Shown: positions 1-64,000 of the stretch, piece after piece
Layout of the letters: every line of letters starts with the position of its first letter
Position numbering within the stretch: position 1 is the first letter of the stretch
Translations under genes and position numbers: made by a program
The notes under the pieces: model-generated
What the model saw: the letters and a program-made list of their open reading frames with translations, nothing else
Told to the model about the DNA's origin: nothing
Databases searched by the model: none
NCBI GenBank assembly: GCA_002269645.1
Contig: NIVC01000806.1
Coordinates: forward strand, 6,787 to 70,786
DNA length: 64,000 nt
From: Macrostomum lignano
Lineage: Eukaryota
Direction: 5' to 3'

Positions 1-866
1 GAGGAACCCAGATAAGGAGCAGCTAGATATGAAAGACTTCGGATTGGAAAATTTGAAACTCCTAAGACAGAATACTAAAAACTATTTGGCCTCCCAGTTT
101 GCGTAGCTTTCTGTCGTGCGATGTAGTCGGCGCAGGTGCAACCTTCGATGAGCGCTTTACAGGCCTTTAAAATAAACATTCGTAAGCCGACGACTCATTG
201 AAGACTTGGAGAGCGAGTGTTACCTTCGTTTTTCTGTATGCTTGAACTGAAGGATAGCAAGCTTCGTGGGTTAATTCCGTTCGTTTGACGACGTGATATT
301 CTTCTGATTTGTACAGTCGGATCACGTCCATCCATTTGGCCGATATAACTGTCTGCACCTGGCGGTTGAATTTAAGGTTCCATTGGATTCAGTTTGCCAA
401 TTATTGCAAGTCTCGAATCAAAACTGGCGTATGCATAATGAATGCGCGAACGGAGAAGTTTGGGGCAATAAAAACTGTCTGTCTGTCCGTCTGTATCAAG
501 CACGAAGAGGGAAAGCCAGAGAAGACAGAAGGCGGATCTTTCGGTCTTTCATGTCGACCATTCTTTAACATCGGGTGTCACTTGGCCAGTGCTTTTGGCA
601 TATGTCCATGTGTTCAGTCACTTTCTAGAATGGTAAATTTTATCGCAGTGGTTATTTTTAACAATTAGTTTGTAAATAAATTCATCCACGCATACCAGCG
701 TATGATCGCTTAGAATTAACATCCTCTTTACCTCAAAAATATTTGGTAGAGTTTGTCTCCAACGCTCCCGTTCTCGTGCATCTCAAGGAAGAGCAAATAT
801 CGTTGTTCGGCTTTCTTCTGAGTTATAGTTTGATCTGCAGTTAAAGACGCTGCACTTTCTCGACAT
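1..866 (-). pseudogene. Decayed THAP-domain / P-element-superfamily (THAP9-like) transposase
   Basis: Minus strand from ATG at 866 reads MSRKCSVFNCRSNY..TIFALP*DARERERWRQTLPN..VCVDEF, a THAP zinc-finger pattern with an in-frame stop at 783-785. ORF 167-358 (AKWMDVIRLYKSEE..TELTHEACYP..KTKVTLALQVFNES) matches the KW..LY..LT..P..KV.LA.QVF stretch of P-type transposases. Frameshifts lie between the two pieces. Confidence 0.7.
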
Positions 867-1283
867 TTTTCAGTCGCACAAGAGTTGAGGGCTTTTTATT
901 TGCCCTCACACCTCTTTATAGACTGAAGAGTTGTAGTTGGAACGGCCATAGAACACTGCTTTCAAACGAGCCCCCAACTTTTTTCACCATGATTTGGCTT
1001 GTTTCGCGTCCCGGTAGTTTTAGTTGTCCCTGTAGCGTCATTATTCTATATAATGTTCATTAATCCCCCGACAAAAGTACTAAACCTTTGAAAAGAGAAT
1101 TTGACAACGTCTGGCACTACAGTGCAGATGGGATTTGATGGGTATGCCATCAAACTGTGTCCATCGACTTATGCAGAATAGCATATTAGGTACGTATTAG
1201 ACGTCAAATTTAATTTTTTTTCGGAAAAGTATAGTTAAGACAAAGCCAATGCAAGTTATCGTTCTTTCATCGTTCCTATAAGT

Positions 1284-1350
1284 CATAGGTCGGCAAACTC
1301 CGGCCCGTGGGCCACATGTGGCCCGCAGAGCATCTCTATCTGGCCCTCGG
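1284..1350 (+). mobile_element. hAT (Charlie-type) terminal sequence remnant
   Basis: cataggtcggcaaactccggcccgtgggccacatgtggcccg resembles the CAGGGGTCGGCAAAC..CGGCCCGCGGGCC termini of Charlie-type hAT elements. No partner end was found. Confidence 0.5.
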
Positions 1351-1394
1351 GTCCTTTGAAACTTCGCAATAGCCATCCGGTCCGCGATCTATGT

Positions 1395-1545
1395 TTATAT
1401 CTCTTCTTAGCACTCTTCTCTCTAATCTCCTCGCTCCTCTCTCCTCTTCTCTCCACTCCTTTCATCTACTTTATTTACTCGCCTCTCCTTTCTCTTATCT
1501 CCCTTCTCTCTTCGCTATTCTCTCTCCTCTCTCCCCTCTTCCGGC
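1395..1545. repeat. CT-rich low-complexity tract
   Basis: Almost pure pyrimidine run of ctct/ctcct units. Confidence 0.8.
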
Positions 1546-1610
1546 CATTCAGCTATTCTCTAGGTTCTCTATTTGACCCTTGAAGTAAACGCCGAACCCA
1601 GCTACATGTG

Positions 1611-1803
1611 TGTAGTGCACTGCTATTGCGGGTCTCTCCTTCGCTCTCTCACTTTAGCCTTCCCCCACGTGCGTGTACGCCCTCGCACTATTACGCAACA
1701 GTGGCACGTTGTGCTCACTAGCTCGTTGTGCTCACTAGTATATATAATGCTTAAATATACGGCCATGAGAGCCTAACTTCTGCACCTACACAAGCGCACT
1801 ACA
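1611..1803 (+). repeat. 5' LTR (193 bp) of Gypsy element 1
   Basis: TG..CA ends with an 8-bp terminal inverted repeat and an internal TATA-like tatataat. The same sequence recurs at 3816-3987 plus 8298-8318. Confidence 0.95.
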
Positions 1804-3438
1804 ATGGCGTCGCAGCTAAACTTACCAAGCCCAGCGCGCTTGGACCAGCGAACAGACCCTAACACGGCCCAGACTAAATGGAAAAAGTGGTACGCACAAT
1901 TTGAACTTTTCGCTGTGGCTGCAAACATCGAAGACAAAAAGCGGCTTCGCCAGCTTTTGCTGTATACAGCCGGAGAGGACTTGCAGACGATTGCGGCCGG
2001 TCTCGGCGACAAAGAGGCAGCAGGCAAAGACGTTGAAACACTCGTAGCCGCGCTTAACGACCACTTCGACAGCAAGCGGAATCTCCCGTTCACCCGCTAT
2101 CAGTTCAGGTTGTGCACGCAGCGGTCTGGCGAGCCCATCGACGAATGGCTCCAGCGCCTCAAAGATGCTGCCGACTGCTGCGGCTTCGAGGGCCTCAGAG
2201 ACTCCCTGATCCGTGACCAGATGATCGCCGGCTGCAGTTCAAAGCAGCTTCGCCGCAAGCTGCTAGCGATCGACAACGTCGACCTGGAGCAGGCGCTTCG
2301 GGTGGCCAGGGCCATGGAGGCAGCGGAGTCGCAGGCCAGCCTCATGGAGACCAGCGCAGCGACCGTGCAGCGGCTGCGCAAGCGCGAGTCCAGCCCGCCA
2401 GAGCAGCCGCAGGAATCAGCCACACAGACAGCCGATCGCAAGCAGCCAAAGTGCATTTGCTGCGGCAACTTCGGCCACCGCAGCTGCAGCGCAGCGGTAG
2501 GCAAGACCTGCAACCGATGCGGCAAGCCGAATCACCTCGCCAAGGCCTGCTTGTCCAGGCCAGAGGACGTGCGAGCTCTGCGAGTCGGCAGCGACAGTTT
2601 AGGTGAAGAGGACGACGTCTTCTGCCTTACCGTGATGGCCTCTGACACGAGCGCGGCAGCGGCTCGGGCTACCGTGCTGGTAGAAGCGACTCCAGCGCAG
2701 GTGCTGGTGGACAGCGGAGCCGACTGTAACATCCTCACCGAGGCAGCCTGGCGGAAGCTCCCGGGGCCCCCAGGCCTGCAGCCGACGACAAAGAGGATAT
2801 TCCCATATCGCTCAGCAAAACCTCTGCGCACTCGGGGAGTCTGCAGCCTGCGAGTCTCAGTTGGCCCGAGGGTTCAGCGGGCCAGCTTCATCATCGTCCC
2901 CGGTAGCGGCATCAGTGTGCTCGGCTGTGCAACCTCTACATCCCTGCAGCTGCTGAGTCTGGAGACGCAGGCCCGGGCACCGGCCAGAGAGGCTACAAGT
3001 CTGACCGATGCTCTTAATGACGAGCAACCAGCCCCACGACAGAGTATCGCTGCAGCAGCTCAGCACCGGCGAGTTCGCATTGGAAGGCCCGACCAACAAC
3101 AGCATCCGCGAGGCCACTGCTCGGGACCCGGCTCTGAACTTCGTCATGCAGGCGCTGGCGACTGGCAACTGGCGCTTCGGCGCTACAGCCCAGGCGAGCA
3201 GCTTCCATTCGCTCAAGCGAGAGCTTCTGGTGCGGGACGACATGCTGCTCAGGGGCGGCAGGATCGTTGTACCCGCAGCGCTTCAGCAGCAGACCATCAG
3301 TTGGGCCCACCAGGGTCAATTCGGCAGGAGAAAGGCCATCGACCGGCTGCGGAAGGAGTTCTGGTGGCCCGGCATGGTCCGGCAGGCGCAGGCGGCTCTG
3401 TCAAGGCGACGCCTGCACCAGAACATCGGAGGCGGTGA
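1804..3438 (+). CDS. Gag-protease ORF of Gypsy element 1; the tail after ~3000 is out of frame with the pol remnant
   Basis: Gag-like N-terminus (WKKWYAQFELFAVA..FRLCTQRSGEPIDEWLQRLKDAADCCGF..IRDQMIAG), zinc knuckles CICCGNFGH and CNRCGKPNHLAKAC, and aspartic protease motif VLVDSGADCNIL. Confidence 0.88.
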   Translation: MASQLNLPSPARLDQRTDPNTAQTKWKKWYAQFELFAVAANIEDKKRLRQLLLYTAGEDLQTIAAGLGDKEAAGKDVETLVAALNDHFDSKRNLPFTRYQFRLCTQRSGEPIDEWLQRLKDAADCCGFEGLRDSLIRDQMIAGCSSKQLRRKLLAIDNVDLEQALRVARAMEAAESQASLMETSAATVQRLRKRESSPPEQPQESATQTADRKQPKCICCGNFGHRSCSAAVGKTCNRCGKPNHLAKACLSRPEDVRALRVGSDSLGEEDDVFCLTVMASDTSAAAARATVLVEATPAQVLVDSGADCNILTEAAWRKLPGPPGLQPTTKRIFPYRSAKPLRTRGVCSLRVSVGPRVQRASFIIVPGSGISVLGCATSTSLQLLSLETQARAPAREATSLTDALNDEQPAPRQSIAAAAQHRRVRIGRPDQQQHPRGHCSGPGSELRHAGAGDWQLALRRYSPGEQLPFAQARASGAGRHAAQGRQDRCTRSASAADHQLGPPGSIRQEKGHRPAAEGVLVARHGPAGAGGSVKATPAPEHRRR

Positions 3439-3577
3439 CGCGCGCGAGACACTCCCAGCCGGCCAACAGCGGATGGCAGACACAGCAGGAGACGTTCAGC
3501 AGCCGTCAGAGCGCGACTGGAAGCTGGTGACCAGACGGCGCGCCGCTAATTTCAATCGGCGCTGCGCCAGCAAGTAA
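3008..3577 (+). pseudogene. pol remnant: RH-IN linker and partial integrase H2C2 region fused to a C-terminal tail
   Basis: IREATARDPAL..ELLVRDDMLLRGGRIVVPAALQQQTISWAHQGQFG..LRKEFWWPGM is typical of the Gypsy integrase zinc-binding region. No D,D,E core follows and no YxDD motif precedes it. Confidence 0.8.
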
Positions 3578-3815
3578 CCGAAGCTGTGCGATTGGCTATT
3601 GGAAGTCCACCGGCTGAGCAGCAACACGTCAGCGGGACACAATGCCACAGCAGCACAGCCGGGCTCTATTAATTGAACAAATTACATATGCGCAAATTAC
3701 ATAAATTTACTTAAATGTATCAAATGTTTAAGTTTTTGTTATGCTTAACCTGCGAAGTTATCTAATTTCTACTTCCTAACTCTAAGGCTTTGTACTTTTT
3801 TGGTTGGGGGAGAGA

Positions 3816-3987
3816 TGTAGTGCACTGCTATTGCGGGTCTCTCCTTCGCTCTCTCACTTTAGCCTTCCCCCACGTGCGTGTACGCCCTCGCACTATTACG
3901 CAACAGTGGCACGTTGTGCTCACTAGCTCGTTGTGCTCACTAGTATATATAATGCTTAAATATACGGCCATGAGAGCCTAACTTCTG
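3816..3987 (+). repeat. 3' LTR of Gypsy element 1, left part
   Basis: Identical to 1611-1782, preceded by the PPT and interrupted after ...cctaacttctg. Confidence 0.95.
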
Positions 3988-6900
3988 TGGTTTTGTCTCG
4001 CATAGAGACGCCTAACCGCAGTACCCCCGTGAAACTTGTCTCTGCCTGGCTGAAAGCTTGTAATGAGTGAGTAGGCTGGGTTGGAGGGTAATAGTGGATC
4101 GGGAAGGGCTGTGGGTAGCTGTATAGGAAGGCAGGCCTATACCTGTACCAAGGTGCTCTGACGGTATCCCTCAGGCGCCCTCTGAGCGTACAGCCAGCGA
4201 CCCTATTAAAGCTGGAGTGTGCCAGAACCAGGACCGAGTCTGAGCAGGACGAGACCGTTGGCACGGTCACTATAGAAATGGCGGGTTGGCGAAGCAAAGG
4301 GTGAAACAGTCCCGGCGAATAGCCCTCCTGCCGCTTCAAAGATAAGAGACTGTCTGGCAAGAGTACCCGGGGCTTAGTTGGGGGGAGGCTCCTTCGGGTT
4401 GCCACGGCCGTGGGGGCGGTCAAATGACCGGCATTCTGGCTATTCTAACCCTGGAGAAGGCACGGGCTTCCCTGATTGGTTCTCTCAACCCCCTCCGGCC
4501 TCGGGGAGGTTTATGATTTGTACCCGGGGGTGGTGGGCGGTCGGCCCCAGCATGGATGCCACGGCTCTAGGCCTTCCACATGGTGACGCGAATTGCGCAA
4601 AATTGCACAAAATTACGTGAGAAAATTGAAAAAAATTGGGCAAGAATTGCGCAATAATTGCACTCAAATTGTTCATTAAGTGCAATAAAATTACACGAAA
4701 TCACGCTTAAAATTACAATTTAATTGAGCATAAAATTGCAATTCAAGAGCTTAGAAATAGCCGTTGGAGTGGCACTTCAGAATATTGATACGCTCGTATT
4801 ATAGTGCAGGTAAATTTTAAGACTTCCCAAATTTAGCACTCGATCTGCAATTTTCATTATATCTGCTCAGAATTGAACCCAGAAAAGTAATTAAGACACA
4901 GTAAAAACCACCTGTGTTTTTTCGGAATACATTAAATTTTGCAATTTTTCAATAAGATGTTATAATCATTTTTCAATCCAATACATTTCATTGTAATTTT
5001 TTATTTCACTTTACTACATATTAAAAAATAAAACTACAAACAGATACTAAATATAAACCTTTATGGGCAAAAAACGATGCATAAGATACAAGAAAATACT
5101 TGCATAGATTAGTAAAAATTATTATTATTAAAATATTACTATTTAACTATTTAGAAAAATTATTATTAAACCATTAATAAGCACACTGAACATTGAAACT
5201 AATTGAAAAATTCTTTTACATTTGAAGTGCAAAAGCGTTCTAAATAAACATAATTTATTAGTTAAACAATATTTTAACTTTCAGGGGTGCTGGCTGCATC
5301 AGCATGTTTATCTAAGCAGTTAAAACTTTAAAGATGAAGCCTTTTACACATCTATGATGAAGCTTTTGGATACTTTTAAGTTCAAAACCTTTCTAGATTC
5401 CGAAATGAGACTTTCTAAGAACCCACAGGTAATTATTTTGTAGAATTGAATATTTAAAAAAAGATCCCAGATAAAGTTAGGATTCACTTTTCGCTTATTT
5501 ATAATTTTTTATCGCCTTTCCATGATCTTACTTAGACATTACTTTTTAAGGCTACCCAACATTGCCAGCCTGAAGCTCGTTAGAGCTTCCAGAAGTCAAT
5601 TACAGTGATTACCTTGCAGTGATTTAGTGATTGCTTATTTAATGTTATTCCTATAGGCTATAACTGATACTTAATGGTTTCCAGTATTGTCTTTCTTACG
5701 CTTGCCAGAAATGTCACGAAACATTTGATTTAACGATGCTCGCACAGATCTCCAGTTGTAGGCTGCAAACCATTCGGACAAAACAGCTCGAAGCTCCTCA
5801 ACAGATTGCTCGTCCATCGCAATGCGCTCCGTTAAGCCATTCAGCTCAATAATTGCAGAAATGCAATACTCCTCACCGAAGCGTCAAAGAACGTACTTTA
5901 TGTACATTGGAGTTTATGTACATTGGCCCGCTATGAGAATTCGATTTAGGAAACTATAGAAGCACAAACTTGAAAGGCAACGGTTGGTCAAATTTGTCTG
6001 CAGCATGCCTTCGCTTTTGTGTGTTCATTTCTTGGCATGAAGAGAAACACAATTGAGTATTGAGTTGAAGTTGCACTGCTTTATAATTATAAAAGAGTAT
6101 TATATTATAAATAATAATTATAAAATAATGATATAATTAATAATTATAAAATAATTATATAATTAATAATTATAAAATAATTATAATAGATTATAAAAAC
6201 AAAGTAGCTTTTTGAGCCACTTATTTTATTTATTTATATAGATTTCATTTTAGAATTTTGGCATACCATTAATTTGTATATGGAATCATAAAATATTATT
6301 TTGAAAACTTGCAACCAAGATTTTCATAAAACAATCTAGATATAGTGATATGATATATAGTCTAACAGACAATATATCAATAGAAGCCAAAATATTAAAT
6401 ACCTTAAAATAGTAGCTAATTAGTAAACAGAAGCTATACAAATGATTATACGCTCATAGCTAGGCCTAGTCATTAAGTCATTGATTAAGTTAGTAATCTA
6501 GTATATACCTACTTACTCAACTATCTTTTGCATATATTATGCTGTACCATTTAATAACCTGATAAGCTTCAGTTTGACTTTTAGACAATACATCAATTAA
6601 TTTAATTAGAAAAAAGTAAATGTTTTTAAAATAGCTATAGCTACATTAATTAAAAACCTATTTGTAAGCCTAGCTAATTGCCTATTAAACAATGATGTTC
6701 AATTTCATGCTTCACTAATTTAATTTAATGTATAGCTCCTATAAATAGTAGAGCTACTAAAATAATTTTGAATTGAAATACATAATGTAATGACCAATGA
6801 CAATGTAATTACAATAAAAGTATAACTTATTAATACAAAATTTTAGTCTACAAAGTGCCACTGCAGTATTAAAATTAATTGTATGCACTTGCCTGATACT

Positions 6901-8276
6901 GAGAGAGCTCTAGTCCTAGATATAAGAAAATGATAGAAAAGTGTAATTACATGTATGAAACTAAAAGATAAAGTTCAAATACAGAGTTGACAAAACATTA
7001 ACAATGACATAGTACATAGACAATTGGTAGCTTTTAGTATTTTATAAAAGGAGCTATGAAAAATGAATTGGACAAACTCCAATAATGCTAGCTAGACTAG
7101 TCAATACTTATTAGTAATAGCTAGCAATAATAGGACTAGAATTAGATAAACTAAAAAACTTTTTTTGAGTTTTACAATCTTAAGTCAAGACTACAAGAGT
7201 AAATAGCAAGGCTAAGTTCTTGTCATTTACGATAAGTGAAAAGCAAGTGGCATTACTAGCCTTCAATTTCAATTACAATGATAAAAAAAGCTAGTAAAAA
7301 CAACTAAGGAGAAGGCAACAACAACAAGCAAGAGCAAGAAAGCAGCAATACGTCGACCAATATGGAGCAATAAGGCGCGCTGCTTTTTAAATTTAGCAAA
7401 GTTGTTACACTTTTAAACAAAAAATTCCTAAAATGGTAGATACACTTTCTATTGAATATACAAAGCAGATAGATTTCTAAGAAAAATCAATTTTATTTGT
7501 TTGTAAGAATTTAGAACACTTTAAATTTGTTCAGGGAGTCGTGAAAATTCAGTCATGTAAGTACAACTTATATTGTGCATATTTGCAGCTTATATAAATC
7601 ATTTTATACCTCAATTTCGAAGACTTTGTCTATCCTATGCTTCAATATATTGCAATTCATTTTCTGTACTCGTCAGAATCTGCATGTAATCGTTAAAAAA
7701 TAATTTCTTTTGGCAATCTACATGTAATAGATGCGATGTAAATGTACCAGTAGCAAGGATATTTTTTATCTACTACTATACAAGTAATATTTAAAGCATA
7801 TTTGAAATTGAAAAAATTGCAATATTCTTTGCAATGCGATTGCAAGAATTTCACTTTCTTGATATGTCTTTAACACTACTTACATAAGCATCTAAAGCGC
7901 ACATGAAAGTTGAGAAAATTGCAAGTTCTATGAGAAAGAAATTGCAATTAAGTCAATTATTGTGAATAAAATTGCAAGTTTCAAATTTTTTCCTCAATTT
8001 CGGGTATCATGTGTCGGGCCATCCCTATTAGGCAGGGGGTCTTCTAACCTGGTTTTTGGGCACGGGCTCCTGACTGGTTCGTCGAACCGCTGTCACTGTC
8101 CCCCGAGGAGGTTTGGTTTTTGTGATACTGCCCTGTACAGTCCTCTATATTCTATCTAGGCTTTAGTGTACATTAGTGCACTCCCAATCTGGAACCTAAT
8201 TTATAACTAGTGGCGTAAGAGCCTATTTACTAAGGCTGAGGCGCCGGAATTACTTATCAATAGTCAATAGTCAATA
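3988..8276 (+). mobile_element. Composite non-LTR-type (TPRT-like) insertion with 21-bp TSD and (TCAATAG)3 tail
   Basis: gccatgagagcctaacttctg is duplicated at 3967-3987 and 8277-8297. The tandem tail tcaatag x3 lies immediately before the right copy. Termini are GC-rich and hairpin-rich. No RT ORF was seen. Confidence 0.8.
4579..8011. mobile_element. AT-rich segment with imperfect terminal inverted repeats; possible degraded DNA transposon nested in the retroposon
   Basis: Abrupt GC-to-AT switches at both ends. Left end CATGGTGACGCGAATTG versus reverse complement of the right end CATGATACCCGAAATTG. Clustered AAATTGC sub-terminal motifs at 4590-4745 and 7810-7980. No TSD found. Confidence 0.45.
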
Positions 8277-8297
8277 GCCATGAGAGCCTAACTTCTG

Positions 8298-8318
8298 CAC
8301 CTACACAAGCGCACTACA
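8298..8318 (+). repeat. 3' LTR of Gypsy element 1, displaced right end
   Basis: cacctacacaagcgcactaca equals the last 21 nt of the 5' LTR and is followed by the TSD atgtg. Confidence 0.93.
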
Positions 8319-8449
8319 ATGTGTAAGTGCTTTTTCTTAAAGGAATTTAATGAAGAGTAATTAGAATCATGCCATAAAAGTGTTAATTTGCCATACGTCG
8401 GTTGCATGTACGTCGTTACGTTGGGGGAACTTTGAATGTTGTACAAGCC

Positions 8450-8810
8450 GCGATGCAGCTCTCTCAGATCGGCGGGCTTTGTCAGCGGCATGATGGCGGA
8501 TGACCGTCCGTGCTTTTCAGAAAGTTTCGCTGTTTGGCCTGAGCGCTCTAACTCCTACCCGTTCCCAATAGCCTTGTGCAGCAAAACCCTTGAAGTGGGC
8601 TGCCGATGAGGTTCGCGAAGACTCGGCAATAGTCTGCAGAGCCAGCCCGGCTTAAGAACCTCCAACTGTTTGACGAAGCTGCTGTTGCATGGTAGTGGGC
8701 TTGAAGTACGCAGCTAGAGATGAAGATCGGATGAATGTCGGCTTGCTGCTGCCTTCAGCAGTTCGCAATTTGGCGCAACAAAAGTAAAGTACATGGCGAT
8801 GGAATGAAGG
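8450..8810 (-). pseudogene. Possible degraded hAT-like transposase fragment
   Basis: GC-richer island. One minus-strand frame reads CNSSFVKQLEVLKPGWLCRLLPSLR..VLLHKA, loosely like the F..L..L.P.Y.LPSR..L stretch of hAT transposases. Stops and frameshifts are present. Confidence 0.25.
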
Positions 8811-10808
8811 ACTACTGCGTAACCACAAATAATTTATTTAAACTCAAGCTAATTTGAGAATGCATTTAAACATTTTAACAAAGGCACAACAAAAGCGCCG
8901 TATCTATCTTATAATGATGAATAATGATGTGCTACTATAATTAAGTTGCACTCTTTTAAATCTTAATATTTTTGTGGCTTTATTTTCATGTTTTTCTTGA
9001 CAACAACGTTGATGCTAGGGTAGGGGGTAAGGCGGCCTGTGGTATGTAGCATGTAGGCCTATGTTCATGTTGATGCATAATTTACAATATGACCTAATAG
9101 ACCCTCGTCATTTGCGCGTTATTATTATCTTATCAGTAGCACCCAACCAGAGGTTTTTAAATACCAAGTATGCCTTAGTTTTTAACCTGTAATCTGTAGT
9201 GTAGCCGTAGGCAGCCATACCATTGGCATTTAGGCAATAGGCCTAGCCTAGGCAGGGCTGGCACCTGCCACCTGGTAGGTAGGGTTATGCCTTAGTTAGA
9301 CTAATTGTAGTTGTAGCCACTTGTAGGGTAGGCGCAGGCCTAGCTAGTTAGTCAGAAGTCAGCTAGTGCTAGGCCTACTTTAACCTTATACTATTATAGT
9401 ATTACTATTACTATATAGTATTACTATAGGCTTTTAAAAGGCCACTTTTTTAATAGATGGGCCTATGGCTATGCTGTGCTGTGCCCTGTGGCCTGTGATT
9501 GCTTATTTTTATTTTATGCCCTTTAGATGCTGTCTATTATTAAAAAAGAAATAGGGTATAGGCCTAGGCCTAATATAGAAAGAATTTAAAGAAAGATAGG
9601 CCTAATCTAGGCCCCCCTATGCCTAGGCTAAGGTAGACTACCCTATAGCATAGCTACAGTATAGCCTATGACTATACATGTAGATGTGTATATATAAAAT
9701 GCAATTTAAAAATAGAGTTGTTGCTACAAAAAGTGAATATATTTTTTTGGCCCCTATAAATATTTATAAAGTGAAATGTATCTAAATTTTTTAAATATTT
9801 TTAGTTTTTAGGTCTATAGATTTGATTTATAATAATATAAGCCCTAGCCTAGCTGCCTAATGAATTTGTGACTATTAGGCCTAGATGATTTGCTTATAAT
9901 AGGCCTATTTTGACCCAGTTGCCTTGGCTATATCATCTTTATTATATTATTCAAAAAGGAATTAGAAATATAAACCTACAAGGGCTGTTTCAAAAGTAAT
10001 ATTAATTTTCACTGTTTCTTAGGCCTATTTTGATAATCCAATGTGACATTGCTAGTTTAAGTGGTCCCGAGAGGGCCGTTGGACTATAGTTTCCCTTGCT
10101 ATTTCTCATTTTAATTTCTCCAATAGTTTATTTTAACGTTTACTTGTAGTAGAGCCCAATGAATTTGTACTTATCGCTAACTCACTGCGCATTTTGCTAT
10201 CCTTTCATGCGACCGTAGAAAACTGGCATGATCGATAATTTTAAGTTCTTTAGCCAGCCAATGAGAACCGCTCATGCTTCGTGCTACCCCCTCTCTGTGT
10301 TCCTTTTTTAACCCTCGCCTGGCGAGCTGGGGGTCTCCTTCCTCCCTTCTTTCCTGGTTTTGCTCTCTCTCTCCTTAGGCTTGTCTGCCTTGTTCTCTGT
10401 CTGGCTGCCTCGAGCCTCCTTATCTCACGCCATGGCTGACGCCAATCCTGCCTACTGTGTCTCACCGCCTTCACTATGCTCATTGCCATTGCTCATTACG
10501 TTACATCGCCATTGCATCACTCGTCTGTCACTTGACTTCATCTCCAATTATATTCAAAACCATTGTTGCAGCCGCCAGTGCCCAGAAGATAGTTTGTGTA
10601 TTGACAGTAATAACCAAGCCTAATATTGATTTTAACAATAAAACAACTACGGCAGTTTCCTGCCTTTGTTGCCAAGTGCTCCGCTACACAATCCGCTTTG
10701 CAAGAGTTGACTTCAACTTATTTTGGAACTACGACTTACTGCAACGCTTGTCAAAATGGCCCTTTTAAGGGTCCTAGCCATAGTTAGCCGCTACGCCAAC
10801 ATCAACAT

Positions 10809-11400
10809 CGTGACACCAAAAATATCATTTTGTAGAATTTTATAGTGGCAACCGTTTTTTATATTAACTTAAATATTCCTAAAATCTAACAAGGAAACTA
10901 AAGCTAACTAAGGGTAATTGGCTAGGCCTACAGTAAATGTGTAAAATGACTTTAGTAAATGACTGCATTAGACCTATGAGTTCATGAAAGTTGCGCATGA
11001 ATCTTGGTTACACTATGCTTTGTCCTTTAAAAGGTATAAATTTCACTCCCCTGAGCAACACTTGAATATACAATATATCCATGATTTTTGGCTTAGCAAA
11101 AAAGGGAACAAAAAGCAATGAAGCTGAAGCCCAATAGGAAATATTTTGTTGCTTTAAAAGTTTTGTTTCTCTTAATTTTTCTATGTCACTATTTAAACAG
11201 CCTAACAAAGAAGTCTAAGTGCATTAAATCTAAAGTAATTTTGTAAATTTCCACTAGCTTATTAATTTATTGTAAGTTTATAGTTCAGCTTTTGTTTCCA
11301 CTTTTGTTTCCATTGTTTGATTTTTGGCCTATGTTAAAATTAATATGAAGAAAATAGTTGCCACTATAAAATTGTGCAAAATAATGTTTTTAGATCATCA
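10809..11400. mobile_element. MITE-like segment bounded by inverted repeats
   Basis: Perfect 17-bp inverted repeat aattttatagtggcaac (10836-10852) / gttgccactataaaatt (11357-11373), extending imperfectly outward for about 25 bp. Confidence 0.4.
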
Positions 11401-12410
11401 GAATGAGAAATATAATGAAAAGTATAGATTGTACTTTTAGAATGCAATATAAACCAGGAAGGTTTAAGACTAACTTTTGTAAATATTGTTATACTATTAT
11501 CAAGATGATATAGCTTGCATTAGGAAAAATACTAGAAAAAATTAAGCTCTGCACTCTAAAACCTAGAAAGGCAATTTTTTGTTGTCTAATTTGTGCCACA
11601 AAAATAAAATTTTGCAATAAAATTTGAAATAATTAAATAAACAATTACATAAAAAATATATTGAATTTGCTATCTTCTCTAAAAAATATATATAAATCTA
11701 AAAACTAGATATTAAATTTGATAGAATCCACTATTATGGAAAGTTTCATTTAGGAGGCTTTTAGATAAAGCATGCAGATAGAGATACTTGTATGGTTATA
11801 AGAATACATAGTTTTGATGTATAGTAGTTATCTAGTAATATTTGCCACTTAATAAACTAGACTTGAAGATTTTAAAGATCTTTAGAGGTTTTGATTTAAT
11901 AGATAAAAAGGGGTAGAGGAAGTAAATCAATGGATATTGATATTGCCTGTTTAAAAGCAAGACTCTTTAGTCCCTGGGGTTGGGGACTCAAGGAACAGAG
12001 ATCTTGTAGGGCATGTATGGGCTAAAATTACCATAAGATAAATGAGATGCTATTAATGAGTGATAGTGTAAAATATTGCTGTCACTTTTTATTTCAATCC
12101 AATATTATAGTGAGTGATAGCAGAACTGTTACCATTAGATTTGACATCATTAAAACTTAAAACTTAAAATAAATTTATAAGCTATCAATGCAGATACAGA
12201 TAGGCAATGGCAAAAATCAGATACATGCTTTTTCAAGCTATGGCAAAAAAATTAGGATTTTTTATCCAACCTCTAAATGCATACTGGACTCCCAGACCAG
12301 CTGCTGATTGTGTATAAAAATGCCACTTATTCTATGTGGCTATGTTAAAATTGTTCAGATTAAATTGGTAATAATTCAATTAATATTTTCAATGAAATCC
12401 AACTGCAGCC

Positions 12411-13022
12411 ATGACCAGTTTAAACTGCCTGTTTTGGTCCAGCTGGTTCTGGCTGCCCAATAGCACTAGTTGGCAGGAATTTGCCGAATTGAAACAGCCC
12501 AGCGAGTACAAGCCGCGGCTGCAAGATCTATGGATTATGTTTCCATGCACCGTCGCTATTCATATTGTTCGCCTAGCAACCGAGCGCTTCCTGCTAAAGC
12601 CTATTGGCCGTCATTATGGTCTGCGCGAATTTGTCAGCCCGAAGTCGGCCCCGGGTCAGGCTAGCAAACTGCAGAAATTTGCAGAGGCGTCTTGGCACGG
12701 CTGCTTCTATATAATGTCCAGTATCTATGGCGTTGCTGCGCTATGGGACAAGGCCCACCTGTGGGATACTAGACTGCTGTGGCGGGATTGGCCTCATCAT
12801 GCTGTGCCCACAGAGATCTACTGGTACTACATGCTTGAGCTAGGCTATTACTGGGCCGCTCTGTTTTATATTTCGTTTGAATCAAAAAAGAAAGACTTCT
12901 TTGAAATGGTGCTGCACCATGTGGTCACAATCTGGCTGCTGGTGTTCTCTTGGTCCACTAATTTTGTACGCGTCGGCTCTCTTGTACTGCTGGTTCACGA
13001 TGTGGTTGATCCGTTTCTGCAG
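12411..13022 (+). CDS. CERS: Ceramide synthase (Lag1/LASS, TLC domain), exon 1
   Basis: N-terminus FW..WFWLPNSTSW, then KFAEASW, YWYYMLELGYYW and the Lag1p motif KDFFEMVLHHVVTIWL..NFVRVGSLVLLVHDVVDPFLQ. Donor CAG|GT at 13022/13023, phase 0. Confidence 0.93.
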
Positions 13023-13180
13023 GTGCGACTGGCTTTCTATTGATATATCTGTATTGATCAAGTGTATTGTGTTTATTTCACAACGAACAAGCTCATCACA
13101 ATCTCTAAAATTTACAAGCTAGCTCACAAGCTCGCATTGTAAAAACACTTTAAAATGTGAAGGACACTTTAAAAATTGTG

Positions 13181-13565
13181 CACTTCACAGACTGTGCACT
13201 TCACAGACTGAACACTTCACAGACTGGACACCTCACAAACTGGACACTTCACAAACTGGACACTTCACAAACTGTACACTTCTCAAACTGGACTCTTCAC
13301 AAACTGTACTCTTCACAAACTGTGCTCTTTACAAACTGGATACTTCACAGACTGTGCACTTCACAGACTGGACACTTCACAGACTGGACACCTCACAAAC
13401 TGGACACTTCACAAACTGGACACTTCACAAACTGGACACTTCACAAACTAAACACTTCACAAACTGGACACTTCACAAACTGGACACTTTACAAACTGGA
13501 CACTTCACAAACTGGACTCTTCACAGACTGGACACTTCACAAACTGGACACTTCACAAACTGGAC
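13181..13565. repeat. 16-bp minisatellite (cacttcacaaactgga)n in the CerS intron
   Basis: About 24 tandem units. Confidence 0.95.
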
Positions 13566-13691
13566 GCTTAGTTCAAAGATTATTATTGGTTGATAAGTAC
13601 ATCCTAAATCTGTAAAGTACTAATTAACCCACTTAATTAACTTATCAATATCAACCTGTGCTCATCGAACTTGACATCGCTAAACCCACAG

Positions 13692-14090
13692 GGTGCAAAG
13701 GTGTTCAAATACCTGGGCATGCAGAGCCTGTGCAACCTGTCTTTCACCCTGTTCACGCTCGGCTGGCTACTCACACGGCTGTCGGCCTATCCGCTAGTCA
13801 TCTTGCGCAGCAGCCTTTGGCAGAGTGTAGAAGAATTCGGCATGTTCCCAGCTCACCTGCTATTCAATGGCGCCCTGATATTGCTGCAATGCCTGCACAT
13901 TGTCTGGTTCTACTTCATTGTTAAAATTCTAATCCGCTCTCTGAGGGTCGGTAAAGTTGTGAACGATACTCGATCGGATTCTGAGCAGTCTGATTGCTCC
14001 GATGACGAGCCACATTCGCCTGTTGCTAACGGCGCTCAGGCTGTTAGGCGTCGGCATAGAAACGGATTGGCAAAAAATTCTTCTACTTAA
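13692..14090 (+). CDS. CERS: Ceramide synthase, exon 2 (336 aa in total)
   Basis: Acceptor cacag|ggt continues DPFLQ|GAKVFKYLG in frame. F..W...RL..YP, LL..LQCLHIVWF and the C-terminal DTRSDSE motif are present. TAA ends at 14090. Confidence 0.92.
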   Translation, partial: GAKVFKYLGMQSLCNLSFTLFTLGWLLTRLSAYPLVILRSSLWQSVEEFGMFPAHLLFNGALILLQCLHIVWFYFIVKILIRSLRVGKVVNDTRSDSEQSDCSDDEPHSPVANGAQAVRRRHRNGLAKNSST

Positions 14091-14355
14091 CTTTGCCCCT
14101 AAAAGTACTTTTGTACAAGAAAACGTACTTTTTAAGCTGAGATACTGATATCCTTTACCTAAAAAATTGTTGGCTAGATGGCGTATTAGCTAGATAGTTT
14201 AATCCATTTAATATTTGCTTCACTCGTAGTTTGCAGCTTAAATTTATGTATATATTATTGGCATATTAATAATTTCATGACAAATATGATTTTTAGTATT
14301 TTTGCGGATTGCTATATACCATTCAAGAATGGGATTTTTCTGTAGGATTAACTTT

Positions 14356-15483
14356 AGTGTGTACCCTCTCCCTGAACATTCAGTGTGTACCCTCTCCCTG
14401 AACATTCAGTGTGTACCCTCTCCCTGAACATTCAGCGTGTATCCTCTCCCTGAACCTTCAGTGTGTACCCTCTCCCTGAACATTCAGTGTGTACCCTCTC
14501 CCTGAACATTCAGTGTGCACTGTGTACCCTCTCCCTGAGACTTCAGTGTGTACCCTCTCCCTGAACATTCAGTGTGTACCCTCTCCCTGAGACTTCAGTG
14601 TGTACCCTCTCCCTGAACATTCAGCGTGTACCCTCTCCCTGAACATTCAGTGTGTACCCTCTCCCTGAGACTTCAGCGTGTATCCTCTCCCTGAACCTTC
14701 AGTGTGCACTGTGTACCCTCTCCCTGAGACTTCAGTGTGTACCCTCTCCCTGAACATTCAGTGTGTACCCTCTCCCTGAGACTTCAGTGTGTACCCTCTC
14801 CCTGAACATTCAGTGTGTGTGTGTACCCTCTCCCTGAACATTCAGTGTGTACCCTCTCCCTGAGACTTCAGTGTGTACCCTCTCCCTGAACATTCAGTGT
14901 GTACCCTCTCCCTGAGACTTCAGCGTGTATCCTCTCCCTGAACCTTCAGTGTGCACTGTGTACCCTCTCCCTGAGACTTCAGTGTGTACCCTCTCCCTGA
15001 ACATTCAGTGTGTACCCTCTCCCTGAGACTTCAGTGTGTACCCTCTCCCTGAACATTCAGTGTGTACCCTCTCCCTGAACATTCAGTGTGTACCCTCTCC
15101 CTGAGACTTCAGTGTGTACCCTCTCCCTGAACATTCAGTGTGTACCCTCTCCCTGAACATTCAGTGTGCACTGTGTACCCTCTCCCTGAGACTTCAGTGT
15201 GTACCCTCTCCCTGAACATTCAGTGTGTACCCTCTCCCTGAACATTCAGTGTGTACCCTCTCCCTGAGACTTCAGTGTGTACCCTCTCCCTGAACATTCA
15301 GTGTGTACCCTCTCCCTAAGACTTCAGTGTGTACCCTCTCCCTGAACATTCAGTGTGTACCCTCTCCCTGAACATTCAGTGTGTACCCTCTCCCTAAACA
15401 TTCAGTCGGTACTTTCTCCTGAACATTCAGTGTGTACCCTCTCCCTGAACCTTCAGTGTTTACTTTCTCCTGAACATTCAGTG
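14356..15483. repeat. 26-bp minisatellite (agtgtgtaccctctccctgaacattc)n
   Basis: About 42 tandem units with aacattc/agacttc variants. Confidence 0.95.
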
Positions 15484-16955
15484 AGACTTTAAATTAATTT
15501 TGTTTCGCAAAAAGCCACGGCAGAAACTCGGACTTAACTTTTTTGATTTGATCTGCTTTTTTTACCTATTGTTTACTATATTACAATCATGATATGCTGT
15601 TGTAACTGTCTTGAGTACCTGTTCACTTGTCAATGCATTGGTTTGATTTGAACCGTTTTCGATTAGCCAATATTTGTTATATTATACTCGATCAATTACT
15701 CGATCAATTATTTTCGATCAATTTATTATTTTTTTATCTCTCTTTTCAAGGTGTCACGTCAGCTTTACTCTTGCATGCTAATTAATTACTGTATGCTTAT
15801 ATATTTGTTTTCTGTAAGTATCATCCCTGCAGTTTATTATTTTTTTATATTTCTGTGTCTACCACTTCCATTTTGTGATCCTCTCTGAGATGTAGAGGTT
15901 TGCTCTTTACTATTGACTAGAGACCAAGCGTCGTAGTTTATCAGAAGCAAAAAGTGGTTATTTATTTAGCATTTTTTGTATGCTCTACTTATACGAGCGT
16001 AGTAGAAATAACTGAAAATTATGCTAATAATAATAATAATAAACTTTAACTTAGTACTCTACTTATAGTAGAAATGACAGAAAAATATGCGTATAAAATT
16101 AATAATAAACATTAACTTAGTACTCTACTTATAGTAGAAATATGAGGAAATGCGATAAAAATTTGCAATCCTAAGCTATACTAAATCGAGACAATGCCTA
16201 TTAGAATAATTTCAATATGTAATGTAGGCAGGTATTTCAGTGATATTAAAGGTCACGTGATCTTCAGGCCGCTGGAAAACCCCAGTTTAAGCCTAACTTT
16301 TTATCTTTCTCACATTTTCAAACAGAAGCTATAAAAAGGAAGAGAGCGGAATCAGTTCTGTTGCTTTTTTACTTTCTCAGCTAATTTCTTGATTCTACAG
16401 TCAGTTAATGTTATTAAAATGCTGATTTTGTCTATTTTATAACCCGAAGCACCAATTTGATCAGTTGAACTTTTTAAAAGTCTACTTAACATTGCAGCTA
16501 AATAAGCGTAAAGCACTTTTTTCTATGCTTATTTATTTGCATGAATATTTATATAAATATATATTATTATATATACCCTGCTGGATGTTTTGCTATACAA
16601 TTTTGCACTTTTTGCACTTTCAGCTTCTGTTCTTTGCGCGTTCGCTATTTTTGCGATTTTCAAAAATAAAAATTAGTACCAGTTATCGCTTTTAGTCACG
16701 CTTCTAGAGTTGCTCTTGTAACTTCTCTGTGAAATTATTTTTTACAATTAACCCAAACTTCACACTCCGGAGGCAAAATTGATATTGTGTCGGTTTTGTA
16801 CCGAAAAAAATAAATTATTTATCTATTGTCCTAATTGTTTCAGTTTAAATACTAATGTTCCGAACATACCTTGACAATGGCTTTATTAGTAGTTGTTTTA
16901 GTCTGTATCTTAATCGGCTATTGTTTGCGTTCAATTATTTGGGCTGAACTTTGCA

Positions 16956-17718
16956 GAAGCTGGCGCAGGTAGGGTGATGAAGTTGGTGCAGGTAGGGTGA
17001 TGAAGCTGGGTGCAGGTAGGGTGATGAAGCTGGTGCAGGTAGGGTGAAGCAGGTGCAGGTAGGGTGATGAAGCTTGTGCAGGTAGGGTGATGAAGCTGGT
17101 TTAGGTAGGGTGAAGCTGGTGCAGGTAGGGTGATGAAGCTGGTTCAGGTAGGGTGAAGCTGGTGCAGGTAGGGTGATGAAGCTAGTGCAGGTAGGGTGAT
17201 GAAGCTGGTGCAGGTAGGGTGATGAAGCTAGTGCAGGTAGGGTGATGAAGCTGGTGCAGGTGTGGTGATGAGGAAGCTGGTGCATGTAGGGTGATGAAGC
17301 TGGTGCAGGTAGGGATATGAAGCTAGTGCAGGTGTGGTGATGAAGCTGGTGCATGTAGGGTGATGAAGCTGATGCAGGTGTGGTGATGAAGCTGATGTAG
17401 GTGTGGTGATGAAGCTGGTGCATGTAGGGTGATGAAGCTGATGCAGGTGTGGTGATGAAGCTGATGTAGGTGTGGTGATGAAGCTGGTGCATGTAGTGTG
17501 ATGAAGCTGATGCAGGTGTGGTGATGAAGCTGATGTAGGTGTGGTGATGAAGCTGGTGCAGGTGTGGTGATGAAGCTGGTGCATGTAGGGTGATGAAGCT
17601 GGTGCAGGTGTGGTGATGAAGCTGGTGCAGGTAGGGTGATGAAGCTGGTGCAGCTGTGGTGATGAAGCTGGTGCAGGTAGGGTGATGAAGCTGGTGCAGC
17701 TGTGGTGATGAAGCTGGC
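16956..17718. repeat. 23-bp minisatellite (gaagctggtgcaggtagggtgat)n
   Basis: About 33 tandem units. It explains the His/Pro-rich minus-strand ORFs. Confidence 0.95.
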
Positions 17719-17849
17719 ACAGATAGATAAAACTTAGACAATGATACAAAGATTCTTAATATTTTTGTAAATATGTAGGCAGCAATAAAAATTAGTAAAT
17801 TTAATACAGATAAGGAAGAACGTTAAATTTAACAGTAAATATTGAAATA

Positions 17850-18003
17850 ATGCAGACTCCTTTGCTTCATGCTCAAAATATGGCTTTTATTGGCCGGTGC
17901 TTCAATTTGTTGATTTGGTTTCTGGTTTCTATCTACGTAATTGTGCCTCTGATCGTCTACTTGTATCCTGGAATCCTTACGAGCGTGGTGTTCTTCAATT
18001 TGT
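17850..18003 (+). CDS. ABHD12: ABHD12-like alpha/beta hydrolase, exon 1 (N-terminal TM helix)
   Basis: MQTPLLHAQNMAFIGRCFNLLIWFLVSIYVIVPLIVYLYPGILTSVVFFNL, then donor t|gtaag at 18004 (phase 1). The start could instead be the ATG at 17880. Confidence 0.75.
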
Positions 18004-18021
18004 GTAAGATTTTTGTTTGAT

Positions 18022-19393
18022 ACCACCATGAGAATCAGTTTGATCCCACCACGAAAATTAGTTTGATCCCATCATGAGAATCAGTTTGATCCCATCATGA
18101 GAATCAGTTTGATCCCACCATGAGAATGAGTTTGATCCCATCATAAAAATTAGTTTGATCCCATCATGAGAATGAGTTTGATCCCATCATGAGTATCAGT
18201 TTGATCCCATCATGAGAATGAGTTTGATACCACCATGAGAATCAGTTTGATCCCATCATGAGAATCAGTTTGATCCCACCATGAAAATTAGTTTGATCCC
18301 ACCATGAGAATCAGTTTGATCCCACCATGAAAATTAGTTTGATCCCACCATGAGAATCAGTTTGATCCCATCATGAGAATCAGTTTGATCCCATCATGAG
18401 AATCAGTTTGATCCCATCATGAGAATCAGTTTGATCCCACCATGAGAATCAGTTTGATCCCATCATGAGAATCAGTTTGATCCCATCATGAGAATCAGTT
18501 TGATCCCATCATGAGAATCAGTTTGATCCCACCATGAGAATCAGTTTGATCCCACCATGAAAATTAGTTTGATCCCACCATGAGAATCAGTTTGATCCCA
18601 TCATGAGAATCAGTTTGATCCCATCATGAGAATCAGTTTGATCCCATCATGAGAATCAGTTTGATCCCACCATGAAAATTAGTTTGATCCCACCATGAGA
18701 ATCAGTTTGATCCCATCATGAGAATCAGTTTGATCCCATCATGAGAATCAGTTTGATCCCATCATGAGAATCAGTTTGATCCCACCATGAAAATTAGTTT
18801 GATCCCACCATGAGAATCAGTTTGATCCCATCATGAGAATCAGTTTGATCTCATCATGAGAATCAGTTTGATCCCATCATGAGAATGAGTTTGATCCCAT
18901 CATAAAAATTAGTTTGATCCCATCATGAGAATGAGTTTGATCCCATCATGAGTATCAGTTTGATCCCATCATGAGAATGAGTTTGATACCACCATGAGAA
19001 TCAGTTTGATCCCATCATGAGAATCAGTTTGATCCCACCATGAAAATTAGTTTGATCCCACCATGAGAATCAGTTTGATCCCACCATGAAAATTAGTTTG
19101 ATCCCACCATGAGAATCAGTTTGATCCCATCATGAGAATCAGTTTGATCCCATCATGAGAATCAGTTTGATCCCATCATGAGAATCAGTTTGATCCCACC
19201 ATGAAAATTAGTTTGATCCCACCATGAGAATCAGTTTGATCCCATCATGAGAATCAGTTTGATCCCATCATGAGAATCAGTTTGATCCCATCATGAGAAT
19301 CAGTTTGATCCCACCATGAAAATTAGTTTGATCCCACCATGAGAATCAGTTTGATCCCATCATGAGAATCAGCTTGATCCCACTGTGAGAATC
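18022..19393. repeat. 23-bp minisatellite (catgagaatcagtttgatcccat)n in ABHD12 intron 1
   Basis: About 59 units filling almost the whole intron. Confidence 0.96.
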
Positions 19394-19450
19394 ATTTGCG
19401 AATCATATTTACCTTTGACCCGAAGCCTCACTCTACTCCGCTCCTGGCAG

Positions 19451-19747
19451 ACTATTGTCCGCACTTCTCGAGAAACTTCTCAGACTTTGAGCACTACGGA
19501 CTTTCGCCAAACTCGACTCGGAATTTCTATTTGGCTAATTCTTTAGGTCACAAACTGGGCGTATGGCAGCTGGAGTCTGAGCCCTGCTCAACTCAGACCG
19601 AATTCGAAGCTAAGCTACTCGACGGCCGGCCAGTGCTGCTCTATTACCATGGCAACGCTTTGAATCGAGGCGGCCACCATATGGTTGACTTGTACAAGCG
19701 CCTGCTTAAGGAGAATGATGTGCATATTTTGGCTTTGGATTATCGAG
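19451..19747 (+). CDS. ABHD12: ABHD12-like, exon 2
   Basis: YCPHFSRNFSDFEHYGL..TRNFYL..LGVW..PVLLYYHGNALNRGG..LYK..HILALDYRG. Acceptor ggcag| and donor g|gtgtg. Confidence 0.9.
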
Positions 19748-19879
19748 GTGTGTAGAGCCATTCAGGATGTGTCTGGCGCTATCTAGAATTTGTGTACCGA
19801 CAAACTTAAAAACCAGACATTTAAAAAGAATTTCAAAATAACTAAAACATTTTAGCGGTTTCCCTTCTACCCAATCCAG

Positions 19880-20009
19880 GTTACGGTGACTCAGAAGGCC
19901 TTCTAGAAACTGAGATTGACGCAGTGGACGACGCTGAAGTGTTATTTAACTATGTCACAAAATCGGGAGTCAAGCGGCTGTACTTATGGGGCCATTCGTT
20001 AGGCACCGG
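19880..20009 (+). CDS. ABHD12: ABHD12-like, exon 3 (nucleophile motif)
   Basis: GYGDSEG..DAEVLFNYV..LYLWGHSLGTG. Acceptor tccag| and donor gg|gtgag. Confidence 0.92.
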
Positions 20010-20047
20010 GTGAGTGAGTGACGATCGATGCCCTTCATATAACACAC

Positions 20048-20687
20048 CAATCCTTCCCCTGATAACACGCCCACCACCTCGAAACACGCCCACCACCCCA
20101 AAACATGCCCACCACCCCAAAACACGCCCACCACCCCTCAAACACGCCCACCACCTCAAAACACGTCCACCACCCTAAACACGCCCACCACCCCTTAAAC
20201 ACGCTCACCACCACCAAACCTGCTCACCTCCCCAATACAAGCCCACCACCCCAAAACACGCCCACCCCTAAAACACGCCCACCCCTAAAACACCCCGACG
20301 GCCCCACCTCTAAAACACACCAATCACCCCAAAACACGCCCACCACCCCAAAACACGCCTATCACCCGAAAACACGCCAATCACCCCAAAACACGCCCAC
20401 CACCCCAAAACACGCCCACCCCTAAAACACGCCGAGGGCCCCAAAACACGCCCACCACCCCAAAACACCCCCACCCCTAAAACACGCCGACGGCCCCAAA
20501 ACAAGCCTACCACCCCAAAACACCCCACCCCTAAAACACGCCGACGGCCCCAAAACACGCCTACCAGCCCAAAACACCCCACCCCTAAAACACGCCGACG
20601 GCCCCAAAACACGCCTACCACCCCAAAACACCCCCACCCCTAAAACACACCGACGGCCCCAAAACACGCCCACCACCCGAAAACACG
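20048..20687. repeat. Degenerate ~20-bp AC-rich minisatellite (aaaacacgcccaccacccc) in ABHD12 intron 3
   Basis: Tandem imperfect units. Confidence 0.85.
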
Positions 20688-20848
20688 TAAATTACCTCTA
20701 AACAGGCTCACCATTGCCACCACCTTAAAACAAGCTGCCCCGAAAATCCACTGCTTGTATGTACGTTCTGTACATGTTAGAAAGCGTACAATATGTATAA
20801 CCTTACAACATAACAATTCTTCAGGCACAACTCTCCTTTCGTCTTCAG

Positions 20849-20972
20849 TGTCGTGTCCCATCTGGCCAAACGCCTGTCTGACAGTGGCCGCTTAAACCCA
20901 ATAGCTGGCCTGGTACTGGAGTCGCCATTTAATAACATTCGCGACGGTGTGCGTATGCATCATTTCAGCCTA
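20849..20972 (+). CDS. ABHD12: ABHD12-like, exon 4
   Basis: GVVSHLAKRLSDSGRLNPIAGLVLESPFNNIRDGVRMHHFSL. Acceptor ttcag| and donor |gtaag; phases are consistent. Confidence 0.9.
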
Positions 20973-21068
20973 GTAAGTGCCTTTTTGTAACAAAAATTAT
21001 GAACAAGAATTTCGTATGTACGACAGTACACACCCAGATGATCGAGGATAGTAGCTATCCCCAAGACG

Positions 21069-21223
21069 GGTCTACGAAGTTTGCTACGACGTTTGCCAGC
21101 CGACGTTTGCCAGCCGGACATTTGCAGGCGGCAATTGGTTAAAGAAGTATGCCCTCTCTAGGCTTACATGTATTTGCATTTAAAAACTGTGGACATAGCA
21201 CTAATCTAATTCCACCTCGCTCC

Positions 21224-21279
<56 letters not shown>

Positions 21280-21404
21280 GCTACTGCTGCTACTACTACT
21301 ACTACTACTACTGCTACTACTACTACTAATACTGCTACTACTACTACTACTACTGCTACTACTACTACTAATACTGCTACTACTACTACTACTACTGCTA
21401 CTAC

Positions 21405-21482
<78 letters not shown>

Positions 21483-22064
21483 AGGTTATTAACAAACTAC
21501 TGTTCAGGCTTATTGAAGTTATTGCTCTTGTCTGCCTAAATAGATAGGTAAAACTACAAAATAGAAGTTTCCATTGTCACAGTTGATGTCTATGAATGCC
21601 ATGGAATGGCCCTTTCCATCTCAGTGGCCAAACAAGCTAAGTGTTTACAAGCTAAATGGGAAAAGACTGAGACATCCATAATGGTATTGGCTTAGTCTCG
21701 CCTATATATACTTAACTCAAAAGCCAAACTCTGCTTAACGGAGTTAAGCCATGACAGCGTGCACTTGACAAGCTACATTGGAATTAATTCGCTTACGTTT
21801 GGATCTCCCAATGAACTGGGAAATATATAAGCCAGAATTATCGTTCAACTTTATAATATTTTCACATTCAAAGAAATTGTTGTTAAACTGGATGCTAGAT
21901 TGATGAACTGCATAATTTGTGTAGCTTTTGTTTTCGAACTTTGATACATGCGAATAATCGTCAAAAAGTTGGACTAAAAAACCGCTAAACTGCGAATATT
22001 TCAGTATCAAATTTTTCACTCACTGACTTAATGTTGGCTGGCAAACGTCGGCAGGCAAACGTCG
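21069..22064. mobile_element. MITE-like element with tandem-subrepeat inverted ends in ABHD12 intron 4
   Basis: cgacgtttgccagccgacgtttgccagcc (21087-21115) is inverted at 22036-22064 with one mismatch. It is flanked by a direct repeat gctat(c)n aagacg at 21054-21068 and 22064-22080. Confidence 0.6.
21225..21481. repeat. (TAC)n microsatellite
   Basis: About 85 trinucleotide units with tgc/taa interruptions. Confidence 0.97.
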
Positions 22065-22159
22065 CTATCCCCCCAAGACGTCAGGATCACGAACATGTGG
22101 GCGACCTATCCTAGGCTGTCCTTCCATCTTGAAGCTAGTAGTATTCATGGATAAATTCG

Positions 22160-23192
22160 CTGAGATTCAGTAGATAGATTCAGTGAGATTCAGTAGATAG
22201 ATTCACTGAGATTCAGTAGACAGATTCACTGAGATTCAGTAGATAGATTCACTGAGATTCAGTAGATAGATTCACTGAGATTCAGTAGATACGAGCGTAG
22301 ATTCAGTGAGATTCAGTAGATAGATTCACTGAGATTCAGTAGATAGATTCACTGAGATTCAGTAGATAGATTCACTGAGATTCAGTAGATAGATTCAGTG
22401 AGATTCAGTAGATAGATTCACTGAGATTCAGTAGATAAATTCAGTGAGATTCAGATAGATAGATTCTCTGAGATTCAGATAGATAGATTCAGTGAGATTC
22501 AGATAGATAGATTCACTGAGATTCAGTAGATAGATTCAGGGAGGTTCAGTGAGATCCTTGAGATTTACTGACGTTCAGTGAGATTCAATGAGAGTTAGTG
22601 AGATTCTGTGGGGCTCAGTGAGATTCAGTGGGGCTGAGTGAGATTCAGTGGGGCTGAGTGAGATTCAGTGAGATTCTGTGGGGCTCAGTGAGATTCAGTG
22701 GGGCTGAGTGAGATTCAGTGAAATTCTGTGGGGCTCAGTGAGATTCAGTGGGGCTGAGTGAGATTCAGTGAGATTCAGTGGGGCTGAGTGAGATTCAGTG
22801 GGGCTGAGTGAGATTCAGTGGGGCTGAGTGAGATTCTGTGGGGCTGAGTGAGATTCAGTGAAATTCTGTGGGGCTCAGTGAGATTCAGTGGGGCTGAGTG
22901 AGATTCAGTGAGATTCAGTGGGGCTGAGTGAGATTCAGTGAGATTCAGTGGGGCTGAGTGAGATTCAGTGAGATTCAGTGGGGCTGAGTGAGATTCAGTG
23001 GGGCTGAGTGAGATTCAGTGGGGCTGAGTGAGATTCTGTGGGGCTGAGTGAGATTCTGTGGGGCTCAGTGAGATTCTGTGGGGCTGAGTGAGATTCAGTG
23101 GGGCTCAGTGAGATTCAGTGGGGCTGAGTGAGATTCAGTGAGGCTCAGTGAGATTCAGTGGGGCTAAGTGAGATTCAGTGAGATTCAGTAGA
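22160..23192. repeat. Two abutting minisatellites sharing a gagattcagt core (23-bp unit to ~22540, then 10/20-bp units)
   Basis: (agatagattcactgagattcagt)n followed by (gagattcagtggggctgagt)n. Confidence 0.93.
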
Positions 23193-23603
23193 ATCTGTCA
23201 TACGGCCAATTGCTAGGCTGTCCTTCCGTGCGGCTTCAATTTAGTCGCACGCAGAAGTGATATTAATTAAGCTAATTAGTCAAATTCCCTCACCTCCTTG
23301 CTAAAGACTGAGAGACAGAGCGAGTATACAGGGGCAACGAAACCTTCGCGATTTAATATAAAAGAAAAAACGAAGCTACGGTTGTCTAATTGCATGTAGG
23401 TCTGTTAATTAAAGCCTCTAAAACTGACTGACTGACTTCTTTTACTTTGCTAATTGTAACGAGCATTGCTTTCGAGTTGCATAACGGATTTAAAAAATTA
23501 AAGAGGAGAAAAAAAGAGAGTAGACATCTAAGAGCATCATTTTTATTTAGTATATAAGACTGCAGGTCTGAGTCATAAGTTTTCGATCTTATAATGCTGT
23601 CTA

Positions 23604-23886
23604 GGGCCGTAGCTCAGCGGTCTAGCGTAGCGCTCTGATGTGCCAGCGGCCCAGGCTCGATTCCTAATTCTGCAGTCAAATTCATTTGGGGCTAAATTGG
23701 AATCTCGGCTTGGCTCTGCTCGTGCAATTAACGCCCTTGAGGCCCAACCATTAAGGCACAGTGAAGTGTACATGCCTAACGATAATATAAAGTTAGGGCC
23801 GCTGTACACTCCTGTGCGAGTGTGTGCCTGTGCGTATGACTGCGTACGTATCCGCGTGCTTGTATGCCTGCTCAGGGGAGTCGGCG
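23604..23886 (+). mobile_element. tRNA-derived SINE-like element (head 23604-23665; repeat body 23708-23886)
   Basis: A-box tagctcagcgg and B-box-like ggctcgattcc. Related body sequence occurs inverted at 42258-42396 and 43080-43160, and a truncated head copy at 24445-24476. Confidence 0.6.
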
Positions 23887-23966
23887 TTTGTGTAACAATA
23901 TTGCACAGGATGCTCATAGCCTCTTGCTTCGAATTAAATAAAGGCCTTCCTACCTCTCCTTGGCAG

Positions 23967-24296
23967 CCCTACCGTCTGCTGCCCTACTTCGAGCCCGTAT
24001 TTGTAGACGGAGTCGGCAAATGCGGCATCCGATTCGATTCGGATCGGAATCTGGCCAGGTTGAGCAGCCCGGTGCCCGTGCTGATCATTCACGCCCAGGA
24101 CGATCGGGTGGTGCCCATAGAGCTGGGCAGACAGCTCAGAGACTATCTGAACACGGCACGGGGTGGCGCCGATATTAGCGCCGTTCGTTTCTTAGAATTG
24201 CCGGCCAACAAAGGCTACAAGCACACCAGGGCGGTGGATGCGCCAGAGGTTTACGTTGAATTTCAGCGTCTAATTGAAACCACTCGAGGTTTATAG
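23967..24296 (+). CDS. ABHD12: ABHD12-like, exon 5 (catalytic Asp and His; 344 aa in total)
   Basis: PYRLLPYFEPVFVD..GIRFDSD..PVLIIHAQDDRVVPIELGRQL..GYKHT. Acceptor tggcag| at phase 0. The five exons sum to 1035 nt. Confidence 0.92.
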   Translation, partial: PYRLLPYFEPVFVDGVGKCGIRFDSDRNLARLSSPVPVLIIHAQDDRVVPIELGRQLRDYLNTARGGADISAVRFLELPANKGYKHTRAVDAPEVYVEFQRLIETTRGL

Positions 24297-24950
24297 ATTA
24301 TTTATTAGTGCAAGTCGTTACTAATAGTAGTTTTATGAGATTGAAAATTTCTATTTTTATACGGCTCAAAAATAGGATGGATTATTAATTACTGGTTTTG
24401 AAATTTATTGTTTTTACGATTTATAAGAAAGATTTGTAAGTTCCTATAATGCTGTCTAGGGCCGTAGCTCAGCGGTACATAGCTACCGATATGTAGTGTA
24501 AATCTCTTTATTAAATAGCGATTTTTAATAGTATGCTGTTATAAAAATTTTAGAACAAACGGAGAATAAAGAGAATTTTCAGTGATAGTGGAATTGTAAT
24601 TCACTCAGAATAGATTGGTGCTATCTGCCGATATGTATCGTAGGACACTTTGTTCGGGCGTATACGGATTTTTTTTCAAATTTCGTTTCTCAGAAATTTT
24701 CGAGCTAAATAATTAATTTTCTCGCGTGAAAATGTTTTTTATTTGCAAATAGGTATTCCGTTTCTATGCTTTGTGCTTAATTTCTCAAAACTAGTGATAT
24801 GTCAAGCAGTGCATAACTATTAGTTATTAATTAATCTAATTTCTTCTTTCACGATTTTTTAAGGATTTTACGTTTTGTCAACTCAATGTTTAATTCCTAA
24901 TTTATGGTTAAAAGCTAAAAAGTAGTAAGCTTAAGCGTTGAAGTTAAAGC

Positions 24951-25326
24951 GGATATAACCAGAAGGATCTAGAATACAACACGGATGTAACCCGAAAGAT
25001 CTAGAATACAACACGGATATAACCCAAAGGGTCTAGAATATAACACGGATATAACCCAAAGGGTCTAGAATATAACACGGATGTAACCCAAAGGGTCTAG
25101 AATATAACACGGATATAACCCAAAGGGTCTAGAATATAACACGGATATAACCCAAAGGGTCTAGAATATAACACGGATATAATCCAAAGGGTCTAGAATA
25201 TAACACGGATATAACCCAAAGGGTCTAGAATATAACACGGATATAACCCAAAGGGTCTAGAATATAACACGGATATAACCCATAGATCTAGAATATAACA
25301 TGGATATAACCCAAAGATCTAGAATA
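24951..25326. repeat. 32-bp minisatellite (ggatataacccaaagggtctagaatataacac)n
   Basis: About 12 tandem units, intergenic. Confidence 0.95.
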
Positions 25327-25732
25327 GGTTTTAATCTCCTTACTTTAGCTTGCCTTGCAAAAGTTCTATAATAGTAGTCATCTATATAACGGTATAGTAG
25401 TCATATAATTGTTTACATTCGATGTTACACCCGTTATATAAGCTATACTGTAGTTGATTTTTGTCACAAAATGCATTGCGCTGTTACATGTACTATGATT
25501 TCCTATTTACTAGATTTTTATATTGCTACAAATACTTTAATTGTTAGCGTTTTATTATCTAATTAGCAAATAAACTTCTAGCAGATTCAATATACTTTAA
25601 GCCATAATAGTTTAAATTTAATTTCGTCAATTTTTCGTGAAATCAATAAAGTCAAAAATTATAGATCGTGCATAATATTATACCTACTATACTTATGATA
25701 ATATTTCAGCTTCTCTCGTAAAAAATCCTGAA

Positions 25733-26161
25733 ATGCGCTTAACAAAGCTACTAACAGTAGCATCATTTGCATTCTGTCTGGCCTCGCTCTGCCAGTGCCG
25801 CTACACGCCCGATTGGGCCTCGTTGGATTCGCGCCCTCTGCCCGCCTGGTACGACCAGAGTAAAATTGGCATCTTTATCCACTGGGGCGTGTTCTCGGTG
25901 CCCTCCTACCACAGCGAGTGGTTCTGGTGGGACTGGCAGGGCACGGACAAACAGAAGGACGTGGTGAACTTTATGAAACAGAATTATCCTCCCGGTTTCA
26001 CCTACGCCGATTTTGCGCCAAAGTTTAAGGCGACATTTTTTAATCCGGACCAATGGGCGGAGCTTTTCGACTCGGCTGGTGCAAAGTACGTCGTGTTCAC
26101 TAGCAAGCATCACGAGGGCTATTGCAACTGGGATACTGCTTATAGTTTCAATTGGAACTCG
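25733..26161 (+). CDS. FUCA: Alpha-L-fucosidase (GH29), exon 1 with signal peptide
   Basis: Signal peptide, then [57 protein letters not shown]. Donor tcg|gtacg at phase 0. Confidence 0.95.
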
Positions 26162-26257
26162 GTACGTTTCAAGGTCGATTTTGTTGTATTTTAAGAAGGC
26201 CTAATTTTTCTGTCTTTTAAAGGCCGAATTTCGTATCTTCAATGCCGATTTTCCAGC

Positions 26258-27400
26258 GTTTTGAAGGCCGATATTTGCTGGGTTTTGAAGGCCGATTGTT
26301 GCAGGGTTTTGAAGGCCGATATTCGCAGGGTTTTGAAGGCCGATTGTTGCAAGGTTTTGAAGGCCGATATTCGCAGGGTTTTGAAGGCCGATTGTTGCAA
26401 GGTTTTGAAGGCCGATATTCGCAGGGTTTTGAAGGCCGATTGTTGCAGGGTTTTGAAGGCCGATATTCGCTGGGTTTTGAAGGCCGATTGTTGCAAGGTT
26501 TTGAAGGCCGATATTCGCAGGGTTTTGAAGGCCGATTGTTGCAGGGTTTTCAAGGCCGATTGTTCCAGGGTTTTGAAGTCCGATTGTTGCAGGGTTTTGA
26601 AGGCCATTTATTGCAGGTTTTTGAAGGCCGATAGTTGCAGGTTTTTGAAGGCCGATTGTTTCAGGGTTTTGAAGGCCGATCGTTCCAGGGTTTTGAAGGC
26701 CGATATTCGCAGGGTTTTGAAGGCCGATATTCGCAGGGTTTTGAAGGCCGATTGTTGCAGGGTTTTGAAGACCGATTGTTGCAGGGTTTTGAAGACCGAT
26801 TGTTGCAGGTTTTTGAAGGCCGATATTCGCGGGGTTTTGAAGGCCGATTGTTGCAGGGTTTTGAAGGCTGATTGTTGCAGGGCTTTGAAGGCCGATTGTT
26901 GCAGGGTTTTCAAGGCCGATTGTTCCAGGGTTTTGAAGGCCGATTGTTGCAGGGTTTTGAAGGCCGTTTATTGCAGGTTTTTGAAGGCCGATAGTTGCAG
27001 GTTTTTGAAGGCCGATTGTTCTAGGGTTTTGAAGGCCGATTGTTCCAGGGTTTTGAAGGCCGATCGTTCCAGGGTTTTGAAGGCCGATTGTTGCAGGGTT
27101 TTGAAGGCCGATTGTTGCAGGGTTTTGAAGGCCGATTGTTGCAGGGTTTTGAAGGCCGATTGTTGCAGGGTTTTGAAGGCCGATATTCGCGGGGTTTTGA
27201 AGGCCGATTGTTGCTGGGTTTTGAAGGCCTATTGTTGCAGGGTTTTCAAGGCCGATTGTTGCAGGGTTTTCAAGGCCGATTGTTGCAGGGTTTTGAAGAC
27301 CGATTGTTGCAGGGTTTTGAAGACCGATTGTTGCAGGGTTTTGAAGACCGATTGTTGCAGGGTTTTGAAGACCGATTGTTGCAAGGTTTTGTAGGCCGAT
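26258..27400. repeat. 24-bp minisatellite (ttttgaaggccgattgttgcaggg)n in FUCA intron 1
   Basis: About 47 units. It explains the VLKADCCR pseudo-ORF. Confidence 0.96.
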
Positions 27401-27743
27401 CTTTGCGACCTTTTCAAAGCCAATTCTCGCTGCATTTTAAACATTGTTTTTTGTTTTACTCCAAGGGACAACTTTTGAGCTATTGACCTCCTAGAGACAA
27501 TTTTACATCCTTTGGAAGAGAAATTCTTTTAGTTAGAAGAATGTGTTTGTTACATTTTTAACAAGTTGTTTATAGTTAATCGACCCCTGGTCCGATTCCG
27601 TGCGTTACAATATTGTCAAACCTATTTTATTGTCAAAATTATCAAATTGGCGCGCTTGTACATGCTCAGTCAGCGGAATGGCATATCAAAATCAGGCTCC
27701 GATGTGAACTCATATTTTCAATGCTTAAAACCTGGATTCGCAG

Positions 27744-28248
27744 AAGCAAGTCGGCCCCAACCGCGACCTCGTTGCTGATTTGGCGGCCGCGATCCGGAAG
27801 CGTCCCGGCCTTCGGTTCGGCCTCTACCATTCCCTGTACGAATGGTTCAACCCGCTGTACCAGAATGACCAGCGCTCCCAGTTCAAGACCAGAGATTTTG
27901 TCCTGTCTAAAACCATGCCGGAGCTGTACGAGTTGGTTAATCGCTTCAAACCTGATGTCGTATGGAGCGATGGAGACTGGGACGCCCCGGCGGAGTATTG
28001 GAATTCCACCGGGTTCTTAGCCTGGCTTTATAACGACAGTCCAGTCAATGATAGCGTAGTTACTAACGATCGTTGGGGCAAAGGTGTCATGTGCAATCAC
28101 GGCGGTTATTACACCTGTCAGGACCGGTACAATCCGGGCATTTTGCAGCCTCATAAATGGGAGAATTGCATGACTCTGGATAAGCAGAGCTGGGGCTATC
28201 GGCGGGATGCCCGGCTGGCCGACTATCTGACGCCTCAGGAGCTGCTGA
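27744..28248 (+). CDS. FUCA: Alpha-L-fucosidase, exon 2
   Basis: [64 protein letters not shown]. Acceptor cgcag| and donor a|gtgagt (phase 1). Confidence 0.94.
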
Positions 28249-28430
28249 GTGAGTAGGCCTGATTGTAATTGATCATTTTAGTGCCCTGATTTGACGTCGG
28301 TATATTGACTCTTGATTTCTTGCTCTTTGAAGTCACGTGACTTAGTTTACTTTAGTTGGGTCTAACGTAACCTGCTCCGTTGACTTTGGTGTCACGTGAC
28401 TGCATTCTCCATAGTTTTTTATAGTTGTTT

Positions 28431-29797
28431 GTCACGTGACCTCATAGATTGCTGTAGTTGTGTGTGGCACGTGACCTCATAGATTGCTGTAGTTGTGTGT
28501 GGCACGTGACCTCATAAATTGCTGTAGTTGTGTGTGTCACGTGACCTCATAGATTGCTGTAGTTGTGTGTGTCACGTGACCTCATAGATTGCTGTAGTTG
28601 TGTGTGTCACGTGACCTCATGGATTGCTGTAGTTGTGTGTGTCACGTGACCTCATAGATTGCTGTAGTTGTGTGTGTCACGTGACCTCATGGATTGCTGT
28701 AGTTGTGTGTGTCACGTGACCTCATAGATTGCTGTAGTTGTGTGTGTCACGTGACCTCATGGATTGCTGTAGTTGTGTGCGTCACGTGACCTCATAGATT
28801 GCTGTAGTTGTGTGTGTCACGTGACCTCATAGATTGCTGTAGTTGTGTGTGTCACGTGACCTCATGGATTGCTGTAGTTGTGTGTGTCACGTGACCTCAT
28901 AGATTGCTGTAGTTGTGTGTGTCACGTGACCTCATGGATTGCTGTAGTTGTGTGCGTCACGTGACCTCATAGATTGCTGTAGTTGTGTGTGTCACGTGAC
29001 CTCATGGATTTCTGTAGTTGTGTGTGTCACGTGACTTCATAGATTGCTGTAGTTGTGTGTGTCACGTGACCTCATGGATTGCTGTAGTTGTGTGTGTCAC
29101 GTGACCTCATGGATTGCTGTAGTTGTATGCGTCACGTGACCTCATAGATTGCTGTAGTTGTGTGTGTCACGTGACCTCATGGATTGCTGTAGTTGTGTGT
29201 GTCACGTGACCTCATAGATTGCTGTAGTTGTGTGTGTCACGTGACCTCATGGATTGCTGTAGTTGTGTGTGTCACGTGACCTCATGGATTGCTGTAGTTG
29301 TGTGTGTCACGTGACCTCATAGATTGCTGTAGTTGTGTGTGTCACGTGACCTCATGGATTGCTGTAGTTGTGTGCGTCACGTGACCTCATAGATTGCTGT
29401 AGTTGTGTGTGTCACGTGACCTCATGGATTTCTGTAGTTGTGTGTCACGTGACTTCATAGATTGCTGTAGTTGTGTGTGTCACGTGACCTCATGGATTGC
29501 TGTAGTTGTGTGTGTTACGTGACCTCATGGATTGCTGTAGTTGTATGCGTCACGTGACCTCATAGATTGCTGTAGTTGTGTGTGTCACGTGACCTCATGG
29601 ATTGCTGTAGTTGTGTGTGTCACGTGACCTCATAGATTGCTGTAGTTGTGTGTGTCACGTGACCTCATGGATTGCTGTAGTTGTGTGTGTCACGTGACCT
29701 CATGGATTGCTGTAGTTGTGTGTGTCACTTGACCTCATGGATTGCTGTAGTTGTGTGTGTCACGTGACCTCATGGATTGCTGTAGTTGTGTGTGTCA
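28431..29797. repeat. 35-bp minisatellite containing the palindrome GTCACGTGAC (E-box/CLEAR consensus) in FUCA intron 2
   Basis: 39 units of gtcacgtgacctcat(a/g)gattgctgtagttgtgtgt, 35 of them with the perfect 10-mer. Two further isolated copies lie at 28332 and 28391. Confidence 0.96.
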
Positions 29798-29823
29798 CTA
29801 CTAGATGTTCTCTCCCCCCACAG

Positions 29824-30308
29824 GCACCCTAGCAACCACAATCAGCTGCGGCGGCAACCTGCTAGTTAACGTCGGTCCAACAGCCGACGGCACAATCGAC
29901 CCGGTGATGGAGGAGCGGCTCAGGCAACTGGGCAGCTGGCTCAGAACCAACGGCGAAGCGGTGTACAACTCGACACCCTGGAGTAGGCAGAATGACACCG
30001 CCACCAGCGGAGTGTGGTACACACAGCGGGCCGGCTCTGTGTACGCCTTCTTGCTGACCTGGCCGGCTAACGATCGGCTGTTGCTAGGCTCCGTTGCCAT
30101 GGCAACCAATGTCACCCTTTTGGGTCATCCGAAGCGACCGGCATTTTCAGCTACGCCGAAGGGTTTGTCGGTGGCTCTGCCAAGTCTGGATGGCACAGGG
30201 CTGCGCTGGGCTTGGGTGCTGCGGCTCGACGGAGTGAAGCCTCCAAAGTCAGCGGAGCGGCCGCGCATCTTCGAGCCGATGCCGAATAGAGAGTTCGATC
30301 GGCTGTAG
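29824..30308 (+). CDS. FUCA: Alpha-L-fucosidase, exon 3 (472 aa in total)
   Basis: Joins as ELL-S-TLATTISCGGNLLVNVGPTADG..NGEAVYNSTPW..VWYT. Acceptor cacag|. The three exons sum to 1419 nt. Confidence 0.94.
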
Positions 30309-30384
30309 ATTGGGAAGCAGAGTTGGGGACTGTTGGTGACTCTTTTTATATACTGTGCGATTGCCATTGTCACTCTTGCAATAC

Positions 30385-30875
30385 GGTTTTCACTCCAGGT
30401 CTGTCACTCTGATATTGTCACTGCGATTGTCACTCTAAGATTGTCACTCTGAGATTTTCACTCTGAAATTGTCACTCTGAGATTGTCACGCTAAGTTTGT
30501 CACTCTGAGATTGTCACTCTGAGATTGTCACTCTAAGCTTGTCACTCTAAGCTTGTCACTCTGAGATTGTCACGCTAAGTTTGTCACTATGAGATTGTCA
30601 CTCTAAGATTGTCACTCTAAGCTTGTCACTCTGAGATTGTCACTAAGATTTTCACTCTAAGATTGTCACTCTAAGCTTGTCACTCTGAGATTGTCACTAA
30701 GATTTTCACTCTAAGATTGTCACTCTAAAATTATCACTCTGAGATTGTCACTCTAAGCTTGTCACTCTGAGATTGTCACGCTAAGTTTGTCACTCTGATA
30801 TTGTCACTAATTTTGTCACTCTGAGATTGTCAGTAAGATTGTCACTCTGAGATTGTCACTCTGGGATTTTCACTG
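30385..30875. repeat. 14-bp minisatellite (gattgtcactctga)n
   Basis: About 35 imperfect units downstream of the FUCA stop codon. Confidence 0.92.
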
Positions 30876-31638
30876 AAGTTTTTTATTACGAGTATCCCTT
30901 CTTGATTCTCATTTATTAATTTTTCCACTCTTCACGTATGTTTGTCACTCCGGAACTTTTACTTCGAGATTGTCACTCTCGCGTATTTTTATTCCAGGTC
31001 ACTCTCGTGGTTTGAAGCCAAATGCGATCAGACTGCACTTGTAGCAGTTCAAATTTATATTTGGTCGTTTTTATTGTCAATTTGGCATTACGAATATTAT
31101 TAGTAAAGACGTAATACTCAGACAAACATTCGATTACTTGTATTTGCTCAGGTGACTCAAATCATGTATCACTATTACCGGTACCAGATAATGAATTAAA
31201 GTTTTTATATAATTATACTTGTCAATAAATTGAAAATCTGTGAAGTTGCTTTCATCGTAAAAAATCAATCCTCGTAAAAATTTAATACCTTTTTTTTCTC
31301 AGGTTCTTTATATTTTATTAAATTATTATCGGTTAATGCGTTGCAGACTACTAGGCATCTATGTGATGGTATGCTGCTTCAAATTGAAAGTGCAGTTGCC
31401 GTGACTCTTGAAGCAGTTGTTGGCAAACTTGGCTTATATCTGCATGCCAAAGCAGAGGACAGGAGAGGGGAGAGAGCTGGTCACAACCTGAAGCACATGT
31501 GCATATAGCCTGAAGCTTAGCCCTAAGTCCACTTGCACGCGACTATTTTCTCGCCATAAACTCTTCAAGGCCAACTCGACCGCCACCGCCGCCAACTCCG
31601 AGTCGGATTTTGTCCCTTCGCCAGCTCTCCGCCTAGCC

Positions 31639-32064
31639 ATGTGGACTCTCGAGTCTGTGTGCTCACAGCTGTCAGACGCGTCAGACAGGCGCGACAACAA
31701 TGACGTCACCCTGACTGACGAGCACCTGGAACGGCTGGCCTATCATTTCGGCGCCAATTTGCTGACATCGGCACTCGAGCTAGTCGACTCGGCGGTGAAG
31801 TCGTCATCAACAATGACTCTGATTAGCGCGGCACAATCTGGTCGATGGTTGCACCGGATTTCTGGCAGCTCAGGTGCGGTTTATTACTGCCTGATGGAGC
31901 GCCATTATTGCGCCTGCCCGGCGCACAGACTGGGCGTTGTACGCCGCGCCGAGGCGCCGATGTGTAAGCACGCGCTGGCGCTCCGCCTGGCCGATGCGTT
32001 GCGCCTAATTGGCTCCGAGACCGTTGATGAAGATCAGTTTGATGAGATGCTCAAGCACATGTGA
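31639..32064 (+). CDS. ZSWIM7: SWIM-type zinc finger protein 7 (SWS1, Shu complex), single coding exon
   Basis: SALELVD..TLISAAQSGR..RISGSSG..YYCL..HYCACPAH..MCKHALAL, giving the SWIM signature CxC..CKH. The length of 141 aa matches the family. Confidence 0.88.
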   Translation: MWTLESVCSQLSDASDRRDNNDVTLTDEHLERLAYHFGANLLTSALELVDSAVKSSSTMTLISAAQSGRWLHRISGSSGAVYYCLMERHYCACPAHRLGVVRRAEAPMCKHALALRLADALRLIGSETVDEDQFDEMLKHM

Positions 32065-32204
32065 TGGCAATTCCTCTCTGCTTTGCATTTTCTTCATTTA
32101 TTGCTCATTATGCTGCTCATGTGTTAACCTTCCTTGTTCTGCCTATTTTTGTTCTTTGTTTTCCTTCTGTTGCCCCTCTCTGTCTCCTCTCCTCCCCCTC
32201 TATT

Positions 32205-32709
32205 TCCCTTATTTTCCCATCTCTTTTACTTTTCGTTTTCCCCCTCTTTTTCCCCTCTAAATTCCCCTCTCTCCCCTCACTCCCCTCTTTTTCCCCTCTC
32301 TTTACCCTCTCTTTTCCCGCTCTTTCCCTCTCTTTCCCCTCTCTCCCCTCTTTTTCCCCTCTCTTTACCCTCTCTTTTCCCTCTCTTTCCCCGCTCTTTC
32401 CCTCTCTTTCCCCTCTCTCCCCTCTTTTTCCCCTCTCTTTCCCCTCTCTTTCACCTTTCTCCCCTCTCTCCCCTCTTTACCCCTCTCTCCAATCTCTCAC
32501 TCTTTCCCCCTCTCTTTACCCTCTCTTTCCCCTCTCTTTCCCCTCTCTTTCCCCTCTCTCCCCTCTTTTTCCCCCCTCTTTCCCCTCTCTTTCACCTTTC
32601 TCCCCTCTCTCCCCTCTTTACCCCTCTCTCCAATCTCTCACTCTTTCCCCCTCTCTTTACCCTCTCTTTCCCCTCTCTTTCCTCGCTCTTTCCCCTCTCT
32701 TTCCCCTTT
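32205..32709. repeat. CT-rich pyrimidine tract, continuing at 37094-37325 beyond the LTR insertion
   Basis: Near-pure C/T with an internal duplication of about 120 bp. Confidence 0.9.
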
Positions 32710-32963
32710 TGTTGTATCGTGACTTGACTTGAAGTGCGCAGTGTGGGGCTGCACCCCAATTGTTATTGGCGCTGAGTTTAGGACTGCTTGCTCTCTCCCC
32801 GCCTGCTCTGTCTGTCAATGTACGCTTATGCCTAACCGTCTAATCTATTAGCTGATGCTTTACTCGTATCTGCATGTACATCTATGTGCAATGCCAACTA
32901 CAATAAATAACAACCTCTCGCCCATTTGCGGCTCAAGTTTGGCTAGCCAGCCACGACACGACA

Positions 32964-33794
32964 ATGGCGTCGCAAGCAGCCAGTGAATTACCTCTCAATG
33001 ATCCAGCCATGGCTGAGGCCTGGCTGCAAAGTTTTGAAGCACTGTGCAGGCACAAAAAACTGCGAGATACAAACGAAGAGAAGCAGGTGACAGACCTCTT
33101 CCTTGCTCGAGCAGGAATCAATGCAGTCCGATCCGTCTCTATCATGGCAAAGCCGAAAAACATTGAGGATATGACCTTCAAGGACATCAAGAAAATGATC
33201 ATCGGGCGACTCCAGCCCAAAAAGAAACTGGTGATTGCAGAGCGCACAAGGTTCATGTCCCAGCGGCAGCTGTCAACAGAGTCGGCCCAGCAGTTCGCGG
33301 AGCGCTTGAGAGACGCGGCAAAGCACTGTGAGTTTGACAAGCTCAACGAAAAAGACTGCAAACAGTCAGCCGAGGATGACTTGATCCAAACACTGCTGAT
33401 CAGCGGCTTGTGCGACCACAGCCAGCGGACTAAAACACTTGAGCACATTCAGAGCTCTGAGAATCCAGTGACTCTGGACACGTGTCTGCAGTACATCCAG
33501 CAGTTAGAGCTCATCCAGAGCTACAGCTCAAGCGACCGATCTGCTGAAGCCCGAGAGCCTAGCAGAAGCTCCGAGACGGCTGAGAGTTCGACACCAGTTG
33601 CCAGCATCGACAGGAACCGCAATAGCGGTGCTCAGTGCAGGTCGTGTGGTCTGCAGCACCAGCCAGGCAAATGCCCTGCATTCGGGAAGACCTGTAACAA
33701 GTGCCACCGCAGGAACCACTTTGCTGCAGTCTGCAGGAGCAGCGCCAAGTCCAAGTCGGTTGCACCTGCCCATGAAATCGACACGAGTGAGTGA
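32964..33794 (+). CDS. Gag of Gypsy element 2
   Basis: AEAWLQSFEALCR..LVIAERTRF..Q..ESAQQFAERLRDAAKHCEF, and zinc knuckles CRSCGLQH..C and CNKCHRRNHFAAVC. Confidence 0.92.
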   Translation: MASQAASELPLNDPAMAEAWLQSFEALCRHKKLRDTNEEKQVTDLFLARAGINAVRSVSIMAKPKNIEDMTFKDIKKMIIGRLQPKKKLVIAERTRFMSQRQLSTESAQQFAERLRDAAKHCEFDKLNEKDCKQSAEDDLIQTLLISGLCDHSQRTKTLEHIQSSENPVTLDTCLQYIQQLELIQSYSSSDRSAEAREPSRSSETAESSTPVASIDRNRNSGAQCRSCGLQHQPGKCPAFGKTCNKCHRRNHFAAVCRSSAKSKSVAPAHEIDTSE

Positions 33795-33795
33795 G

Positions 33796-36700
33796 CAGGC
33801 AGGCATCTACACCATCGTCGGCAACGAGAGCGGAAGCGGCAGCATAAAAACTGTGCTCATTGAAGGCAAGCCGTTCAAAATGCAGCTCGACTCTGGATCC
33901 GGTGCGAGCATCATTCCGATAAACTTCTGGAGGAGCCTCGGTGAGCCCAAGCTACGAAAGTCCAAGCTGAGACTGCGACAATTTGACGGAACGGTCATCA
34001 GAACTAGAGGATGCTTCACGGCGCTCATCGAAGTCGGGAGACAAATCGCCTGTGCGGACGTGACGGTCACCGAATGCACAAAGGAGCACGGCCTCATCGG
34101 AACAGACGTGCTGGACTTCAAGCTGGACACAGCGACTGTCAATCAAGTGGAGCGCAGCAGCAAACCGCTAGGCAAGCTCAAAGGTTTCCGTGCTCGGGTC
34201 CTGCTCAGGGAGAACGCTCAGCCCAGCTTCTTCGATGCCCGGCCGCTCCCGATTCATCTCAAGCCGCTGGTGGTGGCTAAGCTGCGGACGATGATCGACG
34301 CCGGGATCCTCGAGCCCGTGCCGCCAGGCGGCAGCAGTTGGGCGTCGCCCATTGTGGTGGTGCGCAAGGCCGACGGAGACCTGAGAATCTGCTCCGACTA
34401 CAAGGTCGGGGTGAACCCGAAGATCTGCTCTGACGCCTACCCACTGCCCAACATCGAGCAAGCCTTCAGTGCCCTGGCAGGTATGAAGCACTTCGCAATT
34501 GTAGACTTAACAAATGCCTACAACCAGATTGAGCTAGACGAGGCCTCCAGAGAAATACTCACCATCAACACGCCCCTAGGCCTGCTCAGATGGACGCGCA
34601 TGCCATACGGGGTGAAGACGGCCAGTGCGCAGTTCCAGGCTGCCATGGAGGCAACGGTCGGCGGTGCGGTCAGCAACCTGGTGATCTACCAAGACGACAT
34701 GTGCGTTGGCGCCACCACAGCGGACGAATTGGACAGCAAAGTCCGGGACCTGCTGAGAGCGCTTTCTGATGCCGGCATGTCAATCAACGAAAAAAAGTGC
34801 GTTTTCCGCAGCACGGAAATCAGTTTCCTTGGCTACCGCATCGCGGCTGACGGCGTGCGCCCTGATCGGAAGCTGGTGGAGAAAATCCTCGGCGTGAGCA
34901 CCCCGGCGAGCAAAAAGGAACTCGAATCGTTTCTGGGAATGACGGTGTACTACTCGCGCTACATCAAGTCCTACTCGGAGAAGACCGAGCCGCTGACCGA
35001 GCTGCGGAGCAAGAAAGTCGCGTTCCATTGGGGACCTCGGCAGCAGAAAGCGTTTGACGAGCTCAAGCAGGCGCTTGCAGCTTCCCCAGTGGTCCGAATC
35101 TTCGATGCAAGAAAGCGCACAACTCTGACTACTGACGCCAGCGAAAAGGCCATAGCAGCAATCCTCTCTCAGGACGAGCACCCAGTGATGTACCTGTCAA
35201 GACGGCTGACACCGGCTGAGAGAAATTACTCGAATATCGAGCGGGAGGCCCTGGCTGTGGTGTGGGCCACTCAGAGAGCCAGACACTTTCTTCTCGGCAG
35301 CAAGTTTGTGCTCCAGTGCGATCATCAACCATTGGAGTTCATTTTTAGTCCGTCTCGGGAGCTTCCAAAGGTCACATCGGCTAGGATAATGCGCTGGGCG
35401 TTGCAGCTGTCGGCCTTCGACTACGAAATCTCGTACATCAAGGGCAGCTGCATCCCGCATGTCGACGCGCTGTCTCGAATTGAATTCAAGGAGGAAGGCG
35501 ATGGAGACGACTGCCAGGAAAGCTTCGTTCACTGGACAGAGACGGAGGTGCTCAAGCTGGAGCAGATCAGAGACGCCACTGACAATGACCCGGTACTCGC
35601 CAGCGTCAAGCGCAGGATCCGCAGCAATGCGTGGAACAACTGCTCGGCAGCGGAGCGACCGTATAAAGCCGTCCGCCAGCAGCTCTCAGTGGAGAATGGC
35701 GTCGTCTGCCTGAGAGACCTGGTGGTCCCGCCTAGCCGGCTGCGGCAAGACGTGCTGCGAGCGGCTCACGGCGACTCGCACTGCGGTGCCCTAGCGACAA
35801 GAAATCGACTCAAGCTGGAAGCCTGGTGGCCGGGTCACTGCGAGGACGTCGAAAACTTCGTCAAGCAATGCCAGCGATGCGCGGAGATCCGTCCAATGCC
35901 TGCCAGAACGTGCCACACCTGGCCGGCTGAAGATGGTCCCTGGAGACGTGTGCACATGGACCATGCTCACGTTCCCGGCTTCGGCCTGCTGCTCATTGTG
36001 GTGGACGCCTTCTCCGGCTGGCCGGAAGCGGTGCCTGTTGCCGACAAGAGCGCGACGACGGTCATCAAGGTACTCCGCCTGATTTTCTCCCGCCTGGGTG
36101 TGCCGCATACCTTGGTGGCGGACAATGCTCCGGAGTTCCGTGACCAGCAGCTGCACGAGTGGCTCAAGAAGATCGGCTGCTCGCCGATGCACTCGCCGCC
36201 GTATCATCCGCAGTCAAACGGGTGCGCCGAGCGCATGGTCCAGACCGTCAAGAAGGGGCTGCGGGCCTTCGCCGTGCACCAGGGCCGGTTCGACGCGTAC
36301 CTCGCCAAGCTGCTGCTTAACTACCGGGCCACTCCGCGGGGCGACGGGCGTGGCAGTCCATCTGCGCTTATGGGGCGACAGCTGCGAAGTCCGCTGACCC
36401 TCCAATTCGACACCGATGCGCCGCTCGTCTACCGGTCGCGACCGGGGGGGCCGGCTGAGACCGTCCGCTTTGTGGTACAGGCCGGCCACAACACGGCCGT
36501 GGTCACCCGGGACAAGGATGACAGGCCTGTGCTGGCACACCGGGATCAGCTGCGCTTGCGTCCGAGTCCAAGCCGGGCGGAAGTTACGGACAACACTGAC
36601 GACAGCGGCCGGGACCCTGACGATGCCGGCCGGAGCCCTGACGACGGCGACCGGAACCCTGACGAAGGCGGCCGGAACCCTGACGAAGGCGGCCGGAACC

Positions 36701-36831
36701 CGGAACCTGATAGCCAGCGGCCAGACGCAGCGGCACCACCGCAGCAGGCCGCTGAAGCTACACCGGAGCCCCGACGAAGCTGCAGGTCGACCAAAGGGGT
36801 CGCCCCAGACCGACTGTCTCCTCGTTGGTGA
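33796..36831 (+). CDS. Pol (PR-RT-RNaseH-IN) of Gypsy element 2, in the +1 frame relative to gag; open from 33598
   Basis: PR LDSGSGASII; RT WASPIVVVRK..YPLP..YQDD; RH TDASEKAI..IEREALA..DHQPL; IN AHGDSH..CQRC, VHMD, DNAPEF, ERMVQTVK. Domain order is Gypsy-type and there are no internal stops. Confidence 0.95.
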   Translation, partial: QAGIYTIVGNESGSGSIKTVLIEGKPFKMQLDSGSGASIIPINFWRSLGEPKLRKSKLRLRQFDGTVIRTRGCFTALIEVGRQIACADVTVTECTKEHGLIGTDVLDFKLDTATVNQVERSSKPLGKLKGFRARVLLRENAQPSFFDARPLPIHLKPLVVAKLRTMIDAGILEPVPPGGSSWASPIVVVRKADGDLRICSDYKVGVNPKICSDAYPLPNIEQAFSALAGMKHFAIVDLTNAYNQIELDEASREILTINTPLGLLRWTRMPYGVKTASAQFQAAMEATVGGAVSNLVIYQDDMCVGATTADELDSKVRDLLRALSDAGMSINEKKCVFRSTEISFLGYRIAADGVRPDRKLVEKILGVSTPASKKELESFLGMTVYYSRYIKSYSEKTEPLTELRSKKVAFHWGPRQQKAFDELKQALAASPVVRIFDARKRTTLTTDASEKAIAAILSQDEHPVMYLSRRLTPAERNYSNIEREALAVVWATQRARHFLLGSKFVLQCDHQPLEFIFSPSRELPKVTSARIMRWALQLSAFDYEISYIKGSCIPHVDALSRIEFKEEGDGDDCQESFVHWTETEVLKLEQIRDATDNDPVLASVKRRIRSNAWNNCSAAERPYKAVRQQLSVENGVVCLRDLVVPPSRLRQDVLRAAHGDSHCGALATRNRLKLEAWWPGHCEDVENFVKQCQRCAEIRPMPARTCHTWPAEDGPWRRVHMDHAHVPGFGLLLIVVDAFSGWPEAVPVADKSATTVIKVLRLIFSRLGVPHTLVADNAPEFRDQQLHEWLKKIGCSPMHSPPYHPQSNGCAERMVQTVKKGLRAFAVHQGRFDAYLAKLLLNYRATPRGDGRGSPSALMGRQLRSPLTLQFDTDAPLVYRSRPGGPAETVRFVVQAGHNTAVVTRDKDDRPVLAHRDQLRLRPSPSRAEVTDNTDDSGRDPDDAGRSPDDGDRNPDEGGRNPDEGGRNPEPDSQRPDAAAPPQQAAEATPEPRRSCRSTKGVAPDRLSPRW

Positions 36832-37694
36832 TGAGGGGATGTTGTATCGTGACTTGACTTGAAGTGCGCAGTGTGGGGCTGCACCCCAATTGTTATTGGC
36901 GCTGAGTTTAGGACTGCTTGCTCTCTCCCCGCCTGCTCTGTCTGTCAATGTACGCTTATGCCTAACCGTCTAATCTATTAGCTGATGCTTTACTCGTATC
37001 TGCATGTACATCTATGTGCAATGCCAACTACAATAAATAACAACCTCTCGCCCATTTGCGGCTCAAGTTTGGCTAGCCAGCCACGACACGACACCTTTCT
37101 TTCACCTTTCTCCCCTCTCTCCCCTCTCTCTCGCCTCTACCCCTCTCTCTAATCTCTCACTCTTTCCCTCCTCTTTCCCCCTCTCTTTACCCTCTCTTTT
37201 CCCTCTCTTTCCCCTCTCTTTCACCTTTCTCCCCTCTCTCCCCTCTTTACCCCTCTCTTTACCCTCTCGTTTCCCCTTTTTCCTTCCCCCTTCTTTATCC
37301 TCTCCTCTCTCCCATCTACCCCGTTTGCCAATGCTTTCCAATTCTTCCAAGTCTGTATCAATCTTCATTCCATTTCTTAATTATGCTTTAAAATTAAAAA
37401 AAAGTTGTTGGACATTTTTGTCTGCTTACACATAATAACAATCTTTAGCATCGCATTGTGTCATAGTTAAGCATTTGCTGTAAATCAGAGTTACTAGGGT
37501 GCAATAACTAATTTTTTCAGCAACAACAAAAAATAAACTAAATTTTTTGTTTAGGTTTGTAATTGTTTGTTTGTCTTTATTTATTCAGTTTTTAGCCAAA
37601 CAACAGTGGTTAACGTCAGCAAATGTACTCGAAGTAGTAAAATGATATTTAGTACTTTGAATCTGCATTTCAGGTAAATATGTGCACCTGACAC

Positions 37695-37754
37695 ATGCCA
37701 TTGCTGTTAATTGTTAAGTCTGCAGAGGATCCCCTTGATGATCCCTATCTGCAG
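37695..37754 (+). CDS. UROS: Uroporphyrinogen-III synthase, exon 1
   Basis: MPLLLIVKSAEDPLDDPYLQ resembles the UROS N-terminus (VLLLK..D..DPY). Donor cag|gtaac. Confidence 0.82.
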
Positions 37755-37770
37755 GTAACTTTTTGTCTTC

Positions 37771-38556
37771 CTCTGTCACCCTCTGCAATCCGTCAGTTTC
37801 TCCCTCTGTCACCATCTGCCATCTCAGTTTCTCCCTCTGTCACCCTCTGCAATCTGTCAGTTTCTCCCTCTGTCACCATCTGCCATCTCAGTTTCTCACT
37901 CTGTCACCCTCTGCAATCTGTCAGTTTCTCCCTCTGTCACCCTCTGCAATCTGTCAGTTTCTCCCTCTGTCACCCTCTGCAATCTGTCAGTTTCTCTCTC
38001 TGTTACCCTCTGCAATCTGTCAGTTTCTCCCTCTGTCACCCTCTGCAATCTGTCAGTTTCTCCCTCTGTCACCATCTGCAATCTGTCAGTTTCTCCCTCT
38101 GTCACCCTCTGCAATCTGTCAGTTTCTCCCTCTGTCACCCTCTGCAATCTGTCAGTTTCTCTCTCTGTTACCCTCTGCAATCTGTCAGTTTCTCCCTCTG
38201 TTACCCTCTGCAATCTGTCAGTTTCTCTCTCTGTTACCCTCTGCAATCTGTCAGTTTCTCCCTCTGTTACCCTCTGCAATCTGTCAGTTTCTCCCTCTGT
38301 CACCCTCTGCAATCTGTCAGTTTCTCCCTCTGTCACCCTCTGCAATCTGTCAGTTTCTCCCTCTGTCACCCTCTGCAATCTGTCAGTTTCTCCCTCTGTT
38401 ACCCTCTGCAATCTGTCAGTTTCTCCCTCTGTCACCCTCTGCAATCTGTCAGTTTCTCCCTCTGTCACCCTCTGCAATCTGTCAGTTTCTCCCTCTGTCA
38501 CCCTCTGCAATCTGTCAGTTTCTCCCTCTGTTACCCTCTGCAATCTGTCAGTTTCC
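37771..38556. repeat. 33-bp minisatellite (ctgtcaccctctgcaatctgtcagtttctccct)n in UROS intron 1
   Basis: About 24 units. Confidence 0.96.
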
Positions 38557-38595
38557 GTTATTGCAATTTTACAAACAATTTGCTCTACCCATCAG

Positions 38596-38923
38596 GCTGT
38601 GCAGTCGAACTTCTCAACCTCCGAGTTCGAACCCGCCGTCCTCAGTCCGCACGAGTTCCTACCGTGCAAACGCAACGACAGCGACGAAACTTCCCGTGAT
38701 GTCGTTGGCGACTCCTCAGAGGAGGATTCAAATCTAGCAGTCATTTTCACCAGCAAACGGGCCGTGCAGTTCTTTTCCGCTGTCTGCCGCAGCCCACGCC
38801 GCCTCTGCTACGCTGTGGGCCCTGCCACCGCCCAGGCTGCCGCCAGCGTTGCCGGCTTCGTAGAAGTTCGCGGCGGAGCCGCCTGCGGCAATGCTGACGC
38901 TCTGTGCGACTTGGTTGAGGCTG
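38596..38923 (+). CDS. UROS: UROS, exon 2
   Basis: VIFTSKRAVQFF..CYAVGPATA..GAACGNADALCDL. Acceptor atcag| and donor g|gttggt (phase 1). Confidence 0.85.
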
Positions 38924-38935
38924 GTTGGTGCTGGA

Positions 38936-40362
38936 CCTCAGTTGCTGGGCCAGCCTCCCAGATCCTCAGTTGCTGTGCCAGCCTCCCATATCCTCAGTTG
39001 CTGGGCCAGCCTCCCAGATCCTCAGTTGATGGGCCAGCCTCCCAGATCCTCAGTTGCTGGGCCAGCCTCCCATATCCTCAGTTGCTGGGCCAGCCTCCCA
39101 GATCCTCAGTTGATGGGCCAGCCTCCCAGATCCTCAGTTGCTGGGCCAGCCTCCCAAATCCTCAGTTGCTGGGCCAGCCTCCCAGATCCTCAGTTGCTGG
39201 GCCAGCCTCCCAGATCCTCAGTTGCTGGGCCAGCCTCCCAGATCCTCAGTCGCTGGGCCAGCCTCCCAGATCCTCAGTTGCTGGGCCAGCCTCCCAGAGT
39301 GTCAGTTGCTGGGCCAGCCTCCCAGAGTGTCAGTTGCTGGGCCAGCCTCCCAGATCCTCAGTTGCTGGGCCAGCCTCCCAGATCCTCAGTTGCTGGGCCA
39401 GCCTCCCAGATCCTCAGTCGCTGGGCCAGCCTCCCAGATCCTCAGTTGCTGGGCCAGCCTCCCAGAGTGTCAGTTGCTGGGCCAGCCTCCCAAATCCTCA
39501 GTTGCTGGGCCAGCCTCCCAGAGTGTCAGTTGCTGGGCCAGCCTCCCAGATCCTCAGTTGCTGGGCCAGCCTCCCAGATCCTCAGTTGCTGGGCCAGCCT
39601 CCCAGATCCCCAGTTGCTGGGCCAGCCTCCCAGAGTGTCAGTTGCTGGGCCAGCCTCCCAGAGTGTCAGTTGCTGGGCCAGCCTCCCAGATCCTCAGTTG
39701 CTGGGCCAGCCTCCCAGATCCTCAGTTGCTGGGCCAGCCTCCCAGATCCTCAGTTGCTGGGCCAGCCTCCCAGATCCCCAGTTGCTGGGCCAGCCTCCCA
39801 GAGTGTCAGTTGCTGGGCCAGCCTCCCAGAGTGTCAGTTGCTGGGCCAGCCTCCCAGATCCTCAGTTGCTGGGCCAGCCTCCCAGATCCTCAGTCGCTGG
39901 GCCAGCCTCCCAGAGTGTCAGTTGCTGGGCCAGCCTCCCAGAGTGTCAGTTGCTGGGCCAGCCTCCCAGAGTGTCAGTTGCTGGGCCAGCCTCCCAGATC
40001 CTCAGTTGCTGGGCCAGCCTCCCAGATCCTCAGTCGCTGGGCCAGCCTCCCAGAGTGTCAGTTGCTGGGCCAGCCTCCCAGAGTGTCAGTTGCTGGGCCA
40101 GCCTCCCAGAGTGTCAGTTGCTGGGCCAGCCTCCCAGAGTGTCAGTTGCTGGGCCAGCCTCCCAGAGTGTCAGTTGCTGGGCCAGCCTCCCAGATCCTCA
40201 GTCGCTGGGCCAGCCTCCCAGAGTGTCAGTTGCTGGGCCAGCCTCCCAGAGTGTCAGTTGCTGGGCCAGCCTCCCAAATCCTCAGTTGCTGGGCCAGCCT
40301 CCCAAATCCTCAGTTGCTGGGCCAGCCTCCCAAATCCTCAGTTGCTGGGCCAGCCTCCCAGA
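38936..40362. repeat. 28-bp minisatellite (gttgctgggccagcctcccagatcctca)n in UROS intron 2
   Basis: About 51 units with gatcc/gagtg variants. Confidence 0.96.
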
Positions 40363-40432
40363 ACTAAATCGTGGGTAATTTTGTGCCCATAAACCCAATC
40401 AAAGCAGTATGAATAAAGTGCAATCTTTGCAG

Positions 40433-40584
40433 AGCTGCAACCTGAGGTTCACAAGCTGCTGTTTCCATGCGGCAGGGTGCGCAAGAGCACGGTGGAGACC
40501 CGTCTGGCCAGCTTCCGCCTCACAGTGATGGAGCTTTACGATGCTGTGGAGAAGAAAGATTTGGGCCGAGAAATCCAGCAAATT
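40433..40584 (+). CDS. UROS: UROS, exon 3
   Basis: ELQPEVHKLLFPCGRVRK..TVMELYDA, containing the LLFPCG motif. Acceptor ttgcag| and donor |gtaag. Confidence 0.88.
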
Positions 40585-40676
40585 GTAAGTGCATTGAAAC
40601 GCTTGACACTTGTTTTATAATTTGTCGGGGTTATTTTTACAAATGGGGTTTTGCTACACCTGTTGAATTGATTCAG

Positions 40677-40775
40677 GAGCCGCAGCACAAGCAGCTTGTC
40701 TTGGCCTTCTTCAGCCCTAGTTCGGTTTCCATGGTGATGAAGCACCTGTACACGAGCTGTTACGATGATGTAAAG
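40677..40775 (+). CDS. UROS: UROS, exon 4
   Basis: LAFFSPSSV (FFSPS motif). Acceptor ttcag| and donor aag|gtaac. Confidence 0.88.
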
Positions 40776-40856
40776 GTAACGAGTAACAATAATGAATATC
40801 CGTTTTCAAGCTGTAAAATTCTTAGAAACTATCAGCTCAAATTTCGATCGTTTTAG

Positions 40857-40982
40857 CTAATCTCGATTGGTCCGTCAACCAGTCACCGACTCAAGGAGTT
40901 GCTGCCGCACAATCAGTGTTTCGAATGTCGAACACCTTCTGTTGATGCATTTTTACATGCTCTGCGTCTTTGTCGTCAGTAG
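40857..40982 (+). CDS. UROS: UROS, exon 5 (254 aa in total)
   Basis: LISIGPSTSHRL..CRTPSVDAFLHAL* matches the AIGPTT..SPT..L pattern. The five exons sum to 765 nt. Confidence 0.87.
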   Translation, partial: LISIGPSTSHRLKELLPHNQCFECRTPSVDAFLHALRLCRQ

Positions 40983-41105
40983 TATATTGGTAACTTGTAA
41001 TCGAATTAATTCGTCTAAAATATAAGATTGCGATTTTTCTAACTGCTCTGCTGTTAGTGCAAATACGACTAAACATACTATAAAATATTATAATATCGTT
41101 TTTTA

Positions 41106-41205
41106 GGGGCTGTAGCCTAGTGGTCAGAGCGTCGGAATCACGACTGAAAGGTCACGGGTTCGATTCTCGACACACTTGAAGCTATTTGTGTCCTTGAGCA
41201 AGACT
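41106..41205 (+). mobile_element. tRNA-derived SINE head and central domain
   Basis: A-box tagcctagtgg and B-box ggttcgattc, but no acceptor-stem pairing. Followed by gtgtccttgagcaagac, resembling conserved central domains of tRNA-SINE superfamilies. Confidence 0.7.
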
Positions 41206-41238
41206 ATGGACTTCTGCGGTATAAATTTAACATCGAAC

Positions 41239-41510
41239 TGGTGCTGGCGCCCCTGGTTCTGGCACCCCTGGTGCTAAATCCCCTGGTGCTAAATCCCCTG
41301 GTGCTAAAGCCCCTGGTGCTAAAGCCCCTGGTGCTAAAGCCCCTGGTGCTAAAGCCCCTGGTGCTAAAGCCCCTGGTGCTAAAGCCCCTGGTGCTAAAGC
41401 CCCTGGTGCTAAAGCCCCTGGTGCTAAAGCCCCTGGTGCTAAAGCCCCTGGTGCTAAAGCCCCTGGTGCTAAAGCCCCTGGTGCTAAAGCCCCTGGTGCT
41501 AAAGCCCCAG
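41239..41510. repeat. 15-bp minisatellite (ccctggtgctaaagc)n
   Basis: About 18 units directly after the SINE. Confidence 0.95.
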
Positions 41511-41917
41511 TACCACCAAAATAGTTTGAATGGTTCTATTATTTGGTAAATTTATATTTTAGAAGTCCCTGGTAAGAAAGACACCCCAACTCTGCATTGC
41601 TTCAGTTCACCCAGCTGGGGTAATTGATTGAGGGTTCAGATGCTGTTAAAATTACTAAATATTAATATTGTTTGTAAACATTATCCACGCCACTGAAAAT
41701 ACTGCATACGAGAAAAACGTCTTGAACATTTAGGATGGTAAATAAATCCTCTCTTACAAATGACCGTCAGTAATATAATTATGTTTTTATTTGATGCTTT
41801 TCAAGCATTGCAATTGGCAATATAGAAAGTTAAGCCATTGTTTCTGTTGCAATAACTATAGGTAACTAAGGTCACGTTAGCTGCGTAGAACATGCATCAG
41901 CCGCTAGGACGTCATCT

Positions 41918-42109
41918 TCAACCCCGCCAGGCATTCTCAGCCGGGGTCCCATAACAGGACGCCGGATGCATGAAGAAGTTCCGGCAGAGTTTCGAGCGTT
42001 TCATTGCCTGTCGAAGCTCCTGACTCTTCCAGTTGGCGCTGATGCCGGCAGGAATAGGTGGCGAATTTCTCCGATACTTCGCATAGGCCCGAGCAGGAGC
42101 CGGTATGAA
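41918..42109 (-). CDS. Neuropeptide precursor, exon 2 (cyclic Cys-Cys peptide, C-terminal amidation Gly)
   Basis: FIPAPARAYAKYRR-NSPPIPAGISANWKSQELRQAM-KR-SKLCRNFFMHPASCYGTPAENAWRG*. Acceptor ttccag| at phase 0. Confidence 0.72.
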   Translation of the reverse strand, partial: FIPAPARAYAKYRRNSPPIPAGISANWKSQELRQAMKRSKLCRNFFMHPASCYGTPAENAWRG

Positions 42110-42492
42110 CTGGAACTCGATGAAATTTGAAGTAGCAAACATTGAAGTCACTACTGATTAAACTATAATAAGAGCGACAAACGTGGAAAACTAAAGTAGA
42201 AGGACGCACTTTTAGCGACATTGTCACACAACCAGCGAGAGGCATTGCTGCCCATTCCGCCGACTCCCCCTGAGCAGGCACACAAGCGCGCGGATGCGTA
42301 CGCAGTCATACGCACAGGCATATGGCGTCAGGCATGTACCTATGTTGTCTTGGGGGTTGGCCCTCGAGGACGTTAATTGCACGAGCCGAGCCAAGCTTCT
42401 ACCGATCTTTCTATCTTCCCATTGTCGCTGTTGTGCCTCATACTTATTTGGCAGTGCTATAAAGGGTTGTTGTACGAGTAATACGGACTTAC

Positions 42493-42594
42493 GATGCCGA
42501 ACTTGCGATCTTCGGGCAGCGCCAGAGCTTCTTGGGCAGCCACCGCCAAGAGTCCAAGAGCAACCAGCACAAGTAGAGCAAATCTGCAACTCAT
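42493..42594 (-). CDS. Neuropeptide precursor, exon 1 (signal peptide; 97 aa in total)
   Basis: MSCRFALLVLVALGLLAVAAQEALA-LPEDRKFGI, followed by a consensus donor |gtaagt at phase 0. Confidence 0.75.
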
Positions 42595-43919
42595 AATTCC
42601 TTTGAGAGTCTGGTTGCGCCGGAGAATGAGTCGCTGTGAACAAGTCATTTTTAGGGCAGAAGATTTGCCAATTTTTATAGATTTGAAAGATCAAAGGCGT
42701 CGGACCGCCCACGGAACTGCTGGGCCTCTGCTGTTTGCGGATTCCGATAAACTGGATTATTTTTCAGTTTTTTTGGAAACCTTCAAAAAATTCCTGACAA
42801 TTCGTAACACAATGCTTTTGCGCAAATATGGAAGCAAAATTTCGGATCGGATGAAGATGAAATGCCCGTTTTGTTACATTGCATGCAGGATCTTTTGCTA
42901 CAATATCGATTTTTTTATTCTGAGAGATTTGTCCAGGCTCAATTGATGATGGATTGGGTTGCTTGCGCAGAACCGTCTTTTGCGGGCTTGTAGCTAAGGT
43001 TAAGCAAGGGTTCTGGGGCGCTGTCCCAACCAGCTAGGAGGCAAAGAAGTCATGTCCTGTCGCTTATCCATATGCCTCTTGAGCAGGCACTCGCTCACAC
43101 AGGGTTTACAGCGGCTCTGCCTTTCTAATCGTCAGGGCATGTACACTGTCGTGGCCCTCGTGAGCGAGAATCACATTTAAATACGAGCTCCATGGGTAGG
43201 CCAATATTCTTGTACTCAAAATGGCTTGTTTCTTCACTTTATCTCTCGAGAAACTTCTGCAATCAGAGTTTGTAATGTATACCTACCGTCCTAATTAGTC
43301 ACTGATCTCATAATCTCGGATCGCAGGTTAAACACAGAAGCTGTTCACCAACACTTCCTACTAATAGTAGCATTTAATGTCCTTATGTACGATAGCGATC
43401 CTCGTGTAGCGATAAGAGTGGAGAGACAGACCCAAGAGCTGAGTAAAGAGTGGAGAGGCTGATTCAAGAGCTGAGTAAGGAGCGGAGAGTCATCCGAGAG
43501 CTGAGCAGGATTCAAATTTTGGTAGAAAAATTAGAACCATAAAGGGCATATTGCAAATTCGCAGTCAGACAGAATGCTCAGACTTCACACACTAAGCCTA
43601 AGGCTATAGACGTTCTCAGACTCTTGAATAGAATTGCTTGTCAGATTCGCCAACCTAAACTGTCCTGGGAAACAAAAACAATGAGGATGGCAAGACCATA
43701 AAGATATTCCTTAGGAGATGGAGACCCGCCGCTCCCCGTGAAATTCATTGAATTTTTTTAAGTTTCGAGTTTTAAATTAAAAACCTCACTGCAGACGGTA
43801 GTGTTTTACCCAATTACTCAAGAAGACAGACTGCCAAGGTTTACTGAGGGAAATGCTGTGTCTCATGAGGGAATTTTTGAGATTAATGTGCAGGGGAATC
43901 GATTAGATATAACAACAAA

Positions 43920-45285
43920 GCCCGTCCCGTTGGCAGTGTCGGGCGCCCCAGCGTCGCGTAGCAGGCAGTCCACGTATCGACGGGTTTGAGCCTGACCCCG
44001 CCTGAACGGGCCCTGCAAGGTGAGCAGCAAAAGTCCTGAGCAGGTTGGGGGTAGGAGTTCTCGGCCCGGATTATGTGGCCCGCCAGTTGAAGACGCCGCC
44101 GGCGCAGGATGGTGGACGGGCGCTGTTGGCCCGATCGTACAGGGCCTCGGTCCCGACGCTCTCGTCAGCTCGAAAGGCCGCACGGAGCAGCCCTGAGTGC
44201 GCCGAGTGCAGCTGCCGCTCTAGCCTAGCCGTCAGCGTCCACTCTCAGCGTTGTAGAGCAGGACGGATCTACCACCGCCTGCAACAGCCGAGCCCTCTGG
44301 CGGTCGGGCAGCGCTTCGGACTGGAGGACGGCTCGGATCGAACGGAAGGCCGCCCAGGCAAGTCCTCTGCGCCGCCGGAGGTCTTCCTCCACGTGAGACA
44401 CCAGACCGCCGAGGTAGGTGAACCGCTGGCAGCGTGCGAGCCTGGTCGTCTGCCCGTCTGCGCCGCGGCACGTCAGGTCCGTTGGGATGTCGGCCGGCAC
44501 AGTCAGCACCTCGGTCTTCAGCGTGTTGACAACCAGACCGACGCTCGATGCCACCTCGACGGGCCTGTCGATCTGGCGCTTGGCGCCTTCAACGGACGAG
44601 GAGAGGAGGGCGAGGTCGTCGGCGTAGCCAAGCACACTCAGGCGCTCAGATGCGTCTGCGCAGCAGGAAGCCGTCGTCAGAGGAGGGGAGTGCGGTCCGA
44701 AGCACCCAGTCCAGCAGCAGCACGAAGAGGAACGGCGCCAGCGTGTTGCCCTGCAGAACTCTTGATGAAGTGTCGAACAGACCACACAAACCGTTCGCCG
44801 TCACCACAGCAGCTTGAGTATCGCAAGTCTCAGAGCAGGAGTTGGTGGTCTGACCGGAGAGTCAGCGGAGCCATGGTGTCGCAGTTGGTGACGCGGCGGC
44901 GCTCGCGAGCGCGAATCAGCGCATGATCGAGTTGCGCCAGTCTCCTAGTGGCGTTCCGCCCGCGTGCGTTCCGTCAGCTTCTCTTGCAGCCCGAAAAGGT
45001 AGCCAGGCGGGCAGGGGGCTTGCGGAACTGGGTGTTCGCGGACACCGGGTCCAGCCGGTCAAGCGGGTCCTCTAGCGCATCGGTGTTGGCGTTCTCGCGT
45101 CCCGCAACAAAGGGCGAGCGCTCGGACCTCCGCGGGACTGCGTTCAGGTCTCCGAGCACAGCCAGGGTGTCGCGGTTTGGCACTTCTTCCGGCTGCCCAG
45201 CCAGAAAGTCGAAGGCTCAAGCCTCCTCGGGGTGAGCAGCTAGTGGTGGGTGCATACGCGCAGAACAGCCAAACGTCAAAAGGAC
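43920..45285 (-). mobile_element. Degenerate RTE-clade-like non-LTR retrotransposon fragment (AP endonuclease C-part plus RT C-part)
   Basis: EN motifs CAYAPT and VLGDLNA; RT motifs TLAPFLFVLL and GYADDLAL..GLVVNTLKTEVL..FTYLGG..LLYNAES. Frameshifted, with the RT N-half missing. Confidence 0.85.
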
Positions 45286-45339
45286 TGAAAGAGTTTAGAG
45301 GTTAAGCCATGGCTCCAACGTAGAAGCTCAAAGGAGATG

Positions 45340-45537
45340 CTGACATCTTAGGCTGGACAGCTAACTTTCAGGGTGGTGCCTTTTTGCTTTAAAAATTTTC
45401 GGCCTTCGGTCCTCTGGCCGGACCCACTTCGAACTCTGAGCGGAAGATCGCGTCTTCGTTGGGATCGACCCGTCCCCAGGCAGACACAATGCAGTACGAA
45501 TCTCCAGCCCTCTAATAAATAACGCAGCTCACTCAAC
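45340..45537 (+). repeat. Partial third copy of the module otherwise found in the WSC-gene introns
   Basis: ccttcggtcctctggccggacccac..cagctcactcaac is nearly identical to 48542-48676. Its 5' part resembles 46495-46550. Confidence 0.9.
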
Positions 45538-45928
45538 TATCTACATGCATAGTTCATTTAAATATTTATTACTTTCTTTTTTGCCTCCCAACACGGGGCG
45601 GGGCGCAGATTGCTAGTGTAATGCTGAAACTTCCAGTGAAAATATCAGACAGACTTTATAATTGCGGAATAAATGTATTGAAATTTAGCTCAACTCGATA
45701 TTGCTCAAATATTCAAGAATAAAGTTTCTGGAATTCACTTTCAAAGGAATGCGCCACGTGACGCAGCCAAGAGATCCCGCAACCTCAGCATAAATTGGTT
45801 CAGCAAATACCCAAAACAGCCAACCACAGTCAGGCCCGACCTGTTCAACATTCACTCTGCAGGCATTCAGCATGCGGCTTCTTCTGTTCGTTTCGGTCTT
45901 CATTCTGGCAGCTTCCGGCACCTCCGGG

Positions 45929-46285
45929 TCTGAGCTGGGTGAGTTTGAGATGCGCCTCATCTGAGCTGGGTGAGTTTGAGATGCGCCTCACCTGAGCTGG
46001 GTGAGTTTGAGATGCGCCTCATCTGAGCTGGGTGAGTTTTCATCTGAGCTGGGTGAGTTTTCATCTGAGCTGGGTGAGTTTGAGATGCGCCTTACCTGAG
46101 CTGGGTGAGTTTGAGATACGCCTCATCTGAGCTGGGTGAGTTTGAGATGCGCCTTACCTGAGCTGGGTGAGTTTGAGGTGCGCCTCACCTGAGCTGGGTG
46201 AGTTTGAGATGCGCCTTACCTGAGCTGGGTGAGTTTGAGGTGCGCCTTACCTTAGCTGGGTGAGTTTGAGATACGCCTGTGAGCT
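45929..46285. repeat. 31-bp minisatellite (ctgagctgggtgagtttgagatgcgcctcat)n
   Basis: About 12 units, two of them shortened. Confidence 0.94.
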
Positions 46286-46664
46286 GCAACTATCTACATG
46301 CATGCTGAAACGATCAGCTCAGCCGGCCTCTAAGACAGAAAATGCGATTTCACCAAGTCTTGATTTCCCTTGAGTGAGCTCTGCAGTAGCCGACCCACTA
46401 ATTACTGTACATCAGGTTACATCAGGGTTAGGTTCGAGCCATGGCTTAAGATGAGTTGCTGAGCTGTCGAGACTCAGAAGTGGTGCTGTTACATGCATCT
46501 GAGGCTGGAAAGCTGGCTTTCAGGACTGGTGATTTTTTACTTTAACATATTTTTTAAGAATCTTTAAGATGGGACCAGGAGCTCTAGTGACTGTGCGAGT
46601 CTTTCTGTGTGAGTTCACGTTAGAACATTTGACGCAGGCAAATGGCTGCATGTCTCTGTTGCAG

Positions 46665-46676
46665 AGCACCCGAAAT
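46665..46676 (+). CDS. Putative 12-nt microexon 1 (EHPK) of the WSC-domain gene
   Basis: gttgcag|agcacccgaaat|gtaag has canonical splice sites and is identical to 48343-48354. It is one base out of phase with the next WSC exon as assembled. Confidence 0.45.
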
Positions 46677-47334
46677 GTAAGTTCATCATCAATTCACCAA
46701 TGTATAATATTGTCGTGCTATTGAAAGTGCAAACGCTTTACTCAACCTTTTGAATGTTTGGTTATTTACACTGGTGTTGGGACAATGGCAGAAACAGACC
46801 TCACGCTCACTCATAAATTTACCCAATTAATGAGCGTCAGAGCACGAGCTCTGGCCGAACCCACTTTGAACTCTGAGCTGAAGATCGCGTCTTCGTTGGG
46901 ATCGACCCGTCCCCAGGCACACACAATGCAGTACGAATCTCCTGCCCTCTAAGAAATAACGCAGCTCACTCAACATGCTCTTGGATTCCACGAGTCCGAC
47001 AGGCAAGCGAGCGACGGGCTTGGTTGCACGGAGCGCTGAGTAGTATCGTAGTTGACTGACTCAGCTGAGTGAGCTCTCGATCGTCTGAGTTTATCTGAGG
47101 ATCTGAGTCTGAGTAGACTCTGTGCACCACCCACCATCCATGCCATCAAGCTCGACACACAAATCATATAAATATTGTGCACTGTTTCATCCTATTTCAC
47201 CCTTGGGTGCACCGACCCCGACTACAACTGACTGGCGACTGTAGCGCCCTTCCACTTTACTTGTCCCTGAGTTTGAGCATGAGCAGTTCGCTTTCTTATT
47301 CGATTTTGTTTAATTATACGAATTTAAATTTCAG

Positions 47335-47633
47335 TAAACTGAAAGGTTGCTACTATGAGGGCACTAGCGCATATAATTTGGAACGTCCTGTGTTTGTCAT
47401 CAGCGAGTCAATGACAATTGATAGCTGTCAGAAAAGCTGCAATCTCACTACTAATCCCTACTTTGGAGTAGCAAGAGGAACAGAATGCTTCTGTGGCAAA
47501 AAGACAGCTCATATGAAAAGGTATCTACACTATTGTCATAGGAGATGTCCGGGAAACCCAACGCAGATCTGCGGTGGTAAAGACTCGATGATTGTGTACG
47601 AGCAGCCCGCTGCACTCGTTAAAACCTCTATTG
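47335..47633 (+). CDS. WSC-domain exon 1
   Basis: KLKGCYYEG..SESMTIDSCQKSC..YFGVARGTECFCG..CHRRCPGNPTQICGG..VYE, with all 8 WSC cysteines. Acceptor tttcag| and donor g|gtgag (phase 1). Confidence 0.82.
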
Positions 47634-48076
47634 GTGAGAATATTATAATTAATGTTAATGTCTGGAGTGTACGATGGATAGATCCACTCTTGATCGTGCA
47701 CGTGCAGAGCGATTTCAATTCGTCAGTTGCTTGTTTTAATTTACGCGTGTCTACTTTTTGTAGAAAGCATAGCTTCAAAAAGTTGAATACCTCAAAAATA
47801 CCTCCACGAATTAGATATAGGAACCATCCATCCACCATCCAGGAAGCATCTACCAAAAGCAAACCGACATAGTTGTTGGAGAGCCAACAGAGAATGCAAC
47901 AAAAGATCGAACAAAAAACATGTAGCTTCTGACCTCTGAGTCTTGACATCTCAGCAATTTCTTTGTAAGCCTTGAAATCTTAGCGATCCCCCTAAAAGCA
48001 TTGACATCTGCGCAATTCCACTCTTGACACCTCAGCGATTCCTCCCGTAAGCCTCGACTTTCCAGCAATTCCCCCA

Positions 48077-48128
48077 GGATGGATGGATGGATGGATGGAT
48101 GGATGGATGGATGGATGGATGGATGGAT
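48077..48128. repeat. (GGAT)n microsatellite
   Basis: 13 units. Confidence 0.97.
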
Positions 48129-48342
48129 CAATGGTTGAAAGTGATAGTAAACTGCAGCCGACAGTCAAATTGTGGCAGTCTATTGCAGCTGACAGTCAAA
48201 TCAAACAAATTGTAATTTCACCAAGACTTGAGCACTGTACTGAGCTCAGTAGCCGACCTGCTATTGACATGTATGATAATTCTGAAATACCTATTATCCA
48301 TTTTAAATTTCACCCCAAGTAACTTGCTGTCTCTTGTTGCAG

Positions 48343-48354
48343 AGCACCCGAAAT
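48343..48354 (+). CDS. 12-nt microexon 2 (EHPK) linking the two WSC domains
   Basis: gttgcag|agcacccgaaat|gtaag. Phase 1 in and out gives KTSI-EHPK-F-KLEGC in frame. Confidence 0.6.
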
Positions 48355-48890
48355 GTAAGTTAATCATCAATCTACCAATGTATGATTATAATTTCCTTCA
48401 TGGTATTTAAAGTGCAAACTCTTTACTCAACCTTTTGAATTTTTAATAAATTTAAACTTGTGTGCGACAATGGCAGAAACAGACCTCACTGTCACTCATA
48501 AATTTACCCAATTAATGAGCGTCAGAGCAAGAGCTCAAGGTACCTTCGGTCCTCTGGCCGGACCCACTTCGAACTCTGAGCGGAAGATCGCGTATTCGTT
48601 GGAATCGACCCGTCCCCAGGCAGACACAATACAGTACGAATCTCCAGCCCTCTAAGAAATAACGCAGCTCACTCAACATGCTCTTGGATTCCACGAGTCC
48701 GACAGGCGAGCGACAGGGCTTGGTTGCACGGAGCGCTGAGTAGTATCGTAGTTGACTGACTCAGCTGAGTGAGCTCTCTATCGTCTGAGTTTATCTGAGT
48801 ATCTGAGTCTGAGTAGACTCTGCGCCCCACCTCAATACGCAACCTCGAACTCAACACAAAAATGTTTAACCCTTTGCATTAAAACTTCAG

Positions 48891-49180
48891 TTAAACTGGA
48901 GGGTTGCTTCTTTGTTGCCGAGCAGCCAGACAACCGCTACATCAGATCATCCAGCGAGTCAATGACAATAGACAGATGCTACAATGACTGCATTGACTTA
49001 GTTTATCGCGGGAGGCCCACGTACTTTGGAGTTGAAAATAGAACACGTTGCATTTGCCAGTTTACGGTATTGTCCACGAATGGTATTTATTTACAATATT
49101 GCGATAACAAATGTCCTGGAGATTCGAAGCAGATCTGCGGTGCACCTCGGACCGCGGTGGTGTACGAGCATCCGAAATAA
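48891..49180 (+). CDS. WSC-domain exon 2 (terminal)
   Basis: KLEGCFF..SESMTIDRCYNDC..YFGVENRTRCIC..CDNKCPGDSKQICG..VYEHPK*, with 8 cysteines. Acceptor cttcag|. Confidence 0.85.
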
Positions 49181-49380
49181 CTGAGTACTGCTTCGTTTGT
49201 CAGAGTAGTAACTGACTTGTAAAGACAAATTGATAACAAACTTGAACGAATAATATACTCTGATACATCATTAAAAAACTTGGATGATTCTAATTATTGA
49301 AAAAAAATTCAAACGAAGTACAATGTTTTTCCATTTTTTAAAGTCTTTGCTTGAATTAAAGCGCTGGAGCTGAGCTGCAG

Positions 49381-52300
49381 AGCTGATGAAAAACCAGTCA
49401 AGCTGATGAAAAACCAGTCAAGCTGATAAAAAACCAGTCAAGCTGATGAAAAACCAATCAAGCTGATGAAAAACCAGTCAAGCTGATGAAAAACCAGTCA
49501 AGCTGATGAAAAACCAGTCAAGCTGATGAAAAACCAGTCAAGCTGATGAAAAACCAGTCAAGCTGATGAAAAACCAATCAAGCTGATGAAAAACCAGTCA
49601 AGCTGATGAAAAACCAGTCAAGCTGATGAAAAACCAGTCAAGCTGATGAAAAACCAGTCAAGCTGATGAAAAACCAATCAAGCTGATGAAGAGCCAATCA
49701 AGCTGATAAAAAGCCAGTCAAGCTGATGAAAAGTCAATCAAGCTAATAAAAAGCCAGTCAAGCTGATGAAAAGCCAATCAATCTGATAAAAAGCCATTCA
49801 AGCTGATGAAGAGCCAATCAAGCTGATAAAAAGCCAGTCAAGCTGATGAAAAGTCAATCAAGCTGATAAAAAGTCTTTCAAGCTGATGAAAAGCCAATCA
49901 AGCTGATAAAAAGCCATTCAAGCTGATAAAAAGCCAATCAAGCTGATAAAAAGCCAGTCAAGCTGATGAAAAGCCAATCAAGCTGATAAAAGCCAATCAA
50001 GCTGATAAAAAGCCAATCAAGCTGATAAAAAGCCATTCAAGCTAATAAAAAGTCTTTCAAGCTGATGAAGAGCCAATCAAGCTGATAAAAAGCCATTCAA
50101 GCTGATGAAGAGCCAATCAAGCTGATAAAAAGCCAGTCAAGCTGATGAAAAGCCAATCAAGCTGATGAAAAGCCAATCAAGCTGATGAAGAGCCAATCAA
50201 GCTGATGAAAAGCCAATCAAGCTGATGAAGAGCCAATCAAGCTGATAAAAAGTCTTTCAAGCTGATGAAGAGCCACTCAAGCTGATAAAAAGCCATTCAA
50301 GCTGATGAAGAGCCAATCAAGCTGATAAAAAGCCAGTCAAGCTGATGAAGAGCCAATCAAGCTGATAAAAAGTCTTTCAAGCTGATGAAGAGCCAATCAA
50401 GCTGATAAAAAGCCATTCAAGCTGATGAAGAGCCAATCAAGCTGATAAAAGTTTTTCAAGCTGATGAAGAGCCAATCAAGCTGATAAAAAGCCATTCAAG
50501 CTGATGAAGAGCCAATCAAGCTGATAAAAAGCCAGTCAAGCTGATGAAAAGCCAATCAAGCTGATAAAAAGCCAGTCAAGCTGATGAAAAGCCAATCAAT
50601 CTGATAAAAAGCCATTCAAGCTGATGAAGAGCCAATCAAGCTGATAAAAAGCCAGTCAAGCTGATGAAAAACCAGTCAAGCTGATAAAAAACCAGTCAAG
50701 CTGATGAAAAACCAGTCAAGCTGATGAAAAACCAGTCAAGCTGATGAAAAACCAGTCAAGCTGATGAAAAACCAGTCAAGCTGATGAAAAACCAGTCAAG
50801 CTGATGAAAAACCAATCAAGCTGATGAAAAACCAATCAAGCTGATGAAAAGCCAATCAGGCTGATGAAAAGCCAATCAAGCTGATAAAAAGCCATTCAAG
50901 CTGATGAAGAGCCAATCAAGCTGATAAAAGTCTTTCAAGCTGATGAAGAGCCAATCAAGCTGATAAAAAGCCAGTCAAGCTGATGAAAAGCCAATCAAGC
51001 TGATAAAAAGCCAGTCAAGCTGATGAAAAGCCAATCAATCTGATAAAAAGCCATTCAAGCTGATGAAGAGCCAATCAAGCTGATAAAAAGCCAGTCAAGC
51101 TGATGAAAAACCAGTCAAGCTGATGAAAAACCAGTCAAGCTGATGAAAAACCAGTCAAGCTGATGAAAAACCAATCAAGCTGATGAAAAACCAGTCAAGC
51201 TGATGAAAAACCAGTCAAGCTGATGAAAAACCAGTCAAGCTGATGAAAAACCAGTCAAGCTGATGAAAAACCAGTCAAGCTGATGAAAAACCAGTCAAGC
51301 TGATGAAAAACCAGTCAAGCTGATGAAAAACCAATCAAGCTGATGAAAAACCAATCAAGCTGATGAAAAACCAGTCAAGCTGATGAAAAACCAGTCAAGC
51401 TGATGAAAAACCAATCAAGCTGATGAAAAACCAGTCAAGCTGATGAAAAACCAGTCAAGCTGATGAAAAACCAGTCAAGCTGATGAAAAGCCAATCAAGC
51501 TGATGAAAAGCCAGTCAAGCTGATGAAAAGCCAATCAAGCTAAAAAAAAGTCTTTCAAGCTGATGAAAAGCCAATCAAGCTGATAAAAAGCCATTCAAGC
51601 TGATAAAAAGCCAATCAAGCTGATAAAAAGCCAGTAAAGCTGATGAAAAGCCAATCAAGCTGATAAAAAGCCAGTCAAGCTGATGAAAAGCCAATCAATC
51701 TGATAAAAAGCCATTCAAGCTGATGAAGAGCCAATCAAGCTGATAAAAAGCCAGTCAAGCTGATGAAAAGTCAATCAAGCTGATAAAAAGTCTTTCAAGC
51801 TGATGAAAAGCCAATCAAGCTGATAAAAAGCCATTCAAGCTGATAAAAAGCCAATCAAGCTGATAAAAAGCCAGTCAAGCTGATGAAAAGCCAATCAAGC
51901 TGATGAAAAGCCAATCAAGCTGATAAAAAGCCAATCAAGCTGATAAAAAGCCAGTCAAGCTGATGAAAAGTCAATCAAGCTGATAAAAAGTCTTTCAAGC
52001 TGATGAAAAGCCAATCAAGCTGATAAAAAGCCATTCAAGCTGATAAAAAGCCAATCAAGCTGATAAAAAGCCAGTCAAGCTGATGAAAAGCCAATCAAGC
52101 TGATGAAAAGCCAGTCAAGCTGATGAAAAGCCAATCAAGCTGATGAAAAGCCAATCAAGCTGATGAAAAACCAGTCAAGCTGATGAAAAACCAGTCAAGC
52201 TGATGAAAAACCAGTCAAGCTGATGAAAAACCAGTCAAGCTGATGAAAAACCAGTCAAGCTGATGAAAAACCAATCAAGCTGATGAAAAACCAGTCAAGC

Positions 52301-55300
52301 TGATGAAAAACCAGTCAAGCTGATGAAAAACCAGTCAAGCTGATGAAAAACCAGTCAAGCTGATGAAAAACCAATCAAGCTGATGAAGAGCCAATCAAGC
52401 TGATAAAAAGCCAGTCAAGCTGATGAAAAGTCAATCAAGCTAATAAAAAGCCAGTCAAGCTGATGAAAAGCCAATCAATCTGATAAAAAGCCATTCAAGC
52501 TGATGAAGAGCCAATCAAGCTGATAAAAAGCCAGTCAAGCTGATGAAAAGTCAATCAAGCTGATAAAAAGTCTTTCAAGCTGATGAAAAGCCAATCAAGC
52601 TGATAAAAAGCCATTCAAGCTGATAAAAAGCCAATCAAGCTGATAAAAAGCCAGTCAAGCTGATGAAGAGCCAATCAAGCTGATAAAAAGCCATTCAAGC
52701 TGATGAAGAGCCAATCAAGCTGATAAAAGTTTTTCAAGCTGATGAAGAGCCAATCAAGCTGATAAAAAGCCATTCAAGCTGATGAAGAGCCAATCAAGCT
52801 GATAAAAAGCCAGTCAAGCTGATGAAAAGCCAATCAAGCTGATAAAAAGCCAGTCAAGCTGATGAAAAGCCAATCAATCTGATAAAAAGCCATTCAAGCT
52901 GATGAAGAGCCAATCAAGCTGATAAAAAGCCAGTCAAGCTGATGAAAAACCAGTCAAGCTGATAAAAAACCAGTCAAGCTGATGAAAAACCAGTCAAGCT
53001 GATGAAAAACCAGTCAAGCTGATGAAAAACCAGTCAAGCTGATGAAAAACCAGTCAAGCTGATGAAAAACCAGTCAAGCTGATGAAAAACCAATCAAGCT
53101 GATGAAAAACCAATCAAGCTGATGAAAAGCCAATCAGCTGATGAAAAGCCAATCAAGCTGATAAAAAGCCATTCAAGCTGATGAAGAGCCAATCAAGCTG
53201 ATAAAAGTCTTTCAAGCTGATGAAGAGCCAATCAAGCTGATAAAAAGCCAGTCAAGCTGATGAAAAGCCAATCAAGCTGATAAAAAGCCAGTCAAGCTGA
53301 TGAAAAGCCAATCAATCTGATAAAAAGCCATTCAAGCTGATGAAGAGCCAATCAAGCTGATAAAAAGCCAGTCAAGCTGATGAAAAACCAGTCAAGCTGA
53401 TGAAAAACCAGTCAAGCTGATGAAAAACCAGTCAAGCTGATGAAAAACCAATCAAGCTGATGAAAAACCAGTCAAGCTGATGAAAAACCAGTCAAGCTGA
53501 TGAAAAACCAGTCAAGCTGATGAAAAACCAGTCAAGCTGATGAAAAACCAGTCAAGCTGATGAAAAACCAGTCAAGCTGATGAAAAACCAGTCAAGCTGA
53601 TGAAAAACCAATCAAGCTGATGAAAAACCAATCAAGCTGATGAAAAACCAGTCAAGCTGATGAAAAACCAGTCAAGCTGATGAAAAACCAATCAAGCTGA
53701 TGAAAAACCAGTCAAGCTGATGAAAAACCAGTCAAGCTGATGAAAAACCAGTCAAGCTGATGAAAAGCCAATCAAGCTGATGAAAAGCCAGTCAAGCTGA
53801 TGAAAAGCCAATCAAGCTAAAAAAAAGTCTTTCAAGCTGATGAAAAGCCAATCAAGCTGATAAAAAGCCATTCAAGCTGATAAAAAGCCAATCAAGCTGA
53901 TAAAAAGCCAGTAAAGCTGATGAAAAGCCAATCAAGCTGATAAAAAGCCAGTCAAGCTGATGAAAAGCCAATCAATCTGATAAAAAGCCATTCAAGCTGA
54001 TGAAGAGCCAATCAAGCTGATAAAAAGCCAGTCAAGCTGATGAAAAGTCAATCAAGCTGATAAAAAGTCTTTCAAGCTGATGAAAAGCCAATCAAGCTGA
54101 TAAAAAGCCATTCAAGCTGATAAAAAGCCAATCAAGCTGATAAAAAGCCAGTCAAGCTGATGAAAAGCCAATCAAGCTGATGAAAAGCCAATCAAGCTGA
54201 TAAAAAGCCAATCAAGCTGATAAAAAGCCAGTCAAGCTGATGAAAAGTCAATCAAGCTGATAAAAAGTCTTTCAAGCTGATGAAAAGCCAATCAAGCTGA
54301 TAAAAAGCCATTCAAGCTGATAAAAAGCCAATCAAGCTGATAAAAAGCCAGTCAAGCTGATGAAAAGCCAATCAAGCTGATGAAAAGCCAGTCAAGCTGA
54401 TGAAAAGCCAATCAAGCTGATGAAAAGCCAATCAAGCTGATGAAAAACCAGTCAAGCTGATGAAAAACCAGTCAAGCTGATGAAAAACCAGTCAAGCTGA
54501 TGAAAAACCAGTCAAGCTGATGAAAAACCAGTCAAGCTGATGAAAAACCAATCAAGCTGATGAAAAACCAGTCAAGCTGATGAAAAACCAGTCAAGCTGA
54601 TGAAAAACCAGTCAAGCTGATGAAAAACCAGTCAAGCTGATGAAAAACCAATCAAGCTGATGAAGAGCCAATCAAGCTGATAAAAAGCCAGTCAAGCTGA
54701 TGAAAAGTCAATCAAGCTAATAAAAAGCCAGTCAAGCTGATAAAAAGCCATTCAAGCTGATGAAGAGCCAATCAAGCTGATAAAAAGCCAGTCAAGCTGA
54801 TGAAAAGCCAATCAAGCTGATGAAAAGCCAATCAAGCTGGTGAAGAGCCAATCAAGCTGATAAAAAGCCATTCAAGCTGATGAAGAGCCAATCAAGCTGA
54901 TGAAAAGCCAATCAAGCTGATGAAGAGCCAATCAAGCTGATAAAAAGCCATTCAAGCTGATGAAGAGCCAATCAAGCTGATAAAAGTCTTTCAAGCTGAT
55001 GAAGAGCCAATCAAGCTGATAAAAAGCCATTTAAGCTGATGAAGAGCCAATCAAGCTGATAAAAAGCCAGTCAAGCTGATGAAAAGCCAATCAAGCTGAT
55101 AAAAAGCCAGTCAAGCTGATGAAAAGCCAATCAAGCTGATAAAAAGCCATTCAAGCTGATGAAGAGCCAATCAAGCTGATAAAAAGCCAGTCAAGCTGAT
55201 GAAAAGCCAATCAAGCTGATGAAAAACCAGTCAAGCTGATGAAAAACCAGTCAAGCTGATGAAAAACCAGTCAAGCTGATGAAAAACCAGTCAAGCTGAT

Positions 55301-58300
55301 GAAAAACCAGTCAAGCTGATGAAAAACCAATCAAGCTGATGAAAAGCCAATCAAGCTGATAAAAAGCCAATCAAGCTGATAAAAAGCCAGTCAAGCTGAT
55401 GAAAAGCCAATCAAGCTGATAAAAAGTCTTTCAAGCTGATGAAAAGCCAATCAAGCTGATAAAAAGCCATTCAAGCTGATGAAAAGCCAATCAAGCTGAT
55501 AAAAAGCCAGTCAAGCTGATGAAAAGCCAATCAAGCTGATGAAAAGCCAGTCAAGCTGATGAAAAGCCAATCAAGCTGATGAAAAGCCAATCAAGCTGAT
55601 GAAAACCAGTCAAGCTGATGAAAAACCAGTCAAGCTGATGAAAAACCAGTCAAGCTGATGAAAAACCAGTCAAGCTGATGAAAAACCAGTCAAGCTGATG
55701 AAAAACCAATCAAGCTGATGAAAAACCAGTCAAGCTGATGAAAAACCAGTCAAGCTGATGAAAAACCAGTCAAGCTGATGAAAAACCAGTCAAGCTGATG
55801 AAAAACCAATCAAGCTGATGAAGAGCCAATCAAGCTGATAAAAAGCCAGTCAAGCTGATGAAAAGCCAATCAAGCTGATGAAAAGCCAATCAAGCTGATA
55901 AAAAGCCAATCAAGCTGATAAAAAGCCATTCAAGCTAATAAAAAGTCTTTCAAGCTGATGAAGAGCCAATCAAGCTGATAAAAAGCCATTCAAGCTGATG
56001 AAGAGCCAATCAAGCTGATAAAAAGCCAGTCAAGCTGATGAAAAGCCAATCAAGCTGATAAAAAGCCATCAAGCTGATGAAGAGCCAATCAAGCTGATGA
56101 AAAGCCAATCAAGCTGATGAAGAGCCAATCAAGCTGATAAAAAGCCATTCAAGCTGATGAAGAGCCAATCAAGCTGAAAAAGTCTTTCAAGCTGATGAAG
56201 AGCCAATCAAGCTGATAAAAAGCCATTTCAAGCTGATGAAGAGCCAATCAAGCTGATAAAAAGCCAGTCAAGCTGATGAAAAGCCAATCAAGCTGATAAA
56301 AAGCCAGTCAAGCTGATGAAAAGCCAATCAAGCTGATAAAAAGCCATTCAAGCTGATGAAGAGCCAATCAAGCTGATAAAAAGCCAGTCAAGCTGATGAA
56401 AAACAAGTCAAGCTGATGAAAAACCAGTCAAGCTGATGAAAAACCAGTCAAGCTGATGAAAAACCAGTCAAGCTGATGAAAAACCAGTCAAGCTGATGAA
56501 AAACCAGTCAAGCTGATGAAAAACCAATCAAGCTGATGAAAAACCAGTCAAGCTGATGAAAAACCAGTCAAGCTGATGAAAAACCAATCAAGCTGATGAA
56601 AAACCAGTCAAGCTGATGAAAAGCCAATCAAGCTGATAAAAGCCAATCAAGCTGATGAAAAGCCAATCAAGCTGATAAAAAGCCAATCAAGCTAATAAAA
56701 AGTCTTTCAAGCTGATGAAGAGCCAATCAAGCTGATAAAAAGCCATTCAAGCTGATGAAGAGCCAATCAAGCTGATAAAAAGCCAGTCAAGCTGATGAAA
56801 GCCAATCAAGCTGATAAAAAGCCAATCAAGCTGATGAAGAGCCAATCAAGCTGATGAAAAGCCAATCAAGCTGATGAAGAGCCAATCAAGCTGATAAAAA
56901 GCCATTCAAGCTGATGAAGAGCCAATCAAGCTGATAAAAAGCCATTCAAGCTGATGAAGAGCCAATCAAGCTGATAAAAAGCCATTCAAGCTGATGAAGA
57001 GCCAATCAAGCTGATAAAAAGCCATTCAAGCTGATGAAGAGCCAATCAAGCTGATAAAAAGCCATCAAGCTGATGAAAAGCCAATCAAGCTGATAAAAAG
57101 CCATTCAAGCTGATGAAGAGCCAATCAAGCTGATAAAAAGTCTTTCAAGCTGATGAAGAGCCAATCAAGCTGATAAAAAGCCATTCAAGCTGATGAAGAG
57201 CCAATCAAGCTGATAAAAAGCCTTTCAAGCTGATGAAAGCCAATCAAGCTGATAAAAAGCCATTCAAGCTGATGAAGAGCCAATCAAGCTGATAAAAAGC
57301 CAGTCAAGCTGATGAAAGCCAATCAAGCTGATAAAAGCCAATCAAGCTGATAAAAGCCATCAAGCTAATAAAAAGTCTTTCAAGCTGATGAAGAGCCAAT
57401 CAAGCTGATAAAAAGCCATTCAAGCTGATGAAGAGCCAATCAAGCTGATAAAAAGCCAGTCAAGCTGATGAAAAGCCAATCAAGCTGATAAAAAGCCATC
57501 AAGCTGATGAAGAGCCAATCAAGCTGATAAAAAGCCATTCAAGCTGATGAAGAGCCAATCAAGCTGATAAAAAGTCTTTCAAGCTGATGAAGAGCCAATC
57601 AAGCTGATAAAAAGCCATTCAAGCTGATGAAGAGCCAATCAAGCTGATAAAAAGCCAGTCAAGCTGATGAAAAGCCAATCAAGCTGATAAAAAGCCATTC
57701 AAGCTGATGAAGAGCCAATCAAGCTGATAAAAAGTCTTTCAAGCTGATGAAGAGCCAATCAAGCTGATAAAAAGCCATTCAAGCTGATGAAGAGCCAATC
57801 AAGCTGATAAAAGCCATTCAAGCTGATGAAGAGCCAATCAAGCTGATAAAAAGCCAGTCAAGCTGATGAAAAGCCAATCAAGCTGATAAAAAGCCAGTCA
57901 AGCTGATGAAAAGCCAATCAAGCTGATAAAAAGCCATTCAAGCTGATGAAGAGCCAATCAAGCTGATAAAAAGCCAGTCAAGCTGATGAAAAGCCAATCA
58001 AGCTGATAAAAAGCCAATCAAGCTGATGAAGAGCCAATCAAGCTGATAAAAGCCATCAAGCTGATGAAGAGCCAATCAAGCTGATAAAAAGCCTTTCAAG
58101 CTGATGAAGAGCCAATCAAGCTGATAAAAAGCCATTCAAGCTGATGAAAAGCCAATCAAGCTGATAAAAAGCCAGTCAAGCTGATGAAAAGCCAATCAAG
58201 CTGATAAAAAGCCATTCAAGCTGATGAAGAGCCAATCAAGCTGATAAAAAGTCTTTCAAGCTGATGAAGAGCCAATCAAGCTGATAAAAAGCCATTCAAG

Positions 58301-61300
58301 CTGATGAAGAGCCAATCAAGCTGATAAAAAGCCAGTCAAGCTGATGAAAAGCCAATCAAGCTGATAAAAAGCCATTCAAGCTGATGAAGAGCCAATCAAG
58401 CTGATAAAAAGCCAGTCAAGCTGATGAAAAGCCAATCAAGCTGATAAAAACCAGTCAAGCTGATGAAAAACCAGTCAAGCTGATGAAAACCATCAAGCTG
58501 ATGAAAAACCAGTCAAGCTGATGAAAAACCAGTCAAGCTGATGAAAAAGCCAATCAAGCTGATGAAAACCAGTCAAGCTGATGAAAACCAGTCAAGCTGA
58601 TGAAAAACCAATCAAGCTGATGAAAAACCAGTCAAGCTGATGAAAAGCCAATCAAGCTGATAAAAGCCAATCAAGCTGATGAAAAGCCAATCAAGCTGAT
58701 AAAAAGCCATTCAAGCTGATAAAAAGTCTTTCAAGCTGATGAAGAGCCAATCAAGCTGATAAAAAGCCATTCAAGCTGATGAAGAGCCAATCAAGCTGAT
58801 AAAAAGCCAGTCAAGCTGATGAAAAGCCAATCAAGCTGATAAAAAGCCAATCAAGCTGATGAAGAGCCAATCAAGCTGATAAAAGCCAATCAAGCTGATG
58901 AAGAGCCAATCAAGCTGATAAAAAGTCTTTCAAGCTGATGAAGAGCCAATCAAGCTGATAAAAAGCCATTCAAGCTGATGAAGAGCCAATCAAGCTGATA
59001 AAAAGCCAGTCAAGCTGATGAAAAGCCAATCAAGCTGATAAAAAGCCATTCAAGCTGATGAAGAGCCAATCAAGCTGATGAAAAGCCAATCAAGCTGATG
59101 AAGAGCCAATCAAGCTGATAAAAAGCCATTCAAGCTGATGAAGAGCCAATCAAGCTGATAAAAAGTCTTTCAAGCTGATGAAGAGCCAATCAAGCTGATA
59201 AAAAGCCATTCAAGCTGATGAAGAGCCAATCAAGCTGATAAAAAGTCTTTCAAGCTGATGAAAAGCCAATCAAGCTGATAAAAAGCCATTCAAGCTGATG
59301 AAGAGCCAATCAAGCTGATAAAAAGCCATTCAAGCTGATGAAAAGCCAATCAAGCTGATGAAAAGCCAATCAAGCTGATAAAAAGCCATTCAAGCTAATA
59401 AAAAGTCTTTCAAGCTGATGAAGAGCCAATCAAGCTGATAAAAAGCCATTCAAGCTGATGAAGAGCCAATCAAGCTGATAAAAAGCCAGTCAAGCTGATG
59501 AAAAGCCAATCAAGCTGATAAAAAGCCATTCAAGCTGATGAAGAGCCAATCAAGCTGATAAAAAGCCATTCAAGCTGATGAAGAGCCAATCAAGCTGATA
59601 AAAAGTCTTTCAAGCTGATGAAGAGCCAATCAAGCTGATAAAAAGCCATTCAAGCTGATGAAGAGCCAATCAAGCTGATAAAAAGCCAGTCAAGCTGATG
59701 AAAGCCAATCAAGCTGATAAAAAGCCATTCAAGCTGATGAAGAGCCAATCAAGCTGATAAAAAGTCTTTTAAGCTGATGAAGAGCCAATCAAGCTGATAA
59801 AAAGCCATTCAAGCTGATGAAGAGCCAATCAAGCTGATAAAAAGCCATTCAAGCTGATGAAGAGCCAATCAAGCTGATAAAAAGCCAGTCAAGCTGATGA
59901 AAGCCAATCAAGCTGATAAAAAGCCAGTCAAGCTGATGAAAAGCCAATCAAGCTGATAAAAAGCCATTCAAGCTGATGAAGAGCCAATCAAGCTGATAAA
60001 AAGCCATCAAGCTGATGAAAGCCAATCAAGCTGATAAAAAGCCAATCAAGCTGATGAAGAGCCAATCAAGCTGATAAAAAGCCATCAAGCTGATGAAGAG
60101 CCAATCAAGCTGATAAAAAGCCTTCAAGCTGATGAAGAGCCAATCAAGCTGATAAAAAGCCATTCAAGCTGATGAAAGCCAATCAAGCTGATAAAAAGCC
60201 AGTCAAGCTGATGAAAAGCCAATCAAGCTGATAAAAAGCCATTCAAGCTGATGAAGAGCCAATCAAGCTGATAAAAAGTCTTTCAAGCTGATGAAGAGCC
60301 AATCAAGCTGATAAAAAGCCATTCAAGCTGATGAAGAGCCAATCAAGCTGATAAAAAGCCAGTCAAGCTGATGAAAAGCCAATCAAGCTGATAAAAAGCC
60401 AGTCAAGCTGATGAAAAGCCAATCAAGCTGATAAAAAGCCATTCAAGCTGATGAAGAGCCAATCAAGCTGATAAAAAGCCAGTCAAGCTGATGAAAACCA
60501 TCAGCTGATGAAAAAGCCAGTCAAGCTGATGAAAACCATCAAGCTGATGAAAAACCAGTCAAGCTGATGAAAAACCAGTCAAGCTGATGAAAAACCAGTC
60601 AAGCTGATGAAAAAGCCAATCAAGCTGATGAAAAACCAGTCAAGCTGATGAAAAACCAGTCAAGCTGATGAAAAAGCCAATCAAGCTGATGAAAAACCAA
60701 TCAAGCTGATGAAAAACCATCAAGCTGATGAAAAACCAGTCAAGCTGATGAAAACCAATCAAGCTGATGAAAAACCAGTCAAGCTGATGAAAAACCAGTC
60801 AAGCTGATGAAAAACCAGTCAAGCTGATGAAAAGCCAATCAAGCTGATGAAAAGCCAGTCAAGCTGATGAAAAGCCAATCAAGCTAAAAAAGTCTTTCAA
60901 GCTGATGAAAGCCAATCAAGCTGATAAAAAGCCATTCAAGCTGATAAAAAGCCAATCAAGCTGATAAAAAGCCATTCAAGCTGATGAAAAGCCAATCAAG
61001 CTGATAAAAAGCCATTCAAGCTGATAAAAAGCCAATCAAGCTGATAAAAAGCCATTCAAGCTGATAAAAAGCCAATCAAGCTGATAAAAAGCCAGTCAAG
61101 CTGATGAAAAGCCAATCAAGCTGATAAAAAGCCATTCAAGCTGATGAAGAGCCAATCAAGCTGATAAAAAGCCAGTCAAGCTGATGAAAAGCCAATCAAG
61201 CTGATAAAAAGCCAGTCAAGCTGATGAAAAGCCAATCAAGCTGATAAAAAGCCATTCAAGCTGATGAAGAGCCAATCAAGCTGATAAAAAGCCAGTCAAG

Positions 61301-64000
61301 CTGATGAAAAGCCAATCAAGCTGATAAAAAGTCTTTCAAGCTGATGAAAAGCCAATCAAGCTGATAAAAAGCCATTCAAGCTGATAAAAAGCCAATCAAG
61401 CTGATAAAAAGCCAGTCAAGCTGATGAAAAGCCAATCAAGCTGATAAAAGCCAATCAAGCTGATGAAAAGCCAATCAAGCTGATAAAAAGCCATTCAAGC
61501 TAATAAAAAGTCTTTCAAGCTGATGAAGAGCCAATCAAGCTGATAAAAAGCCATTCAAGCTGATGAAGAGCCAATCAAGCTGATAAAAAGCCAGTCAAGC
61601 TGATGAAAAGCCAATCAATCTGATAAAAAGCCAATCAAGCTGATGAAGAGCCAATCAAGCTGATGAAAAGCCAATCAAGCTGATGAAGAGCCAATCAAGC
61701 TGATAAAAAGTCTTTCAAGCTGATGAAGAGCCAATCAAGCTGATAAAAAGCCATTCAAGCTGATGAAGAGCCAATCAAGCTGATAAAAAGCCAGTCAAGC
61801 TGATGAAAAGCCAATCAAGCTGATAAAAAGCCATTCAAGCTGATGAAGAGCCAATCAAGCTGATAAAAAGTCTTTCAAGCTGATGAAGAGCCAATCAAGC
61901 TGATAAAAAGCCATTCAAGCTGATGAAGAGCCAATCAAGCTGATAAAAAGTCTTTCAAGCTGATGAAGAGCCAATCAAGCTGATAAAAAGCCATTCAAGC
62001 TGATGAAGAGCCAATCAAGCTGATAAAAAGCCAGTCAAGCTGATGAAAGCCAATCAAGCTGATAAAAAGCCAGTCAAGCTGATGAAAGCCAATCAAGCTG
62101 ATAAAAAGCCATTCAAGCTGATGAAGAGCCAATCAAGCTGATAAAAAGCCAGTCAAGCTGATGAAAGCCAATCAAGCTGATAAAAAGCCAGTCAAGCTGA
62201 TGAAAAGCCAATCAAGCTGATAAAAAGCCATTCAAGCTGATGAAGAGCCAATCAAGCTGATAAAAAGCCAGTCAAGCTGATGAAACCAGTCAAGCTGATG
62301 AAAAACCAGTCAAGCTGATGAAAACCAGTCAAGCTGATGAAAAAGCCATCAAGCTGATGAAAAGCCAGTCAAGCTGATGAAAAACCAGTCAAGCTGATGA
62401 AAAACCAATCAAGCTGATGAAAAACCAGTCAAGCTGATGAAAAAGCCAGTCAAGCTGATGAAAAGCCATCAAGCTGATGAAAAACCAGTCAAGCTGATGA
62501 AAAGCCAATCAAGCTGATAAAAGCCAATCAAGCTGATGAAAAGCCAATCAAGCTGATAAAAAGCCATTCAAGCTAATAAAAAGTCTTTCGAGCTGATGAA
62601 GAGCCAATCAAGCTGATAAAAAGCCATTCAAGCTGATGAAGAGCCAATCAAGCTGATAAAAAGCCAGTCAAGCTGATGAAAAGCCAATCAAGCTGATGAA
62701 AAGCCAATCAAGCTGATGAAGAGCCAATCAAGCTGATGAAAAGCCAATCAAGCTGATGAAGAGCCAATCAAGCTGATAAAAAGTCTTTCAAGCTGAGGAA
62801 GAGCCAATCAAGCTGATAAAAAGCCATTCAAGCTGATGAAGAGCCAATCAAGCTGATAAAAAGCCAGTCAAGCTGATGAAAAGCCAATCAAGCTGATAAA
62901 AAGCCATTCAAGCTGATGAAGAGCCAATCAAGCTGATAAAAAGTCTTTCAAGCTGATGAAGAGCCAATCAAGCTGATAAAAAGCCATTCAAGCTGATGAA
63001 GAGCCAATCAAGCTGATAAAAAGTCTTTCAAGCTGATGAAGAGCCAATCAAGCTGATAAAAAGCCATTCAAGCTGATGAAGAGCCAATCAAGCTGATAAA
63101 AAGTCTTTCAAGCTGATGAAAAGCCAATCAAGCTGATAAAAAGCCATTCAAGCTGATGAAGAGCCAATCAAGCTGATAAAAAGCCAGTCAAGCTGATGAA
63201 AAGCCAATCAAGCTGATGAAAAGCCAATCAAGCTGATAAAAAGCCATTCAAGCTAATAAAAAGTCTTTCAAGCTGATGAAGAGCCAATCAAGCTGATAAA
63301 AAGCCATTCAAGCTGATGAAGAGCCAATCAAGCTGATAAAAAGCCAGTCAAGCTGATGAAAGCCAATCAAGCTGATAAAAAGCCATTCAAGCTGATGAAG
63401 AGCCAATCAAGCTGATAAAAAGCTATTCAAGCTGATGAAAAGCCAATCAAGCTGATAAAAAGTCTTTCAAGCTGATGAAGAGCCAATCAAGCTGATAAAA
63501 AGCCATTCAAGCTGATGAAGAGCCAATCAAGCTGATAAAAAGCCAGTCAAGCTGATGAAAAGCCAATCAAGCTGATAAAAAGCCATTCAAGCTGATGAAG
63601 AGCCAATCAAGCTGATAAAAAGTCTTTTAAGCTGATGAAGAGCCAATCAAGCTGATAAAAAGCCATTCAAGCTGATGAAGAGCCAATCAAGCTGATAAAA
63701 GTCTTTCAAGCTGATGAAGAGCCAATCAAGCTGATAAAAAGCCATTCAAGCTGATGAAGAGCCAATCAAGCTGATAAAAAGCCAGTCAAGCTGATGAAAA
63801 GCCAATCAAGCTGATAAAAAGCCAGTCAAGCTGATGAAAGCCAATCAATCTGATAAAAAGCCATTCAAGCTGATGAAGAGCAATCAAGCTGATAAAAGCA
63901 GTCAAGCTGATGAAAGTCAATCAAGCTGATGAAAAAGCCAGTCAAGCTGATGAAAAGCAATATCAAGCTGATAAAAAGCCAATCAAGCTGATAAAAGCCA
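49381..64000. repeat. Large 20-bp satellite array (tcaagctgatgaaaaaccag and variants), at least 14.6 kb, running off the window
   Basis: About 730 monomers with an invariant tcaagctgat core and a few variant halves (gaaaaaccag, gaagagccaa, aaaaagccat, aaaaagtctt). Confidence 0.99.

What the first reader, a model, noticed from the sequence alone, without database searches (positions are those of the whole stretch)
28332..29797. About 37 perfect CLEAR/TFEB motifs amplified as a minisatellite inside a lysosomal hydrolase gene
Seen: intron 2 of the alpha-L-fucosidase gene holds 39 tandem 35-bp units, 35 of which contain the perfect palindrome GTCACGTGAC. Two more perfect copies (28332, 28391) lie just upstream with unrelated spacers, as if the array grew from a pre-existing motif cluster. 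No other array in the window carries the motif. Established: GTCACGTGAC is the CLEAR consensus bound by MiT/TFE factors (TFEB; HLH-30 in nematodes) at lysosomal genes, and GH29 fucosidase is a lysosomal enzyme. Inference: the array could act as a repeat-built enhancer whose copy number tunes a lysosomal gene, or as a TFEB/MITF sponge. A near-match (GTCACGTGAT) also sits at 16252-16261 upstream of ABHD12.
Basis: partly seen in the sequence, partly recalled or inferred. Interest (0 to 1): 0.8.

Follow-up and report, generated by a model that had tools for sequence, protein, structure and literature searches.

The report
CLEAR-motif minisatellite in flatworm fucosidase intron
An intron of a lysosomal-type fucosidase gene in the flatworm Macrostomum lignano holds 37 exact copies of the DNA motif that switches on lysosomal genes in other animals; they arose when one unit of an older motif cluster was recently amplified, and whether the array regulates the gene is plausible but untested.

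Summary
The window is Macrostomum lignano. The array fills 88% of intron 2 of a three-exon GH29 alpha-L-fucosidase gene.

Two other gene copies give a natural series. A near-identical copy (L003) has the same array minus one 5-unit block. A roughly 5%-diverged copy (L001) has 13 decayed units, 7 with perfect motifs. In L001 the motif is the best-conserved 10-mer of the unit.

A conserved TCACGTGA sits 78 nt upstream of a TATA box ahead of ABHD12, the upstream gene that appears to be co-transcribed with the fucosidase. Sea-urchin and limpet fucosidase genes also carry CLEAR-type sites close to their start codons.

Against a special role: tandem repeats cover 44% of the window, every intron here holds a minisatellite, and all arrays vary in copy number between copies. 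No binding or expression data exist. The motif also fits USF-type factors.

Verdict: a real, probably functional E-box cluster, whose recent expansion is probably neutral.

The parts
16250..16261 (.). Single near-CLEAR E-box GGTCACGTGATC (core TCACGTGA). It lies 1.6 kb upstream of the ABHD12 start codon (17850).
   Evidence: It is the only TCACGTGA in the window outside fucosidase intron 2. It is invariant in L003 and L004.
16330..16337 (+). TATAAAAA, a TATA-box-like element 78 nt downstream of the E-box. It is the putative core promoter of the ABHD12-fucosidase transcription unit (inferred).
   Evidence: Sequence; invariant in all three copies. No transcription start-site data are available.
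17850..24296 (+). ABHD12-like hydrolase gene, upstream partner of the fucosidase. All three of its introns hold minisatellites.
   Evidence: tblastn of P0122; arrays; Pfam labels.
25710..26161 (+). Fucosidase exon 1. The mRNA 5' end lies at the splice acceptor tttcag|C (25709/25710); the coding sequence starts at 25733.
   Evidence: The fused UniProt model P0122 splices ABHD12 (...ETTR) onto this acceptor.
26162..27743 (+). Intron 1, mostly a 24-bp minisatellite (26244-27400, 48 copies).
27744..28248 (+). Fucosidase exon 2.
   Evidence: 99.4-100% identical in L001 and L003.
28249..29823 (+). Intron 2 (1575 nt, GTGAGT...CACAG).
   Evidence: The same intron is 1400 nt in L003 and 608 nt in L001.
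28319..28417 (.). Three old, decayed repeat units: perfect motifs at 28332-28341 and 28391-28400, and a decayed motif CTAACGTAAC at 28362-28371.
   Evidence: The first 169 nt of the intron are 99.4% identical to L001, against about 95% or less for other non-coding DNA.
28418..29799 (.). Homogeneous 35-bp minisatellite of 39 units plus a truncated unit, with 35 perfect GTCACGTGAC. Consensus unit: TGTAGTTGTGTGTGTCACGTGACCTCATGGATTGC.
28628..28977 (.). Two tandem copies of a 5-unit (175-bp) block (28628-28802 and 28803-28977). L003 has only one copy. This is the only difference between the two arrays.
   Evidence: Unit-variant strings.
28908..29745 (.). Internal 12-unit duplication (28908-29327 and 29328-29745, about 420 bp each). 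It shows growth by block duplication.
   Evidence: ACELAADABAAB / ACENAGDABAAH.
29824..30308 (+). Fucosidase exon 3, including the stop codon.

Best explanation
Intron 2 of the M. lignano GH29 fucosidase gene holds an old cluster of CLEAR-type E-boxes (core TCACGTGA). The cluster was itself born as a minisatellite.

In the older gene copy (L001) it survives as 13 decayed units. There the motif has been kept better than the spacers.

In the lineage of this window and of L003, one of those units was recently re-amplified to 34-39 copies by block duplication. That means unequal exchange or replication slippage, possibly helped by hairpins between neighbouring palindromes. The amplification overwrote the remaining old units and about 70 nt of unique intron.

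I infer that the motifs are bound by a bHLH-leucine-zipper factor, most likely the MiT/TFE orthologue. The cluster would then act as an intronic enhancer of the ABHD12-fucosidase transcription unit, together with the conserved promoter-proximal TCACGTGA at 16250-16261.

I regard the jump from about 7 to 32-37 perfect sites as a nearly neutral overshoot of the minisatellite instability typical of this genome, not as adaptive tuning.

Shown: the anatomy, the copy-number series, the direction of change, and the preferential conservation of the motif. Inferred: factor binding, enhancer activity and co-transcription with ABHD12.
For: There are 37 exact 10-mers against 0.01 expected. The consensus units of the window's roughly 18 larger arrays total about 396 nt, so the chance that one of them contains a given 10-mer is about 4e-4.

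Paralogue series: L003 has 34 units and 32 motifs; L001 has 13 decayed units and 7 perfect motifs.

In L001 an alignment that does not anchor on the motif picks exactly GTCACGTGAC as the best-conserved 10-nt window, at 0.89 against 0.71 for the rest of the unit. A neutral duplication-and-decay simulation gives P of about 0-0.012 for that pre-specified window. The motif-anchored count is 7.7% mismatches in the motif against 28-45% in the spacers.

The first 169 nt of the intron, holding the old motifs, are 99.4% identical between copies whose other non-coding DNA is 89-95% identical.

The only other TCACGTGA in 64 kb lies 78 nt upstream of a TATA box ahead of ABHD12. It is invariant in all three copies.

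Orthologues: sea urchin has three sites against 0.10 expected, at -191 and -173 of one fucosidase gene and -150 of the next. Lottia has a perfect 10-mer at -68. Both species also have an adjacent TCATGTGAC.

Literature: the CLEAR consensus; FUCA2 cited as a TFEB target; a Mitf-like gene in planarians; tandem-repeat enhancers and an E-box VNTR as precedents.
Against: There are no binding, chromatin or expression data.

Tandem repeats cover 44% of the window and 54% of the fucosidase gene span. Every intron of both genes holds a minisatellite. All arrays differ in copy number among the three loci. An expanding array here therefore needs no functional explanation.

Control arrays also show uneven conservation along the unit, with contrasts up to 0.15 against 0.17 here. 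For the best window wherever it falls, the simulated P is only 0.06-0.10.

In the young array, variant columns are as frequent in the motif (3 of 10) as outside it (6 of 25).

The cluster lies about 2.6 kb inside the gene and about 12 kb from the putative promoter, unlike classical promoter-proximal CLEAR sites.

Five of seven orthologue loci lack a promoter-proximal site.

The motif also fits USF and other class-B E-box factors.

Very large homotypic motif clusters can be repressed rather than active.

The finding was picked out by eye from a scan, so the look-elsewhere effect is unknown.
Confidence: 0.45

Rival explanations
1. This is a neutral minisatellite. The array and its decayed predecessor are ordinary products of the tandem-repeat-rich M. 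lignano genome. The match to the CLEAR motif inside a lysosomal-type gene is a coincidence picked out by the scan, and nothing binds there with any consequence.
For: Simple and tandem repeats make up 15% of the genome (PMC5730564) and 44% of this window. Every intron of ABHD12 and the fucosidase holds an array. All arrays vary in copy number between loci. Growth was by block duplication. Mutations in the young array do not avoid the motif. Control arrays show conservation contrasts up to 0.15.
Against: It does not explain why the pre-specified motif is the best-kept 10-mer in the decayed L001 cluster. It does not explain why the intron's first 169 nt are as conserved as exons. It does not explain why the only other TCACGTGA in the window sits at a conserved TATA-proximal position. 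It does not explain why fucosidase genes of a sea urchin and a limpet carry the same motif at their promoters.
Confidence: 0.35
2. It is a functional E-box cluster, but it is read by a different bHLH-zipper factor (USF-like, Mlx/Max-family or Hairy/DEC-like). It would then be a general enhancer, silencer or boundary unrelated to coordinated lysosomal regulation.
For: USF1 binds CACGTG and drives the E-box-bearing TYMS VNTR (PMC7712088). From my own knowledge, the extended unit TGTCACGTGACC matches 11 of the 12 bases of the USF palindrome GGTCACGTGACC.
Against: The host gene is of a lysosomal type. The limpet and sea-urchin fucosidase promoters pair the motif with TCATGTGAC. From my own knowledge, TCATGTGAC is an M-box form typical of MiT/TFE sites rather than USF sites. 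The flanking T/A of TCACGTGA is the MiT/TFE signature.
Confidence: 0.12
3. The effect is structural. The 10-bp palindrome in every unit lets neighbouring units pair as hairpins in single-stranded DNA or in the pre-mRNA. This would drive the array's instability, or influence splicing of the intron, without any transcription factor.
For: Four units folded as single-stranded DNA pair neighbouring palindromes into 10-11-bp stems (-19.6 kcal/mol, z = -3.2). The array grew and shrank in whole-unit blocks.
Against: Other arrays in the window expand just as much without palindromes. A 10-bp stem with a 25-nt loop is weak. This reading does not explain motif conservation in decayed units with variable spacing, or the promoter sites in other phyla.
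Confidence: 0.05
4. It is a transcription-factor sink. The 69-76 perfect sites carried by the three gene copies would titrate MiT/TFE away from other targets.
For: This rests on arithmetic only. A random 760-Mb genome would hold about 700 perfect 10-mers, so these loci could hold roughly a tenth of them (inference).
Against: There are no data on factor abundance or occupancy. The older copy manages with 7 sites. Large homotypic clusters may be packed into closed chromatin.
Confidence: 0.03

Closest known systems
CLEAR elements of the TFEB/MiT-TFE lysosomal gene network (Sardiello 2009; Palmieri 2011, as cited in PMC12427801 and the reviews found)
   Same: The 10-mer GTCACGTGAC is identical. 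The host gene is a lysosomal-type acid hydrolase. A single promoter-side TCACGTGA is also present (16250-16261). Fucosidase genes of a sea urchin and a limpet carry the same motif within 200 bp of their starts.
   Different: Classical CLEAR sites are one to a few copies close to the transcription start. Here there are 37 copies in an intron, generated by tandem amplification. Binding and responsiveness are untested, and the flatworm factor is unidentified.
TYMS enhancer-region VNTR (TSER): 28-bp repeats carrying a USF1 E-box (PMC7712088)
   Same: It is a minisatellite in which each unit carries an E-box for a bHLH-zipper factor. Alleles differ both in unit number and in units that have lost the site.
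   Different: TSER has 2-5 units in the 5' region, with an imperfect E-box (CACTTG). It has published binding and expression data. The flatworm array has 39 units, is intronic, and has no functional data.
MORC3-repressed tandem-repeat enhancer of IFNB1 with 45 PU.1 motifs (PMC13373173)
   Same: It is a tandem repeat that amounts to a very large homotypic cluster (tens of copies) of one transcription-factor motif near a functionally matched gene.
   Different: It involves a different factor family, is a distal element in mammals, and has been shown to be both repressed and a potent enhancer. That precedent warns that a large cluster may be silenced rather than active.
Synthetic multimerised CLEAR reporters (for example 4xCLEAR-luciferase; my own knowledge)
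   Same: They are head-to-tail copies of the CLEAR motif used as a TFEB-responsive enhancer.
   Different: They are artificial, have four copies and sit next to a minimal promoter. The flatworm array is natural and about ten times larger.

Membership tests
CLEAR element (MiT/TFE-responsive E-box) | Sequence matches the consensus GTCACGTGAC (core TCACGTGA) | tested here: met
   37 exact matches, 0.01 expected.
CLEAR element (MiT/TFE-responsive E-box) | Lies at a lysosomal or autophagy gene | tested here: met
   GH29 alpha-L-fucosidase with PF01120 and PF16757 and an N-terminal signal-like sequence. Lysosomal location of this flatworm enzyme is inferred from its orthologues.
CLEAR element (MiT/TFE-responsive E-box) | Promoter-proximal position (typically within a few hundred bp of the transcription start) | tested here: not met
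   The cluster lies in intron 2, about 2.6 kb from the mRNA 5' end at 25710 and about 12 kb from the putative TATA box at 16330. Only the single site at 16250-16261 is promoter-like.
CLEAR element (MiT/TFE-responsive E-box) | Bound by a MiT/TFE factor and confers starvation- or TFEB-dependent expression | not testable with these tools
   This needs ChIP or CUT&RUN, EMSA, reporters and RNAi.
CLEAR element (MiT/TFE-responsive E-box) | A MiT/TFE orthologue exists in the organism | not tested
   Only indirect support: a planarian Mitfl1 is reported (PMC8698962). A search for Macrostomum plus MITF found nothing relevant.
Minisatellite / VNTR | Head-to-tail units of 10-100 bp | tested here: met
   Period 35, 39.5 copies, 95% matches.
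Minisatellite / VNTR | Copy number varies between alleles or gene copies | tested here: met
   39 units in the window, 34 in L003, 13 decayed units in L001.
Minisatellite / VNTR | Growth by block duplication (higher-order structure) | tested here: met
   A 5-unit and a 12-unit internal duplication.
Tandem-repeat enhancer / homotypic motif cluster | Each unit carries the same transcription-factor motif | tested here: met
   35 of 39 units are perfect and 4 have one mismatch.
Tandem-repeat enhancer / homotypic motif cluster | Motif kept by selection while the rest of the unit drifts | tested here: inconclusive
   In L001 the motif is the best-conserved 10-mer. P is about 0.01 for the pre-specified window and 0.06-0.10 for any window. 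Control arrays reach similar contrasts.
Tandem-repeat enhancer / homotypic motif cluster | Enhancer activity that depends on the motifs and on copy number | not testable with these tools
   This needs transgenic reporters. Transgenesis exists for this species (PMC5730564).
Dispersed satellite or transposon-borne repeat family | The same unit occurs at unrelated loci | tested here: inconclusive
   It is absent from the rest of the 64-kb window and from the flanks of L001, L003 and L004, and is found only in the syntenic intron. The M. lignano genome itself could not be scanned.

The most novel reading that the evidence does not exclude
Minisatellite amplification is building or rebuilding a lysosomal-gene enhancer in real time. 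Three copies of one gene in a single laboratory line carry 7, 32 and 37 perfect CLEAR sites. This would be a natural allelic series in which repeat number sets how strongly a CLEAR-network gene responds to MiT/TFE, or soaks up a measurable share of the factor.
Probability: 0.15. Interest if true: 0.75.

Novelty: new member of a known kind. Interest (0 to 1): 0.5.

Why it matters
If the cluster is bound and active, the CLEAR/MiT-TFE logic of lysosomal gene control would extend to flatworms. It would also be a clear case of a regulatory element created and resized by tandem-repeat turnover. The older decayed version and two expanded versions sit side by side in one genome. M. lignano can be made transgenic, so the effect of 0, 13, 34 or 39 units can be measured directly. 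If the cluster is not active, the case is a useful warning: in repeat-rich genomes even a perfect, functionally matched motif array can arise without function.

Tried and rejected
1. A first motif-independent alignment of arrays to concatenated consensus units, using Biopython's global aligner, slipped out of register. I replaced it with my own wrap-around dynamic programming.

2. The motif-anchored conservation test favours the motif by construction. I kept it only as an upper bound and relied.

3. The locus tags looked like proof that ABHD12 and the fucosidase share a transcription unit. However, the tag Mlig019617 is also carried by a gypsy pol protein on another contig. The tag therefore names a transcript cluster, and I downgraded co-transcription to an inference resting on the g1/g2 pair, the fused UniProt model and the splice acceptor.

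4. I tried to find a flatworm MiT/TFE or TFEB literature link. Only a planarian Mitfl1 mention turned up.

5. The gypsy pol search was meant to supply random M. lignano loci for a background sample. It would have covered only about 0.2 Mb, so I used the remaining look-ups for fucosidase orthologues instead.

6. Transposon origin: nothing suggests it. The decayed units in L001 look like an old minisatellite. I did not search formally for terminal repeats or target-site duplications.

7. No outgroup Macrostomum species appeared among the listed fucosidase hits in the protein collection, so the orthologous intron could not be compared.

8. The third, 79%-identical fucosidase paralogue (P0008) has no contig on record.

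Full report
**1. What is there**

The window comes from the flatworm Macrostomum lignano. My spliced gene model is 100% identical to the deposited protein PAA76652.1, which lies on contig NIVC01000806.1.

GTCACGTGAC occurs 37 times, all between 28332 and 29768. Shuffled sequence expects 0.01.

Tandem Repeats Finder reports a 35-bp array at 28422-29798 with 39.5 copies and 95% matches. Cut into units, it has 39 full units (28418-29780) and a 19-nt stub. Thirty-five units carry the perfect motif and four carry a single mismatch.

The host gene is a GH29 alpha-L-fucosidase (PF01120, E=2e-133, plus PF16757). It has three coding exons: 25733-26161, 27744-28248 and 29824-30308. Intron 2 spans 28249-29823, and the array fills 88% of it.

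**2. Context**

Tandem repeats cover 44% of the window, or 27% without the 14.6-kb terminal satellite. They cover 54% of the fucosidase gene span. About 18 arrays are longer than 200 bp.

All five introns of ABHD12 and the fucosidase hold a minisatellite. The published genome paper reports 15% simple and tandem repeats. It also reports large duplicated blocks, because the sequenced DV1 line carries extra chromosomes (PMC5730564). An array in this intron is therefore the local norm. Only its content is unusual.

**3. Three copies of the locus**

| Locus | Contig | Identity to window | Intron 2 | Units | Perfect motifs |
|---|---|---|---|---|---|
| window | NIVC01000806.1 | – | 1575 nt | 39 + stub (plus 3 old decayed units) | 37 |
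| L003 | NIVC01001014.1 | 98-100% | 1400 nt | 34 + stub (plus the same old units) | 32 |
| L001/L004 | NIVC01000040.1 | 98-99% exons, 89-95% non-coding | 608 nt | 13 decayed | 7 |

Identities are, and intron lengths and motif counts.

- **L003.** Its array matches the window's unit by unit, except that the window has one extra 5-unit (175-bp) block.
- **Internal structure.** Both arrays contain a 12-unit internal duplication, so growth was by block duplication.
- **L001.** Its 13 units are spaced 29-66 nt apart. Six carry one to three mismatches in the motif.
- **Shared flanks.** The window's two upstream motifs, and a third decayed one (CTAACGTAAC, 28362-28371), are the first three of those old units. 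They are shared by all copies.
- **Origin of the array.** L001's fourth unit is nearly identical to the unit amplified in the window.
- **What was lost.** In the window the homogeneous array runs straight into the last 24 nt of the intron. It replaces L001's units 5-13 and about 70 nt of unique sequence.

L001's units are far more diverged from each other than the loci are from each other. The decayed cluster is therefore the older state, and the homogeneous array is a recent re-expansion of one unit. It corrects the claim of "unrelated spacers".

All other arrays of the region are also present at the same relative positions in the other loci, with different copy numbers. One 23-mer, for example, has about 18 copies in the window against 90 in L001.

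**4. Is the motif under constraint?**

- **Anchored on the motif.** L001's units show 7.7% mismatches in the ten motif columns, against 28% upstream and 45% downstream. This test is biased toward the motif.
- **Not anchored.** A wrap-around alignment that knows nothing of the motif still picks exactly GTCACGTGAC as the best-conserved 10-nt window. The score is 0.89 against 0.71 for the rest, a contrast of 0.17. Control arrays reach 0.03-0.15.
- **Simulation.** Under neutral duplication and decay, a pre-specified window reaches 0.17 with P of about 0-0.012. The best window wherever it falls does so with P of 0.06-0.10.
- **Intron flank.** The first 169 nt of the intron, with the old motifs, differ at one position between the window and L001. 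Neighbouring non-coding DNA differs at 5-11%.
- **Young array.** Variant columns are as common in the motif (3 of 10) as outside it (6 of 25). Redundant new copies are therefore not individually protected.

Taken together, constraint on the old cluster is suggested but not proven.

**5. Wider evidence linking the motif to this gene**

The fucosidase mRNA starts at a splice acceptor 23 nt before its ATG. A UniProt gene model splices ABHD12's last coding exon onto that acceptor. In the paralogue the two genes bear the tags g1 and g2 of one transcript cluster. Many M. lignano transcripts are polycistronic and trans-spliced. I infer that the two genes share a promoter upstream of ABHD12.

The only TCACGTGA in the window outside intron 2 lies in that upstream region. 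It is GGTCACGTGATC at 16250-16261, 78 nt upstream of TATAAAAA. Both elements are invariant in all three copies.

I also surveyed seven fucosidase loci from other invertebrates, taking each gene plus 5 kb on either side.

| Species | Locus | TCACGTGA found (expected) | Position |
|---|---|---|---|
| S. purpuratus (sea urchin) | L005 | 3 (0.10) | -191 and -173 of one gene; perfect 10-mer at -150 of the tandem neighbour |
| Lottia gigantea (limpet) | L009 | 1 (0.09) | perfect 10-mer at -68 |
| Aplysia californica | L008 | 2 (0.29) | intronic |
| Saccoglossus kowalevskii | L010 | 1 (0.16) | -1.9 kb |
| Daphnia pulicaria | L006 | 0 (0.15) | – |
| Acanthaster planci | L007 | 0 (0.19) | – |
| Lineus longissimus | L011 | 0 (0.27) | – |

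In both the sea urchin and Lottia a TCATGTGAC lies next to the perfect site. From my own knowledge this is an M-box form typical of MiT/TFE sites.

Three of about nine gene starts carry a site within 200 bp. The chance per 200-bp window is about 0.002. The link between fucosidase genes and CLEAR-type sites is therefore recurrent, though not universal.

**6. Mechanism and rivals**

- **Best reading (0.45).** This is an old intronic cluster of CLEAR-type E-boxes, bound by a bHLH-zipper factor, most likely MiT/TFE. It acts with the promoter-side site. Its recent re-expansion is a nearly neutral by-product of local minisatellite instability.
- **Rival 1 (0.35).** A purely neutral minisatellite with a coincidental motif.
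- **Rival 2 (0.12).** A different E-box factor such as USF, which drives the E-box-bearing TYMS VNTR.
- **Rival 3 (0.05).** A structural effect. Neighbouring palindromes pair in single-stranded DNA (z = -3.2).
- **Rival 4 (0.03).** A factor sink.

The human IFNB1 tandem-repeat enhancer has 45 PU.1 motifs. It shows that such clusters can be potent and can also be actively repressed.

**7. Novelty and verdict**

Motif-bearing tandem repeats that act as enhancers are known. So are CLEAR sites at lysosomal genes. This would be a new member of the former kind, carrying the latter motif, in a flatworm. It comes with a natural three-step copy series and an available transgenesis method.

No function has been shown, and the repeat-rich setting lowers the surprise. 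Interest: 0.5.

Noticed in passing
window 49381-64000: A 20-bp satellite (AGCTGATGAAAAGCCAATCA) runs for about 734 copies at 88% matches, to the end of the window. It makes up 23% of the window.
   Followed up: no
window 32964-36831: A Ty3/gypsy-type retrotransposon: a gag-like ORF at 32964-33794, and a pol ORF at 33598-36831 with protease, RT, RNase H and integrase domains. It is present in this copy of the locus but absent from L001 and L003, so it is a recent insertion or haplotype difference.
   Followed up: partly
window 30919 to about 38400, against L003 14648-14650: L003 is otherwise 98-100% identical to the window. It lacks about 7 kb that includes a 141-aa ORF (31639-32064, no Pfam match), CT-rich arrays, the retrotransposon and most of the 33-bp array.
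   Followed up: partly
window 24287-25710: ABHD12 and the fucosidase appear to be co-transcribed. A UniProt model splices ABHD12 (...ETTR, donor at 24287/24288) onto the acceptor at 25709/25710, just ahead of the fucosidase ATG. NCBI annotates the pair as g1 and g2 of one transcript cluster. This looks like a trans-spliced, operon-like unit.
   Followed up: partly
window 16250-16337; L003 about 1698-1785; L004 about 8949-9036: A conserved E-box (GGTCACGTGATC) lies 78 nt upstream of TATAAAAA, 1.6 kb ahead of the ABHD12 start codon. It sits inside a 55-nt block that is invariant in all three copies. It looks like a core promoter.
   Followed up: partly
window 13162-46278, against L001, L003 and L004: Nearly every minisatellite of the region recurs at the same relative position in the paralogous loci with a very different copy number. 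The 23-mer ATTCAGTAGATAG... has about 18 copies here and 90 in L001. The 14-mer TGTCACTCTGAGAT has 34 here and 94 in L001. This is a ready-made data set on minisatellite turnover.
   Followed up: partly
L005 4810-4835 and 15517-15543; L009 4933-4958: Sea-urchin and limpet fucosidase genes carry CLEAR-type sites 70-190 bp upstream of their start codons. In two cases the site is paired with TCATGTGAC. Two tandem sea-urchin paralogues both have them.
   Followed up: partly
window 30402-30874: The 14-bp array just downstream of the fucosidase stop codon has the unit TGTCACTCTGAGAT. It begins with TGTCAC, the same half-site as the 35-mer's TGTCACGTGAC. This may be coincidence.
   Followed up: no
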